A stretch of DNA of 60,716 bases, the filler included. It is 4 parts of 4 records of this genome, joined end to end, with 100 filler letters (N's around TTAATTAATTAA, not from the genome) between each part and the next. Parts side by side here need not be neighbours in the genome. Positions count along the whole stretch, not along the records: positions 22,151 to 43,508 come from SRR2962707_4382; 3 more parts are not named here. One strand, given 5' to 3'. The translations under genes and the position numbers were made by a program. The notes beneath the pieces are model-generated. The model saw only the letters and a list, made by a program, of their open reading frames with translations, had not been told where the DNA came from and made no database searches. Position 1 is the stretch's first letter. Each line of letters opens with the position of its first letter. Shown here in pieces: positions 1-60,716 of the stretch.

Positions 1-1
1 T

Positions 2-1219
2 GAGCACGGTAACTTTTATGTTGCCTCAGAATTAAAAGCTCTGTCACCTATTTGTAAACACATTGAAGAATTCCCGCCGGGGCATTTTTTATGGAGCAAA
101 GATGGTGAGCTACGTCCTTATTACGCTCGTGATTGGCAAAGCTTTGCAGCAGTTAAAGACAATGATGCCAAAGCGCAAGACGTAAAAGAAGCACTCGAAG
201 CTGCTGTTAAACGCCAGCTAATGTGCGACGTCCCTTATGGCGTATTACTTTCAGGTGGTTTAGATTCATCGGTTATTTCAGCAATCACGCAACGCTTTGC
301 CGCTAAACGCATTGAAGATAATGATGAAAGTGATGCGTGGTGGCCAAAACTGCATTCTTTCTCGGTTGGTCTTGAGGGTTCACCTGATTTAGCCGCAGCG
401 CAAAAAGTAGCCGATATGATAGGCACTGTTCATCACCCTATCCACTTTACTATTCAAGAAGGCATTGATGCGCTTCGCGAAGTGATTTATCACATTGAAA
501 CCTACGATGTGACAACCATTCGTGCTTCAACACCGATGTATTTAATGGCCCGTCAAATTAAAGCCATGGGTATTAAAATGGTACTCTCAGGCGAAGGCGC
601 CGATGAATTATTTGGCGGCTACTTATATTTCCATAAAGCCCCTAATGCACAAGAATTCCATGAAGAGCTAAATCGTAAAGTGTCTAAACTGCACATGTTT
701 GATTGTTTACGTGCCAATAAGTCAATGGCTGCATGGGGTGTTGAAGCGCGTGTACCGTTCCTTGATAAAGAGTTTGTAGATGTTGCAATGCGTATCAATC
801 CTGAAGGGAAAATGTGTGGCAATGGTAAAATTGAAAAACATATTTTACGTGAAGGCTTTGAAGGCTACTTACCGGATGAAGTACTTTGGCGTCAAAAAGA
901 GCAATTCTCTGATGGCGTTGGCTACAGCTGGATCGACACATTAAAAGAATACGTTGCTGAGCAAGTAAGTGACCAAGATTTAGAGAATGCAAAATTTAAG
1001 TATCCAATCAACACACCGGATTCTAAAGAAGCGTATTTTTATCGCAGCATTTTTGAGTCACACTTCCCAGGCGATGCGCCAGCGAAATGTGTACCGCATG
1101 GTAAATCAGTTGCCTGCTCAACACCTGAAGCACTGTTATGGGATGCATCATTTCAAAATAATGCTGATCCATCGGGTCGCGCTGCGGGTATCCATAACGA
1201 TGCCTATAAGCAAAAGTAA
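2..1219 (+). CDS. asnB: Asparagine synthetase B (glutamine-hydrolysing), 5'-truncated by the window edge
   Basis: The frame is open from nt 2 (EHGNFYVASELKAL...). Motifs LLSGGLDSS, SGEGADE, RVPFLD and LWRQKEQFSDG are present. Confidence 0.96.
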   Translation, partial: EHGNFYVASELKALSPICKHIEEFPPGHFLWSKDGELRPYYARDWQSFAAVKDNDAKAQDVKEALEAAVKRQLMCDVPYGVLLSGGLDSSVISAITQRFAAKRIEDNDESDAWWPKLHSFSVGLEGSPDLAAAQKVADMIGTVHHPIHFTIQEGIDALREVIYHIETYDVTTIRASTPMYLMARQIKAMGIKMVLSGEGADELFGGYLYFHKAPNAQEFHEELNRKVSKLHMFDCLRANKSMAAWGVEARVPFLDKEFVDVAMRINPEGKMCGNGKIEKHILREGFEGYLPDEVLWRQKEQFSDGVGYSWIDTLKEYVAEQVSDQDLENAKFKYPINTPDSKEAYFYRSIFESHFPGDAPAKCVPHGKSVACSTPEALLWDASFQNNADPSGRAAGIHNDAYKQK

Positions 1220-1268
1220 TAAGTTTACGCAATTATTACCTAGATACCTGCATAAAGCCCCGCGCTTT

Positions 1269-2027
1269 GTGCAGGTGTTTGCTGAACAAACTGTTTTTGA
1301 TAATCCTCCCCACAATAAAGGCTCATCGGCACTGATCGTTATTTATAAATCTGGCTTAAGCCGTTTTATGATGCAGCATATCGCAAGCCATACTCAACAC
1401 AGCGCCACTGTATTTTTGAAGCAAACTGAAATTAAAAGCCCCAGCTGTAGTATCCGCTGGTTTAACCAACACAATGAAATAAAGCGTTGTGGTCACGGTA
1501 CCCTAGCAGCGGCTTTGTATTTAAAAAAATATCAAGGTAACTCACCTCGTCAATTTTTTTCATTAACGGGTGAAATTTTTAAAATACAAACCAGTATTAA
1601 TAACTTACAGCTTGAGATCACGGCCATAAACAGCGAAAAAATTGCCCCTGTGCACGCCATCGAAATGGCGATTAAAGCGCCGATCCTGCAAAGCTATACA
1701 ACAACCAGTAAACATGGGTATACCACTGTTTTAATTAATACTGAGCATCCACTTAAAGAACTTGATGTAAGAGTGACAGAATTAACAGACTACCCCAATG
1801 CTGTAATTGTGCTTCAACAAAATCCCCATAACGGCTGCTTCTCATTTCGATATTTTGCTCCTTACTATGGCATAGCAGAAGATCAGGCAACAGGATCTGC
1901 TTTAAGTGTGCTTGCGCCGCTTATTAAACAGCTAAACACCGAATATAAAGGCACACTTTTTCAAGCATCTGTAAACGGCGCTGTAATAAATTACCAATTA
2001 AAAAAACAATCTGTGAGACTTTATTAA
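1269..2027 (+). CDS. PhzF/DAP-epimerase-like isomerase
   Basis: Motifs IRWF..EIKRCGHGTLAAA, RYFAP..GIAEDQATGSA. The start is uncertain; GTG 1269 was chosen because the upstream part of ORF 987 overlaps asnB. Confidence 0.8.
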   Translation: MQVFAEQTVFDNPPHNKGSSALIVIYKSGLSRFMMQHIASHTQHSATVFLKQTEIKSPSCSIRWFNQHNEIKRCGHGTLAAALYLKKYQGNSPRQFFSLTGEIFKIQTSINNLQLEITAINSEKIAPVHAIEMAIKAPILQSYTTTSKHGYTTVLINTEHPLKELDVRVTELTDYPNAVIVLQQNPHNGCFSFRYFAPYYGIAEDQATGSALSVLAPLIKQLNTEYKGTLFQASVNGAVINYQLKKQSVRLY

Positions 2028-2031
2028 CCTT

Positions 2032-3006
2032 TTAGTAGGGCCGCAATAAACACAGTGCAAAGTAATCATTATCATCACACCAAGTATGTTCTAACTTCAA
2101 GTTCGCCTGTTTTGCTAAAAGCTCGAACGCCGTTAATGTATATTTATGTGAATTTTCGGTATGGATGCTTTCGCCTTGTTTAAAATTCACTTCAACATTA
2201 TTTATAAAAATGCGTTGCGCGCAGTTACTGACAAGATGCATTTCAATCCTGCTTTGGAGTTCATTAAAGCGAGATTGATGAGTGAAATTATCCGGTTCAA
2301 ATGTCCCATTTAGCTCTTTATTGATGCGCAATAACATGTTTTTATTAAATGAAGCCGTAATACCCGCTTTATCATCGTAAGCATTAAGAAGCACTTGGCG
2401 GTCTTTAACTAAATCGATACCAATCAGAACATAGCCGTTGATGCCACATAAGCGGTGGAAGTTTTGCAAAATTTCAATAGCCTGAACGGGTGCAAAGTTA
2501 CCCAATGTAGAGCCAGGAAAATAAACTAGGTTTGTTTGATCCACCAATGCAGATTTTTTTGCCAATTGCTTAACCATCTGACTGTGTGTGAAATCCCCCA
2601 ACAGTGGCGAGATAACCAGCTCAGGAAAAAGCGGCGATAAGTGTGCTAAGGAATAATTGAGCATCTCTTTGGAGATTTCAAAAGGAACAAAGGTTTTTAC
2701 ATTGACTAAATGAGCAAGCAAATAAGCCACCTTTTTTCCAGATCCACAACCGGGCTCTATGATCGAGATATCTTGTGGTAATAATTGAGCAATCGCGTGA
2801 GAATACTTATCTAAAATACTCAGCTCAGTACGTGTGACATAATATTCACTAACGCCGGTGATTTGCTCAAACAATGCAGCTCCTCTATCATCGTAGAAGT
2901 ATTTGCAAGGTAGAGACTTTTGGTGCTGCGTTAAGCCATTTAAAACATCATTTAAAAATTGCTGATCTAAAACGTTTTTATTTGCTACCGCTGTAAGGTG
3001 ACTCAT
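2032..3006 (-). CDS. egtD: L-histidine N-alpha-trimethyltransferase EgtD
   Basis: Motifs LPCKYFYDDRGAALFEQIT..EYYVTRTE, FPGSTLGNF, AYDD..GITASFN, IHTENSHKY. The start overlaps the egtB stop (ATGA). Confidence 0.93.
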   Translation of the reverse strand: MSHLTAVANKNVLDQQFLNDVLNGLTQHQKSLPCKYFYDDRGAALFEQITGVSEYYVTRTELSILDKYSHAIAQLLPQDISIIEPGCGSGKKVAYLLAHLVNVKTFVPFEISKEMLNYSLAHLSPLFPELVISPLLGDFTHSQMVKQLAKKSALVDQTNLVYFPGSTLGNFAPVQAIEILQNFHRLCGINGYVLIGIDLVKDRQVLLNAYDDKAGITASFNKNMLLRINKELNGTFEPDNFTHQSRFNELQSRIEMHLVSNCAQRIFINNVEVNFKQGESIHTENSHKYTLTAFELLAKQANLKLEHTWCDDNDYFALCLLRPY

Positions 3007-4196
3007 TCGCTATCCCTCGCTAGTCTTATACTACTTTGCATCCACGCTTGATGTGGATAATAAAAATTTCGATATGTGGTGCGTAAATGATTGCTTGGTG
3101 TAAATTGACAGCCACCACGCAGTACCAATTGATTACTCATAAACTTGCCATTGTATTCACCTGCGACACCACTGATAGGTTTGAAGCCGGGATAAGGCAA
3201 ATAAGCACTGTTTGTCCACTGCCAGCCGCTATCACTTAGTTGTAGGAGTATATCGGGTTGTTGTTGTGCCGCGTATTCCCACTCAAACTCTGTTGGCAGC
3301 CTCGCATTTGCAAAATTTGCATAAGCACATGCTTCATAGTAATTCACATGAGTAACAGCAGCGTTTAAATCCAGCGGTTGTAAGCCATTTAAAGTAAACT
3401 CAAACCACTCTGCGTTTATAAAATGCCAATACAAAGGCTGTGTAAGTTGCTCTTTTTGAATATAGCTCCAGCCATCACTTAACCAATGTATGGGTTGTTG
3501 ATAGCCCTGTTGATTAATAAATTCGAGGTATTCACCGTTAGTCACTAACCGATTTGCTAAACTGAAAGGGTGCATCAACACTGAATGATTTGGCCGCTCG
3601 TTATCATAAGAAAAGTTCTCATCTAGTGCTGCCCCTACAGTGATAATAGACTCTTTAAATTGCACAAATCCGAGAGGGGTTGATACCTTGTTCGCGGTTG
3701 CTACTACAGGTTGATGATAAGCTGGGAACAAGGGATTAAATGAAAAGTTATATTTAATATCCATTAACATCAGCTCTTGGTGCTGCTGCTCATGATTAAT
3801 GCCAAGTTCAACAATCTCTTCTAAGCCATTATCACTTGTCAGCAATTCAGCCATTGCTTGGTCAACATACCGACGGTACTCAAGTACTGATTCTAAACTT
3901 GGTCGTGATAAAGTCCCCCGATAAGCTCGGCTAAACTGCTCTCCAACACCATTGTAATAAGAGTTAAATAGCACCTTAAATTCGGCATTAAAAATACAGT
4001 AGTTAGTAAGGTGCGGTACTAATAAGAAAGTTTCAAAGAACCATGTGGTGTGCGCCAGGTGCCATTTCATAGGGCTTACATCTGGCATTGCTTGAAGCTG
4101 GCAATCTTCAACGCTGAGGTTGCTAATTAATTGCTCTGAATCCCGCCTTACTTTATTAAAGTTACGCAAAAGCGTTTGGTTATCCTTTGCTATCAT
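3003..4196 (-). CDS. egtB: Ergothioneine sulfoxide synthase EgtB (DinB_2 + FGE-sulfatase domains)
   Basis: Motifs SPMKWHLAHTTWFFETF, iron-binding HEQQHQEL, RLPTEFEWE, EYNGKFM, YRNFY. GAGGGA RBS precedes ATG 4196. Confidence 0.92.
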   Translation of the reverse strand: MIAKDNQTLLRNFNKVRRDSEQLISNLSVEDCQLQAMPDVSPMKWHLAHTTWFFETFLLVPHLTNYCIFNAEFKVLFNSYYNGVGEQFSRAYRGTLSRPSLESVLEYRRYVDQAMAELLTSDNGLEEIVELGINHEQQHQELMLMDIKYNFSFNPLFPAYHQPVVATANKVSTPLGFVQFKESIITVGAALDENFSYDNERPNHSVLMHPFSLANRLVTNGEYLEFINQQGYQQPIHWLSDGWSYIQKEQLTQPLYWHFINAEWFEFTLNGLQPLDLNAAVTHVNYYEACAYANFANARLPTEFEWEYAAQQQPDILLQLSDSGWQWTNSAYLPYPGFKPISGVAGEYNGKFMSNQLVLRGGCQFTPSNHLRTTYRNFYYPHQAWMQSSIRLARDSE

Positions 4197-4545
4197 ATTA
4201 TCCCTCACAAACTAGCTGTATTAACTATAGTTTAAGTTTAGTTAAAAGGCATTTAAGTGACACTTAGATGAAATATTAATTAGAGTTGGATATTAAATTA
4301 GTGATTATTGCTTATTTTTCCTCATCATCATGACAGCACCAAAACGATCCTGTAAGCTATTCATTACCGTAATGGCTATAATTCAGCGGTTTACGAATAA
4401 TCTAGGTTTACATTTTGACGATTACTTCTACACTTTAGCATATTACTAAGTGCTATTTTTAGTTTGTCTACGAAGTAATAATCCTGTTCGGGATCGCTGC
4501 TCAAACCATTAAAACAAACGGAAATTTAACAAAAGAGGCTTATTC

Positions 4546-6120
4546 ATGAGTGATAATCATGACAAATATAGTATTGATAATACGGACTATACGGTAGGCC
4601 AGGATAATATTCAGAAATGGGGATTTGATGTACATAATCCAGTTTTTGGTACCAGTGCTGGCTTAGTTTTAATTTTTTTAATCGCAGTGTTAATTAGTGA
4701 TCCTGACTCAGCAAAAGCAATGCTAGACGGGATAAAATTCGACATCATTAATACATTTGATAGCTTTTTGATGTGGTCCGCTAATATTTTTTTATTGTTC
4801 TGTATCGGTTTAATTTTCTCACCTTACGGGAAAATTAGATTAGGTGGTGTAAGCGCGCGCCCTACTCATTCACGTCTTTCATGGATGGCAATGCTGTTTG
4901 CTGCGGGTATGGGTATAGGTTTAATGTTCTGGGGGGTTGCAGAGCCAGTCGCCTACTACACCGGTTGGTATGAAACGCCACTCAATGTCACACCTAATAC
5001 GCCTGAAGCTGCAAAACTTGCCATGGGCGCGACCATGTTTCACTGGGGACTACACCCTTGGGCTATTTATGCCGTTGTTGCTTTGTCATTGGCCTTTTTT
5101 ACATATAATAAAGGTTTACCGCTTTCAATTCGCTCTATTTTTTATCCTATTTTAGGTGATAGAACATGGGGTTGGCCAGGTCACGTTATTGATATTTTAG
5201 CAGTACTGGCGACGTTATTTGGTTTAGCAACTTCCCTCGGCTTAGGTGCGCAACAAGCCTCAGCGGGTATAGACCATGTATTTGGTATTGAATCCGGTGT
5301 TGGTTTACAAATCATAGTCATTTCCGTCGTCACCTTATTAGCGATTATTTCGGTAGTACGCGGTATTGATGGCGGCGTAAAGCTACTCAGTAATATTAAT
5401 ATGTTGATTGCCTTTGCCTTGCTAATGTTCGTTTTATTAGTTGGCTTTGCAGCGTCTGTAGGCAACATTCCAACCACAGTAATGGGCTATGTTGAAAACA
5501 TTATTCCGTTAAGTAACCCGCATGGTCGCGAAGATGAAACCTGGATGCACGGTTGGACTGTGTTCTACTGGGCTTGGTGGATCTCTTGGTCTCCATTTGT
5601 TGGTATGTTTATCGCACGTGTATCTGAGGGGCGTACTATCCGTGAGTTTTTAATTGCGGTATTGCTTATTCCAACTATGGTCACGATACTGTGGATGTCA
5701 ATTTATGGCGGTATTGCAATTGATCAAGTCATTAATGGGGTTGGTAAACTTGGTACCGAAGGATTAACGCAAGTACCACTGGCGATGTTTGAAATGTTTG
5801 ATGAATTACCAATGGCTAAATTACTGTCATTCACTGCGGTTGTTCTAGTATTGGTATTCTTTATTACCTCGTCAGATTCAGGGTCATTAGTTATTGATTC
5901 GATCACTGCCGGTGGTAAAGTTGATGCGCCAGTACCACAACGCATTTTTTGGGCGACGGTTGAAGGCGCCATAGCAGCAACACTACTTTGGGTAGGTGGA
6001 ACGAAAGCAATGGAGGCACTGCAAGCCGGTGCCGTGTCCACAGGCTTACCATTCACGATTGTACTACTAATGATGTGTGTAAGCTTACTGTTAGGACTTA
6101 GAACCGAACCAAGAAGCTAA
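4546..6120 (+). CDS. BCCT-family (betaine/choline/carnitine) transporter
   Basis: Motifs MLFAAGMGIGLMFWGVAEP, HWGLHPW, WTVFYWAWWISWSPFVGMFIARVS, TSSDSGS; multiple TM segments. Confidence 0.95.
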   Translation: MSDNHDKYSIDNTDYTVGQDNIQKWGFDVHNPVFGTSAGLVLIFLIAVLISDPDSAKAMLDGIKFDIINTFDSFLMWSANIFLLFCIGLIFSPYGKIRLGGVSARPTHSRLSWMAMLFAAGMGIGLMFWGVAEPVAYYTGWYETPLNVTPNTPEAAKLAMGATMFHWGLHPWAIYAVVALSLAFFTYNKGLPLSIRSIFYPILGDRTWGWPGHVIDILAVLATLFGLATSLGLGAQQASAGIDHVFGIESGVGLQIIVISVVTLLAIISVVRGIDGGVKLLSNINMLIAFALLMFVLLVGFAASVGNIPTTVMGYVENIIPLSNPHGREDETWMHGWTVFYWAWWISWSPFVGMFIARVSEGRTIREFLIAVLLIPTMVTILWMSIYGGIAIDQVINGVGKLGTEGLTQVPLAMFEMFDELPMAKLLSFTAVVLVLVFFITSSDSGSLVIDSITAGGKVDAPVPQRIFWATVEGAIAATLLWVGGTKAMEALQAGAVSTGLPFTIVLLMMCVSLLLGLRTEPRS

Positions 6121-6139
6121 ACACAGTTAACTAAAATCT

Positions 6140-6170
6140 AAAAACGCCGCTAAAATTAGCGGCGTTTTTT
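6140..6170. terminator. Bidirectional intrinsic terminator between the BCCT and exonuclease genes
   Basis: AAAAACGCCGCTAA-AA-TTAGCGGCGTTTTTT: a perfect stem with A and T tracts between convergent genes. Confidence 0.9.
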
Positions 6171-6870
6171 ATATCCATAAATCTGCAAGCCGTGTGTCAT
6201 CACGATAATGATATGCCAGCTGTGCTTGTAATAACTCTGCGGTAGCCAATGCATCAGTAAGTGCACTGTGGCTTTGATAAGCAGGCAGTGAATAACGTTT
6301 ACGTGAGTCGCCCAATCTTACTGAATCAAGTTTCTTATTAAATAACCGGCCAATTAGCCCTTGTCTGGCTTTTAACGCGCGCTTCTCTAACTCAAGTGTA
6401 TCAATCACTGCAAACTCAAGCCCCTCGCCTAGTCGAGCCTGTAAAGCCTGATATAGAAAGTGACGTTCAATCGGCGCAAAGTGAACAACCACCACTTTTC
6501 CTGCCAATGCCGCTAATAAAGGCTCAATGATTTTAGAAAAATCAGGAGCATCAATCAATTCAGAATGGGTGATGCCATGAATAACAATTGATTCTTCATC
6601 AAGCTTTTGTTTCGGGTTTACCAGCCAATGTTTACTGCCACTGCAGCTGATACGCCGGGTATTAAACGGCACTAAACCCGCACTGACAATATCATCATGA
6701 TTAAAATTTAGACCGGTCGTCTCAAAATCTAAAGCAACTAAAGGAACGTCACTAATCGCGGTATTACCATCAAAAATAGCGTTCCTGTAATAGTTTTTGA
6801 TACAGTCATGTTTGCTGCTGTTTTCTAGCTGCTTATAACGTTTTTGCCAATCAATTTTATTCCCCGCCAT
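6169..6870 (-). CDS. DEDDh 3'-5' exonuclease (DNA Pol III epsilon-like)
   Basis: ExoI motif LDFETTG and ExoIII motif HSALTDALATAEL. It lies 1 nt downstream of the DUF294 gene. Confidence 0.9.
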   Translation of the reverse strand: MAGNKIDWQKRYKQLENSSKHDCIKNYYRNAIFDGNTAISDVPLVALDFETTGLNFNHDDIVSAGLVPFNTRRISCSGSKHWLVNPKQKLDEESIVIHGITHSELIDAPDFSKIIEPLLAALAGKVVVVHFAPIERHFLYQALQARLGEGLEFAVIDTLELEKRALKARQGLIGRLFNKKLDSVRLGDSRKRYSLPAYQSHSALTDALATAELLQAQLAYHYRDDTRLADLWI

Positions 6871-6871
6871 A

Positions 6872-8770
6872 TTATTTAATACCTGAATTAGCTGAGTATC
6901 TAAATTTAAGGAAGTTTTGTGCTTTGTCTAAAATAGCAAATGCTTCTTTTAGATTGCGCTGCTCAAACGGCGATAATAAATGTGGTTCTAAATCATTATC
7001 CGGTTGCTCATCGAGTTGCTCTATTTGCCACGCTTGGTGGCGAATACGCACCATGGCAATGTATTCAAGTGCGTCTCTTAAATCTTGTGCTTTGCCTTCT
7101 GGCAGCAATTTAGCATCTATAATATCTTCTAAGCGCTCAAATGAATTTTGTTTACGTGAACCTACGGCCAAAGCATGCACTCTTATCACATCAGATAATG
7201 GCGCAGTACCGCGTCGTTTAAGGTTCATCGAACGCTTATGTTGACCATTGTGCTCAAGCACAAAGTCTTTAAAAAAGCCCAGTGGCGGTGTACGGTTTCG
7301 CGCGTTGGCAGCCATATTTGCTAAAAAGCGTTTATTGTTGCGCCCTTCTATGGCAATAAAACGTTGCAGCTCTTGTGCCCATTTAACTTTGCCGTATACG
7401 CCATCTAAATCAAAAAAAATGGCGCTATTGAGTAAAGCTTGTGGTTTTGGCTCGGCAATCCATTTAGCAAATTGCGCCTGCCATTGATCTTTGGTTAATC
7501 GCCACTTTTTAAATGAAGCCATTATTTCACCAGCACAATATGTATAGCCGCATTCAGCTAAACCATCGCACACAAAGTCAGCCAGCTTTTGAAAATATTC
7601 ATCATGCTTTGCTTCATCAAAACTGTTATCTAGGATAATGGCGTTATCTTGGTCGGTAACAATAAGCTGTTCATCACGGGCCATTGAACCTAAAGCGATA
7701 AAGCAATAAGGCACTGGCGGAGGGCCAAATTCTTCCTCAGCTAAACTTAACAAACGTTGTTTAAAGGTGCGGCCAATCACAGCCATTGCAGTACCAATCA
7801 TGTGTGAATTAGCGTCTTCATTTACCATACGTACAAACACGTTTGGTAATTGCCGTGCATAATATGCAAGATCTTCAACAGAGGGCTGCGATAATATCCC
7901 TCTAACTAACAGTAAGCTGCTTTGCGATTCGTAACGTAAAATATCGGAAAGTGAAATCACACCGATAGGCTTTTTCTTAACAACAACAGGTAAGTGATGG
8001 ATATTCTCTCGTAGCATCGCTAAAACAGCTTCAAAGATATACGCGTTACTGTCTAGTAAAATTAAATCTTGCTGCATGATAGCTTGCGCTGTCATCGTGT
8101 AATCAAGACCTGCGGCAATGACTTTACTGCGTAAATCTCTATCTGTGATAATACCAACAACTTGGCCATCATCATCTTCAGGATCGTCACTAATTGGCTT
8201 ATCAACATCGGTTACAAGTACCGACGATACCGATTCATCCGTCATCACTTGCGCTACGTGCTGTATACTGGCATCTTTTGCCACAGTGACAACGTCGCGA
8301 TGGAGTAGAGATTTTACTTTAGCCGTTGTTAAATCATTACTATCGGCTTGTTCAACAATTGCTTGATGCAACCTTACCGTGCCGTTGGCTTCAAAATAGT
8401 CTGCAAATGCGTCAAATTTATCACAATATTTATTAAAGAATTCAACGTTAATACAATAAACTAAAGTATCTTCAAGTGCTTTTGCAGGGTAACGAACTTT
8501 GCGATTCATTAATAAACCCATTTGCCCAAATATACCACCAACCGTTAATCGGTTGTACAGCTCGCCATCGCGTCGATACATTTCAACTGCACCACTGCGA
8601 ATTATATATAAGTCATTTATATCATCGCCATAGAGAAGAATATTGGTTCCAGCGCGAAAGTAAGCAACTTCGATTTGACACGCTAGTTGGTTTAAAGCTT
8701 CTTCTGGTAGATCATCGAATGGCGCGTGCTCACACAGGAAATGAGCGATATCAACATGTTCGGCTTGCAT
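6872..8770 (-). CDS. cNMP-binding + CBS pair + DUF294 nucleotidyltransferase-like protein
   Basis: N-terminal cNMP-like region (LYIIRSGAVE..GGIFG), CBS motifs (GIITDRDLR, IHHLPVV), NTase motif ALGSMARDEQ..TDQDNA, and the DUF294_C region (PPLGFF, NLKRRG). Confidence 0.92.
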   Translation of the reverse strand: MQAEHVDIAHFLCEHAPFDDLPEEALNQLACQIEVAYFRAGTNILLYGDDINDLYIIRSGAVEMYRRDGELYNRLTVGGIFGQMGLLMNRKVRYPAKALEDTLVYCINVEFFNKYCDKFDAFADYFEANGTVRLHQAIVEQADSNDLTTAKVKSLLHRDVVTVAKDASIQHVAQVMTDESVSSVLVTDVDKPISDDPEDDDGQVVGIITDRDLRSKVIAAGLDYTMTAQAIMQQDLILLDSNAYIFEAVLAMLRENIHHLPVVVKKKPIGVISLSDILRYESQSSLLLVRGILSQPSVEDLAYYARQLPNVFVRMVNEDANSHMIGTAMAVIGRTFKQRLLSLAEEEFGPPPVPYCFIALGSMARDEQLIVTDQDNAIILDNSFDEAKHDEYFQKLADFVCDGLAECGYTYCAGEIMASFKKWRLTKDQWQAQFAKWIAEPKPQALLNSAIFFDLDGVYGKVKWAQELQRFIAIEGRNNKRFLANMAANARNRTPPLGFFKDFVLEHNGQHKRSMNLKRRGTAPLSDVIRVHALAVGSRKQNSFERLEDIIDAKLLPEGKAQDLRDALEYIAMVRIRHQAWQIEQLDEQPDNDLEPHLLSPFEQRNLKEAFAILDKAQNFLKFRYSANSGIK

Positions 8771-8808
8771 TAACTTGTCCGTTTTGATGCGTTTTGTTGA
8801 TTGTGGGC

Positions 8809-8846
8809 CTAATCGGCTATTTTTTCAAAGAAAAATAACCGATTAG
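8809..8846. terminator. Hairpin downstream of the RND gene (terminator-like or intergenic palindrome)
   Basis: CTAATCGGCTATTTTT-TCAAAG-AAAAATAACCGATTAG is a near-perfect inverted repeat. Confidence 0.6.
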
Positions 8847-8860
8847 TACAAGTAACGAGG

Positions 8861-11800
8861 TTAAACTTGCTCTAACTCCTGAGCTAATTGTTTAGTTTCA
8901 TCACCCCGAGGTGAGGTAAAACGCGCAAGACCTAAGTAAATAACGGGCGTTAAATACAAGGTAAATAATACCGCAAGTGATAAGCCACCAAACACCACCC
9001 AACCGATAGCGTTGCGTGCTTCTGCCCCTGCGCCAGTTGATAATATGAGCGGCAACGCGCCAAGTAAGGTAGATACTAAGGTCATAGTGATTGGTCTTAA
9101 ACGAACCAGTGCCGCTTGCTCAACCGCTTTACGTACCGTTAAACCTTGATCTCGTAATTGATCGGCAAATTCAACCAGTAAAATCGCATTTTTAGCAATT
9201 AATCCTATTAGCATCACTAAGCCTATTTGCGAGTAAATATTAAGAGAAGTCCCCGTAAGATACAGCGCTAGGATTGCCGAAGTGATACCAAATGGAACGG
9301 TGATCATCACCACTATCGCGCTGTTTACGTTTTCAAATTGTGCCGCCAACACTAAGAACACAATTAAAAATGCCAGTATGTAGGTAATAAACACTTCATT
9401 AGAGGTTTCTTCAAACGTTAAAGCTTCACCTTTGAATGCTAAGCTAATACCACTTGGCAAAGTTTGCTCTGCAATATCCCGGAGCTGCGAAACTAGCTCT
9501 GCAATACTCATATCTTCTGGCAATTCCATGTCCAATTCGATAGCGCGGCGCTGTGCATGGCGCTCAAGCTCTGCGGCAACACCTTCTTCGCTAATAGTTG
9601 CAACACTGCTCAATGGTACGAGTCTGCCATTTGATGCACTGACATAGAGGTTTGCTAAATCACTGGGATCATTAATGGTTTGATTTTGTGCTTGCAACAT
9701 AATAGGCACTGATTGATCACCAATATTGAGATCGGCAATATCATCGCCGTTAATTGCAGCACGCAATGTCACTGATATATCACTTAATAAAACACCTAAT
9801 TCATCAGCGCGGCGTCTATCTATATTAACGCGTAACTGCGGTTGAGATGGTTGATATGAAATTCTAACATTATCAATGGCCGGAATTTGCTGCTCAACTT
9901 GGGCTGCAAATTGCTGTGCGGCTTTATAAATTTGCAGGTAATCTTGCCCTAATAACGCCAGTTCAATGCCGCCACCTTGACCACGTAAATTTAAACTATT
10001 TGAACCATTTGGGTAGCCTGCTGCACCGGGCACATTGCCCAATGGAGTACGGATTTTATTGATGATCTCTTGCTGGGTAAAATGGCGTTCGTCCCAATGC
10101 TTTAATGGCACGGTGATAAACACGATATTAGGATCCCATTGCCCTACTACAGTATAAATGGATTCTATCTCACCGCTTTCTACGTACGGCAATAAAATGT
10201 CTTCCATTTGCATGGCTTGTCTGTCCATAAAGTTTAACCCAACGCCATCAGGTCCACGGGCAAAGATACGAATTTTTCCGCGATCTTCTGATGGGAGTAA
10301 CTCATTGTCTAAATTGACATACAAAGCACCAGAGCCCGCTGCAATCAATACGCACGCTGCAAACGTTAGCCATGCGTGATCAAGCACCCAATGAATGGTT
10401 TTAGTGTAAACATTAGCAAGCCAATGGCCTATTTTTGCAAACGGGTGTTTTCCCCCTTGCTTAAGTTTTAGTTTAGAGGTTAATGCAGGAACCAAGGACA
10501 GTGCGACAAAACTTGAGATGATCACCGCGCCCGCAAGCACTCCACCAAACTCTCTAAATAGCCGCCCTGCGGTTGAAGGTAAAAATGCGATGGGTACAAA
10601 TACGGCAGCCAACACGGCAGTTGTGGCAACGACCGCAAAAAATACTTCTCGGGTGCCCACCACGGCAGCAGCGCGTCGGCCAAGACCTAAACCACGTTGG
10701 CGTTGGATATTTTCGCTGACCACAATCGCATCATCTACAATTAAACCAGTTGCAAGCACTAATGCTAACAGCGTAAGTATATTGATTGAAAAACCCAGCG
10801 CCCAAATCAAGGCTAATGAACCAATCAAGGCAACAGGAATGGCAAATGCCGGCACTAGAGTTGCCCGCCATGAGCCAATAAATATCCACAACGTAATGAT
10901 CACTAATAATACAGTGAGTACTAATGAAGAGATCACCTCATCAACTGAGCTTCTAATAAACTGAGCATCATCCGATGTCAGGGTAAATTCAAGCTCAGGA
11001 AAACGTGTTTGCATTTTCGCTAATAAACTTAACACTTCATCGGATATCTCAATGGTATTTGATTGTGCTTGACGGATAACTTCCATGCCAATCACAGGTT
11101 GGCCATTTAAACGCACCATAGAGCGTGGATCTGCGGGGCCAAAATACACCGCTGCAATGTCGCCAATACGCGTACCATCGCGAATGATAATATCCGCTAC
11201 TTGCTCTGCTGTGACTGATGTAGCATCTGCGCGAACAATAATTTGTTGATCCGATGACTTTAAACTACCCGCGGGTACATCAAAGGGAGCTTGGCGCAGC
11301 ACACGTGCCACATCGGGGACCGTTAAATTAAAACTGGTTAATTTAAGAGGATCTAATCTTACCCGTAATACTCGTTTGCGGTCGCCATTTAAGCGTACAT
11401 CGGCAACCCCTGGAATAGTTAAAAACTGCGGGGCTAAATCAACCTCAACTAATTCAGTTAAGGCCTCAAGTGCTAATGACTCACTGGAAACGGTTAACGA
11501 CACAACAGCTTCAGCATCGTTATCCGCTTTGATTATAGACACTCGCTCAACTTCTTCAGGTAAATCACGTTGCACACGCGCAACTGACTCACGGGTTTCA
11601 TTTGCGGCATCATCAAGATCAACGCCCGCACGAAACTCAACCACAATTCGCGCACTACCTTCTTCACTTTGTGCACGAATCGTTTTAACACCACTGACTC
11701 GCGCAACAGCACCTTCAAGTTTACTGGTTACCTCGGTATCAACCGTCTCAGGTGAGCCACCTGGAAAAGAAGCCGATACAGTGATCCTTGGCGTATCAAC

Positions 11801-11935
11801 ATCGGGCAGTTCACGTACTTCAACCCCCGCTATGGCAGCAATACCTGCGATTATAATTAATAAGTTAAGGACGACTATCAATACTGGGCGGCGAATTGCC
11901 ATTGACGGCAGGTCATGAATCATAGGTGATTGCAT
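8861..11935 (-). CDS. RND efflux permease (AcrB/AcrD/AcrF family)
   Basis: 1024 aa; motifs GLIVDDAIVVSEN, GLIAKNAILLVEF, RLRPITMT. Confidence 0.95.
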   Translation of the reverse strand: MQSPMIHDLPSMAIRRPVLIVVLNLLIIIAGIAAIAGVEVRELPDVDTPRITVSASFPGGSPETVDTEVTSKLEGAVARVSGVKTIRAQSEEGSARIVVEFRAGVDLDDAANETRESVARVQRDLPEEVERVSIIKADNDAEAVVSLTVSSESLALEALTELVEVDLAPQFLTIPGVADVRLNGDRKRVLRVRLDPLKLTSFNLTVPDVARVLRQAPFDVPAGSLKSSDQQIIVRADATSVTAEQVADIIIRDGTRIGDIAAVYFGPADPRSMVRLNGQPVIGMEVIRQAQSNTIEISDEVLSLLAKMQTRFPELEFTLTSDDAQFIRSSVDEVISSLVLTVLLVIITLWIFIGSWRATLVPAFAIPVALIGSLALIWALGFSINILTLLALVLATGLIVDDAIVVSENIQRQRGLGLGRRAAAVVGTREVFFAVVATTAVLAAVFVPIAFLPSTAGRLFREFGGVLAGAVIISSFVALSLVPALTSKLKLKQGGKHPFAKIGHWLANVYTKTIHWVLDHAWLTFAACVLIAAGSGALYVNLDNELLPSEDRGKIRIFARGPDGVGLNFMDRQAMQMEDILLPYVESGEIESIYTVVGQWDPNIVFITVPLKHWDERHFTQQEIINKIRTPLGNVPGAAGYPNGSNSLNLRGQGGGIELALLGQDYLQIYKAAQQFAAQVEQQIPAIDNVRISYQPSQPQLRVNIDRRRADELGVLLSDISVTLRAAINGDDIADLNIGDQSVPIMLQAQNQTINDPSDLANLYVSASNGRLVPLSSVATISEEGVAAELERHAQRRAIELDMELPEDMSIAELVSQLRDIAEQTLPSGISLAFKGEALTFEETSNEVFITYILAFLIVFLVLAAQFENVNSAIVVMITVPFGITSAILALYLTGTSLNIYSQIGLVMLIGLIAKNAILLVEFADQLRDQGLTVRKAVEQAALVRLRPITMTLVSTLLGALPLILSTGAGAEARNAIGWVVFGGLSLAVLFTLYLTPVIYLGLARFTSPRGDETKQLAQELEQV

Positions 11936-11940
11936 CCTTG

Positions 11941-12957
11941 CTACTCCTGTACGTTTGCAAGTGGCTGCACAAACTCAAGTGCTTGCGCTGGACGAAGTCG
12001 TTGCACGCCTTCAACCACTAAAATATCGTCTTCAAGTAAAGGGCCAGAAACCAATAAACGACCCGCTAAACGTTGCTGAATTTTCACATCAACGCGCGTG
12101 GCTTTTTGCTCAACACTTTTCCAAACGTATGGGCCCGTAGCGCCCCACAGTAATGCCGCTTCCGGCACTGCCGCATAACGTTCACCTTGAATTTCTATAT
12201 GCACTCTAAAACTCATACCAGGTAAAAATTGTGCGTTTTTATTCTCTAATTTTGCTTTGACCCGCAACGTACGCGTTTGAGGATCGATTCGTGAATCAAG
12301 GTAAGCAACCTTAGCATTAACAGCAGTACTGCCTTGCCATGGAATAACCTGCACATTTGCGCTGTTTCTGAGCATACTAATTGCTGATTCTGGCGCGTTA
12401 AAATTGATATACAAAGCACGGGTATCATCAATACTGGCGATGGCCGTTTGTGTGGTGATACGGTCACCAACTTCCACATCAGTTAACCCCATAGTGCCAC
12501 TAAATGGCGCACGGACTTGGCGATCTTGTAATTCAGTTTCAGCTTTGGTGACTGCCACTTTTGCTAACTCGTACACGGTTTTAGCATCGTCTAAGTCACT
12601 TTGCGGAACCGCACCTTTTGCATGACTTTGCTGTAAACGAGTTTGGATACGCTCGCTATCAGCAAGCTTTATTTTCGCTTCGTTTAATGCCGCTGTTTGT
12701 CTACGCGAATCAAGTTCGAGTAACACAGCACCAGATGATACTTGATCGCCGGGCTTAAAATGTACCGCTGTCACCTTATCACCTACTGCAGGATATAGGA
12801 TTACGGAGCGGATAGCTTCAGCATTACCAACGGCTTGCACTTGCTCTTTGGCATGTTCCATCGCAACGTGTTCTACAAGTACATTGGCAGCCAATGCCGA
12901 AGGTACAACCGCAGCACAGCAAAAATAAACACAGGTTATAAGCACGCGAAATTTCAA
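11941..12957 (-). CDS. RND periplasmic adaptor (membrane fusion protein)
   Basis: Signal peptide; motifs VRAPFSG, IDPQTRT, VPEAAL, VVEG. Directly upstream of the RND permease. Confidence 0.93.
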   Translation of the reverse strand: MKFRVLITCVYFCCAAVVPSALAANVLVEHVAMEHAKEQVQAVGNAEAIRSVILYPAVGDKVTAVHFKPGDQVSSGAVLLELDSRRQTAALNEAKIKLADSERIQTRLQQSHAKGAVPQSDLDDAKTVYELAKVAVTKAETELQDRQVRAPFSGTMGLTDVEVGDRITTQTAIASIDDTRALYINFNAPESAISMLRNSANVQVIPWQGSTAVNAKVAYLDSRIDPQTRTLRVKAKLENKNAQFLPGMSFRVHIEIQGERYAAVPEAALLWGATGPYVWKSVEQKATRVDVKIQQRLAGRLLVSGPLLEDDILVVEGVQRLRPAQALEFVQPLANVQE

Positions 12958-12985
12958 AAGATCACCTAATTAATTATTATTTCCA

Positions 12986-13085
12986 NNNNNNNNNNNNNNN
13001 NNNNNNNNNNNNNNNNNNNNNNNNNNNNNTTAATTAATTAANNNNNNNNNNNNNNNNNNNNNNNNNNNNNNNNNNNNNNNNNNNN
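12986..13085. other. Artificial contig spacer (Ns with TTAATTAATTAA linker)
   Basis: 100-nt N block with a six-frame stop linker at 13030-13041. Base composition changes abruptly across it. Confidence 0.98.
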
Positions 13086-13592
13086 TTTGTCACCCACGAT
13101 CAGGAAGAGGCGCTGACCATGTCAGACAGGATCGCGGTGATGAGCGGCGGCCGCATCCGCCAGATCGGTGGCCCGCGCGAGATTTATGATCAACCCGCCG
13201 AACGCTTTGTCGCGGATTTCATAGGCGATACCAATTTCCTGCCCGCCGAGATGATTGCCCGCACGGGCGACAGCGCTCAACTACGGCTGGGGCAGGGGAC
13301 AGAGGTGACGGCCCGCGCCGGTCAGATCGACAAGACCAGCGGTTCTGTTACCCTTGCGATCCGCCCCGAACATGCCCGCCTTGTCACGCCGGACGCGGGA
13401 CAGTTGACGGGCACGCTGGAAGATATCGTTTATTTCGGCACCGACACGCATTTTCACATTCTGCTGGACGGCATCGGCACGCGTTTTGTTCTGCGCCGTC
13501 AGAATGCGCCGGATGAAACGCGCGCGGTGCAGCAGGGCGACAAGGTGGGGGTCGCGCTGGCGGCCTCGGCCGGTCAGGTGCTGAAGGATTGA
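13086..13592 (+). CDS. Polyamine ABC transporter ATPase (PotA-like), 5'-truncated
   Basis: [19 protein letters not shown] (H-loop), FVADFIG, and a C-terminal TOBE-like region. Confidence 0.9.
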
Positions 13593-13596
13593 TGCC

Positions 13597-14481
13597 ATGA
13601 GCCCCGCCCGCACCCGTGCCGCCCTTCTTGCCCCCGCGATCATGATACTGCTGTTTGCCGCTGCCGGACCGCTTGTTATCGTGCTGGTTTACTCCCTTTT
13701 GACGCCCGGCGACTATGGTGGCGTAATCTGGAAATTTTCGCCCGACGCCTGGTTCGGGGTTCTGACCGAACGCGACTTTTTCACCGAGCAGCTAAGCTTC
13801 GCCGACGCACATCTGATGGTGTTCTGGCGGTCGATCAAGCTGTCGTTGATGACGGCGTTTTTGTCGCTGATCATCGGCTTTCCCACGGCCTATTTCATCG
13901 CGACACGTTCACGCCGCAGCCGGGATATCTGGATGCTGCTGATCATGATACCGTTCTGGACTAACCTGTTGATCCGCACCTTTGCGATCATGGAACTGAT
14001 CCGCAACGAAGGCACGATCAACACTGTTCTAATCGCCATGGGTCTGGTCACGCAGCCGGTGCAGATGCTGTATACCGAATTTTCGCTGCTGGTGGGCATG
14101 ACATACGTCTATCTGCCGCTGATGATCCTGCCGATCTATGCGTCAATGGAGCGGCTGGATTTCAGCTTGGTCGAAGCGGGCTATGATCTTTACGCCACCC
14201 GCTGGCAGGTTCTGCGGCGGGTGATCTTTCCGATGGTGAAACCGGGCGTGGTGGCGGGATCGATTCTGGTCTTTGTACCCTGCCTTGGCGCCTATGTGAC
14301 GCCTCGTGTTCTGGGCGGGGGCAAACAGCTGATGCTGGGCAACCTGATCGAACTTCAGTTTGGACAATTGCGCAACTGGCCGCTGGGGGCGGCGTTGTCG
14401 CTGACGCTGCTGGTGATCGTGATGGTGGCGCTGATCTTTTATGTCCGCGCTGCAGGGAATGAGGGCAACGCCCATGGCTAA
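13597..14481 (+). CDS. Polyamine ABC permease (PotB-like)
   Basis: IPFWTNLLIRTFA, YLPLMILPIY, EAA-like loop LVEAGYDLYA, NWPLGAALS. Confidence 0.9.
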   Translation: MSPARTRAALLAPAIMILLFAAAGPLVIVLVYSLLTPGDYGGVIWKFSPDAWFGVLTERDFFTEQLSFADAHLMVFWRSIKLSLMTAFLSLIIGFPTAYFIATRSRRSRDIWMLLIMIPFWTNLLIRTFAIMELIRNEGTINTVLIAMGLVTQPVQMLYTEFSLLVGMTYVYLPLMILPIYASMERLDFSLVEAGYDLYATRWQVLRRVIFPMVKPGVVAGSILVFVPCLGAYVTPRVLGGGKQLMLGNLIELQFGQLRNWPLGAALSLTLLVIVMVALIFYVRAAGNEGNAHG

Positions 14482-15274
14482 ATCCTTTGACGTCAGACGC
14501 CAGCCGGGTTTCAGCGCTATAGCGATCCTGTGTTTCGTGATGCTGTACCTGCCGATCATCCTGCTGGTGGCCTATTCGTTCAATGCCGGGGAAACGATTT
14601 CGAATTGGGAGGGGCTATCGCTGCGTTGGTACGCATCCGCCTGGCAGAATGATCAGATCCAGGCGGCCACGATCCGGTCGGTCACCATTGCCACTGTGGC
14701 GGCGATACTGGCCACGTCTTGTGCCGTTCTGGCCGCACTTGCCACCACGCGGACAAGGTCCTGGCGCGGGCAAACCATCGCCTTTGCGTTGATCAACCAG
14801 CCGCTGATGGTGCCGGAAATCGTGACCGCCGTGTCGTTGTTGATCTTCTTTTCGATGCTCAAGGTGGCCACGGGGTACACTGGGCTGTGGTATCTGATCG
14901 TTGCGCATTCGGCGTTTTGTATTCCCTTTGCTTATATGCCGATCCGGGCGCGTCTGCAGGGGATGGATCTCAGCCTCGAACAGGCGGGGGCGGATCTCTA
15001 TGGCACGCCGGTCAAGGTGTTCCGTTATATCACGCTGCCGCAGCTTTGGCCGGGGATCCTTGCTGGCGGGATGCTGTCGTTCGTGATCTCGCTCGACGAT
15101 GTGGTGATCACCGAGTTTGTCAAATCCGCCGGACAGGACACGTTGCCCACCTATATGCTGGGGCAACTGCGCCGTAACATCACACCTGAAATCAACGCCA
15201 TTTCGACCGCGCTGCTGGCCCTGTCCATTCTGCTTGTCAGTGCGATGTTCTTTTTCAGCCGGACGCGTAAATGA
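14474..15274 (+). CDS. Polyamine ABC permease (PotC-like)
   Basis: LYLPIILLVAYSFN, PEIVTAVSLL, LEQAGADL, SLDDVVIT, PEINAIST. Overlaps the upstream permease. Confidence 0.9.
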   Translation: MAKSFDVRRQPGFSAIAILCFVMLYLPIILLVAYSFNAGETISNWEGLSLRWYASAWQNDQIQAATIRSVTIATVAAILATSCAVLAALATTRTRSWRGQTIAFALINQPLMVPEIVTAVSLLIFFSMLKVATGYTGLWYLIVAHSAFCIPFAYMPIRARLQGMDLSLEQAGADLYGTPVKVFRYITLPQLWPGILAGGMLSFVISLDDVVITEFVKSAGQDTLPTYMLGQLRRNITPEINAISTALLALSILLVSAMFFFSRTRK

Positions 15275-15320
15275 TCCGGCATCATCCGCCCCACGGGGCA
15301 CACCAAATGGGAGATATCAC

Positions 15321-16346
15321 ATGAAACGCACGGCTATACTGACCAGCCTTGCCGCCCTTATCGCAGGGTCCGCGCAGGCCGAAGGACAATTGAATATCTA
15401 CAACTGGGGCAACTACACCAGCCCCGAGATGATCGAGAAGTTCGAAAAGGAATTCGACGTCGAGGTGACAATCACCGACTACGATTCCAACGACACGGCG
15501 CTGGCCAAGCTCAAGGCCGGGGGCAGCGGGTTCGACATCGTGGTGCCGACTGGTTCCTACGTGCCGATCTTCATCTCCGAAGGCGTGCTGATGAAGTCCA
15601 ACCCCAATGAGCTTGAAAATTTCAAGAATGTCGATCCGCGCTGGGTTGACGTCGAGTTCGATAAGGGCCGGGAATACACCGTACCGTGGCAGTGGGGCAC
15701 CGTTGGCGTCAGCGTCAACACCGGTGTCTATGACGGTGACATCGATACCGCAGCCGTCGTGTTCGACCCGCCCGAAGAGTTGAAGGGCAAGATCAACGTC
15801 ATCCCCGAAATGATCGACGTGATGCAACTGGCCATCCACTACATGGGTGGTGAGCAGTGCACCGGCGACAAGGATGTTCTGGTCAAGGTGCGCGACAAAC
15901 TGGTCGAGGCCAAGCCATTCTGGCTGTCCATGGCCTATGGCAATATTGAACGTCTCGCGAACGAAGATATCGCAGCATCGGTCAACTGGAATGGCGCGTC
16001 GATGCGCGCGCGGCTTCAGAATGAAGATGTGAAATTCGGCTATCCACAGACCGGCTATTCGATCTGGATGGACAATGCCGGTATCACCGCCGACGCGCAG
16101 AACGTCGACAATGCTAAGCTTTTCCTGAACTTCATGATGGACCCGCAAAACGCCGCGATGCTGTCGAACTTTGCCCGTTATGCCAACGGTATCATCGGGT
16201 CCGAGGCGTTCATGGACGACGAAATGGCCGTAGCGCCCGAGATTAATATCCCCGAAAATCTGCAATCGGCGGGCTACATCTCAAAAAGCTGCCCGCCCGA
16301 CGTGCAAAAGATCTATTCCCAGATCTGGACAGAACTGACCAAGTAA
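15321..16346 (+). CDS. Polyamine ABC substrate-binding protein (PotD/PotF-like)
   Basis: Signal peptide; LNIYNWGNY, YDSND, VPWQWGT, WNG, IWMDN. GGAGA RBS. Confidence 0.92.
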   Translation: MKRTAILTSLAALIAGSAQAEGQLNIYNWGNYTSPEMIEKFEKEFDVEVTITDYDSNDTALAKLKAGGSGFDIVVPTGSYVPIFISEGVLMKSNPNELENFKNVDPRWVDVEFDKGREYTVPWQWGTVGVSVNTGVYDGDIDTAAVVFDPPEELKGKINVIPEMIDVMQLAIHYMGGEQCTGDKDVLVKVRDKLVEAKPFWLSMAYGNIERLANEDIAASVNWNGASMRARLQNEDVKFGYPQTGYSIWMDNAGITADAQNVDNAKLFLNFMMDPQNAAMLSNFARYANGIIGSEAFMDDEMAVAPEINIPENLQSAGYISKSCPPDVQKIYSQIWTELTK

Positions 16347-16353
16347 ATTTGAC

Positions 16354-16378
16354 GGGCGGTTCCCATCCGGGGCCGCCC
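16354..16378 (+). terminator. GC-rich hairpin after the substrate-binding protein gene
   Basis: GGGCGGT...GGCCGCCC stem followed by TCTTTCT. Confidence 0.55.
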
Positions 16379-16403
16379 TCTTTCTATACACCGAAAGGTT
16401 GCC

Positions 16404-18071
16404 ATGTCCGCCACGCCCGATCTTGTCATCCTCAACGGTTCTCTGATCACCTTTGCCCCGGAACAACCCCGCGCCACGGCGCTGGCGGTACGGGACGGCA
16501 TTATCGTTGCGGTGGGCGAAACCGCGACGATACGCGATTTGGCTGGCCCCGGGACCCGCATTATCGACGCGCAGCGCGCGACCGTACTGCCGGGGTTCAT
16601 CGACAGCCATGTGCATCTATTTGGCGGCTCGGTCGAACTCGACGCCCTCGATCTGGGCGGTCTGGTGGGGTTTGACGCGGTGACGGCTGCCGTACGTACC
16701 CGCGCCGCCGTCGATCCTGCTGCCTCTCTGATTTTTGCCGTTCAGGCCGATTACAGCATGTTCGGCGCGGGTCACCGCACGACGCGCCACGATTTGGACC
16801 GTGTTCTACCCGACCGCCCCTTTGCCATGTTCGCGTCAGACCATCACACCGTTTGGGCCAACAGCCGCGCGTTGGAATTGGCGGGCCTTTTGCAGGGCGG
16901 TGCAACCGAGGTCGGTTCCGAAATTGTCATGGGCCATGACGGTCTGGCCGAAGGCGAGCTGCGCGAACCCGGTGCCTATGCCGCGATCCTTGCCCTGACG
17001 CCCCATGGCGGGCGCGAACTCGCCGGGCTGGTCACGGGCAAAGATCCCGTTCCCGCAGCCACCGCCGCCGAACGCACCCGTGATCTGGATGCAATCCGGC
17101 GTGGGCTGAAACATTGCGCCAGCCACGGCATCACCGGGCTGCACAATATGGACGGCAATTTCTATACCATGGAACTGCTGGCACAGCTTGAATCCGACGG
17201 TGATCTGATCTGCCGGACCGAGGTGCCGTTCCATTTCAAGTCCGTCGATACGCTGGACCGCTTTGCCGAGGCGGAGGAGATGCGCCGCCGCTGGGCCAGC
17301 GACCGGCTGTGGTGCAACCGGGTCAAGATGTTCATGGACGGCGTGGTCGAAAGCCACACCGCCCTGATGTTACGCCCCTATCCCGGATCGGATCACACAG
17401 GCGATGCGGTGTTTGATCCGGATCAGTTCAACGCCGCCTGTGTCGAGGCGGACCGGCGCGGTTTCCAGATTGCCACCCATGCCATTGGCGATCTGGCTGT
17501 GCGCCGCACGCTGGATGGGTATCAGGCCGCGCGGGATGCAAACGGTGCACGCGACGCGCGCCACCGGATCGAACATATTGAAACGCTGCACGCGGATGAC
17601 CTGCCACGGTTTGCCGAAATGGGGGTCGTCGCATCCTATCAACCTGGCCACGCGCCCTTTGGCCATATCTATACCGCCGGTGCGATTGACCCGCACCTGC
17701 ACCCCGATCAAAAGCCGCTGGCCTATGGCTGGCAGACGCTGCGCGATGCGGGGAACCGCGTCATCTTTTCCACGGACTGGCCAGTGATCAAGGTCGATGT
17801 GATGTCTAGCCTGCGCGCTGCCACCGCCCCCGTGCGGCTGTCGCCCCCCTGGGTCGATCAGCGGCAAAGCCTGTTGGATGCGCTCAGTTCCTACACGGCG
17901 GATAACGCCTGGGTCGAATTCAATGAAACCCGCAAGGGGCGACTGTCACCCGGCATGATGGCCGATATCGTCGTCATGCGTGACGATCTGCACGCCATCG
18001 ACCCCGACCGGTTCGAAGACACTGGCGCTGCCATGACCATCTCGGGCGGGGCGGTCGTGTTCGAGGGCTGA
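16404..18071 (+). CDS. Amidohydrolase (YtcJ-like, amidohydro_3)
   Basis: PGFIDSHVH, KMFMDG, THAIGD, HRIEH, FSTDWP, G.L.PGMMADIVV. Confidence 0.9.
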   Translation: MSATPDLVILNGSLITFAPEQPRATALAVRDGIIVAVGETATIRDLAGPGTRIIDAQRATVLPGFIDSHVHLFGGSVELDALDLGGLVGFDAVTAAVRTRAAVDPAASLIFAVQADYSMFGAGHRTTRHDLDRVLPDRPFAMFASDHHTVWANSRALELAGLLQGGATEVGSEIVMGHDGLAEGELREPGAYAAILALTPHGGRELAGLVTGKDPVPAATAAERTRDLDAIRRGLKHCASHGITGLHNMDGNFYTMELLAQLESDGDLICRTEVPFHFKSVDTLDRFAEAEEMRRRWASDRLWCNRVKMFMDGVVESHTALMLRPYPGSDHTGDAVFDPDQFNAACVEADRRGFQIATHAIGDLAVRRTLDGYQAARDANGARDARHRIEHIETLHADDLPRFAEMGVVASYQPGHAPFGHIYTAGAIDPHLHPDQKPLAYGWQTLRDAGNRVIFSTDWPVIKVDVMSSLRAATAPVRLSPPWVDQRQSLLDALSSYTADNAWVEFNETRKGRLSPGMMADIVVMRDDLHAIDPDRFEDTGAAMTISGGAVVFEG

Positions 18072-18287
18072 ACCCGGCGCTGCCATCGCAGGGAACGCTT
18101 TGGCGTTTTGTTCGTTTACGTCCAGTGGATGGTGGCGCCCAGGATATTCCGTGACGCCGAACCGTCGTACATGATATGCAGCAATCCGAACCGGGCCGAT
18201 TGGCCTGGCAGCTTTGCGATTTCTGCAAGCCACTGATATCGCAGGCCGTGCCCCGGGGACGGGCTGCGAGGTATAAAGGAGACAACG

Positions 18288-18761
18288 ATGCCCGAACATT
18301 TTGTGAGCGAACTGAACCAGGACACGCGGACCGAGATGATCGACCTGCTGAACGCCAACCTGTCTAACGCGATTGCCCTGACGCTGGCCGTCAAGCAGGC
18401 GCACTGGAACGTCAAGGGTCGCGGGTTCATCGGTGTGCATGAGCTGCTTGACGATGTGGCGGGTCGCCTGCGGGAAGGGGCCGACCTCATGGCGGAGCGT
18501 GCTGTGATCCTTGGTGGGTTCGCCGAAGGCACAGCCGAGGTTGTGGGCGGTAAGGCCACCATGGACGCCTATCCGATCGAGGAATCCGACATCACCGCGC
18601 ATATTGAGGCGCTCAAAGAGCGGTTCATGTTTGTTGGCGGTGAAGTGCGCAAGGCAATGGATGCCGCAGGTCAAGCTGGTGACGAAGACACCGCAGACAT
18701 CTTTACCGAGGTCAGCCGCGCGCTGGACAAGGATGCCTGGTTCATCGGCGCAAACGCCTGA
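18288..18761 (+). CDS. dps: DNA starvation/stationary phase protection protein Dps
   Basis: KQAHWNVKG..FIGVHELLD, DLMAERAVILGG, DEDTADIFT..SRALDK..WF. AAGGAG RBS. Confidence 0.94.
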   Translation: MPEHFVSELNQDTRTEMIDLLNANLSNAIALTLAVKQAHWNVKGRGFIGVHELLDDVAGRLREGADLMAERAVILGGFAEGTAEVVGGKATMDAYPIEESDITAHIEALKERFMFVGGEVRKAMDAAGQAGDEDTADIFTEVSRALDKDAWFIGANA

Positions 18762-18778
18762 ATCCCCCAGAAGGGTAC

Positions 18779-18918
18779 GGCGCGCCGGAAATGGCGCGCC
18801 CGTTCATCCCGCGCCGCCCCCGGGCTGGCGCGGGATTTCTGTATCGACCCTTTTGCCCGCCTTCTTTGAAAGCACATCCAGTCGGTCGCCCGCGCCGCGC
18901 TATACCTGCGGGGCGGGC
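18779..18918. terminator. Three consecutive GC-rich hairpins after dps
   Basis: GGCGCGCC-6-GGCGCGCC (18779-18800), ATCCCGCGCC...GGCGCGGGAT followed by TTCT (18806-18836), GCCCGCGCCGC...GCGGGGCGGGC (18888-18918). Confidence 0.55.
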
Positions 18919-19085
18919 ATCCTCAACGTGTCGGACATCACGCTCGACCGGGCTGCACCTGTTGCAAGAGTTTGCCCGGATTACGGGCCGCAATGGGGCC
19001 ACGACGCCAGCGTTTTTATTGTTCTTACTTGCTGAACAATTTATCCGCGAACGGCTTCTACTGGGCCAATACCCCTCATCCGCTC

Positions 19086-20009
19086 CTAAGCGTTGTGTGC
19101 GTCAATTAAGCATTCTAGGAATGCCGCGGCTTTACGGTCGGGTCGGTGTCGTTTCCGGGTGATCGCGGCGAAGGGTACCGAATAGGAGACTTGCTCTGTA
19201 AAGAGTGGCCGGAACCGTGACTGACCCCCGATATTGTGGATGACGTGATCCCCTAGAATGCCAAGGTAACGTCCCGACTGAACCAAAAGGGCCAACGCTT
19301 CTTCGTCTTTCACGCTTGCCGCGCGTTCCAGGCCAAGCATATTGGTCACCCGCATGTTTGGTGAGTTGAAGGAGTATCCTGCGTACTTATGCGCAGACAA
19401 TGTGGATTTCGGGTCAAGACCACGGGTGTCGCATCCAAAAAGCGGATGTCCCTTTGCGCAATACAGATTCATGTTTGCCGAATAGATTTCAGTGTACGAC
19501 AGCATCGATGACGTCTGATAAATTGGCATGACCGCCAGATCGAGCGACCCATTGACGACATCGGCCTCAAGCGTGGTCAGCGTGTCCAATGAAATTTCCA
19601 AAGAAACATTTGGCGCAAGTTCATCAAATTTGGCAATGGCCTTGTCTATTTGCGCATCGGGGTTGGCTGACGACTGATCATAAAGCCCAAAGCGGATGGT
19701 GCCGGACAATGTGCTCTGAATCCCATCCACACCAGACCGGAACTCGTCTATCTGGGCAAACAAATGAGCCGTCAGTTTAAGAACCTGCTCTCCTTCTGGT
19801 GTCAGGCTGAAACCAGAAGGCCCCCGATTACACAAACGCAATCTCAGGCGGGCTTCTAAGTCTGAGATGTGACGCGAAATCGTGGATTTCCCGATGTTCA
19901 GTTCAAGCTCGGACGCAGCTATCCCATTACAGGCCGCGACAACGACAAATACGCGCAGCAACCGAATATCGACGTCACCCAACGATTTCAAAATCGCCTG
20001 TTTTGCCAA
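19086..20009 (-). CDS. LysR-family transcriptional regulator
   Basis: N-terminal HTH (DIRLLRVF..STISRHISDLEARL..LCNRGPSGFSLTPEG) and a substrate-binding domain; divergent from the BCCT gene. Confidence 0.93.
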   Translation of the reverse strand: MAKQAILKSLGDVDIRLLRVFVVVAACNGIAASELELNIGKSTISRHISDLEARLRLRLCNRGPSGFSLTPEGEQVLKLTAHLFAQIDEFRSGVDGIQSTLSGTIRFGLYDQSSANPDAQIDKAIAKFDELAPNVSLEISLDTLTTLEADVVNGSLDLAVMPIYQTSSMLSYTEIYSANMNLYCAKGHPLFGCDTRGLDPKSTLSAHKYAGYSFNSPNMRVTNMLGLERAASVKDEEALALLVQSGRYLGILGDHVIHNIGGQSRFRPLFTEQVSYSVPFAAITRKRHRPDRKAAAFLECLIDAHNA

Positions 20010-20187
20010 CGGAAGGTTTCCTTTTTCTGAAACTTTGGACGGAAAGGTTACGCATTACCAAACCAAATTATTAAGTTACCGTAAAGAGGGTGCTCAGGAA
20101 AAAATCAGCGGGCAGTTGAATCTCAGCGATCCAACTGCCCGCTGGCGCTTGCAAAAAAGAAGCATCATAACAACCAGCAATGAGGAA

Positions 20188-21876
20188 ATGTTGTCTATGA
20201 AACCTCCGTTAATGGAACTTCCCATCAAGACAGCCGAAAAGGGTTTTTACTCTGGCTTCAGTACAAGTGTCGCAGTCGTTTCCAAAATTATCATCGCGTC
20301 CTTGGTCCTTTGGGCTATCGTTTTTCCCGAACAGGCAGGTAGCATTCTAAATGCGATCAACAGCTTTATTCTGGCGAATACAGCCTATTGGTACATCTAT
20401 ATTATTGCGCTGTTCTTCTTCACCTGCGCAATTTTGGCAATTATACCTGCAACCGGGAAGCTAAAGCTGGGCGTCGCAGGCGACGAGCCAGAGTTTGAGC
20501 GTTTTTCGTGGTTTGCCATGATGTTCAGTGCCGCCATCGGTGTCGGTATGTTGACGTGGGCAGTGGCGGAACCTGTTTATCACTTCCAGAACAACCCGGA
20601 TGTGATCGCGGGGACGGCTATAGGTTCGACTCAAGACAACATTATCAATGCCTATAAGTGGTCCTATCTTCACTGGGGTTTCGGGGCTTGGGCGTGTTAC
20701 GGGTTGACCGGAATGGCGATGGCTTTTTTCAGCTACCGCCGTGGTCTGCCGCTGACCATCCGCAGCTCGCTTGTTCCTATTTTTGGCAAATCCCTCTCAG
20801 GCCCGCTTGGCAACGTGATCGATATTGTGGCCGTCGTTGCGACAATTCTTGGCGTGGCTCAGGCCCTTGGGTTTGGTGTTGAACAGTTTGTCGCCGGCAT
20901 GACCCGGATCGGTATCGGCGGCTTGACAGATCCCGGGACGGGCACATCGAACACCCTTGGCATCCTGGTGTCCATTACCATCATTATGGTCGCGTCAACC
21001 GCATCTGCTTTGTCCGGCGTCGGGAAAGGGATCAAGATCCTATCCAACGTAAACTTGATCCTATCCTTCGTCTTGTTGGGCTTTTTCTTGATATTTGGGT
21101 CCACCTTCTTTGGATTGAACGCTCTTTTCATGGGCTTCATCGACTATATCGTCAATCTGCCAGTACTATTGTTCGAGGTGTTCCGCTCGGATGGCGTCGA
21201 AGGGTCTGTCGCTACCCTTCAGGAAAACTGGCAGGGTGCATGGTCTGTCTTCTACTGGGCTTGGTGGGTTGCGTTCGCGCCGTTCGTGGGTCTGTTCCTG
21301 GCACGTATCTCCAAGGGACGTTCCATCCGTGAGTTTGTGATTGGGGCGATGATCATGCCTGCGATCATGTGCTTTATCTGGTTTAGTTTTGCGGGCGGCA
21401 CGGCCATTGATCTGACGTTGAACGGTGGTGCCGGAGATACGATCTTTGGTGTGCCGGACGGGGACAAGATCTTTGCCATGGCCATCTACATTCTAGGTCC
21501 GAACTTGGGGTGGATCATGTCTGTCCTGATCGTTGTTTTATTGCTGACGTATCTCGTGACGACAGCTGACTCTGCCGTGCTGATCGTGAACACGATCAAT
21601 GCCGCGGGTGACGAAGGCCCGAAAGCACGTCCGCACATTTACTTCTGGGGCGCTGCTCTGGGTGGTGTGGTTGCGGCGCTGTTGATTGCAGGTGGACCCG
21701 GCGGTGGCCTAAAGGCCATCCAGACTGCGATGGTTATAGGCGCCTTCCCGTTCTCGATTGTGATGGTGCTTCAGTGCGTTGCACTCGTGAAAGCGGTTTG
21801 GAACGACACAAAGCGTAACAAAGAGGGCGTACAATCCACGACCGATGCTGTGGGCACTGTTGCGCCCGCCGAATGA
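20188..21876 (+). CDS. BCCT-family transporter
   Basis: MMFSAAIGVGMLTWAVAEP, HWGFGAW, WSVFYWAWWVAFAPFVG, TTADSA. Start is 20188 or 20197, after GAGGA. Confidence 0.93.
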   Translation: MLSMKPPLMELPIKTAEKGFYSGFSTSVAVVSKIIIASLVLWAIVFPEQAGSILNAINSFILANTAYWYIYIIALFFFTCAILAIIPATGKLKLGVAGDEPEFERFSWFAMMFSAAIGVGMLTWAVAEPVYHFQNNPDVIAGTAIGSTQDNIINAYKWSYLHWGFGAWACYGLTGMAMAFFSYRRGLPLTIRSSLVPIFGKSLSGPLGNVIDIVAVVATILGVAQALGFGVEQFVAGMTRIGIGGLTDPGTGTSNTLGILVSITIIMVASTASALSGVGKGIKILSNVNLILSFVLLGFFLIFGSTFFGLNALFMGFIDYIVNLPVLLFEVFRSDGVEGSVATLQENWQGAWSVFYWAWWVAFAPFVGLFLARISKGRSIREFVIGAMIMPAIMCFIWFSFAGGTAIDLTLNGGAGDTIFGVPDGDKIFAMAIYILGPNLGWIMSVLIVVLLLTYLVTTADSAVLIVNTINAAGDEGPKARPHIYFWGAALGGVVAALLIAGGPGGGLKAIQTAMVIGAFPFSIVMVLQCVALVKAVWNDTKRNKEGVQSTTDAVGTVAPAE

Positions 21877-21881
21877 CACCT

Positions 21882-21907
21882 GCCGGGCGCCCCTTCGGGC
21901 GTCCGGC
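21882..21907 (+). terminator. Hairpin after the BCCT gene
   Basis: GCCGGGCGCCC-CTTC-GGGCGTCCGGC; no U tract. Confidence 0.55.
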
Positions 21908-22050
21908 CACCATCCGCCCCACCGTGAAAAAGTAGTTGAACCGGTCAGCCGCATATAACGCGGCATTATGCACCTTGGACGGTTCTGTCGCAAGTTTCAC
22001 GGGTGGTTTTTATGTCGCCTGGATCGTGGATATTCTTTCGCGAAAAAGCT

Positions 22051-22150
22051 NNNNNNNNNNNNNNNNNNNNNNNNNNNNNNNNNNNNNNNNNNNNTTAATT
22101 AATTAANNNNNNNNNNNNNNNNNNNNNNNNNNNNNNNNNNNNNNNNNNNN
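22051..22150. other. Artificial contig spacer
   Basis: N block with TTAATTAATTAA at 22095-22106. Confidence 0.98.
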
Positions 22151-22151
22151 G

Positions 22152-24026
22152 GGCATGCACTACACCTCGGTGCCCAATATTCTCAAAGTGCTCAATCCGC
22201 TGTTTCTCGATGATCTGCATGAGAAGCTGGACGACGCGGGGGACAACGCCCGCAAGCTACTGAATCTGCGTAACCGCATGGCGCGCATCCGCGTCTTTGA
22301 TCCCGCCTGCGGCTCGGGCAATTTCCTGGTCATTGCCTATAAACAGATGCGAGAGATCGAGGCGGTGATCAACGAACAGCGCGGCGAGCAGGGTCGCAAA
22401 AGCGATATCCCGTTGACCAATTTCCGTGGCATCGAACTGCGCCACTTTCCCGCCGAGATCGCCCGGCTGGCGTTGATCATCGCCGAGTATCAGGCCGACG
22501 TTGTGTATTGCGGCCAGAAGGAAGCACTGGCGGCGTTCCTGCCGCTGGATCAGGACAACTGGATCGTGCAGGGCAATGCACTGCGGCTGGACTGGCTCAG
22601 TGTATGTCCGCCGACAGGTACGGGCGTAAAGCATCGGTCCGATGATCTGTTCGAGACGTCGCTAGAACAGGCGCAGATCGATTTTTCGAATGAGGGTGGG
22701 GAGACGTATATTTGCGGGAATCCGCCGTATCTGGGAAGCCAACGGCGAAGCTCCGACCAACAGGATGAGATGAGTGAGGTTTTTTCCAGCCGAACTTCCT
22801 CTTACAAGGACTTGGACTATGTGGCGGCTTGGTACATGAAGGCCGCAGACTATTGTTCTAGCGAAAATGCAGAAGCTGCTCTGGTGGCTACAAAGACAAT
22901 ATGCCAGGGTGTTCAAGTTGCGATGCTTTGGCCGCTCATATTCTCAAGCGGACTTAAGATAAAATTTGCATATAGACCGTTTTCTTGGAGAAATCTGGCT
23001 TCCAACAATGCTGGGGTAACTTGCGTAATTGTCGGCTTAACCAAGAGTCCGCCGGTTAATAGGCGACTGTTTGATGGCAACCATGAATCTGCCGCAACTA
23101 ACATTGGGCCATATCTCCTTGATATGGCAGATTTGGTTATAGCAAAGTCATCCGTCGCCCTTTCCGAACTGCCCACAATGGATTATGGCAACAAACCAGC
23201 AGATGGTGGGCATCTAATTTTTGAACGAGAAGCATACCGAGATATTGTGGGGAGATTCCCGGAATCAAAAAAGTTTATCAAGAAATATATCGGATCTATA
23301 GAGTTTATTAGTTCTAGTTTTAGGCACTGCCTATGGATTAGAGATGATGAGCTTTCGCAGGCTCTGAAAATTCCGGAAATTGCAGTTAGGCTGGAAAATG
23401 TTCGGGCTACGAGGTTGGGCAGTAAAGGAAAGCAATCTAACGACCATGCGGATCGATCACACAGATTCGTCTACACTCCGCACCGTGACCTAAAGGCTCT
23501 GGTCATCCCACGGGTTTCCTCTGAGAATCGTCCTTATCTGCCCGTCGGATTTGTGGATGCGGATGTCATTATTGCCGACACCGCAGCTGCTCTCTATGGG
23601 GCCTTGCCTTGGCATCTTTCAATAATTGCAAGCCGGCTGCACCACCAATGGATTGCGAATGTGTGTGTCCGGCTACGGACAGACTTTCGCTACTCTAATA
23701 CCCTTGGCTGGAACACTTTCCCCGTTCCGGCTCTTACCGACCGCAACAAGGCCGACCTGACCCGTTGTGCCGAAAATATCCTGCTCGCTCGTGAAGCACA
23801 TTTTCCCGCCACCATTGCCGATCTCTACGATCCTGAGACCATACCCGCCGACCTTCGCGCGGCCCATGACCGCAATGACGAGGTGCTGGAGCGCATCTAT
23901 ATCGGCCGCCGCTTCCGCAATGACACCGAGCGCTTGGAAAAGCTGTTCGAGCTCTACAGCAAGAAGGTCTCCAACGATGCCGGCAAGCTGAAGCCCAAGG
24001 GCAGGAGCGCGCGGGCCAATGGCTGA
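22152..24026 (+). CDS. MmeI/YeeA-like (Type IIL-type) N6-adenine DNA methyltransferase with TRD, 5'-truncated
   Basis: GMHYTSVPNILKVLNPL, motif I FDPACGSGNFL, motif IV GNPPY, and a MmeI-like C-terminus (IPRVSSENRPYLPVG, RYSNTLGWNTFP, LYDP, AHDRND, ERLEKLFELY). Confidence 0.9.
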   Translation, partial: GMHYTSVPNILKVLNPLFLDDLHEKLDDAGDNARKLLNLRNRMARIRVFDPACGSGNFLVIAYKQMREIEAVINEQRGEQGRKSDIPLTNFRGIELRHFPAEIARLALIIAEYQADVVYCGQKEALAAFLPLDQDNWIVQGNALRLDWLSVCPPTGTGVKHRSDDLFETSLEQAQIDFSNEGGETYICGNPPYLGSQRRSSDQQDEMSEVFSSRTSSYKDLDYVAAWYMKAADYCSSENAEAALVATKTICQGVQVAMLWPLIFSSGLKIKFAYRPFSWRNLASNNAGVTCVIVGLTKSPPVNRRLFDGNHESAATNIGPYLLDMADLVIAKSSVALSELPTMDYGNKPADGGHLIFEREAYRDIVGRFPESKKFIKKYIGSIEFISSSFRHCLWIRDDELSQALKIPEIAVRLENVRATRLGSKGKQSNDHADRSHRFVYTPHRDLKALVIPRVSSENRPYLPVGFVDADVIIADTAAALYGALPWHLSIIASRLHHQWIANVCVRLRTDFRYSNTLGWNTFPVPALTDRNKADLTRCAENILLAREAHFPATIADLYDPETIPADLRAAHDRNDEVLERIYIGRRFRNDTERLEKLFELYSKKVSNDAGKLKPKGRSARANG

Positions 24027-24225
24027 GCGGTTTCAACCCGGCGGAGATGCCAAAGTGATCGCAGAGATCGCCCGAACCCGGTTCGGCGGCTTCACCGAAA
24101 TGTTCGAACACCACGGCTGGCCCGAACGTGGGTCGGACATGATGCGCAAGGTCCAGACCCGTGTGGCCGAGACCTATGGCAGCGTCCGCGCTTTCGAAGC
24201 CCAGTTCAACAAGGACAGGCCATGA
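24019..24225 (+). CDS. Small hypothetical protein coupled within the methyltransferase operon
   Basis: 68 aa; AGGAG upstream. Overlaps the MTase stop by 8 nt and the helicase start via ATGA. Confidence 0.7.
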   Translation: MAERFQPGGDAKVIAEIARTRFGGFTEMFEHHGWPERGSDMMRKVQTRVAETYGSVRAFEAQFNKDRP

Positions 24226-26288
24226 CCATCGAAACGAAAGCTGTCCCATCCGTTTCGGTCACTTACGCCCGCAATGGCCGCTCGACCAAGGCCAACGAGC
24301 TGGGCATGCGCCCCATGCAGGAGCGCGCCTATGACCATCGCGGCGAACAATACCTGCTGATCAAATCGCCACCGGCGTCGGGCAAGAGCCGCGCCCTGAT
24401 GTTTGTTGCGCTCGACAAGCTGCACAATCAGGGCTTGAAACAGGCGATTATCGTCGTGCCGGAAAAGTCGATCGGCTCTAGCTTTGCCGACGAGCCGCTG
24501 AGCGATTACGGCTTCTGGGCCGATTGGTCGGTGGCACCGAAATGGAACCTCTGCAACGCCCCGGGCGAGGACGGCGGAAAGGTCAATTCGGTCGAGGCGT
24601 TCCTCAAGAGCGATGACCGCATCCTGGTCTGTACCCACGCAACCTTCCGTTTCGCAGTGGACCGCTTCGGTATCGAGGCCTTCGATGACCGGTTGATCGC
24701 AGTGGATGAATTCCACCACGTCTCCTCCAATCCCGACAACAAGCTGGGCGCGCATCTGGGTCAGTTCATCGCGCGCGGCAAGGTCCACGTCGTCGCCATG
24801 ACGGGCTCCTATTTCCGCGGGGATTCCGAAGCCGTGCTGTCGCCTGCCGACGAGGACAAGTTCGTCACGGTCACCTACACCTATTACGAGCAGCTCAACG
24901 GTTACGAACACCTCAAGCACCTCGACATCGGATATTTCTTCTATTCGGGTGCCTATGCCGACGACATCCTGAAGGTTTTGAAACCCGCTGAGAAGACCAT
25001 CATCCACATTCCCAGCGTCAACTCGCGCGAAAGCACAAAGGACAAGATCCGCGAGGTCGAGCACATCATCGAGGCGCTCGGCAGTTGGGAAGGGGTCGAT
25101 TCAAAGACCGGATTCCAGCTCGTGCGGACCGAAGACGGCAAGCTTCTGCGCATCGCCGATCTCGTGACCGACGACCCGGGCAAGCGCGACATCGTTTCCG
25201 CCGCACTCAAGGACTCCAGTCAGAAGACCAACCGCGACCACGTCGACATCATCATCGCGCTTGGCATGGCCAAGGAGGGTTTCGACTGGATCTGGTGTGA
25301 GCATGCCCTGACCATCGGATATCGCTCGAGCCTGACAGAGATCGTCCAGATCATTGGCCGCGCCACCCGCGATGCCCCGGGCAAGACCCGCGCGCGCTTC
25401 TCCAACCTCATTGCCGAACCCGATGCCACCAGTGAAACGGTTACCGAAGCGGTCAACGATACGCTCAAGGCCATCGCCGCCAGCCTCTTGATGGAGCAGG
25501 TGCTGACGCCACGTTTCGAGTTCAAGCCCAAGAACCCCAGCAATGAGGCTGCGCCCGGCTTCGATTACGGCGAGAACGGATACGACCCCTCCAAAGCCAA
25601 TATCGGGTTCAACGAAGAGACGGGCCGCATCCAGATCGAGATCAAGGGGCTGGCAGAGCCCAAGAGCGAAGAGGCCAAGCGGATTTGCCGCGAGGACCTC
25701 AACGAGGTGATCGCGACCTTCGTCCAGGACAAGCGGAACTTGGAGCGCGGCCTGTTCGACAGCGAAGTCGTCCCTGAAGAGCTGACCGTGTCCCGCATGG
25801 GCAAGATCATCAAGGAGCTTTATCCCGAGCGCGATGAGGAGGATCAGGAAGCGATCCGGCAGCACGCGATAGCCGCGCTCAACCTGACTCAGCAGGCCAA
25901 AAGCACGCTAACCGGCGGTGGGGCAGGGGGCGCGCGCGAGGAAGAGACGCTCAACACCGCGTTCATCCAGGGCGTTCGTCGCTTCGCCATGAGCGTCAAG
26001 GAACTGGACATCGATCTTATCGACCGCATCAATCCGTTCGGCGAGGCCTACAAGATCCTCGCCAAGGCCATGAACGAAGAGAGTCTCAAGCAGGTCGAGG
26101 CGGTGATCGCGGGTAAGAAGACCAATCTGACCCCCGAGGAGGCCCGCGACCTGGCTCGACGTGCCCTGCGCTTCAAGCAGGAACGCGGTCGGCTGCCCTC
26201 CATCTCTGCGCAGGATCCCTGGGAACGACGCATGGCGGAAGGCGTAGCGTATCTCGCGCGCATGAAAGCCGAGGCCGCCCGTGTCTAA
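24222..26288 (+). CDS. YeeB-like SF2 DEAD/DEAH-box helicase/ATPase
   Basis: Walker A SPPASGKS, motif II VDEFHH, MTGSYFRGD, MAKEGFDW, QIIGRATRD. Confidence 0.9.
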   Translation: MTIETKAVPSVSVTYARNGRSTKANELGMRPMQERAYDHRGEQYLLIKSPPASGKSRALMFVALDKLHNQGLKQAIIVVPEKSIGSSFADEPLSDYGFWADWSVAPKWNLCNAPGEDGGKVNSVEAFLKSDDRILVCTHATFRFAVDRFGIEAFDDRLIAVDEFHHVSSNPDNKLGAHLGQFIARGKVHVVAMTGSYFRGDSEAVLSPADEDKFVTVTYTYYEQLNGYEHLKHLDIGYFFYSGAYADDILKVLKPAEKTIIHIPSVNSRESTKDKIREVEHIIEALGSWEGVDSKTGFQLVRTEDGKLLRIADLVTDDPGKRDIVSAALKDSSQKTNRDHVDIIIALGMAKEGFDWIWCEHALTIGYRSSLTEIVQIIGRATRDAPGKTRARFSNLIAEPDATSETVTEAVNDTLKAIAASLLMEQVLTPRFEFKPKNPSNEAAPGFDYGENGYDPSKANIGFNEETGRIQIEIKGLAEPKSEEAKRICREDLNEVIATFVQDKRNLERGLFDSEVVPEELTVSRMGKIIKELYPERDEEDQEAIRQHAIAALNLTQQAKSTLTGGGAGGAREEETLNTAFIQGVRRFAMSVKELDIDLIDRINPFGEAYKILAKAMNEESLKQVEAVIAGKKTNLTPEEARDLARRALRFKQERGRLPSISAQDPWERRMAEGVAYLARMKAEAARV

Positions 26289-27483
26289 ATTCACCGATGA
26301 AGACGATGCGCTTCTGGGCGAACTCGGCGTCGAGGTTGAGCCGCTCAAACCGGTCAGTCGCTCCCCCCGAGAAGAGCGTATCATTGCGGGCTTCGAAGAC
26401 ATCCAGCGCTTCGTGGAAGAGCATGGACGTATCCCTCAACACGGTGAGGAGCGCGACATTTTCGAGCGCCTCTACGCGGTCCGCCTCGACCGCCTGAGGG
26501 ATCAACCTGAATGCGTGGCGCTGCTCGAACCCCTGGATCATCAAGGGCTTCTGACGGGCAAAAACATCGAGACCGCACCAGTCGACGAGCTCGACGATGA
26601 CGCCTTGCTGACCGAGCTGGGTGTCGATGAGGACCGCGACGACGACGTCACCACGCTCCGTTTCGTTCGCTCCAGCGCGGAAAAACGTGCTGCAGAGGAG
26701 ATCGCGAACCGGGAGAAGTGCGAGGATTTCGAGAAGTTCGCACCGCTATTCGAGGCCATTCAGCGCGACCTCGACACGGGTGCCCGAGCGACCCGACCCT
26801 TCGTGAAGGACTCCGGCTTCCTGAAAGCTGAGATCACCCAGGGCCAGTTCTTCATTTTGGGTGGGCAGGTAGCCTATGTCGCCGAAGTCGGAGAACCGAT
26901 CAAGGCGCCGAACGGCGAGACTGACGCTCGCTTGCGCCTGGTGTATTCCAATGGCACTGAGAGCAATTTGCTACTCCGCTCGCTCCAACGCGCCCTCTAC
27001 AAGGACGAAGGCGGGCGCCGGATCACAGAACCCAACGCCGGGCGGCTCTTTTCCCAGGAGGTCGCGGACGACGATTTGGCCAGTGGCCTCATATACGTCC
27101 TGCGCAGCAAGTCCGACGAACCCTATGTCACCCAAAATCGGGAACTGCTTCACAAGATAGGTGTCACGGGTGGCGATGTCCAAAAACGTATTGCCAACGC
27201 GCGCCGCGATCCTACGTTTCTCCTCGCTGATGTCGAAGTCGTCGCCACCTACAGGGTTTACAACGTCAACAGGACGCGGTTGGAAAATCTCATTCACCGA
27301 GTGTTCGGCGCCGCACGTCTCGACGTCTCGATCGCCGACCGATTTGGCACTCCGGTCGTTCCACGAGAATGGTTCTTGGTCCCTCTGTTTGTGATCGAGG
27401 AAGCCGTCGAACGCATCACAGACGGGACGATTACCGACTGGTGGTACGATCCGTCCCAAGCGAAGTTAGTTGCTGCTCAATAA
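26281..27483 (+). CDS. YeeC-like GIY-YIG/T5orf172 nuclease
   Basis: C-terminal GLIYVLRS..LHKIGVT..VQKRIANA..LENLIHRVF..PREWF. Overlaps the helicase stop. Confidence 0.87.
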   Translation: MSKFTDEDDALLGELGVEVEPLKPVSRSPREERIIAGFEDIQRFVEEHGRIPQHGEERDIFERLYAVRLDRLRDQPECVALLEPLDHQGLLTGKNIETAPVDELDDDALLTELGVDEDRDDDVTTLRFVRSSAEKRAAEEIANREKCEDFEKFAPLFEAIQRDLDTGARATRPFVKDSGFLKAEITQGQFFILGGQVAYVAEVGEPIKAPNGETDARLRLVYSNGTESNLLLRSLQRALYKDEGGRRITEPNAGRLFSQEVADDDLASGLIYVLRSKSDEPYVTQNRELLHKIGVTGGDVQKRIANARRDPTFLLADVEVVATYRVYNVNRTRLENLIHRVFGAARLDVSIADRFGTPVVPREWFLVPLFVIEEAVERITDGTITDWWYDPSQAKLVAAQ

Positions 27484-27833
27484 AAGGAAAAAATGCAACC
27501 AGTTTGTGGGTCGCAACCGCCGAGCGCCTCGACACCGGACGTGTTCGAAACAACCGCCGAAAAAGCGTGCAGGGACACTCCCCTCTACACCCCCGTTACC
27601 TCATTACGCTGAATCACTTTATGCGCCGTGGGTAACACTTCTTGCACAACCAAAATTTCGAAAATCCGTTGTCTAGAAAGTGATTCGGTAGGCGTGAAAG
27701 ATGATTCACACGGCAACGCGTCTGTCTCAAAGTACGGCTTATGTGACTCAGAGATTGGCATTGGGAGCGGGGTCGATATCGTCGAAATCAATTGCTGCCG
27801 ACAAGTCACGGATGTGGGTACGGCCAAACAGGA

Positions 27834-27898
27834 GTGGCAGCTTTGCGCCCCAATTGCGGCCGTTGCCGTTAGGATGACCGCTGCCGATAAGAGGACAT
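27834..27898. repeat. Short imperfect palindromes (GxCxGCT...GCGGxC type) upstream of the large-protein cassette
   Basis: GTGGCAGCTTTGCGCCCCAATTGCGGCCGTT and ATGACCGCTGCCGATAAGAGGACAT. They resemble the element at 34906-34927. Confidence 0.4.
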
Positions 27899-28277
27899 AG
27901 GGGACGCGCAGCGCCGGGGCACCTTTGCGTCTAGGAGCGGACCTCGAATGCTTTGCCTACTGTGAACGACGTATAACCCATCGCCAATTGGCCGGTTGGT
28001 ATCTGGATGCGCCGCACCGGGGACAAGCTACACTTCGACAGTTGATTGCAGAACGCATCGACGCCAATGGGGCGTGTTGTTCGGACCTGTACCGTTCTTT
28101 CGCAAGTCTTTGTGGGGAAGTCGTGTTAGCAGTTGCATTGAGACGACGAGACCGGTGCAATGGCCTCTATTCGATCTGTTTACGACCTAACCTTCGACGG
28201 GTGTCGCGAATCGTAGCGGAGATACACCCGTTCTATTTTGGGGGCGCGTTCTGGTTAGCCTGATACGTCCAAAGGCA

Positions 28278-31200
28278 ATGCCTGCGAGCCTGACCGCGCA
28301 CGTCATCTTCGTGCACGGTCTCGATGGCGCGCCGTACGGAACTTGGCTGTCAGGTTCGAGTGAGAAGGACTTCTGGCCGGAGTGGCTGGAGCAGGACATC
28401 CCCAACGTTGTTGTCTGGAGCCTCGGGTATGAGGCAACCTCCACATGGTGGAAGAAAGGTGCCGCGCTTGCGCTACCGGACCGCGCGACGAGCATACTGC
28501 CCAGGTTGGTGAATGAACCGGGCCTGCGTACCGGAGACATCTACTTCGTTGTGCACAGTCTTGGTGGACTGGTTGTGAAGCAGGTCCTTCGCTTCGCCGA
28601 AGCCCAAGCTCCACATTCCGCCGATGCTGCGCAGTTTCTGCGGAGAGTTCGCAAGATTGCGTTCATCGGGACGCCCCACGGCGGATCAGATCAGGCGTCG
28701 TTCGTGAACCGACTTGGATTGCTTTTGTTGCCTCGCGCAACGACTGCCGGATTGTCTCGCAATGATCCCCATCTCCGCGATCTGAACGTTTGGTTTAGGA
28801 GCTTTGCTGACAGGAACAGCGTCGACGCTCTCGTGATGCACGAAACTCAGCGGGTGTCTTTTGCGGGAATCCCCGGACTAGGTGGGATCGTTGTGAAAGC
28901 CGACAGCGCCGATCCTGGGCTCTCTCCGGCAACGAACGTGATCCCGATCGTGGCGGACCACTTCAGCATCGTGGCCCCGCGAAATCGCGAGGCGGATGCC
29001 TATCAGAACCTGCTCGCATTTCTCGCAAAGCCCACAACCGGAAAGCACGTGGACACGCTCATCGCTGATACAATCGCTGATGTCGGCGAGGTCGTTGAGC
29101 GGCGCACTGACAAGCTATCGTCCCAAATAGATGCGTCCCGCATCGATATCATGGCGGCAATCGAAGGCGCTCAACGCCCGCGATCTGCCGGTGAGAACGC
29201 GGTTGTCACGGCCGAGTTGGAACGACGCCTGTCTACACTGCGAAAATCGAGATACGTCGTCGGCTATGACGCTCCCGGGGAAGCCCGGCGCCTCGCAAAG
29301 CAGTTGGCAAGCGGCGGAGATCTGGAGGCTGCGTCAGGTGCTTCGAGGGGTATTGCCTACGCGTGGTGCGCCCGTATCTTGGCTGCAGTCGACTTGGACG
29401 TAGCGGAGCAATGTCTGGATGAAGCAAAAGCGCTGGGCGCTGGCGAAGAGAACGTGATTGCAGGCGCTTTCATCGTAGCGTTTCGCAGTCAAAACGCATC
29501 TGCTGGACTTGCGATGCTGGCTGGTATTGCCACACAGCAGGTCAACACGGCGCGCTTCTTAATCGCAGCCAACAAGAAGGAACCGGCGGAGGCGATAAGG
29601 TGGCTGCAGGAGGCTGGCCTTTCTGCTGCTGACCTGGATAGCGACGGCCGTTTCGGTGTCATCCAACGACTTATCGCTTCGGGTGACATCGACCAAGCTC
29701 TGACTGATGTCGCAGCTTTGACTGAGACAGACTTCGAAGCGACGCCTTTGCTTCTTCACTCTGCCGCAATCACGCACCTGGCGGCCGCGATCCATCCCGA
29801 GCTACGTGGAGGTGTGCTTGAGCACCTTCCGATTGGTCTCGATGAGTTTCCGCTGAACTCGACGACGGACGCGCTTGAGCACCGGACACAAGCCAAATCA
29901 TTCTACGAGAGGTCTCAAGAAGCATTTCTGCGCTTGGGGCAGGTCCGAGCGGCCAATATGAGCTCGGACTACGCGCTGTGGCTGTCACTTAGAGATGCGG
30001 AGAGCCGTGCGGCGGCTTGCCGTGTTCTTGAAACGAGCATGTCGGACCCACAGCATCGCCTGAGGCGCTTGCCGATAGCTCTCCTATTCGGCGTTAAGCT
30101 GGATAAGAATGCCGTCGAGCTTGAGCTGGAGCGGGAAGCGACACGAACCGGTGGCAAGTCGGCCGAACTCGCAGTTGCGAGATTTGCGATGGCGAGATCG
30201 CAATCTGATGAGGCAGAGGTTGCGGTCTATATCGAGAAGTATCGCGACCAACTGACTGAATATTTCAATCCTACGTGGATACAGGCGATCGAAGTCGAGA
30301 CGCTTGCAAGGTCAAAACAGCTCGACAAGGCTCGTGCCGTCCTTTCGGAAGTTGAGAAGCAGGACGTTCCGGCCGCGACCATAGAAAGCCTTCGGCGGAT
30401 AGTCGCGGATGAAGCGGGAAGCGATCCGATCGAGAGCGCCGAAGCTGCTTATCAGAAGGGCAAAGGCTTTCCGGACCTTCTAACCCTGTTCGACACTCTG
30501 CGGACACACAGGGCCTGGGCGAAGCTTGCGGTGTACGGAGAGGAGCTGTTTGAACAAACCGAAACAGCGTCGCATGGGTTTGTCTACGTCGAGGCGCTTT
30601 ATCGGTCTGGTAGGTACGCCGACGTGCTCGACGTGGCCTCTCGGTATCCGGCGCTTGCTGCTCTGGCTACCATCAAACACATTCAGGCATGGACCCATTT
30701 CCGTCTGGGCGACCTCGTTGCGGCGAAGAGATTGCTGGAGGAGAGCCGGGCGGACTCTGACAACGAAAGCACTCGAACGCTTGAGAGCAACATCGCGACC
30801 GCGTCAGGCGACTGGAGCGCCCTAAACGTATTCGTTGAGACACAATGGGATCGTCGCGACGAACTATCCTCCGCTGAGTTGCTTCGTGCGGGCAGTCTGG
30901 CCCAGCATATTGGCTCTACTCGGGACCGCGATCTGATCACCGAGGCTGCCCGCAAGGCCGATGGTGATCCTGGCATACTCATTAGTTGCTACACGGCTGC
31001 CATCGCCACCGGATGGGAAAGCGCTGAGGAAATCCACGCCTGGTTCGTCACTGCCGAGGCGAACTCGGGTGCCGATGGGCCGGTGCAGCGGTTCGACTTC
31101 CGCCAGATATTGGACATGGCGCCGGATTGGGATCGTCGAGAGAACGACGCCTGGGATCAGCTGCTCAGAGGCGATCTGCCGATGTACGCGGGAGCGTTCT

Positions 31201-32894
31201 TGGTCAACCGGTCGCCGCTGGAAATGTTCACGATGACCGCTCTAGCGAACGTCGACCAACCGGATCCTCGAAAGCGTGGTGTGGTGTTCGCCTACAGCGG
31301 TGCGCGACCTATTGTTGAGGTGACAGGGAAGTGCGTGGCGTTCGACGTTACCGCGCTTCTCGATCTCGCGTTCGTCGGTCAGTTGTCGAACGCGTTTGCG
31401 CATTTCGAACGCGTCAGGCTCTCGCACCGAACGATGGGTTGGCTGCTAGAGCAACGTCGCGCGGCTCGCTTCCATCAACCCAGTCGCATTCGCGACGCGG
31501 AGGAAATTCGGCGCTTGGTCGACTCCAAAGGGTTGGTGCCCTTTGAGCCGACCGATAGGCCGAACGTGGCGCTTGAGACCGAAGTAGGTGAGGACCTTGC
31601 GTCGATGCTGGTCGCAGCATCGACTTCTACCGCAGCGGGTACGCCAAGCTTCGTGGTTCGTCCCTTCCCGGTTCACAAGCCGGGCAGTCTCATGGAAGAG
31701 CAATCCGACGTCAGCGGCTACGAGCCAGCAATCATTTCGTGCGGTAGCGTGGTTGCCGCCCTCAGGCGCCTTGGTCATCTGACTGAAGCGGAGGAGGCTC
31801 GCGCAATCAAGCATCTCTCGGCGCACGAGGGCGTGTGGCCTCATCAGATTGGGTTAATTCCGCAAGGGGCTGAGCTGTATCTTGATGATGTAGCGGTTAG
31901 CTATTTCCAGTTTCTTGGTCTTCTTTCCAAACTCAAGACGGCGGGGTTCAAAGCTCGCATTTCAAAGAGAGAAGTCTCATTGGTGGACGCGCTCTTGGAT
32001 CGGCATGCCTACACGGTTGCTCTCGACGACGTCATTGAGGACATTCGCGCGGCCGTTCTCAATGGTGTCCGGTCGGGCCACATCCGGCTGGGACTCCAGG
32101 CCGCAACTGATTCTGACGACGATACGAGCGATCCAACTGAGCAGCCCACCATCGGGCTGTTTGCAGTGTCTGACGCTGATGCGTTTGTCATCGATGACCG
32201 GTTCTTTAATCAACATGGATCGATCGATGTTCCATCAGGTCGCCGACCAGTGTTCACATCTTTGGACATTCTAGACGCGTTGAGAGTAAAGGGGACGATC
32301 TCGGACAGAACGTTTGGGGAGGTGCTAACGCGCCTGCGGCGAGGTGGCTTCCTGTTGATGCCGATCCTACCAACGGAACTTGAGGCCGCTCTGACGAGTG
32401 CCAGTGTGGCGGATGCGGCTTTGGTCGAGAACGCGGAACTGAAGGCTATTCGAGAAGGGCAACTAAAAAGCCGGATGCTTGATGTGCTCCAGCTTCCCAA
32501 AGAGTCTCAGTGGAACGACGGAAATCTTCAAGTCGTCATCAATTCGCTTCGCAGGCAGTGGCGAGCGGACGTCGCTGACGACGTGTCGAGGGCTCGGTCT
32601 GAATGGCTATTGCCGTTTTTGGATCAACGGGGGTGGGCTCATAGATCCCCCCCCGATCGCCCACCAGCGGACGAACGTCGGGCCGCTCAGGTCCTTCTGG
32701 TTGCGCAGCTGCCTGGATCGGAGAAGAGTGTGCGCCAGCGATATGAGGACTGGTTCGAACACGTCGTCCTCGAACCCGTCAAAGACCACGAACCAAGGGT
32801 CTATGAGCGGGTCCTGCAAATCGCCCGTAGAATTGTGGAAGCAACGGCAAACCGGGAAATGCCAGAGCTCGATGACGACGGGGACGACGCGTGA
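28278..32894 (+). CDS. Large multidomain protein: alpha/beta-hydrolase + TPR-like repeats + PIN-like C-terminal region (putative defence protein)
   Basis: IFVHGLDG, nucleophile elbow VHSLGGLVVKQ, FIGTPHGGS and ADHFSI; an Ala/Leu-rich helical repeat middle; PIN-like acidic motifs VAFDVTALL, LYLDDVAV, FVIDDRF. Confidence 0.75.
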   Translation: MPASLTAHVIFVHGLDGAPYGTWLSGSSEKDFWPEWLEQDIPNVVVWSLGYEATSTWWKKGAALALPDRATSILPRLVNEPGLRTGDIYFVVHSLGGLVVKQVLRFAEAQAPHSADAAQFLRRVRKIAFIGTPHGGSDQASFVNRLGLLLLPRATTAGLSRNDPHLRDLNVWFRSFADRNSVDALVMHETQRVSFAGIPGLGGIVVKADSADPGLSPATNVIPIVADHFSIVAPRNREADAYQNLLAFLAKPTTGKHVDTLIADTIADVGEVVERRTDKLSSQIDASRIDIMAAIEGAQRPRSAGENAVVTAELERRLSTLRKSRYVVGYDAPGEARRLAKQLASGGDLEAASGASRGIAYAWCARILAAVDLDVAEQCLDEAKALGAGEENVIAGAFIVAFRSQNASAGLAMLAGIATQQVNTARFLIAANKKEPAEAIRWLQEAGLSAADLDSDGRFGVIQRLIASGDIDQALTDVAALTETDFEATPLLLHSAAITHLAAAIHPELRGGVLEHLPIGLDEFPLNSTTDALEHRTQAKSFYERSQEAFLRLGQVRAANMSSDYALWLSLRDAESRAAACRVLETSMSDPQHRLRRLPIALLFGVKLDKNAVELELEREATRTGGKSAELAVARFAMARSQSDEAEVAVYIEKYRDQLTEYFNPTWIQAIEVETLARSKQLDKARAVLSEVEKQDVPAATIESLRRIVADEAGSDPIESAEAAYQKGKGFPDLLTLFDTLRTHRAWAKLAVYGEELFEQTETASHGFVYVEALYRSGRYADVLDVASRYPALAALATIKHIQAWTHFRLGDLVAAKRLLEESRADSDNESTRTLESNIATASGDWSALNVFVETQWDRRDELSSAELLRAGSLAQHIGSTRDRDLITEAARKADGDPGILISCYTAAIATGWESAEEIHAWFVTAEANSGADGPVQRFDFRQILDMAPDWDRRENDAWDQLLRGDLPMYAGAFLVNRSPLEMFTMTALANVDQPDPRKRGVVFAYSGARPIVEVTGKCVAFDVTALLDLAFVGQLSNAFAHFERVRLSHRTMGWLLEQRRAARFHQPSRIRDAEEIRRLVDSKGLVPFEPTDRPNVALETEVGEDLASMLVAASTSTAAGTPSFVVRPFPVHKPGSLMEEQSDVSGYEPAIISCGSVVAALRRLGHLTEAEEARAIKHLSAHEGVWPHQIGLIPQGAELYLDDVAVSYFQFLGLLSKLKTAGFKARISKREVSLVDALLDRHAYTVALDDVIEDIRAAVLNGVRSGHIRLGLQAATDSDDDTSDPTEQPTIGLFAVSDADAFVIDDRFFNQHGSIDVPSGRRPVFTSLDILDALRVKGTISDRTFGEVLTRLRRGGFLLMPILPTELEAALTSASVADAALVENAELKAIREGQLKSRMLDVLQLPKESQWNDGNLQVVINSLRRQWRADVADDVSRARSEWLLPFLDQRGWAHRSPPDRPPADERRAAQVLLVAQLPGSEKSVRQRYEDWFEHVVLEPVKDHEPRVYERVLQIARRIVEATANREMPELDDDGDDA

Positions 32895-34821
32895 CCGAGT
32901 CGAAACAAAAACGTCTCAAGGCGGTTGCGGCGCTACTCAACTTTCACGAGGCGCTACGCGAAGATATCGTTGACCTGCCGGGCTTCAAGCAAACCTTAGA
33001 CATCCCATCGGAGGCGGAACTTACCTTCGGCGCTTTAGGCCTCGCCTTCCTGCGGTCGACGTTTTTCAACGCACTTCGCGAGCTATACGCGGATCGGTCG
33101 CATGTCAGGACTGTCGTCGCCGAAGACGGACGTTCTTGTGGACTTGCGCTGAGAGTTGACGACGACCGGACGATCGTCGCTTGCAAAGTTGGGACAGAGA
33201 CCTTTGAGCTTCCAGGGTTCACTATGGTTTCACCGAAGGCATCGGACCGGCTAGCTGAGTTCGATCGGATCGCTGAGCGCGACTTCGTACATGACGCTTC
33301 CGCGAACATGTGGCGGCAACGTCTCGAGGACGGCCGTTGTCCGACGCGGAGGTGAGTCAACTGATGGGCGAACTAGAACAGAGTCCGGTTCGCATTCGGG
33401 AAAAGATTCGCGCCGATGCGAAACTCGGGAAGGCGTCGACCCCCACAATCATCCCGCATAGCCGAGCGTACTTTCAGCGCTTAGTCGGCTCGTCGCTCGG
33501 TAAGACCGAACTTGGCGACTTTGTTTCCGGGCCTTGCAAAGCCCACATTGAAGCGTTGCTGCGATGGGATCCAGCAGTCGGGTTTGGCTTGGCGCTTCTC
33601 GTCGCAGGGGGCCACTCCACCATTTCCGAATTAGTGGAACTTGGCGAAAGGCCAAAGGCGGATGTCGTGACCGCCTATGAGTGGCTTGCGGATCGAGGGG
33701 ATCGGTTCTCGCAGATCGCTGGGGTGGAGATCGGCATACGATCGATCGCCACCCACCCAAGCATAGAGGGTAGCCTCATCAGAATGATCGAAGAGATTAG
33801 GGACGAGGATGTCACCGCCGATGATAGTCGGTTTGCCCTCACTGCCAGCTTGTTCGTGCTTGTCGATGGCGAGCTGTCACGACGTAACCTGATGCTCGAC
33901 GAACCACCGTACTGGCGAAGGCTCGCCGCGTTGGCCCAGGCCTCGATGTTTGAACGCGAACTCGTCTTGAGCCACGTCCAGATTGAATCGTTCTCGCAGT
34001 GGGCGACAATGGGTAGGGGTGGCGACTTCCTTGTGCAGGCGCTGGCCGATTTGCGCGTCGAACCGAGATGGCTCCCGAATTTCATGTCTCCAGAGCGGCT
34101 TAAAGACGAGGCGATTTCGCGAATCGTCACCGCAGGAAATCGGCTTGAGGACAACGAAGGATCGGAAAAGCTTCGCGCTCTGTTGAAGGGAGACGGCGAA
34201 GAGGGGCTGCGAGCTCGGGTGAAATTTCCTATGTCGTACTTGCCCGGGCCATTGGAGGGAAAGACCATCCCAGCCATGGAGCTGCCGGCCGAGCTAGTTG
34301 ACGACCTGCGAGGCGAGAAGGATAGCGAGACGCTCGACTCTCAATCGCTCGCGGGACTTGTGAACTCAGCTCTCGTGTTCCGGATTACCGAAGAGCACTC
34401 GCGGCTCGCGGGAGAGGCACTGAAGAAGGTGCGGCACCAAGTTGCTATGGGCAACAGCGACGGAGAGTCATTCGCTTTACTGGTAGGCTTGGCCACCGTT
34501 GCTGCGGTTACCCGTGCGCCAGAACTTAGCAAAGATGTTCGCATCCTCGCCCGCGTTCTCCGGCGGCGACCCGGAACTCATTTCGACGTTGACGCCCTAA
34601 TACGCGTTGGCCTGATAGCTTCGGCAGCGAACCCTGAACTCAAAGCGTGGTGCGAGTCGGTCGGGGCATGGTTTGTGGAGATCGCCCAGGAGGAGATGAC
34701 CGCGGAAGATGCCTTTGGCCTTCGCCAGCACCTTCGGAAACTTTGCACTGTTGTCCCAGACCTTTGGCCCTATGTTGGCAAGGCGGATGCGGCCTTGGCT
34801 GCGGTTGCGCAAGCCGCGTAG
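32891..34821 (+). pseudogene. Partner gene of the large protein, split by a 1-nt frameshift near 33332-33336 (real lesion or assembly error)
   Basis: GTGA overlap with the upstream stop. ORFs 32891-33355 and 33310-34821 join as ...RLEDGPLSDAEVSQL... if one C is added to GACGGCCGTTG. Confidence 0.7.
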
Positions 34822-34905
34822 CGATGGCCGAAGGCGCGGAAGGTGGCAACGGGAGTGCACATCGCCAAGCGAAGTCAGCAAACCTCTTCGTATAAGTAAC
34901 TGGGT

Positions 34906-34983
34906 TCCGCTTTGGGCCACAAGCGGATCCAAGGCTATTCCGTCGGGGTGTCTGCTTGTCGCCGAGCACCGCTAATAGCCGAC
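34906..34983. repeat. Short palindromes downstream of the large-protein cassette
   Basis: TCCGCTT-TGGGCCAC-AAGCGGA (perfect 7-bp stem) and GTCTGCT...AGCCGAC. Confidence 0.45.
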
Positions 34984-35027
34984 AGTCTGCAAACGGCCCC
35001 TTCCTCGCCGGGCAGCTCGCCACGACG

Positions 35028-35819
35028 CTAGGTTTGATCCGATTTGGTCGAATGAGAGAAGAAGGGCGAGCGTAGAGCTGCGATTCCTATTTCCTCTGCT
35101 GCTTTTTTGACATCAGGTGCCAGCTCTGAAACACGCGCTTTGGTCATGCGCACGGATGGCCCCGCGACGCTTATAGTGCCGATGGTTTGCTTGTTGGAAA
35201 CATGCAGTATCGGGGCCGCTATCGCCGATGTTCCGGGTTCGAAAACCTCATGAATCTCGGAGTAACCCAATCGCCTGGCGTCGGCGACATGCTTCATAAC
35301 CTCTGCCAAAGATTTTGGCGCCTTTGGACCATGTCCAGGCCTAATGCCTTGTTTGGCGACGTGCTGAAGCGCCAAATCATCTGACATTGTGGAAAGGTAT
35401 GCGAACCCGTTGGAGGTGGCACCGAGATAGACCTCGGGCTCCTCTGCAGGATTGTACTGCAGTCCGCGACGGGATCCCCGTGCTTTTGCAGTTCGCATGA
35501 GCCTTTCGCCTTCGACTACGCACAGCATGGCGAGTTCTCCCGATTCTTCTGCGAGCCGGTCCAAAATTGGCAAGACGAGGTCGGTAATGCCGGTGCCAAT
35601 CTGATGAATAAGGGCGAGTGAGGACAGCTTGACCGTTAGACTGTAGAGACCGCGGTCGTGTTCCTGACGCACGTAGCCCATTTCACGCAGATCATTGAGC
35701 AGGCGATGGGTTGCGCTTCTGGCGAGCGCGAGCTGCGCGGATATGTCTGCCAAAGGCAGCCCATCAGCGTGGGACGCCAACAATTCGATGATCGACAGGG
35801 CACGGTCGCGTGATGACAT
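35028..35819 (-). CDS. IclR-family transcriptional regulator
   Basis: N-terminal HTH (RALSIIELLA..LARSATHRLL..GYVRQ) and C-terminal SAIAAPI..ISVAGP. GGAG RBS before ATG 35819. Confidence 0.93.
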   Translation of the reverse strand: MSSRDRALSIIELLASHADGLPLADISAQLALARSATHRLLNDLREMGYVRQEHDRGLYSLTVKLSSLALIHQIGTGITDLVLPILDRLAEESGELAMLCVVEGERLMRTAKARGSRRGLQYNPAEEPEVYLGATSNGFAYLSTMSDDLALQHVAKQGIRPGHGPKAPKSLAEVMKHVADARRLGYSEIHEVFEPGTSAIAAPILHVSNKQTIGTISVAGPSVRMTKARVSELAPDVKKAAEEIGIAALRSPFFSHSTKSDQT

Positions 35820-35832
35820 AATCGCTCCAATT

Positions 35833-35925
35833 TTTCTGGAACATTGTCTCAATTGGAACAAAACTGCAATAGGCTTGACATAAGTTGAATGATGTGGAAA
35901 TTGGAACATGTTCCAGTTTTGGAAA
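35833..35925. promoter_or_regulatory. Divergent promoter region with probable IclR operator repeats
   Basis: Several TGGAA(C) copies; palindromes TGGAACATGTTCCA (35902-35915) and TTCCAGTTTTGGAA (35911-35924); TTGACA at 35875. Confidence 0.6.
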
Positions 35926-35937
35926 TGGGAGTTGAGG

Positions 35938-36768
35938 ATGGCGGAAACAGAATGGGAGGTAACGGGCAGTACGCGCTTGTATGTCGTTATCGGCGATCCT
36001 GTCGCGCAGGTTCGTGCTCCCGAACTGCTCAATCCCCTATTCGTCCATTCTGAGATGGACGCAATCGTGGTTCCTCTCCATGTGCGTCAGGACCAGTTGG
36101 ATGACTTGCTGCCAGTCCTTATGCAGACGGAAAATCTTGATGGCATCCTTGTCACCATTCCTCACAAATTCGCTGTTTGCCGCCATGTCTCGAGGGTAAG
36201 CCCGGCGGTGGAAAAGGCAGGGTGCGCCAATGCGCTACGCCGTACCAACCAAGGTTGGGAGGCAGAAAACTTTGATGGCGCGGGATTTGTCCAAGGACTT
36301 AGCGCCCGCGGCTTTAATCCTGGGGGCCAGAGTGTTCTTATCGTAGGATGTGGTGGCGCCGGAGCCTCGATCGCTGCCGGGTTACTCGACGCAAAACCAA
36401 AATCGATCGACCTTTTTGATGCCCAGGTCAACAGAGGTCAAATACTTGCCGAGAGACTCTCGGGCGCGGCACTTTCGGTGCGTGCGTTGGAGGAGTTGTC
36501 TGGCCCCCTTGCTTATGACCTTATTGTCAACGCCACCCCGCTCGGTTTGACCCCAACCGATCCCCTGCCAATCCCCGTGGACCGCATCGAGGGCGCCTTG
36601 GTGGCCGATGTCATCATGAAGCCTCGCGAAACAGCGCTGCTCAAGCGCGCACAGGAACGAGGGCTCCGCACTCACCTCGGCGTTCACATGCTTGACGCGC
36701 AGATCGAAATGTACAGCGCGTTTTTCGGGATAACGCATGAGAGGGAACGTGTGGAGGCTCGCCAATGA
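35938..36768 (+). CDS. Shikimate/quinate dehydrogenase-family protein (AroE-like)
   Basis: VIGDPV, VTIPHK, CANAL, NFDGAGF, GCGGAG, VNATPLG, G.HML. Confidence 0.88.
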   Translation: MAETEWEVTGSTRLYVVIGDPVAQVRAPELLNPLFVHSEMDAIVVPLHVRQDQLDDLLPVLMQTENLDGILVTIPHKFAVCRHVSRVSPAVEKAGCANALRRTNQGWEAENFDGAGFVQGLSARGFNPGGQSVLIVGCGGAGASIAAGLLDAKPKSIDLFDAQVNRGQILAERLSGAALSVRALEELSGPLAYDLIVNATPLGLTPTDPLPIPVDRIEGALVADVIMKPRETALLKRAQERGLRTHLGVHMLDAQIEMYSAFFGITHERERVEARQ

Positions 36769-37433
36769 ATTACAACTTTGATTTCCTCGTCCTCTGGCCC
36801 TATTGGCCCCAGCTTCTTTGGGGCTGTTGGATGACATTGTGGCTCGCGGTCGTATCGGTAGTCTCTGGCTTTCTTGTTGGGCTGTTGACCGCCGTTGTTC
36901 GCGACAGCGCATTTGCGCCACTGCGTTGGCTGGCGATTGGCTATGTTGAACTGATCCGCAATACGCCGTTCTTGCTCCAGATTTTCTTTATCTTTTTTGG
37001 CTTGCCTTCCATTGGCATCAGCCTCAATCCCTGGCCAGCCGCGGTGTTGGCGTTGTCGTTAAACTGCGGCGCGTTTTCGTCCGAGATCATTCGACAGGGC
37101 ATTGATGCTGTCCCGCGCGGGCAATTGGAGGCTGGCCGAGCGCTGGGCCTCAGCGCGCCGCAGATTTTCAGGTTCATTGTGCTAAAGCCCGCGCTGAGGA
37201 TCATTTTTCCCGCGCTTGCCGGCCAGTTCATCCTTGCTTTGCTCACGACCAGTATCGCGTCCTCAATTTCGGCCGAGGAGCTGACGTCCGTGGCTCAGTC
37301 CATAGATACAGTCACGTTCAGAAGCTTTGAGATCTATCTGGTGATCACGCTTTTGTACTTTGGCCTATCTTATGTTTTCGCCTCTGTTTTCAAGGCCATA
37401 ACGCAAACCTTCTTCGCATATCCGGTAAAGTGA
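36765..37433 (+). CDS. Polar amino-acid-type ABC permease
   Basis: RNTPFLLQ, SEIIRQGI..VPRGQLEAGRALG. Confidence 0.92.
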   Translation: MNYNFDFLVLWPYWPQLLWGCWMTLWLAVVSVVSGFLVGLLTAVVRDSAFAPLRWLAIGYVELIRNTPFLLQIFFIFFGLPSIGISLNPWPAAVLALSLNCGAFSSEIIRQGIDAVPRGQLEAGRALGLSAPQIFRFIVLKPALRIIFPALAGQFILALLTTSIASSISAEELTSVAQSIDTVTFRSFEIYLVITLLYFGLSYVFASVFKAITQTFFAYPVK

Positions 37434-37443
37434 GGCGCACGGC

Positions 37444-38100
37444 ATGGTCTTCATTCAAGAATTCGACGCGTCATCTGTCCTCTTCATCCTCTCAGGGCTG
37501 TGGTCGACGATCGTGCTATCGCTCATCGCCTTTGGCATTGGAGGGCTCGTAGGGCTCTTGGTGGCCCTGCTGCGGACCAGTGGCGTCAAAATGTTCGAGA
37601 AGCTTGCAACGGCCTATATCGACTTTTTCCAGGGCACGCCGATGCTGCTTCAGCTGTTTCTTGCCTATTACGGGCTACCGCTCTTGGGCTTAAGGGTCAG
37701 CCCCTGGGTGGCTGTGACTGTGGGGCTGATGTTGCATGCAAGCGCCTATCTTGGGGAGATCTGGCGCGGCGGCATCCAGGCAGTGCCCAAGGGGCAGTCG
37801 GAAGCGGCGTCGGCTCTGGGGTTGTCTTACTACCATCGCCTCAAGAACGTCGTATTGCCCCAAGCAATTCGGCTTTCGCTTGCGCCAACCGTGGGATTTT
37901 CGGTGCAGTTGATCAAGGGAACATCCCTGGCCGCCATAATCGGATTTGTTGATCTCACGCGTTCGGCCCAGATCGTTTCGAGCACCACGTACCAGCCTTT
38001 GCTCGCCTACGGCGTGGCCGGCATCTTCTATTTCGCGCTGTGCTTCCCGCTTTCCTATTTCAGCGCGCGACTGGCCAAGAAATACAATCAAGCTTCGTAA
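37444..38100 (+). CDS. Polar amino-acid-type ABC permease
   Basis: QGTPMLLQ, GEIWRGGI..VPKGQSEAASALG, IKGTSL. Confidence 0.92.
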   Translation: MVFIQEFDASSVLFILSGLWSTIVLSLIAFGIGGLVGLLVALLRTSGVKMFEKLATAYIDFFQGTPMLLQLFLAYYGLPLLGLRVSPWVAVTVGLMLHASAYLGEIWRGGIQAVPKGQSEAASALGLSYYHRLKNVVLPQAIRLSLAPTVGFSVQLIKGTSLAAIIGFVDLTRSAQIVSSTTYQPLLAYGVAGIFYFALCFPLSYFSARLAKKYNQAS

Positions 38101-38135
38101 CGCGGATTATCCGCAAAAAACTGGAGGAGAACCTT

Positions 38136-38999
38136 ATGACTAAATCCATTTTTCAGAGCGTGTGGGTAAAGGCGCGCCCTTACGTTGCCTCACTCGCCAT
38201 TGCCAGCATCGCGACCCTGGGGCTGACGTCAGGCGCCACAGCGCAGAGATCGGTTCAGGAGATCAAAGACTCCGGCGTGCTGCGCATCGGCTCTCAGGTT
38301 TCCCAGGTTCCTTGGGGCTTTAACGATGCATCGGGCACACTCACCGGCTTTGACATTGAACTGTCGCGGTTGGCGGCCGAGGATCTTGGGGTGGAGCTTG
38401 AGACGACACCCGTCACATCGTCCAACCGCGTCGCGACCCTTTTGACCGGTCAGGTCGATGCGCTCGCTGCGGTGATGGGCATTTTCGCAGATCGACAGGA
38501 GGTGGTCTTGTTCTCACGCCCATACGTGAACAATGACACCGTCTTTATCGGTCGTGCCGATGTTGATGTTTCTGGCTATGACGAACTTTCCGGGCTGCGT
38601 GTCGGGGTTCCGCGGGGCACACCGCAAGATATTGGGCTGACTGAAGCAAGCCCGGAGGGCGCTGTTATTCAGCGCTTCGACGATGATGCCACAACCGTCC
38701 AGGCCCTGTTGTCCGGGCAAGTAGACGTCATCGGCGGCGCATCGACCCAGCTTGGTAATATTGAGCAAGTTGCCGGTCCCGATCGGTTCGATCAAAAGTT
38801 CGTCGTCGCTCGCGCCTTTAACGCCTTTGCCGTCCATCCCGACAACCGCGAATTGGCTGACTATCTCAGCGATTTTGTGGCTCGTAAGATCGAGAGCGGT
38901 GAGCTTGCCGAACTTTATGCAGAGTGGATTGGCGGAGACCTTGCGGACTTGCCGACCACTGGTGAGGGTCCGGACGCGCTTCCGATCAGCGTCGAATAA
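38136..38999 (+). CDS. ABC substrate-binding protein (family 3)
   Basis: Signal peptide; PWGF..GFDIEL, NRVATLLTGQVD, FSRPY. GGAGGAG RBS. Confidence 0.9.
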   Translation: MTKSIFQSVWVKARPYVASLAIASIATLGLTSGATAQRSVQEIKDSGVLRIGSQVSQVPWGFNDASGTLTGFDIELSRLAAEDLGVELETTPVTSSNRVATLLTGQVDALAAVMGIFADRQEVVLFSRPYVNNDTVFIGRADVDVSGYDELSGLRVGVPRGTPQDIGLTEASPEGAVIQRFDDDATTVQALLSGQVDVIGGASTQLGNIEQVAGPDRFDQKFVVARAFNAFAVHPDNRELADYLSDFVARKIESGELAELYAEWIGGDLADLPTTGEGPDALPISVE

Positions 39000-39016
39000 A
39001 CCAGACGTTTCATACT

Positions 39017-39041
39017 GCGGGGCGGACGTCGGCCGCCCCGC
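39017..39041 (+). terminator. Intra-operon hairpin after the substrate-binding protein gene
   Basis: GCGGGGCGG-ACGTCGG-CCGCCCCGC followed by TTCT. Confidence 0.6.
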
Positions 39042-39062
39042 TTCTAACCTTTGAGGCTTAGC

Positions 39063-39854
39063 ATGCAAACCAGCGCGGATCAGAGCTTGACCACAGAGCG
39101 GGTTGAGGTGGGTGTATTGGGCGAGACCATCATTTCCATTGAAGCACTCAATAAATGGTACGGCAGCTTTCACGCTCTCAAGGATATTAACCTCAAAGTC
39201 GCTGAGCGCGAGAAACTGGTGATCTGCGGACCATCAGGGTCAGGTAAGTCAACACTCATACGCTGCATCAACCACCTTGAAGTCTTTCAGAAGGGCCTGA
39301 TCACGGTCGATGGAAATGAGCTTACTTTGGTGGCACGCAACGTCGATGCCATTCGTGCTGAAGTGGGCATGGTTTTCCAGCAGTTCAATCTTTTCCCCCA
39401 CCTTACCGTGCTTGAAAACTGCATGTTAGCGCCCCTCAAAGTGAGGAAGAAGACCAAGGCGGAAGCGCGTGATATCGCGATGAAATTTTTAGAGCGTGTC
39501 CGTATTCCCGAGCAAGCCGGGAAATATCCCGCTGAGCTCTCAGGCGGACAGCAGCAGCGTGTCGCGATTGCGCGTGCGCTGTGCATGTCCCCTAAAATCA
39601 TGCTGTTCGATGAGCCCACTTCGGCCCTGGATCCTGAGATGGTCCGCGAAGTGCTCGACACCATGGTGGGCTTGGCTGAAGAAGGCATGACGATGATCTG
39701 TGTCACTCATGAGATGGGCTTTGCGCGCAGCGTTGCCGATCGCGTCATATTCATGGCCGATGGCGAGATCGTTGTTGATGCGCCTCCTACCCAGTTTTTC
39801 GACGAGCCGGACAATCCGCGGTTGCGCGATTTTCTCGGTCAAATTCTCCACTAG
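39063..39854 (+). CDS. Amino-acid ABC ATPase (GlnQ-like)
   Basis: GPSGSGKST, LSGGQQQRVAIARAL, FDEPTSALDPE, VTHEMGF. Start uncertain. Confidence 0.93.
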   Translation: MQTSADQSLTTERVEVGVLGETIISIEALNKWYGSFHALKDINLKVAEREKLVICGPSGSGKSTLIRCINHLEVFQKGLITVDGNELTLVARNVDAIRAEVGMVFQQFNLFPHLTVLENCMLAPLKVRKKTKAEARDIAMKFLERVRIPEQAGKYPAELSGGQQQRVAIARALCMSPKIMLFDEPTSALDPEMVREVLDTMVGLAEEGMTMICVTHEMGFARSVADRVIFMADGEIVVDAPPTQFFDEPDNPRLRDFLGQILH

Positions 39855-39887
39855 CTCTATCGCCAGACCGAAATTGAGGCCCAAGGT

Positions 39888-40352
39888 ATGCTGCCTGGAC
39901 AGTTTTTTGACGACATCGACGACGGGTCCGTCCATTGGACACCAGGGGTCACTGTAACGGAAGCCCATATCCTTAACTATGCGGGAATCACAGGCGATTT
40001 CTCGCCCGTTCATGTCGATGAGACCTTCGCTCAGAGCACGGATTTCGGTGGCCGCATAGCCCATGGTTTGTTGGGGTTGAGCTTGACCGATGGGCTCAAG
40101 GTTCAATCGTCTCTATTTCGGGTTGGCGTCGCCTTGTCCTGGTCGTGGACTTTTAAGCTTCCCATTCGCGCTGGCGACACGCTCCGAGCACGCCTTGAAA
40201 TCATCGGCAAGCGGATCTCAAAAAGCAGACCGAACATGGGCATTTTTGCCATCGGCGTTGAGTTGCTGAACCAGAGAGACGAGATCGTCCAGAAGGGCGA
40301 GCACCATCTTATGGTCCCTCGGCGTCCCGAACGCCTTTTGGAGGAGAACTGA
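39888..40352 (+). CDS. MaoC-family (hotdog-fold) dehydratase
   Basis: TGDFSPVHVD..FGGRIAHG, PIRAGDTL, NQRDEIV. Confidence 0.88.
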   Translation: MLPGQFFDDIDDGSVHWTPGVTVTEAHILNYAGITGDFSPVHVDETFAQSTDFGGRIAHGLLGLSLTDGLKVQSSLFRVGVALSWSWTFKLPIRAGDTLRARLEIIGKRISKSRPNMGIFAIGVELLNQRDEIVQKGEHHLMVPRRPERLLEEN

Positions 40353-41896
40353 TGGTACGCGATAAGTTTGTTACCGCAGATCAAGCCGCAGCCATGATTC
40401 CCGATGCCGCCACTGTCGCGTTGATCGGTGGGGGTGGGGGGTTGATGGAACCGACCAAGGTGTTTCGGGCGATCTCCCAAAGGTTCAAATCCGAAGGGCA
40501 TCCCAACACTTTGACCGTAGTCCATGCGCTCGGCATCGGCGACAAAAAAACCGAAGGCATGAATCATTTTGCCTATCGGGGAATGGTCAAGAGGGTCATT
40601 GGCGGGCATTGGGTTTGGTCGCCTGAGATGCAGCGCATGGCGCGTGATAATGCCATTGAGGCCTATGTTTTGCCGAGCGGCTGCGTCATGCAACTTTACC
40701 GCGAAATCGCTGCCAAGCGTCCGGGGCTGTTCACCCATGTGGGCTTGGGCACGTTCGTTGATCCGCGTCAAAACGGGGGCAAGATGAATGAGGCTGCCAA
40801 GGATGATTTGGTGGAGCTCGTTCAGATCGGGGGCGCCGAGCTGCTCTGGTACAAGTCCTTCGGCATCGATGTCGCCATTATTCGAGGCTCATTTGCCGAT
40901 GCAGATGGCAACATCTCTCTGGATCAGGAAGCGGCCAATATCGACGTTTATGCAGCTGCGCTGGCGGCGCACAATTCGGGTGGCATCGTGATTGCCCAGG
41001 TAAGAACAGCAGTTGCGCGCAATTCTTTGCCTGCGCGTGCCGTACGGGTGCCCGGAGCCATCGTTAACGCGGTCGTCGTCGATCCCGATCAGAAGATGAG
41101 TTACGCCTTGGACTATGATCCTGCCGTGTCAGGCGAGATCCGTCCTCCCGCTGACCGCGTTCTGCCCTCGCTTGGTCAGGACGTACGCGCACTGATTGCA
41201 CGCCGCGCCTACAAAGAACTGCGCGAAGGCGCGGTCATAAACTTTGGCGTGGGTATCGGTGAAGGCGTTGCCACCCTGATCGCCGAACGCGGTGAGAAGG
41301 AGCGCTACTACCAAACCATCGAACACGGCACCTATGGCGGCTCGTTGATGGTGGGCGATCTATTTGGCTATGCGCGTGGTGCCTCGGCCATGATCGATGG
41401 ACCATCCCAGTTTGACTTTTATTCTGGCGGCGGGCTCGACATCGCGTTTCTGGGCTTTGGTGAATGCGACGCTTTGGGCAACATAAATGTTTCCAAGCTG
41501 GGCGGACTGACTGTTGGGCCAGGCGGGTTTATGGACATCGCTCAAAATGCCAAGCGTGTGGTGTTTTGCGGCACATTCGACGCCAAGGGTGGCAAGTCGC
41601 AAATCCTACAAGGCGCGCTGCGTGTGGAGCGTGCGGGAGCGGTACGCAAGCTCGTCGACAAGGTTGAGCAGGTGACCTATTCGGCCCAGAGCGCCCTCGA
41701 GCGCGGGCATAGCGCCACTTTGATCACTGAGCGCGCGGTGTTCGAATTTACGCGTGAAGGTTTGGTTCTCAAGGAAGTTGCGCCCGGTATTGATCTGAAA
41801 ACGGACGTTATTGACCAGATGGGGTTCGAGCCTTTGATGCCCACCTCCCCTCAGGCGATGGCACCGACCCTATTTTGTGGAGATGCAGATCAATGA
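40352..41896 (+). CDS. Fused acyl-CoA:carboxylate CoA-transferase (YdiF/Pct-like)
   Basis: GLGTFVDPR, INFGVGI, catalytic Glu in TIEHG, GPGGFMDI, ITERAVF. Confidence 0.88.
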   Translation: MVRDKFVTADQAAAMIPDAATVALIGGGGGLMEPTKVFRAISQRFKSEGHPNTLTVVHALGIGDKKTEGMNHFAYRGMVKRVIGGHWVWSPEMQRMARDNAIEAYVLPSGCVMQLYREIAAKRPGLFTHVGLGTFVDPRQNGGKMNEAAKDDLVELVQIGGAELLWYKSFGIDVAIIRGSFADADGNISLDQEAANIDVYAAALAAHNSGGIVIAQVRTAVARNSLPARAVRVPGAIVNAVVVDPDQKMSYALDYDPAVSGEIRPPADRVLPSLGQDVRALIARRAYKELREGAVINFGVGIGEGVATLIAERGEKERYYQTIEHGTYGGSLMVGDLFGYARGASAMIDGPSQFDFYSGGGLDIAFLGFGECDALGNINVSKLGGLTVGPGGFMDIAQNAKRVVFCGTFDAKGGKSQILQGALRVERAGAVRKLVDKVEQVTYSAQSALERGHSATLITERAVFEFTREGLVLKEVAPGIDLKTDVIDQMGFEPLMPTSPQAMAPTLFCGDADQ

Positions 41897-42879
41897 AGTA
41901 CGTCAATCTTGGATCTACGGGGCTTAAGATTTCGCGGATTTGCCTGGGTTGCATGAGCTATGGCGACTCAAACAAAGGCGAACATGGTTGGGTTTTGGAT
42001 GAGCAGCAAGGCCGACCCTTTCTGAAAGCCTCTCTCGACGCCGGCATCAACTTTTTCGACACCGCAAATATCTATTCCGATGGTGCCAGCGAGGAGGTTC
42101 TGGGTCGAGCAATTAAAGACTTCGCCGTGAGAGACGATGTGGTTTTAAGCACCAAAGTGCATGGCAAGATGCGCGACAACGTCAATGGCGGCGGCCTCTC
42201 GCGCAAGGCAATCTTTGCCGAAGTAGATGCAAGCCGGAGACGTTTGGGAACCGACTTCCTAGACATATTACAGATTCATCGCTGGGATTACGAGACGCCC
42301 ATAGAGGAAACGCTTGAGGCTCTGGATGCAGTCGTGCGTCAGGGCAAGGTGCGCTATCTTGGTGCATCCTCGATGCACGCCTGGCAGTTCATGAAAGCAC
42401 TGGGGCTCCAACGCGCTCATGGCTGGGCGAATTTCGTCATGATGCAAAATCATGTCAATCTGTTGTATCGAGAAGAGGAGCGAGAAATGCTCCCGCTATG
42501 CCGGTCAGAGGGAATTGGCGTGACCCCTTGGTCGCCACTGGCGCGTGGTCGCCTGACGCGCGGTCCGGAAGGCAACAGCGATAGCGCGCGCTACGCCACC
42601 GACAACGTTGGGGCTCGCTATTATGCCCGGGCCGGCGAAGCCGACAATGAGATTATAGACAGGGTTGGCGAACTTGCCGCCCGCCGAGAACGATCACGTG
42701 CGGAAATTGCTCTGAGCTGGCTCCTTCACAAACCAGGCATTTCGGCCCCTGTCGTTGGAGCGACCAAGCCGCACCATCTAGAGGCTGCCCTCGCAGCGGT
42801 CGATATCTCGCTTGAGCCAGACGAAGTTGCCTACCTCGAAGAGCCATACGTGCCCCGGCCGATTTCAGGACACAGTTGA
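41893..42879 (+). CDS. Aldo/keto reductase
   Basis: LGCMSYG, FFDTANIY, TKV, QIHRWD, PWSPLARG. Confidence 0.93.
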   Translation: MKYVNLGSTGLKISRICLGCMSYGDSNKGEHGWVLDEQQGRPFLKASLDAGINFFDTANIYSDGASEEVLGRAIKDFAVRDDVVLSTKVHGKMRDNVNGGGLSRKAIFAEVDASRRRLGTDFLDILQIHRWDYETPIEETLEALDAVVRQGKVRYLGASSMHAWQFMKALGLQRAHGWANFVMMQNHVNLLYREEEREMLPLCRSEGIGVTPWSPLARGRLTRGPEGNSDSARYATDNVGARYYARAGEADNEIIDRVGELAARRERSRAEIALSWLLHKPGISAPVVGATKPHHLEAALAAVDISLEPDEVAYLEEPYVPRPISGHS

Positions 42880-42887
42880 GCCCCGCC

Positions 42888-43508
42888 ATGAAAACCTCGA
42901 TAGCGACCGTTTCGATCAGCGGCGATCTGCGAGAAAAGCTGGCGGCCATTGCCGCGGCTGGATTTGATGGCATCGAGATTTTCGAGAACGACTTTCTCGC
43001 CTTTGATGGTGGACCGCGTGAAGTGGGTCGCATGGTTCGCGACCATGGGCTTGAAATCGCGTTGTTTCAGCCGTTTCGTGATTTCGAGGGCATGCCCGAG
43101 CCTGACCGGCAACGAGCCTTTGACCGTGCAGAGCGCAAGTTCGACGTGATGGAGGAATTGGGGACCGACCTTGTTCTCGTATGTTCGAACGTTTCTACTG
43201 CGGCGTTGGGCGGCATCGATCGCGCCGCAGCAGACCTTCGTGAGTTGGGTGAGCGGGCCCAAAGACGCGGTTTGCGGATCGGGTACGAGGCTCTCGCCTG
43301 GGGCCGACACGTCAACGACCATCGCGATGCCTGGGAGATCGTGCGACGAGCCGATCACGAGAGCGTTGGGCTCATCGTTGACAGCTTCCACACCTATGCC
43401 CGCAAGATCGATCCCGACACCTTGCGCAGCGTACCGGGAGACAAGATTTTCTTTGTGCAGCTCGCCGATGCCCCGCTCATCGATATGGACCTGCTCTATT
43501 GGAGCCGG
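42888..43508 (+). CDS. QuiC1-like 3-dehydroshikimate dehydratase, N-terminal TIM-barrel domain, 3'-truncated
   Basis: MKTSIATVS..GFDGIEIFEND, FQPFRDFEG, YEALAWG, DSFH, QLADAP..LLYWSR. Confidence 0.85.
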
Positions 43509-43608
43509 NNNNNNNNNNNNNNNNNNNNNNNNNNNNNNNNNNNNNNNNNNNNTTAATTAATTAANNNNNNNNNNNNNNNNNNNNNNNNNNNNNNNNNNNN
43601 NNNNNNNN
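43509..43608. other. Artificial contig spacer
   Basis: N block with TTAATTAATTAA at 43553-43564. Confidence 0.98.
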
Positions 43609-43727
43609 AACTGACGCGCAGCGGTATTGGGGAACGAGTGGGGTAGCGAGACACTGGCAAATGCCGGGAAGTCGCCCCGCAAGGCCGAACCGAAAGGTTC
43701 ACCGCCCCTGAGTCCGAAGACCTGCCA
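43609..43727 (+). ncRNA. Cobalamin (AdoCbl) riboswitch aptamer, 5'-truncated
   Basis: ACTGACGCGCAGCGGTA, CACTGG...CCGGGAAG, and a B12-box-like GAGTCCGAAGACCTGCC. Confidence 0.85.
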
Positions 43728-43798
43728 GGCACATGATACATGGCACCTTCGCGACTCAGGGTGATCAGATGATCTGGCGTGGCGTTGCTGTGCCTGAT

Positions 43799-43841
43799 CT
43801 CCTGACCGCGCAAAAGGATGCCCCCGACGCGCTTTCAGGAG
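43799..43841 (+). promoter_or_regulatory. Anti-Shine-Dalgarno hairpin (riboswitch expression platform)
   Basis: CTCCTGA (43799-43805) is complementary to TCAGGAG (43835-43841), which contains the RBS for ATG 43847. Confidence 0.65.
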
Positions 43842-43846
43842 GAACC

Positions 43847-44019
43847 ATGCCCGCCACCCCATCCCATGCACCGTCTTCAGACACCTCGAAACTGGACATC
43901 TCCGGCACCAACGTTGTGAAGTCTGGACTCGCGTAATGGGCTACCACCGCCCGGTTTCTGCCTTCAATAAAGGCAAACAGTCCGAGCACCGCGAACGCAC
44001 CCACTTCCGGGAGCGTTGA
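43847..44019 (+). pseudogene. nrdD: Stand-alone NrdD C-terminal glycyl-radical peptide, frameshifted near 43900-43905
   Basis: Frame 1 encodes QRCEVWTRVMGYHRPVSAFNKGKQSEHRERTHFRER*. The AGGAGG-preceded ATG 43847 is in frame 2. One added C (TCCGG to TCCCGG) fuses them. The conserved part is absent from the ORF track. Confidence 0.8.
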
Positions 44020-44020
44020 A

Positions 44021-44725
44021 ATGACGGCGGATAACCTGGTGATTGGAGGCATGGCCGCCTTCTCCACCGTCGATTATCCGCAACACCTGGCGGCAACCTT
44101 GTTTCTGCAGGGTTGCCCTTGGCGTTGCCATTACTGCCATAACCCTCATCTTATTCCACTGGAACCCGGTGATGAAAAAGTCACCTGGCAGCAGGCCCGC
44201 CGGCACCTTGACCGTCGCCAGGGATTGCTAGATGCGGTGGTGTTCAGTGGTGGTGAACCCACCATTCAGAAAGCCCTGCTACCGGCTTTGCAACAAACCC
44301 GGGCCATGAAATTTCGTAACGGCCTGCACACCGGCGCTCCGCACCTGAAATTACTGAAGCCGCTATTGCCCTGGCTGGACTGGGTGGGGCTGGATATCAA
44401 GGCGCTGCCAGCAGACTATGAGGTCATCATAACCAACCGGCATTCTGGACAGGAGAGCTGGGCGGCCATCTCAGCGCTGCAAGATTCCGGCCTGGACTTC
44501 GAGTGCCGGATGACCTGGCATGGCGCCCTTCAGTCACCAGAACATGTGATTGCTGTGGGGCAGCGGCTGGCGGATCAGGGCGTGCGTCAGTTTGCGGTGC
44601 AGATTGCCCGCAGTGCTCAGATGCTGAATGCCTCTATTGGGGCCGGATATCTGAGCCTGGACGAGATGCAAAACGTCAGCAATAACCTCGCTCCGCTTTT
44701 TGAAACGTTCGATATTCGTGAGTAG
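44021..44725 (+). CDS. nrdG: Anaerobic ribonucleotide reductase activating protein (radical SAM)
   Basis: STVDYP..LAATLFLQGCPWRCHYCHNP, LDAVVFSGGEPT, GLDIKA. It starts 1 nt after the NrdD peptide. Confidence 0.88.
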   Translation: MTADNLVIGGMAAFSTVDYPQHLAATLFLQGCPWRCHYCHNPHLIPLEPGDEKVTWQQARRHLDRRQGLLDAVVFSGGEPTIQKALLPALQQTRAMKFRNGLHTGAPHLKLLKPLLPWLDWVGLDIKALPADYEVIITNRHSGQESWAAISALQDSGLDFECRMTWHGALQSPEHVIAVGQRLADQGVRQFAVQIARSAQMLNASIGAGYLSLDEMQNVSNNLAPLFETFDIRE

Positions 44726-44761
44726 GCTGGCAAGTACACTCACATATCGGGGAGCGTTCCT

Positions 44762-45124
44762 ATGGAAATTCGCCTCAAACGAGCCTACGACACAGCTGCC
44801 CGCTCAGACGGCCCACGAATTCTGGTAGACCGCATCTGGCCCCGGGGTGTTGCCAAGGAAGAGGCCGACATCACTCACTGGTTGAAAGGACTGGCGCCGT
44901 CTACCGATTTACGTAAATGGTTTGGTCATGATCCGGACAAATGGTCGGAGTTCTGTGACTGCTACCTGAGAGAGCTCAAGTCCGATGAGGCGGCAGATGA
45001 CCGGGAAACGCTCCGGAAGATCCTTGATGAGCACAAACGCATAACACTGGTATTTGCCGCAAAGGACACCGAGCACAACAATGCGTTGGCGCTGCGTGAC
45101 TATATCCTGAATGAAAAGATCTGA
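44762..45124 (+). CDS. DUF488/YeaO-family protein
   Basis: IRLKRAYD..DG.RILVDRIWPRGV.KE, LAPSTDLRKWFGHDP, ITLVFAAKD..HNNA. Confidence 0.9.
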   Translation: MEIRLKRAYDTAARSDGPRILVDRIWPRGVAKEEADITHWLKGLAPSTDLRKWFGHDPDKWSEFCDCYLRELKSDEAADDRETLRKILDEHKRITLVFAAKDTEHNNALALRDYILNEKI

Positions 45125-45281
45125 AGCTACCGGTTAAATCAACTAGGCCATCTAACCGATTTGCAGCCAGACCCGCATTTGAAGTGTGACTTTATCACTG
45201 ACCCCGTCCAATCACCCGCAATACCATAAAACCGTTAGCGATAGGTATGCATCTTTTGATGAGATACGGTGAGGAAATGGC

Positions 45282-46529
45282 ATGAGCGATCTTGCGAAAC
45301 AGAAATGGCATCCCAGGCACTGGCTAATGCCGCTGGGGCTGATGGGGACCAGTATTATGCTGATCTTCATCCTGAAAGTTTTTATACCGCATAAAGGGCA
45401 CTTTGCCCCCTCGGTGGAGCAGTTCAATGCTCAGCTTGCGTCTCTGGATGGGCTGGCTTTTCTGGGAATATGGTTGAGCTGGTATGGCTTCTGGCTATTG
45501 TTTATCGTGGGCAGCCTGTTAATTCCCTATTTTATCCTGCGCTCGGTTCAATATCTGAGGGCGGGTGGCCATCAGTTGTCAGACTCTGATCCCATGGAAG
45601 CTGCAGGATGGTTCGGGCTCCCGCTTTCTCTCGGAATGTACGGCAATGTTTCATTATTTGCCACCATCATTATTTTCGGCCTGGATACCAAGGCCGATAA
45701 CCTCCTCTTGCCTTTCTGGTTAGCTTATGACCTCGTGGTAGCTGCGCTTGCCCTGATACTTCTGTCCTGGTATGACAAGGCTCGGGCTCAGCTAAAGAGG
45801 GCTTATCCTGAGCGTGAGGAACAGGCCTCAATGGTGGTTCCCTTCTCCCTTGGCTTCATGGCGTTAAATATTGCCGGGCCCGGTGCACTTGGCGAGCACG
45901 TTGCCGTTACAGCCACGTCCTTGGCGGCTTCCATGGCCTTTTTGGCCCTCTCTGCCTGGGTGTTCTTCAGTTATTTCCGGGTGTTCCGTCAGGATATGGG
46001 CGCTTTATTCTCCCTGAAAAAAACCATGGCTGAACGGGTGGTACAGGAGAAAAACTGGGCCAGGGTGATGAACTTCGGTACAGCGGTGACAACCCTCAAT
46101 GTGTGGATGATCGCCATGATTCGTAATTATCTGAACTATGGAAAGCACTTCGGAGAGTTTGATCTTGCGACCAAGAATATGATCGCTTGGGGTGCCTCAG
46201 GAACTGTTGCCCTGGCATTGCTGGTGTTGTTCTCGCTTTGGCGCAATGGCTTTTTCAGGCACCTGTTTCAGGAACAGAGGCCACTTATCTTCTCGCTGGG
46301 ACTGGTGTGCATGATGGTGTCCAGCTATGTGATTACAGCACTGTTCACTACAACAGCACTCGCTACCGGATTGCTAAGCTCTAACAGCCTCGCCCTTTAT
46401 GGCATTGTGGGTATCGAGGGCCTGCTGCTCATGGTCAACCTGTTTGTTGTTGCCGCCCTGACCTACCGAATGGCGATCAGAGGCAATATTCAAACCTGGC
46501 AGGCCAGTGAAATCCGGCAGTTGATTTGA
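45282..46529 (+). CDS. Multi-pass membrane protein of unknown function
   Basis: 415 aa with about ten hydrophobic segments; GAGGA RBS. Confidence 0.75.
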   Translation: MSDLAKQKWHPRHWLMPLGLMGTSIMLIFILKVFIPHKGHFAPSVEQFNAQLASLDGLAFLGIWLSWYGFWLLFIVGSLLIPYFILRSVQYLRAGGHQLSDSDPMEAAGWFGLPLSLGMYGNVSLFATIIIFGLDTKADNLLLPFWLAYDLVVAALALILLSWYDKARAQLKRAYPEREEQASMVVPFSLGFMALNIAGPGALGEHVAVTATSLAASMAFLALSAWVFFSYFRVFRQDMGALFSLKKTMAERVVQEKNWARVMNFGTAVTTLNVWMIAMIRNYLNYGKHFGEFDLATKNMIAWGASGTVALALLVLFSLWRNGFFRHLFQEQRPLIFSLGLVCMMVSSYVITALFTTTALATGLLSSNSLALYGIVGIEGLLLMVNLFVVAALTYRMAIRGNIQTWQASEIRQLI

Positions 46530-46545
46530 GCTTAAGTCGGCCGGT

Positions 46546-46998
46546 TCATTGCCACACGGCAATGAGTGCGCCCGACCCCAGAACCAGTGTGCCACCTATC
46601 TCGGCAACAATCAGCAGCACCATAAAACCATGAATCAACCAGGGTGGTAGTGTTGCATTGCCGAGTCTGTGGGGTTTGCGCAGTTGGTTGCTGGTGTCCC
46701 GAAGCAGGCCGTGAATAATGTAGGTGCCGATGGCCAGGGCGAAGAAACCAAGAGCAACTGCGGCTGCCAGGGTGTTCAGCCAGCCTGGGTAAATGCTGTG
46801 ACCGGCAAACCAGCTCAGGAGCATGGCGGCAAAACTGTACATCAGTGAGCTGCGGTGGGCGATGTCAACGTACCGGGGGGCGACAGCTTTCGGGCTTTTG
46901 GCCATGCACCAGTATTTCCAGATCCCGGTCACCAGTCCTGTCATAAAGAAAAGGAAAGCGGCGCTCAGGCAGAGTCTTTCAGCCAGTGTCATGGTCAA
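46546..46998 (-). CDS. Four-TM integral membrane protein, function unknown
   Basis: 150 aa hydrophobic; contains GIWKY..YVDIAHRSSLMYSFA, YIIHG..DTSNQ. Confidence 0.75.
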   Translation of the reverse strand: MTMTLAERLCLSAAFLFFMTGLVTGIWKYWCMAKSPKAVAPRYVDIAHRSSLMYSFAAMLLSWFAGHSIYPGWLNTLAAAVALGFFALAIGTYIIHGLLRDTSNQLRKPHRLGNATLPPWLIHGFMVLLIVAEIGGTLVLGSGALIAVWQ

Positions 46999-47359
46999 TT
47001 TTCCCTAAAAGTGATGCGTTTTCGGAGAGAACGTATACTGCTTGGTGACAGTGTCACTAAGCAGCAGGTGCGCCGTCGCCAATCTGTTCACGATATCTGA
47101 TTTCAATCCTCAGTAATTGACCAGAGAGGCCGGGTACTCTCGTTCAGCGGTCACCCCCAATATACGGTTATGATCAGGCGCTGCCCGTTCACTGATGATG
47201 TAGGCTGGTAGGGCGCATGCTAGGCAGGCTGTCCGAATTTGCTTCCTTAGTAGCATCTCCATGATCTTAAAGATTCATTGAAAATAATTGTATTATGGTC
47301 CATTAATGGAGGTGCTTCCCTTTAGAGGGTTTTGACTGATGAGATTCAAGGAGATTCTG

Positions 47360-47668
47360 ATGATGAAAACAAAAAAACAGCTAGCCACTTTATTGGTCGC
47401 ACTGGCCATGCTCATGCCGATGGCGATTCAGGCAGAGGAGAGAGCTGAGGTCTGGTTGCCCAGCCTGATTACGGATTCCCCACAGGAGGGTTTTGAGCTA
47501 GCCATCAAACTGTCCCGAATGGGAGTAAAAAGCACCCAGCCGAGCAAGGAGGTTCTGTTTCGTGAGCGGGCAAAATATTCGCAAAATGGTGAGGCGCTGA
47601 TGCATGCCTCAGAAGTAATCGCGGTTCACTTTCAGACGGTTGCAGCGGCCAACGATTACTGGAACTAA
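47360..47668 (+). CDS. Hexameric tyrosine-coordinated heme protein (HTHP) homolog with signal peptide
   Basis: WLPSLITDSPQEGFELAIKLSRMGVK.TQP, candidate heme Tyr in RAKYS, FQTVAAANDYW. AAGGAG RBS. Confidence 0.85.
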   Translation: MMKTKKQLATLLVALAMLMPMAIQAEERAEVWLPSLITDSPQEGFELAIKLSRMGVKSTQPSKEVLFRERAKYSQNGEALMHASEVIAVHFQTVAAANDYWN

Positions 47669-47718
47669 TCAACGCGGCGGCTCAGGTGTGCAGTGTTTGG
47701 CGCTACACTAGCGCGAAT

Positions 47719-47750
47719 ATGAGCCGCTACCTTCCATGGGAGCGGCTCAT
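47719..47750. terminator. Hairpin between the convergent HTHP and TonB receptor genes
   Basis: ATGAGCCGCT-12-AGCGGCTCAT perfect stem. Confidence 0.65.
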
Positions 47751-47755
47751 TGAGA

Positions 47756-49825
47756 TCAGAAGCGGCCGGAGACTTTGGCCACCAGCCCGCGGCCCGGCGA
47801 TAGTATACCGCCATCCGTCAGGTGTTCCCGGTAACGTTTGTCCAGCAGGTTGTTGCCTTCAACCGAGACTTCCAGTGCGCTGAGGCTGCCGGTAGCACCA
47901 AAGTTCCAGCCCAGCTCCACGTCCACAGTTGCATAGCCAGGGGTGCTGTTTTCCGTACCGTTGGAAAAGGCATCGGCGGTCCGGTCCTGTTCGGCTACTG
48001 CTCGCACTTGCCCATGCCAGTTGAAGCCGGGGCGGTTTTGCTGGCCCAGCCCCAGAGTCAGTTCGGGAGCCGGTATCTGGTAGAGCGGCTCATCGTCCTG
48101 TTTGTTTTCACCCCGAAGCCAGGTAAGGCTGCCGTCCAGGTCGATGGCCGGAGCACTGGCGTTCAGGGCTTCCAGTGGCATCACGAAACCGGCTTCGGCA
48201 CCGTAGATGACCACTTCATCCAGGTTCTCGGTCTGTTTGATGGGCAGGTTATTCTGGGGGTGGTTCTGGCCGGTGATACGCCCTGCAATATAGTCATCAA
48301 TCCGGGTGTAGAAGGCTGCAACCTGGTATTGGCCCAGACGGCCGCGACCTTTCAGGCCAACTTCCGCGCTGGTGGATTTTTCTGGATCCAGTTGCGGGTT
48401 ACCGCGGTGGAAGAACCCGTCACCCCGGGTGGCATCCTCAAAGCGTTCGCGCATGTCGGGTGCACGGTAGGCGGTACCGATATTAAGGTAAGGATTGACC
48501 ATGTCGCTCAGGTTGTAGATGGCACCGGCAGACCAGGACAGCGTTTCGGAAGTGTTCTTTAACCCCTCGGTTCTGGCTGCCGGGCCGTTGCCCACCACCC
48601 GTGCATCGCCAGTCACTTTGTCATAGCGGGCGCCGAGGTGGATGTTCCAGTTGCCGGCCATGATGTCATCCTGCACGAACAGGCCCCGGCTCTCGATTTC
48701 GCCATCCCGGAATGGGGAGTTGGCAACGGCGTTATCTGACATAGGCGGGTTGTAGGTAAACCGCTTCGGGTCACCGGTCATTTCCCAGCCCTCGGCCCCA
48801 ACCGTGACAAGGTGGTTGTCGCCCACGGGCAACCGGTACTGAGCTTTAACACCGTCGGTGCGGAAACTGACATCGTTCCACACCTGGTTGCGCTCCTTGA
48901 AATCCCACCAGGCGCGGATTTGCCGGTCCACTTCCTGCCGATAGACACTGGTCTCCAGGATGCCGGTACCGATACCGGCCTCGTAGCCGAGTTCGGCAAG
49001 CGTGCGCTTCTGTTTGGGCGAATGGATGGTCAGGGTGCCGTTGCCGCCCGGGCCGGGCTTGGCAGAGCCCGGATACCAGACTTCCCGGTCTTCGTGGTTC
49101 TGCAGGTTCAGCGTCAGTTTCTGGTTCTCGGTTACCCTGAAAGCATATTTCGCCAAAAAGGATTCCGAGCGGAAGCCGCTGTTTTCAACATCACCGTCGG
49201 GTGTTTCGTAGTCGTCCACATCTTTGGCGGCGGCACCGATAACAAGGCCGTGGTTCCGGCTGGAAAGCTCCAAAAGTGCGCCGCCGGCCAGGCTGCTGTC
49301 CACCGTGCCAGTGCTGCCGGAGAATCGACCATTGGCTTCAGGTTGTTCCGAGAAAGTCGCTTCCGGAGTACGCAGGTTGATAGCACCGCCCTTGGCACCG
49401 GTGCCGTGCAGTACCGAGGCCGGGCCTTTGACCACTTCGACGATATCCAGCAGGCTCATGTCTGCCAGGGAAGCGATGGCCCCCTGGGGCTGGGCGGAAT
49501 TCAGGCGAACGCCGTCCACCAGAAGCACCACACTTTCCTTTTTCAGGCCGCGAATAACCGGGTTCCCTCCCCAGGCGCCGCCATCGCCCTGAACTGCCAG
49601 ACCGGGTTTGCCACGGAAGAGATCGCCGGCGGTTTTCGAAGCGGCAGTGTTGTCCGTGGTTAAACGCTCTGTTGCGCTCGCGGTTTCCAGCGTGTCGGAT
49701 TCGTAGCCTTTGGCGGTTACGACCAGTTCCTTAAGTTCCGAAGAATGGCCGGTCGCAGCGTGTGCGGCGGGTAAAACGGAAAAGGCAAAGATAGCTAAAG
49801 CCAGTGGATGGGGGCGTCGATTCAT
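47756..49825 (-). CDS. TonB-dependent outer-membrane receptor
   Basis: TonB box ELVVTA, plug IRGL..LVDGVR, EVVKGPAS, YRAP..GNPQLDPE, NLLDKRY, C-terminal Phe. Confidence 0.93.
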   Translation of the reverse strand: MNRRPHPLALAIFAFSVLPAAHAATGHSSELKELVVTAKGYESDTLETASATERLTTDNTAASKTAGDLFRGKPGLAVQGDGGAWGGNPVIRGLKKESVVLLVDGVRLNSAQPQGAIASLADMSLLDIVEVVKGPASVLHGTGAKGGAINLRTPEATFSEQPEANGRFSGSTGTVDSSLAGGALLELSSRNHGLVIGAAAKDVDDYETPDGDVENSGFRSESFLAKYAFRVTENQKLTLNLQNHEDREVWYPGSAKPGPGGNGTLTIHSPKQKRTLAELGYEAGIGTGILETSVYRQEVDRQIRAWWDFKERNQVWNDVSFRTDGVKAQYRLPVGDNHLVTVGAEGWEMTGDPKRFTYNPPMSDNAVANSPFRDGEIESRGLFVQDDIMAGNWNIHLGARYDKVTGDARVVGNGPAARTEGLKNTSETLSWSAGAIYNLSDMVNPYLNIGTAYRAPDMRERFEDATRGDGFFHRGNPQLDPEKSTSAEVGLKGRGRLGQYQVAAFYTRIDDYIAGRITGQNHPQNNLPIKQTENLDEVVIYGAEAGFVMPLEALNASAPAIDLDGSLTWLRGENKQDDEPLYQIPAPELTLGLGQQNRPGFNWHGQVRAVAEQDRTADAFSNGTENSTPGYATVDVELGWNFGATGSLSALEVSVEGNNLLDKRYREHLTDGGILSPGRGLVAKVSGRF

Positions 49826-49850
49826 GGAGTTCTCCGATTACTGCTGACGA

Positions 49851-49896
49851 TTGAGAATGGCTCGCAATATACCGCAAATGAAACTGATTCGTATTT
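49851..49896. promoter_or_regulatory. Two Fur-box-like sites
   Basis: TTGAGAATGGCTCGCAA (49851-49867) and AAATGAAACTGATTCGTATTT (49876-49896) resemble the Fur 7-1-7 consensus. Confidence 0.6.
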
Positions 49897-49908
49897 GATT
49901 TTAGTCAA
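49895..49908. promoter_or_regulatory. FNR/ANR/DNR box
   Basis: TTGAT-TTTA-GTCAA has one mismatch to TTGAT-N4-ATCAA and lies in the divergent TonB/ABC promoter. Confidence 0.75.
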
Positions 49909-49964
49909 CAGGAGATTGCGTTCGTGCGGGTACACTCATGTTAGTTATTGCAGGGTGTAAGTGT

Positions 49965-50750
49965 ATGGGTAGTTTGATTCGCAGTGGTCTGGGTTGGGGT
50001 GGCAGCCTTACCGGAGTTTTATTATTCGTGGCGCTCTGGGAGTGGGGGAGTTTGTCATACGGTAGCTTTTTGCTCCCCGGCCCGCGGGATGCGCTATCGT
50101 CCATCGTAGGCTTTGCCGACAACGGTGAGCTCTGGGCGGCCGTTTGGGCCACCACCTGGCGGGCCATGACCGGCTTTGCCATTGCTGCGCTGGCTGGTGT
50201 CGCTCTGGGCCTGATTGCAGGGTTGTCCCACACGGTTGGCCGAGCGCTGGAGCCGGTTTCAACCGTACTTTTGGGCATACCGCCCATCGCCTGGATTGTG
50301 CTGGCACTGTTGTGGTTCGGCAGCGGCTCCCTGGCGGCGATCTACACGGTGGTGGCGACCACCATTCCGGTTGCTTTTGCCGGTGCTCAGATCGGGGCCC
50401 GGACCCTGGACCAGCGCCTGCAGGAGATGGGCGATGTGTTCCGCGTGCCCTTTGCCATGCGCCTTTGGGATTTCTATCTGCCCCACATTGTTTCCTACGT
50501 ATTCCCGGCTTTGATTACCGCCCTGGGGGTGGCCTGGAAAGTCACCGTAATGGCGGAATTATTTGCCACAGAAGATGGGGTGGGAGCGGGCATGGCCATG
50601 GCCCGAGTGAGCCTGGACACTGCCGGTGCCATGGCCTGGATTGTGGTGGTCGTGGTGTTGCTGCTAGTGGCCGAACACGGTTTTCTGCGCCCCTTGCAGA
50701 AAAAAATGGAACCCTGGCGGCAGGTCAAAGGCCCTGCCATGCCGGGTTGA
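49965..50750 (+). CDS. ABC permease (NitT/TauT/SsuC family)
   Basis: LLPGP, IPPIAWIVLALLWFG, AWKVTVMAEL. Confidence 0.9.
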   Translation: MGSLIRSGLGWGGSLTGVLLFVALWEWGSLSYGSFLLPGPRDALSSIVGFADNGELWAAVWATTWRAMTGFAIAALAGVALGLIAGLSHTVGRALEPVSTVLLGIPPIAWIVLALLWFGSGSLAAIYTVVATTIPVAFAGAQIGARTLDQRLQEMGDVFRVPFAMRLWDFYLPHIVSYVFPALITALGVAWKVTVMAELFATEDGVGAGMAMARVSLDTAGAMAWIVVVVVLLLVAEHGFLRPLQKKMEPWRQVKGPAMPG

Positions 50751-50760
50751 GGAGTTTGCG

Positions 50761-51501
50761 ATGCTGATGCTGCAAAAGGTTTCACTGGATCTTGGCCCGA
50801 ACACCATTGTGTCGGACGTGGATCTTCAGGTGGCGCCGGGTGAGTCCGTGTGCCTGGTGGGGCCGTCCGGCTGCGGAAAAACCAGCCTGTTGCGTCTGGC
50901 ATCGGGAGTGCTGGACGCCACTTCGGGACAGGTGAGCAATCAGTTTACAACCACCGCAGCGGTATTCCAGGAGTCCCGGTTGCTGCCCTGGCGGCGGCTG
51001 CTCGACAACATTGCCCTGGGCCTGAAAGCCCGGGGCGTTCCCCGGCGAGATCGACTGACGCAGGCGAAAGAGTTGGCCGACCAGGTAGGGCTTTCAGATT
51101 ATGACGAGCATTTTCCCCACGAGCTGTCTGGTGGCATGCAACAGCGGGTGGCTCTCGCCAGGGCGCTGGCAGTGGGCGCCGATTTCCTGCTGTTGGATGA
51201 GCCTTTCAGTGCCCTGGATGTGGGGCTGCGCAGCGAAGCCCAGGATCTGGTGGAACGGCTTGTGGTCGATCAGGGTATAGCGACCTTGATGGTGACTCAC
51301 GATCTCACTGAAGCCCTGCGTCTGGCCCATCGAATTATTGTTGTTTCCGGCTCGCCCGGCACCGTGGTGTTTGAACATCCGGTCACAACCCCGTACCGCG
51401 AGCGCAGCCATGCCTGGCTGTATGAAGAAGCTGGCCACCTGCTGAGGCAACCGGTGGTCAGCGAGAGTTTTCTGTTTCATCCGGATTCGGAGGTGGCATG
51501 A
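50761..51501 (+). CDS. ABC ATPase (NitT/TauT family)
   Basis: GPSGCGKT, VFQESRLLPW, LSGGMQQR, LDEPFSALD, VTHD. Confidence 0.92.
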   Translation: MLMLQKVSLDLGPNTIVSDVDLQVAPGESVCLVGPSGCGKTSLLRLASGVLDATSGQVSNQFTTTAAVFQESRLLPWRRLLDNIALGLKARGVPRRDRLTQAKELADQVGLSDYDEHFPHELSGGMQQRVALARALAVGADFLLLDEPFSALDVGLRSEAQDLVERLVVDQGIATLMVTHDLTEALRLAHRIIVVSGSPGTVVFEHPVTTPYRERSHAWLYEEAGHLLRQPVVSESFLFHPDSEVA

Positions 51502-52484
51502 ATCGTCGTGAATTGCTCAAACTGGCGGCCTGTTCGGCTTTGATTTCAGCCGTACCCCTGCAAAGGGCGTTTGCAGCCAAACCCGGCAAACTGATTGCAG
51601 CGACACCTCTTGGCTTGCCCCAGGTGATCCTGGCCCGGGCGCTGGAAGATCCGGAGCTGAAAAACCTGATCCCTGAACGGGAACTTCGGGACTGGAAAGA
51701 CCCGGATCAGTTGCGGGCCTGGCTGGCGCGGGCGGAAGTGATGGTGACGGCAACCCCAACCAATGTGGCCGCCAATCTGTATAACCGTGGCGTACCCGTG
51801 GTGCTGATGAACGTGAATGTGTGGGGCACCCTGGGCATGCTGGGCCTCGAGCAGAAAGGCCCGTTGGCGAAGATGGAAGATCTGGCTGGCAGGCATGTGG
51901 GCGTGCCCTGGCGCGGGGATATGCCGGACCTGGTGTTCCGCTACTTGCTCGGTAAGGCGGGCCTGGAAGTGGGGCGTGACGTCAGGGTGAGCTATCAGTC
52001 CAGCCCGTTCGAGACGGTACAGATGTATGTGGCGCAACGCCTGGACGCGGCGGTGTTGCCGGAACCCATGCGCACGGCAACCCGGCTACAGAGCATGCAG
52101 TTCGGGCAGTCACCCCAAGAGCTGGATCTGCAGCAGGAGTGGGCGCGGCTGGCCGGTGGTGAGCCACTGCTGCCGCAGGCAGGGGTACTTTGCCGGCGGG
52201 AGTTGCTGGAGCAGGCGCCTGAGCAGGTTGCAGCGCTGCAAGCGGCCATTGGCCGGGCGGTTGACTGGGTAGTTAGGCAGCCAGAGGACGCGGCGAGGTT
52301 GGGGGCTGATCGGTCACCTTTGAGCCGTCAGGTGTATGAAGGCGCGATTGCTCGCACCGTGCTGAAAATGGTCAATGCTCAGGAAGCCCGGCCAGCTCTG
52401 GAAGACTTCTTCTCGGCATTGTCCGAATTGTCGTCTGGTTTCATTGGAGGCAAGTTGCCGGATGCGGATTTCTACCATGTTTAA
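51498..52484 (+). CDS. ABC substrate-binding protein (NitT/TauT-like) with Tat signal
   Basis: MNRRELLK twin-arginine signal; PTNVAANLYNRG, VPWRGDMPD, AAVLPEP, GGKLPDADFY. Confidence 0.85.
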   Translation: MNRRELLKLAACSALISAVPLQRAFAAKPGKLIAATPLGLPQVILARALEDPELKNLIPERELRDWKDPDQLRAWLARAEVMVTATPTNVAANLYNRGVPVVLMNVNVWGTLGMLGLEQKGPLAKMEDLAGRHVGVPWRGDMPDLVFRYLLGKAGLEVGRDVRVSYQSSPFETVQMYVAQRLDAAVLPEPMRTATRLQSMQFGQSPQELDLQQEWARLAGGEPLLPQAGVLCRRELLEQAPEQVAALQAAIGRAVDWVVRQPEDAARLGADRSPLSRQVYEGAIARTVLKMVNAQEARPALEDFFSALSELSSGFIGGKLPDADFYHV

Positions 52485-53664
52485 CCATCCCTGGCTGGCT
52501 TACGGCTTCCGTCCCTTTTTCCTGTTAGGTGCCCTGTACGCGCCAATTGCGCTGCTGCCCTGGATCGGTGCGCTGATGCAGCAATTTACCCTCCCCATGG
52601 CGTTGCCTCCGTTGGCCTGGCATGGCCATGAAATGCTGTTCGGGTTTGTCAGTGCAGCCTTGGTGGGGTTTCTGCTGACCTCGATTCCCTCCTGGGCCAG
52701 TGTGGCACCCATCGCAGGAAAGCCGCTGGCAGCCCTGGTTTTACTCTGGCTGACGGGGCGGGTTCTTTTCTGGTTATCCGCCCTTATACCGGGCTGGCTG
52801 GTGGCTATTGTGAACCTTGCCTTTCCTCTTGTTTTGTTACTCTGGGCAGCCCCGGCCTTGCTGTCCGAGGCTGGCCGCCGACACCTGAGTATCGGTATGG
52901 CACTGGTCGGCTATGTGCTGGTTCAGGGGCTTTTCTATGGGGCCTGGTTGTGGCCGGATGTTACCGGCACCGTTACGCCTGTGACGGTGCTTAACACCAC
53001 TGTCAATCTGCTACTGGTACTGATTGCCCTTACGGCTACCCGCATTGTCCGTGTAGTGGCTATGGAGGCACGAAAGGACATCGGCCTTTCGGGCCCTGGT
53101 CGATTAACACCTGCCCGGGAGCATCTGGCGGTGGCCGTGTTGATTCTGTTTGTGATTGCAGACTTCTGGGCTCCCGGTCATGTGGTTACCGGCTGGATTG
53201 CCTTGGCCGCCGCAGCAGCCCAGGCCGACCGCCTGAGTGAATGGCCGTGGGGCAGGGCGATGACCCGGTTATACCTGTTGCTGCTGACGCTGGCGTATCT
53301 GTGGATGGTGGTCGGGCTGGTTCTGGTGGGTATCACCGCACTCATCGACACCCTGCCAGGTTACACCGGCCGCCATGCCTTGTCGGCTGGTGCAGCGGGT
53401 ACGGCAATTCTTGCTGTGTTCTGTATTGCCGGGCTGCGGCACACCGGAAGATCGCTGGCGCTGCCGTGGCTGATCTGGCCGGCATTGATAACATTGGTTG
53501 CGACGGCATTGTCGCGAACCTTTGTTCCTGTGTGGTGGCCCGAGCATTACCTTTTTGGCGGGGTGATGCTGCCATTTGTTCTCTGGCTGCTTACTTATCT
53601 GCTTTACGGAGTTTCCTACGGTCGGTTTCTGGTTACGGCGAGGGCCGATGGAATGCCTGGCTGA
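52477..53664 (+). CDS. nnrS: NnrS-family membrane protein
   Basis: GFRPFFL, WHGHEMLFGF, GFLLTSIP.W, LRHTGR, RADG.PG. Confidence 0.9.
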   Translation: MFNHPWLAYGFRPFFLLGALYAPIALLPWIGALMQQFTLPMALPPLAWHGHEMLFGFVSAALVGFLLTSIPSWASVAPIAGKPLAALVLLWLTGRVLFWLSALIPGWLVAIVNLAFPLVLLLWAAPALLSEAGRRHLSIGMALVGYVLVQGLFYGAWLWPDVTGTVTPVTVLNTTVNLLLVLIALTATRIVRVVAMEARKDIGLSGPGRLTPAREHLAVAVLILFVIADFWAPGHVVTGWIALAAAAAQADRLSEWPWGRAMTRLYLLLLTLAYLWMVVGLVLVGITALIDTLPGYTGRHALSAGAAGTAILAVFCIAGLRHTGRSLALPWLIWPALITLVATALSRTFVPVWWPEHYLFGGVMLPFVLWLLTYLLYGVSYGRFLVTARADGMPG

Positions 53665-53715
53665 GATCTCTGGCCTTGGTGGCCCCTGATTTTAAACAAG
53701 TGCATGTAACGGAAG

Positions 53716-55749
53716 TTGAACTATGCTCAAGACGGTGGTTGCCGTTTTGGGAGTCCTTCTGTGACCAATAATGTGCCGAATGCCTTCGAAATCTTCCCCT
53801 GGAACCGGAATTTCGAGACCGGCATTGATGATATTGATCAACAGCACAGGGTGCTGGTCAATATCCTGAATCGACTAGCGTGGCACTTTGCATCGGACAC
53901 CTCCGAGTTAACGCCCGATCAGATTCTTGATGAGTTGCTTTCCTACGCGGCGTTTCATTTTGAATACGAGGAAGCGATCTGGAACAAAATCCTCAGTGAA
54001 GCAGCGATGGCGAAAAGCCACCGCGATTCACACCAGATGTTTTTTGCGCAGGTTGAGGAGCTGCGCAACAGCCGCGAACCTCAGGAAGAGGTATTAACCA
54101 GATTGTTTGACTTCCTCACACGCTGGTTAGCCTTCCATATCCTCGAATCAGATCGCCGAATGGCTCTGACGGTTGAGTTGGTTCAGCAAGGCCTGGAAGT
54201 CAGTGAGGCAAAAAACCGGGTCGATGCAGAGCTGAGCGGTTCCGCCTCGGTGCTGGTCAACGCGCTGTTGGAAATTTACGGAAAGCTTTCATCAAGCACG
54301 ATTCAGTTAATGCGGGAGAAAATGGCCCGCTTGAGGGCCGAAGACGAGCTGTCCCGAGTACAGCATGAAAGGCTGAACCAGGCCCTGGAAGAACAAGCCC
54401 GAGAATATCAGCACCATCTGGAAACGCTCGCTTATACCGATGCCTTGACCGGCCTCTGGAACCGAAACGGCATCGTCCGCCGGATTCGTGAATACCTTGC
54501 CGATGACGTGAGAGCTGAGAACTCGGCAGCCCTGGTGTCTATTGATCTTGATAATTTCAAGGATCTCAACGACTGTCTCGGAGAAGATGCGGCAGACCGA
54601 TTGCTCGGCTTGCTGTCCCGGCGGTGGCTGGATGCGATCCCGACGGATGCCTGCCTTGCGCGAACAGGTGGTGATGAGTTTGCATTGTTGCTGCCGGATG
54701 CCAGCCAAGCCGAGTCGCGGCTGGAAGCTCTGCGTTTGACGGCCAGTCAGCCTTTTGAACTCGACGGTGTTGAGGTTTCCGCGGGGTTTACGGCTGGTGT
54801 TGTCCTGTTTCCGGATGGCGCGGTTGAGGACGCAGACAGCTTGCTGAGGCAGGCGGATAATACCCTGTATCGGGCAAAACACGAGATGCGCAGTGGCTGG
54901 CTTTATCTTGATGCCGGCGAGCGGAGCCAGTATCGAGCCCGTCAGTTGTTACTGGAGGACATCCGCAGGGGGCTCAACGAGGATGAGTTCCGGCTTTATT
55001 TCCAACCCAAGGTTAATCTCCTGACTGGAGAGGTTTTGGGCGTTGAAGCGCTGATCCGGTGGCAGCATCCCCGGGAAGGGCTGCTCCCTCCGAGCCACTT
55101 CCTGCCCGCCATTGAGCATCACACGCTGAATACTCAGGTTGGTGAATGGGTGTTGAGAAACTCTCTGCTGCAGATACAACGCTGGGAGCAAGAGGGTGTC
55201 AGGGTAAATGTCAGTGTTAACATCGCCGCCAACCATCTTCAGTCTGATAACTTTGCCGGACACCTGAACAAAATCCTGTCGGCGTTTCCGGGGGTTGACC
55301 CTGTCAGGCTAGATCTGGAAATCCTGGAAACCGCTGCACTTGGGGATTTGGATAAAGCCGTACAGACCATTGCGGATTGCCGTGAGCTTGGGGTGACCTT
55401 CTCCCTGGATGACTTTGGTACGGGTTACTCATCGTTGTCTTATCTCAAGCGCCTTCCTGTCGATACTCTGAAAATCGATCGGGAGTTTGTATCCGGCATT
55501 GAGGATAACGGTGAAAACCTGTCGATTCTTCAGGGGGTGATCGGTCTGTCGCGGGTTTTCGGGAAGCAGGTGGTTGCGGAGGGCGTGGAAAGTGTCAGGC
55601 AAGGTGAGATTCTGTTGAGCCTCGGGTGCGAATGCGCTCAGGGATTTGCTATATCTCCGCCCATTGAAGCGACCCTGATTCCTGCCTGGGTTAACCGTTG
55701 GAGAACGTTCCCGGAATGGGCGCTTACCAGGGTTTCAGAAAATCCCTGA
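53716..55749 (+). CDS. Bacteriohemerythrin-GGDEF-EAL signalling protein
   Basis: Hemerythrin ligands (IDQQH, HFEYEE, HRDSH, WLAFHILESD), intact GGDEF, EAL (VEALIRW) and DDFGTGYSSL. Start uncertain. Confidence 0.92.
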   Translation: MNYAQDGGCRFGSPSVTNNVPNAFEIFPWNRNFETGIDDIDQQHRVLVNILNRLAWHFASDTSELTPDQILDELLSYAAFHFEYEEAIWNKILSEAAMAKSHRDSHQMFFAQVEELRNSREPQEEVLTRLFDFLTRWLAFHILESDRRMALTVELVQQGLEVSEAKNRVDAELSGSASVLVNALLEIYGKLSSSTIQLMREKMARLRAEDELSRVQHERLNQALEEQAREYQHHLETLAYTDALTGLWNRNGIVRRIREYLADDVRAENSAALVSIDLDNFKDLNDCLGEDAADRLLGLLSRRWLDAIPTDACLARTGGDEFALLLPDASQAESRLEALRLTASQPFELDGVEVSAGFTAGVVLFPDGAVEDADSLLRQADNTLYRAKHEMRSGWLYLDAGERSQYRARQLLLEDIRRGLNEDEFRLYFQPKVNLLTGEVLGVEALIRWQHPREGLLPPSHFLPAIEHHTLNTQVGEWVLRNSLLQIQRWEQEGVRVNVSVNIAANHLQSDNFAGHLNKILSAFPGVDPVRLDLEILETAALGDLDKAVQTIADCRELGVTFSLDDFGTGYSSLSYLKRLPVDTLKIDREFVSGIEDNGENLSILQGVIGLSRVFGKQVVAEGVESVRQGEILLSLGCECAQGFAISPPIEATLIPAWVNRWRTFPEWALTRVSENP

Positions 55750-56269
55750 GCCGCAGATGCCAGTCCAGGCTGTCGAGCAGGTTTTTCAGGGCCAGCCCCA
55801 GTTCAGTATCCCCCTCAATAACCAGCCGGCGCTGGAAGAACAACTGATCGGGATCCTGTTTTCGTTCCGCCAATGTACGGAATGCACCAACGGACCCCCG
55901 GATAGTGGCTTCACCGGGGCCATTCAGCACCCGCAGGCGCCCGGCCCAATAACCGAGGGTAATGCCTGGCTGGCCGCCATTGATTTCGAGGCGGATTCGA
56001 CGGCCCTCGAAATCGTCGAATTCACCCTCTGCAATGGCGTCCGAGAAAAGCCGGTTGAGGGGTGCTTCCGCTGCCAGTTGTTTCAGGGGGAGGGGAATTC
56101 GCTGATCAATGCCGTTCAGGAGTGGCACCGCTGAAGGGGCATACTCCTGGATGACGGCTAGGGTCTGGCCCGCAAGGGGATTGTGCTGGAGTTGGCTGCT
56201 CAGGCGTTGCAGCTGCGCGAACCCGGGTGGTGTGGGCAATTTGCCGAAACTGGGCAGGGTAGGCAGCAT
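55724..56269 (-). CDS. ubiT: SCP2-domain anaerobic ubiquinone accessory factor UbiT
   Basis: DPDQLFFQRRLVIEGDTELGLALKNLLDSLD. AGGAG RBS before ATG 56269. Confidence 0.85.
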   Translation of the reverse strand: MLPTLPSFGKLPTPPGFAQLQRLSSQLQHNPLAGQTLAVIQEYAPSAVPLLNGIDQRIPLPLKQLAAEAPLNRLFSDAIAEGEFDDFEGRRIRLEINGGQPGITLGYWAGRLRVLNGPGEATIRGSVGAFRTLAERKQDPDQLFFQRRLVIEGDTELGLALKNLLDSLDWHLRLRDFLKPW

Positions 56270-56333
56270 GGCAGGCTCTCCTGAAATCATGAAACAGATA
56301 GGGAGAGCCTACCTCAAACTGCAATAAACGGAT

Positions 56334-56347
56334 TTGATATAACTCAG
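56334..56347. promoter_or_regulatory. Weak FNR-like box upstream of ubiT
   Basis: TTGAT-ATAA-CTCAG (two mismatches). Confidence 0.4.
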
Positions 56348-56359
56348 GGGAATGAACAG

Positions 56360-57019
56360 TCAGCCCTTGTGCAGACCTTCCTCGACTGCCCAGACGGCCA
56401 CTTCCACCCGGGAACGCAGGTTCAGCTTTTTCAGCAGGTGCTTGACGTGGACCTTGACAGTGCCGTCACTGATGTCGAGTTTACGCCCGATCATCTTGTT
56501 GGACAGGCCTTCGGCAATCAGCCGGAGAATATCCTTCTCCCGCGGCGTCAGGCTGTCGAAGTCGGGACGGCTGGTCTGCTGCGGTTTGTTGGAACGCAGG
56601 GCTTCGGCCAGCAGGGTCGTGAGGCGGTCACTGATCACCATCTTGCCCACCGCCGCCTGGTGCAACTGGGCGATCATGTCCTCGGGCTCCATGTCCTTGA
56701 GCAGGTAACCGTCGGCGCCCGCCCGCAATGCCGCAACCACATCGTCTTCCTGGTCTGAGACAGTAAACATAACGATGCGCGAGCTGACATTCTGTTCCCT
56801 AAGCTTTCTCAGGGCTTCGATGCCGTCCATTTCCGGCATGTTCAGGTCCATCAGGATCAGGTCCGGCTCCAGCTCGGTGGCCAGGCGGATGCCATCGGCG
56901 GCATTGCTGGCTTCGCCAATCACTTCCATGTCGTCTTCCATGCCGATCAACTGCTTGATGCCCTGGCGCAGCAGCGGGTGGTCGTCGATCAACAGAATGC
57001 TTGCGGGTGTCTCAGACAT
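56360..57019 (-). CDS. narL: Nitrate response regulator NarL
   Basis: [46 protein letters not shown]. Confidence 0.93.
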
Positions 57020-57047
57020 TGTTTCTCTCTTTTGTCCTGCGCTCGGC

Positions 57048-58904
57048 TCAGGCCGGCGTAGTTTCCGTTGGAATCAGGTTGCGGCTCTTGGGTACGAATG
57101 TTAGCGCGACTTCCACGCCGCCTTCATCCCTGTTTCGCACATTTACCTTGCCGCCGAGTGTGCGGGCACGGTCCTGCATGATAATCAGGCCATAGTGGTT
57201 CACGGGTTGGTCGCCGCCGGGCAGGCCTTTACCATTGTCCTGTATGCTGGCCCGCACCTGCGGCGAATCGAACACCACTTTGACCGCTATGTCAGTGGCA
57301 TTGGCGTGTTTGACGGCATTGGCCAACCCCTCACGAACAATCTGCAGGGTGTGGATTTCCTCATTGGGCGACAGCGTCTGGGGCGGCAGGTTGTATTCAA
57401 ACGCTACCGGTTTACCGAGGCGCTCCGAGAATTCGTCAATGGTTTTGCGCAGGGCAGTCGCCAGATCCGGCGTATCCAGTTTCAGCCGGAAGGTGGCCAG
57501 CAGTTCCCGCAGCTGGCGGTAGGCGCTGTTCAGGCCAGTGCTCAGTTCATCCAGGATGTCGTCGTGGATGGGCTTCTGCTCGCCATCAATGTTCAGCCGG
57601 CGCAGACGGGTCACCTGCATTTTCAGGTACGAGAGCGATTGTGCCAGGGAATCGTGTAGCTCCCGGGCAATCACCGTGCGCTCTTCTGCCAGCGTCAGCT
57701 GTTGTTCTTCGGTGATCTGTTTTTCCAGGAAAATGGCAGTTGCCAACTGGTCGGTGAGGGTTTCCAGCAGGCGGCGCGAGGTCTCCGGTAATCCTTTTTC
57801 AGCCGGATACCAGACCTCCAGTGTGCCCAACAACTGCCCGGGAGTGCGGATGGGCAGCAACAGCCGCCGGCCATCATTGTTTTCCAGCGGCATCTCATCA
57901 TAGACCTCAGGGGTTACCAGACAGGCATTGCAATGGTGATCCCGGCAATAGAAGGGGCGTTTGGGTGTGGCGGTGGTAATGGCCTCCACCGGTTCTGCCG
58001 ATTCCTTGTCATGCAGGAACAGGCGGATAGGACCGATGCCCAGCAACTGCTCCAGATCCTGCAGCATCGGGATGGCGCCACTGCACAGATCATGATTGGC
58101 GAACAGCCCTCGGCTGGCGGAGTGCATTACCTGCAGAGCCGCATGGCTGATTTCAAGTTCCTCGGTTTTCTGCCTGGCGCGGCTTTCAAGCTCGTAGTAG
58201 GTCAGCGCCAGTTCGCTGGTCATCTGGTCAAAGGCCTGGCCCAGTTGTGCCAGCTCATCGGAACCTTTGAGGTCGGCTTTGTGGCTGAAATCCTGTTCGC
58301 CCACGGCGGTGGCAATGCTCACCAGTTTTCGCAGGGGCCTGAGAATCCGGTTTTTGAGGTCCAGAAACAGGGCGAGCACAATCAATACCGAGAACACCAT
58401 GCTGATGATCTGGATAAGGTGCAGCAGGTCGATCCTGGCCTCGGTGCGTTGTTCCAGCATGGAGACCAATCGATCCACTTCTATCGTGTAATTCTCCACG
58501 GCCATGATCATATCGGTGGACAGGGGGGCGCCAGTCTGGTGGCTCTCCAGTGACGGCCTGAGCTGATTGGCCCAGCCATATTCCACGGTCTTATATTGTT
58601 CGACGAGGGGGTGATCATCGGTGCGGGGAATGGAACGGATGATGGCGGGATCCCTGAGCCTGTCCTCGTACTCCTCAATGCGTTGATCAAGGGTGTCAGT
58701 GTTTTCCACGGGATCTTCAGAGGCCGATCTTGCCGCCAGTTGAAAGGCTCCCATGCGCAGCGAGCCGGCAAGATTGATAGCAGTAGCATTGCCCTCAATG
58801 CTGTTGGATACAGCCAGAGTGGTGGCCATGCTGACAATGGCCGTCAGCACGATGGCGCCTATTACAACAGCCAGTCGGTTTACTAGCGGGCTTCTGGAGG
58901 TCAT
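57048..58904 (-). CDS. narX: Nitrate/nitrite sensor kinase NarX
   Basis: P-box [14 protein letters not shown] domain, Cys cluster [35 protein letters not shown]. Confidence 0.92.
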
Positions 58905-58980
58905 GGATAGCTTCAGGACTCAAGGAACGTGGATAGTAGTGACGGGCAGCTAAATTATCGTGGAAAACGCGCCGTCGTGA

Positions 58981-58996
58981 TACCTCCTTGAGGATA
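58981..58996. promoter_or_regulatory. NarL-type 7-2-7 site
   Basis: TACCTCC-TT-GAGGATA in the narX/MFS divergent region. Confidence 0.5.
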
Positions 58997-59068
58997 GTCA
59001 ATTACCCCAATGGTTTATAACCCATCATAGCCTTTGACCCTTGCTCAGGCAAAAGTTGAGACTAAAGA

Positions 59069-60349
59069 ATGGGATTCAGGGAGCGTGTAATGCAATCGGA
59101 ACGGGATGAAGAGAGGTTGGCATCTCTGGCAGTAGTGTTGCCGTTGGCGCTGACTGGCTTTGTGGTGGCTGCCGGTTGCTGGACCCTGTTTGCGGTTGCC
59201 GGTGTGCATCTCCGAGCCGATCTGGGGCTGAGTAGTTTACAGTTTGGCGTTCTGCTGGCCATGCCCATGGCGGTCAGCGCTATCCTGGTGATTCCGGCCG
59301 GGCTTGCGGCGCAGCGATATGGTGCCCGTGAAGTCATGCTTTTGTGTCTGTGCGGTCTTGCTGTGTGCATGGGGATACTGCTGCTGACGAACACCTACAT
59401 TGGCTACCTTATTGCCGCCGCCGGGCTGGGGCTGGCGGGCGGCTTCTACGGCGCCGGCCTGCAGTTCGTGGTCAGTCATTGCCAGCCCAGGCGGCTGGGT
59501 CTCGTACTTGGCGTTTTTGGCTCCGGGGTAACCGGAGCAGGTTTCAACTATTATCTGGTGCCGCTGTTCCATGAGGCGTTCTCCTGGCAGGGTGTACCTC
59601 TGGCCTACCTTATTACCCTGCTTCTGGTGATTGCGCTATTGATTATGCTGACCGACGCCACGGGTGAGGAAGACGAAAGCCGTGAACGATCAGCCAGGGA
59701 AATTCTCGGGGTGATCCGGCAGGGTCGGAATCTACCCCTGTGTTTGTATTTCGGTGTGGTTGCCGGCAGTTTCTTTGCGCTGGCGTTGTGGCTTCCGGAT
59801 TTCCTCTCAGGCCAGTATGGTCTTACGCTGGATTCCGGGGCCCGCCTGGCGCAATGGTTTGTCATTCCCGGTGCGGTGGCTCAGGTGGCCGGTGGAGGCT
59901 TGTCAGATCATTTTGGTTCCGCCCGGGTTGCGACGCGGGCACTGGCGGGTTGTCTGATGGCACTCGTGGTGTTGTCCTATCCCCCCATGACTTTGTTCAT
60001 TACCGGCGTGGAAGAGGAGCTGGTTGTGGAGTTTGCTCTGCCAGTTGTGCTTGAAAGCACGTTGGTCGTGATTCTGGGGGTGGCCATGGGTACCGCCATG
60101 GGATCCCTTCAGCGTATGGTGATTCTGGCCAACCGACAGGAAGCGTCCCTGTTTGCCGGTGTATTGCTGGTCAGCGCCTGTGCCGTTGCGTTTGTCCTGC
60201 CAGTTGCGTTTGGTGGCTTGAACCTTTGGCTGGGCGTGCGTACGGCGGTATTCATGATTCTCTTCCTGTTGCTGAGTGTCAGCCTGCTGCTTTTCTCCCG
60301 ACATGCCCGCAGAGAGGAGCGAAAGATGCTTCTCCAACCCGGGTTATAG
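59069..60349 (+). CDS. NarK-like MFS transporter (degenerate nitrate signature)
   Basis: About 12 TM segments, NarK-like layout (GLSSLQFG, LGLAGG, FALALWLP, GGGLSDHFG, SYP), located between narX and narG. Start 59069 or 59090. Confidence 0.75.
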   Translation: MGFRERVMQSERDEERLASLAVVLPLALTGFVVAAGCWTLFAVAGVHLRADLGLSSLQFGVLLAMPMAVSAILVIPAGLAAQRYGAREVMLLCLCGLAVCMGILLLTNTYIGYLIAAAGLGLAGGFYGAGLQFVVSHCQPRRLGLVLGVFGSGVTGAGFNYYLVPLFHEAFSWQGVPLAYLITLLLVIALLIMLTDATGEEDESRERSAREILGVIRQGRNLPLCLYFGVVAGSFFALALWLPDFLSGQYGLTLDSGARLAQWFVIPGAVAQVAGGGLSDHFGSARVATRALAGCLMALVVLSYPPMTLFITGVEEELVVEFALPVVLESTLVVILGVAMGTAMGSLQRMVILANRQEASLFAGVLLVSACAVAFVLPVAFGGLNLWLGVRTAVFMILFLLLSVSLLLFSRHARREERKMLLQPGL

Positions 60350-60355
60350 GTCGCC

Positions 60356-60426
60356 TACCCACAGGGTGGTACACCCGGGTTATGTGGTAGTAACCACGCA
60401 GATTTCAGGGGTTTGATCCCACACAA
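60356..60426 (+). promoter_or_regulatory. narG promoter elements: NarL-like 7-2-7 site and weak FNR box
   Basis: TACCCAC-AG-GGTGGTA (60356-60371) and TTGAT-CCCA-CACAA (60413-60426). Confidence 0.5.
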
Positions 60427-60479
60427 TGGTCTCCATTCGGAACAACGATCCGGCAAACGGGTTGATGGAGAGAGAGACC

Positions 60480-60716
60480 ATGAGTCATTTGATCGACAAG
60501 TTGAACTACTTCAGGAAGAACCGCGAATCGTTCTCCAACGGTCACGGTGAAACCCACGAAGTGAACCGTGACTGGGAGAACAGCTACCGCCAGCGCTGGC
60601 AGCATGACAAGATCGTGCGCTCCACCCATGGCGTGAACTGCACCGGCTCCTGCAGCTGGAAAATCTACGTCAAGAACGGGCTGGTCACCTGGGAAACCCA
60701 GCAAACCGATTACCCC
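60480..60716 (+). CDS. narG: Respiratory nitrate reductase alpha subunit, 3'-truncated
   Basis: Manual translation gives [11 protein letters not shown]...[41 protein letters not shown], with the FS0 motif HGVNCTGSC. Not in the ORF track. Confidence 0.96.

Follow-up and report, generated by a model that had tools for sequence, protein, structure and literature searches.

We identified a two-gene locus in the 60,716-nt window (the whole stretch of DNA analysed, four joined parts of one genome) that is probably a "split" member of the TPR-GreA/B-C-PIN (TGP) prokaryotic conflict systems with a lipase-like effector. The initial annotation had presented this locus as an undescribed defence system. 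Its core, however, fits Pfam families that take their name from the TPR-GreAB-C-PIN system described in Kaur et al. 2021, and by the refutation criterion of the initial annotation most of the novelty is removed. The defence and abortive-infection reading is retained. An anonymous 6.5-kb pair, labelled "hypothetical protein" in public annotation, is thus placed in a family that has barely been tested so far, and our literature search found no experimental test of a member with exactly this sub-architecture. Five other papers (PMC13092281, 10.1101/2024.01.29.577857, PMC12881547, PMC10907252 and 10.64898/2026.10.19.760177) were set aside because they matched by chance wording or contain nothing on TGP. 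Going beyond the accounts given in the TGP papers, the second module is always there, either within a fusion or as the neighbouring gene, module and core co-evolve, and lipase-like effectors occur in a sizeable clade. Expression of the large gene alone would probably omit a required subunit, which is relevant to the cloning of such systems. The copy in this genome is likely dead.

Domain architecture of gene A

ORF calling and translation confirmed gene A as a 1538-aa ORF (28278..32894, + strand) composed of an effector and a sensor core of the TGP type, and the layout proposed earlier, with a lipase-like hydrolase, a helical array and a PIN region, proved right. The N-terminal alpha/beta-hydrolase (DUF676/PGAP1-like, lipase-like; aa 1-300, 28278..29177, + strand) is a real domain, as judged by Pfam, PADLOC and conserved residues. 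It scores 22.9 bits against Pfam DUF676 (cut-off 20.3), and the PADLOC model PDLC02918 (DUF626_VIII) matches aa 7-300 with an E-value of 1.3e-25. The four hydrolase motifs quoted in the initial annotation all lie where expected: HGLDG at aa 13-17, VHSLGG at aa 92-97 (nt 28551-28568), GTPHGGS at aa 131-137 and ADHFSI at aa 226-231. H13-G14 (the HG oxyanion motif), S94 (the nucleophile), D209 and H228 are invariant in 15/15 aligned homologues and D212 is kept in 14/15; D209 is the predicted catalytic acid. The Ser-Asp-His triad and nucleophile elbow by which DUF676/PGAP1-like hydrolases are recognised are both found in gene A. Searched with a profile of this domain, PDB sequences gave weak matches at the nucleophile elbow to the alpha/beta hydrolase 8hfw (E 0.014) and the lipase 5ah0 (E 0.36), and phmmer of the domain against PDB sequences gave 0 matches.

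The hydrolase is followed by a helical, possibly TPR-like region (aa 301-940, 29178..31097, + strand), where all TPR matches of gene A are sub-threshold and TPR_19 comes near threshold in some homologues. As noted previously, an NTPase domain appears to be absent at the sequence level: the profile search of gene A returned no NTPase family at E<=0.01, and a Walker-A-like string, ATRTGGKS (aa 621-628), is not conserved in homologues at positions 621 and 627. Next is an HTH domain (PF24407, HTH_upst_double_PIN; aa 941-1010, 31098..31307, + strand) which matches Pfam with an E-value of 1.4e-17 and 64.2 bits (cut-off 27).

Two PIN-type domains follow, and between them they hold the three PIN-like motifs reported earlier. 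The first, a PIN-like alpha/beta domain (aa about 1016-1189, 31323..31844, + strand), was delimited from an AlphaFold2 model and from VIA alignments, which to PIN domains begin at residues 135-140 of the core model. It contains FDVTALL (aa 1022-1028) and an invariant FHQPS (aa 1065-1069), is modelled in a beta-alpha-beta pattern with pLDDT mostly >85, and has conserved acids across 15 homologues at D/E1023, E1058 (14/15), E1102 and E1141. The second PIN domain (PF20698 PIN-TPR-GreABC region; aa about 1197-1359, 31866..32354, + strand), placed through homologues and structural search, contains LDDVAV (aa 1202-1207) and IDDRF (aa 1305-1309). All aligned homologues share E1184, D1306, D1307, N1311, H1313 and D1330, and 14/15 keep D1203. 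The region of the PIN-like motifs is confidently modelled (pLDDT 88.3) with PIN domains as its best structural matches; Foldseek of the core model against the PDB gave no match at E<=1e-3. A C-terminal helical domain (aa about 1363-1526, 32364..32855, + strand) completes the protein.

Based on the homologue search, 350 homologues of gene A aa 900-1538 were found at E<=1e-3 from 7999 scored candidates. Among the 120 listed, PF24407 is present in 120/120 and PF20698, which Pfam describes as "PIN domain associated with the TPR-GreAB-C-PIN system", in 115/120. The order in the members checked is HTH, then PIN, then, in the long forms, Permuted_GreAB-C about 270 aa beyond the PIN domain. The locus itself scores below the Pfam cut-offs for both name-giving domains, with 13.2 bits (E 0.11) against 27.8 for PF20698 in gene A and 19.1 bits against 27 for PF24388 (Permuted_GreAB-C) at aa 49-93 of the 5' piece of the partner. 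Homologues at 55% and 43% identity reach 37.4 and 42 bits for PF20698 in the same columns, and the PF20698-type PIN domain that marks TGP membership is taken as present. No E. coli member is among the homologue matches listed, NCBIfam has no family for gene A or the partner, and Protein atlas look-ups for the locus gave low-score leads only.

The coupled partner gene and its frameshift

The GTGA overlap between the two genes is real, with a GTG at 32891 overlapping the TGA of gene A at 32892-32894. The coupled second gene of about 640 aa was therefore correctly recognised as far as the coupling goes, but it is not a single intact ORF here, being divided into 154-aa and 503-aa pieces. The 5' piece (32891..33355, + strand) runs for 154 aa to a premature stop and aligns to residues 1390-1520 of P0030, a fused homologue of 2013 aa. 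The 3' piece, a 503-aa ORF encoding an all-alpha solenoid (33310..34821, + strand; homologous part from about 33334), is 38% identical to residues 1516-2005 of P0030 (E 2e-104) and 94% identical to P0124, an intact partner of 643 aa. Together the pieces give an end-to-end alignment with P0030 residues 1390-2005, and of the roles suggested for the partner it is that of a detached C-terminal half which holds. Fused homologues score 31-40 bits for PF24388 at the place equivalent to the 5' piece. In the model of P0124 (pLDDT 89.9), aa 43-107 form a small alpha/beta domain, and fold searches with this model were filled by the helical part. Searching PDB sequences with the partner profile yielded no GreA and nothing meaningful, and Foldseek of the partner model against the PDB gave no match at E<=1e-3.

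The interruption lies at 33331..33332 (+ strand), where blastn alignments show one base missing relative to the Devosia rhodophyticola chromosome (L001) and to L002. This deletion is reproduced in independent contigs of runs X1 and X2, and a contig of run X3 retains the extra G. The one-base deletion cuts the partner after its putative GreA/B-C-like domain, and the system in this genome is therefore most likely disabled or impaired.

Comparison with known systems and proposed mechanism

Avs and the bacterial NLR-like STAND proteins are single-protein sensors that join an effector to a repeat-rich sensor, exchange effector classes and follow an abortive-infection logic. They have a P-loop NTPase, whereas none was detected in gene A by profile search. 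The N-terminal hydrolase is paralleled by the "SesB-like" alpha/beta-hydrolase effectors of fungal NLRs, and it shares with DUF676/PGAP1/SERAC1-type enzymes the Ser-Asp-His residues, the HG and GxSxG-like motifs and a position N-terminal to an immune-type sensor. VapBC PIN toxins likewise have a PIN fold with conserved acidic residues, but they pair a small upstream antitoxin with a stand-alone PIN protein, whereas here no such antitoxin gene is present, the PIN domains lie within 1538 aa and the partner is large, downstream and often fused.

The likeness to TGP systems is closer. As set out by Kaur et al. 2021 (eLife, PMC8195603), the core of these systems is constant but evolves fast and combines a PIN domain, which the present locus shares, with helical repeats and a GreA/B-C-type domain, for which it has candidate counterparts; their distribution is wide but sporadic, as here, and HNH, PNPase and TIR effectors are common to that paper and to the homologues we surveyed. 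The published description places GreA/B-C ahead of PIN in a single protein and speaks of "mostly standalone genes". In the present locus, the GreAB-C-like domain is "permuted" and comes after two PIN folds, within a module of about 640 aa which forms a gene of its own in most loci. The main text of PMC8195603 does not name an alpha/beta-hydrolase among the TGP effectors.

Protection from phage has been reported only for one TGP member, Bab/Agp, which is said in a 2024 preprint to shield E. coli from phage T5; this defence is abolished by mutating the GreA/B-C and PIN regions of Agp (10.1101/2024.11.07.622273). As that preprint presents it, Bab/Agp of ECOR25 resembles the present locus in having a TGP sensor or controller of a killing effector with a presumed membrane target, within a defence island. 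The Bab effector, however, is described as a separate 109-aa Bell-domain protein, amyloid-templated via an N-terminal motif of Agp, in contrast to the fused lipase-like hydrolase here, and the preprint's account of Agp gives 1094 aa and no second module, where two modules are found here. The proposed homology between Agp (OWC60848.1) and the gene A core is that of a shared family name rather than an alignment. P0022, which has Agp's length of 1094 aa, was considered as a proxy for Agp and set aside, being an N-truncated HNH-type member that is 81% identical to P0057 and no relative of Agp. As a side observation that does not amount to a test, Agp measures 332 aa from D762 to its end and gene A 335 aa from D1203 to its end.

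We propose that gene A combines a lipase-like effector with a constant core made up of the helical array, the HTH, two PIN-fold domains and the helical tail, and that gene B supplies the C-terminal module of the family, a small "permuted GreA/B-C" domain with an alpha-solenoid. The initial annotation had favoured TPR sensing; the available TGP literature instead proposes sensing of RNA polymerase through the GreA/B-C domain. Following that literature, the core may sense infection as a hijacked RNA polymerase via the GreA/B-C-like domain, the PIN domains may cleave transcripts, and the core may then free the N-terminal effector. The freed hydrolase would attack membrane lipids, and cell death would abort the infection.

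Effector exchange, mobility and alternative readings

Swapping of N-terminal effectors was found, with one core carrying several types of N-terminal domain. In 68 cores from genome loci, these were alpha/beta-hydrolase (20), HNH (13), metallophosphoesterase (2), PNP_UDP (1), TIR (1) and SMEK (1), with 30 lacking a Pfam match. A TIR form is nested within an HNH clade with 98% support, and a tree of 69 cores shows 6 or more changes of effector label. The second module is constant. Fusion with the partner occurs at both sets of loci: of the 80 partner-seeded genome loci, 12 are fusions, 52 are split into two whole neighbouring genes and 16 are broken or cut, and the 80 core-seeded metagenome loci comprise 66 split-adjacent, 11 fused and 3 uninformative. 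With 66 adjacent and 11 fused, the second module is present in 77/77 informative core-seeded loci. In 51/52 split loci a start codon falls between -17 and +8 nt, counted from the opening base of the stop codon of the core, with a 4-nt overlap in 19 of these 51, and the core and partner distance matrices are correlated at r = 0.957, a value reached by 0/999 permutations. Tentatively, these loci may form a TGP branch with two obligate modules, an RNA-polymerase-sensing subunit of about 640 aa and a double-PIN effector protein, that have been repeatedly fused and split.

The locus lies in a 7.2-kb cassette (27845..35000) that is 98.2% identical at the nucleotide level to the Devosia rhodophyticola chromosome (L001) in a single blastn alignment of 7157 columns, with unrelated flanks and no further blastn match at E<=1e-20 within positions 20001-42000 of the window. 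Judged by these nucleotide comparisons, recent movement of the cassette by horizontal transfer is shown. No flanking repeats or target duplications were found at the cassette boundaries, and promoter and terminator scans of the cassette were at chance level. A 112-aa ORF at 27925-28263 was not taken as a gene because its conservation is confined to the near-identical L001. Relative to L001, dN/dS is 0.215 for gene A and higher for the partner (0.33 and 0.46, from few changes). The same gene pair is found on a conjugative Agrobacterium plasmid, where both genes are annotated "hypothetical". Two pairs, those of L019 and L023, lie inside type I R-M operons. Homologues of P0022 occur in only 4 plasmid records and, at E<=1e-5, in no phage records. 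As to defence context, PADLOC at E<=1e-15 matched 25/120 nearest ORFs at 20 loci (23/120 without the generic mad3 model) against 3/35 housekeeping ORFs of the window, a control that is small and from a single genome.

It seems quite improbable that the locus is instead a distinct, undescribed two-gene system having only a PIN-type domain in common with TGP proteins. The domains do not follow the published order of TPR, GreA/B-C, PIN; a second module found in 77/77 loci contrasts with the standalone genes of the paper's account; the locus itself falls below threshold for PF20698 and PF24388; and the Pfam family names were found in no paper except the Bab/Agp preprint. Against this, HTH_upst_double_PIN, PIN-TPR-GreABC and Permuted_GreAB-C jointly describe exactly this architecture in Pfam, and the HNH, PNPase and TIR effectors overlap the TGP repertoire as published. 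With TGP membership as the preferred reading, the frameshifted copy could conceivably still function, either in the form of three polypeptides or by translation restarting at 33310, and this we regard as unlikely. The break is predicted to fall at a domain boundary, beyond model residues 43-107 that make up the GreAB-C-like domain, the family tolerates splits between modules, and the 3' ORF has start codons. Nevertheless, 0/52 whole split loci are split at this position, and partner pieces at L005, L062 and L070 are broken elsewhere. Programmed frameshifting at 33331 was also rejected, as a slippery heptamer is absent and relatives are in frame.

PIN domains are the classic toxins of VapBC pairs, and this, with translational coupling and strict co-occurrence, could suggest that the partner is an antitoxin-like inhibitor silencing the PIN or lipase activity of gene A. 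We consider such a toxin-antitoxin pair very unlikely. The partner is about 640 aa long, lies downstream of gene A and is fused to it in 23/160 loci, and fusion is hardly compatible with an antitoxin that needs to be degraded or released. Loss of the partner is also not lethal, because contigs with a word depth of about 390 carry an intact gene A and a broken partner, and L001 shows the reverse state, with gene A broken and the partner intact. Normal transcription and RNA turnover likewise employ GreA/B-C-like and PIN domains, and at 9/20 surveyed loci PADLOC matched none of the six nearest ORFs; a housekeeping factor for RNA processing or transcription with no immune role is nevertheless extremely improbable. 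PF24407 occurs in 0/300 other genomes of the class of G001, a near-identical cassette lies between different flanks in another genus, and the pair is also plasmid-borne. A conflict-system role fits better with the recurrent effector swapping and with a gene in pieces at about 12/80 genome loci.

A hydrolase-bearing member of the TPR-GreA/B-C-PIN family

The large gene is an open reading frame of 1538 aa on the plus strand (28278-32894), and every motif quoted from it in the initial annotation was found in place. Two domains of the protein scored above Pfam's cut-offs, DUF676 at aa 9-137 (22.9 bits, cut-off 20.3) and HTH_upst_double_PIN (PF24407) at aa 941-1010 (64.2 bits, cut-off 27); the PADLOC match was confined to the hydrolase part (DUF626_VIII, E 1.3e-25), and NCBIfam gave no family match for this protein. 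Alignment of 15 hydrolase-bearing homologues showed that H13, G14, S94, D209 and H228 of the hydrolase are invariant, as are FHQPS (1065-1069), E1184, D1306, D1307, N1311, H1313 and D1330, while D1203 is conserved in 14 of the 15.

Of 7999 candidates scored in a search with aa 900-1538, 350 matched at E<=1e-3. Among 120 of these matches listed, all carry PF24407 and 115 carry PF20698, which Pfam describes as the 'PIN domain associated with the TPR-GreAB-C-PIN system'. The N-termini of the 120 vary, with DUF676 in 10 and Abhydrolase_6, PNP_UDP_1, HNH_2, Metallophos and SMEK_N in single or few cases each. Direct Pfam scanning of 12 homologues gave the order effector, HTH and PIN, and in homologues of 1900-2230 aa Permuted_GreAB-C (PF24388) lies ~270 aa beyond the PIN domain. 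Kaur et al. 2021 (PMC8195603) describe a system whose constant region combines TPR repeats with a GreA/B-C domain and a new version of the PIN domain and is fused to either an EAD10 or one of 13 effector domains, and the components of the window's architecture match that system. A 2024 preprint names the architecture TGP and reports that the Bab/Agp pair of E. coli ECOR25 protects from T5 via abortive infection and that defence is lost in GreA/B-C and PIN mutants (10.1101/2024.11.07.622273). The system had been proposed as undescribed; since its kind is already known and named in Pfam, the locus is another member of a known family. Our literature searches turned up no published account of a constant second module or of the hydrolase clade, although both may already be present in the source data behind Kaur et al. 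In a FastTree tree of 69 cores, the window's core belongs to a clade of 18 rows (98% support), 16 with the hydrolase and all split.

PF20698 reaches just 13.2 bits on the window's own core, and the four closest relatives of that core are among the 5 listed homologues without PF20698, so the window's clade has a divergent PIN domain. The TPR-like array proposed for the large protein remains tentative. The initial annotation noted no canonical Walker A; ATRTGGKS (aa 621-628; window 30138-30161) matches the pattern yet is not conserved among homologues, with G626 and S628 kept in 14 of 15 and position 621 and K627 variable. The surrounding region is predicted to be helical from context only. Just 5' of the large gene, a Cys- and Arg-rich ORF of 112 aa (27925-28263, plus strand) had no family match in Pfam, PADLOC or NCBIfam and is conserved solely in the near-identical locus on the Devosia rhodophyticola chromosome (L001); this stretch is probably an untranslated leader or promoter region and not a gene.

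Association of core and partner

The second gene was described as a single ~640-aa gene coupled by a GTGA overlap. The coupling stands, with the GTG at 32891 overlapping the TGA of the large gene; the single gene does not, as ORF calling gave two plus-strand ORFs in different frames, of 154 aa (32891-33355) and 503 aa (33310-34821). Both pieces align end to end with the C-terminal part of the fused 2013-aa homologue P0030 (the 5' piece with residues 1390-1520, E 7e-9; the 3' piece with residues 1516-2005, 38% identity, E 2e-104), which agrees with the suggestion that the partner is a detached C-terminal half. Stand-alone partner homologues of ~640 aa are common, as 316 of 8000 scored candidates matched at E<=1e-3; a library of 1.84 billion cluster representatives yielded 1394 matches at E<=1e-3, 711 of them at E<=1e-30, and the best 150 of the 1394 comprise 126 stand-alone proteins and 24 longer ones with the module C-terminal. 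The structure model of P0124, an intact homologue 94% identical to the window's 3' piece, has a pLDDT of 89.9 and consists of a small alpha/beta domain (aa 43-107) followed by an all-alpha solenoid. Permuted_GreAB-C falls on the small domain, scoring 19 bits in the window's partner and 31-40 bits in fused forms; structure searches with the model returned generic helical matches only.

Among 80 genome loci seeded with the partner, 12 have a single fused ORF, 52 have both genes whole and adjacent, and the remaining 16 are either broken or interrupted by the end of a contig; no core-less partner occurred in the 80 where upstream DNA was present. Of the 52 split loci, 51 have a start codon at -17 to +8 nt relative to the base that opens the core's stop codon, and 19 of these 51 show the window's 4-nt overlap. 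The 80 metagenome loci seeded with the core gave 66 split-adjacent (64 by script and 2 by inspection), 11 fused, 2 that end too early and 1 broken, and thus the module is present in 77 of 77 informative metagenome loci. Fused forms occur in both sets (12/80 and 11/80). Core and partner pairwise distances correlate at r = 0.957 over 64 loci, a value reached by 0 of 999 permutations. On the 69-core tree the fused or split state requires 10 changes for 12 fused rows, and the sisters L027 (split) and L038 (fused) are joined at 100% support.

State of the window's copy

Window 27845-35000 is 98.2% identical to L001, and its flanks do not match those of L001. Three indels separate the two, one of them upstream. 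At the place of window 32647 (L001:9758), L001 has lost one base, which shifts the reading frame of its large gene over the last ~82 codons; at 33331/33332 the window has lost one base relative to L001. Each of these near-identical cassettes thus carries a single break, but not in the same gene: the large gene is hit in L001, where the partner is whole, and the partner in the window. Xanthobacter autotrophicus (L002, 75% identity) is in frame at the window's break. Independently assembled contigs of runs X1 and X2, which may be the window's own source runs, equal the window exactly, deletion included, at a word depth of ~390; a contig of the unrelated run X3 has the extra G. We conclude that the break truly exists in that DNA and that relatives do not share it. 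Against L001, the large gene gave a dN/dS of 0.215 and the partner pieces, from few changes, gave 0.33 to 0.46, so both genes were constrained until recently. The core or partner is truncated or in two or more pieces in ~12 of the 80 genome loci (L001, L005, L012, L016, L028, L033, L046, L050, L052, L056, L062 and L070), which suggests either that the system often decays or that the assemblies contain errors.

Genomic context and proposed mechanism

PADLOC matches at E<=1e-15 were found for 25 of 120 neighbour ORFs (the six nearest at each of 20 loci), or 23 of 120 without the generic ABC-ATPase model mad3, and include AbiE, type I and type IV restriction, AbiL-like, Hma-like and Sng/Brx-like genes; a small control on the window's own housekeeping ORFs gave 3 matches among 35, two of them to mad3. 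At two loci (L019:595-16049 and L023:2363-16103) a type I R-M operon surrounds the TGP pair, with methylase or specificity genes upstream and a restriction subunit downstream. PF24407 was found in 0 of 300 other genomes from the class of G001. The same two-gene arrangement, both genes annotated 'hypothetical protein', occurs on a conjugative Agrobacterium plasmid beside an integrase and a VapBC pair. The window's own pair has a BCCT transporter on one side and an IclR regulator on the other, and it follows the R-M-like operon that the initial annotation reported.

Going by the family literature (PMC8195603), the GreA/B-C-type domain would detect infection at RNA polymerase, the PIN domains would serve as RNases, and the N-terminal effector would be set free as a suicide device. 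As a Ser-Asp-His hydrolase of a lipase-like family, the window's effector is predicted from its sequence to have membrane lipids as its likely target.

The operon immediately upstream of the pair (22155-27483, plus strand) has three genes. They encode an MmeI-family methyltransferase and target-recognition protein without the N-terminal nuclease part (covering positions 314-910 of 912 in the PADLOC profile REase_MTase_IIG), a DEAD/ResIII helicase with a C-terminal PMBR repeat (24222-26288), and a T5orf172/MUG113 protein (26281-27483) whose gene begins within the end of the helicase gene. The three may form an unusual kind of restriction-like system, with the helicase and T5orf172 protein substituting for the absent nuclease. 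Elsewhere, within window 1-14000, G+C rises from ~0.40 (1-10 kb) to ~0.58 (from 14 kb), inside or beside an RND efflux operon (AcrB-like, 8861-11935; HlyD-like, 11941-12957), which could reflect a foreign island or an assembly join. On the minus strand at 2032-4208, a Methyltransf_33 (histidine-specific methyltransferase) gene adjoins an FGE-sulfatase/DinB_2 gene, a pairing that we take to resemble the ergothioneine synthesis genes EgtD and EgtB.
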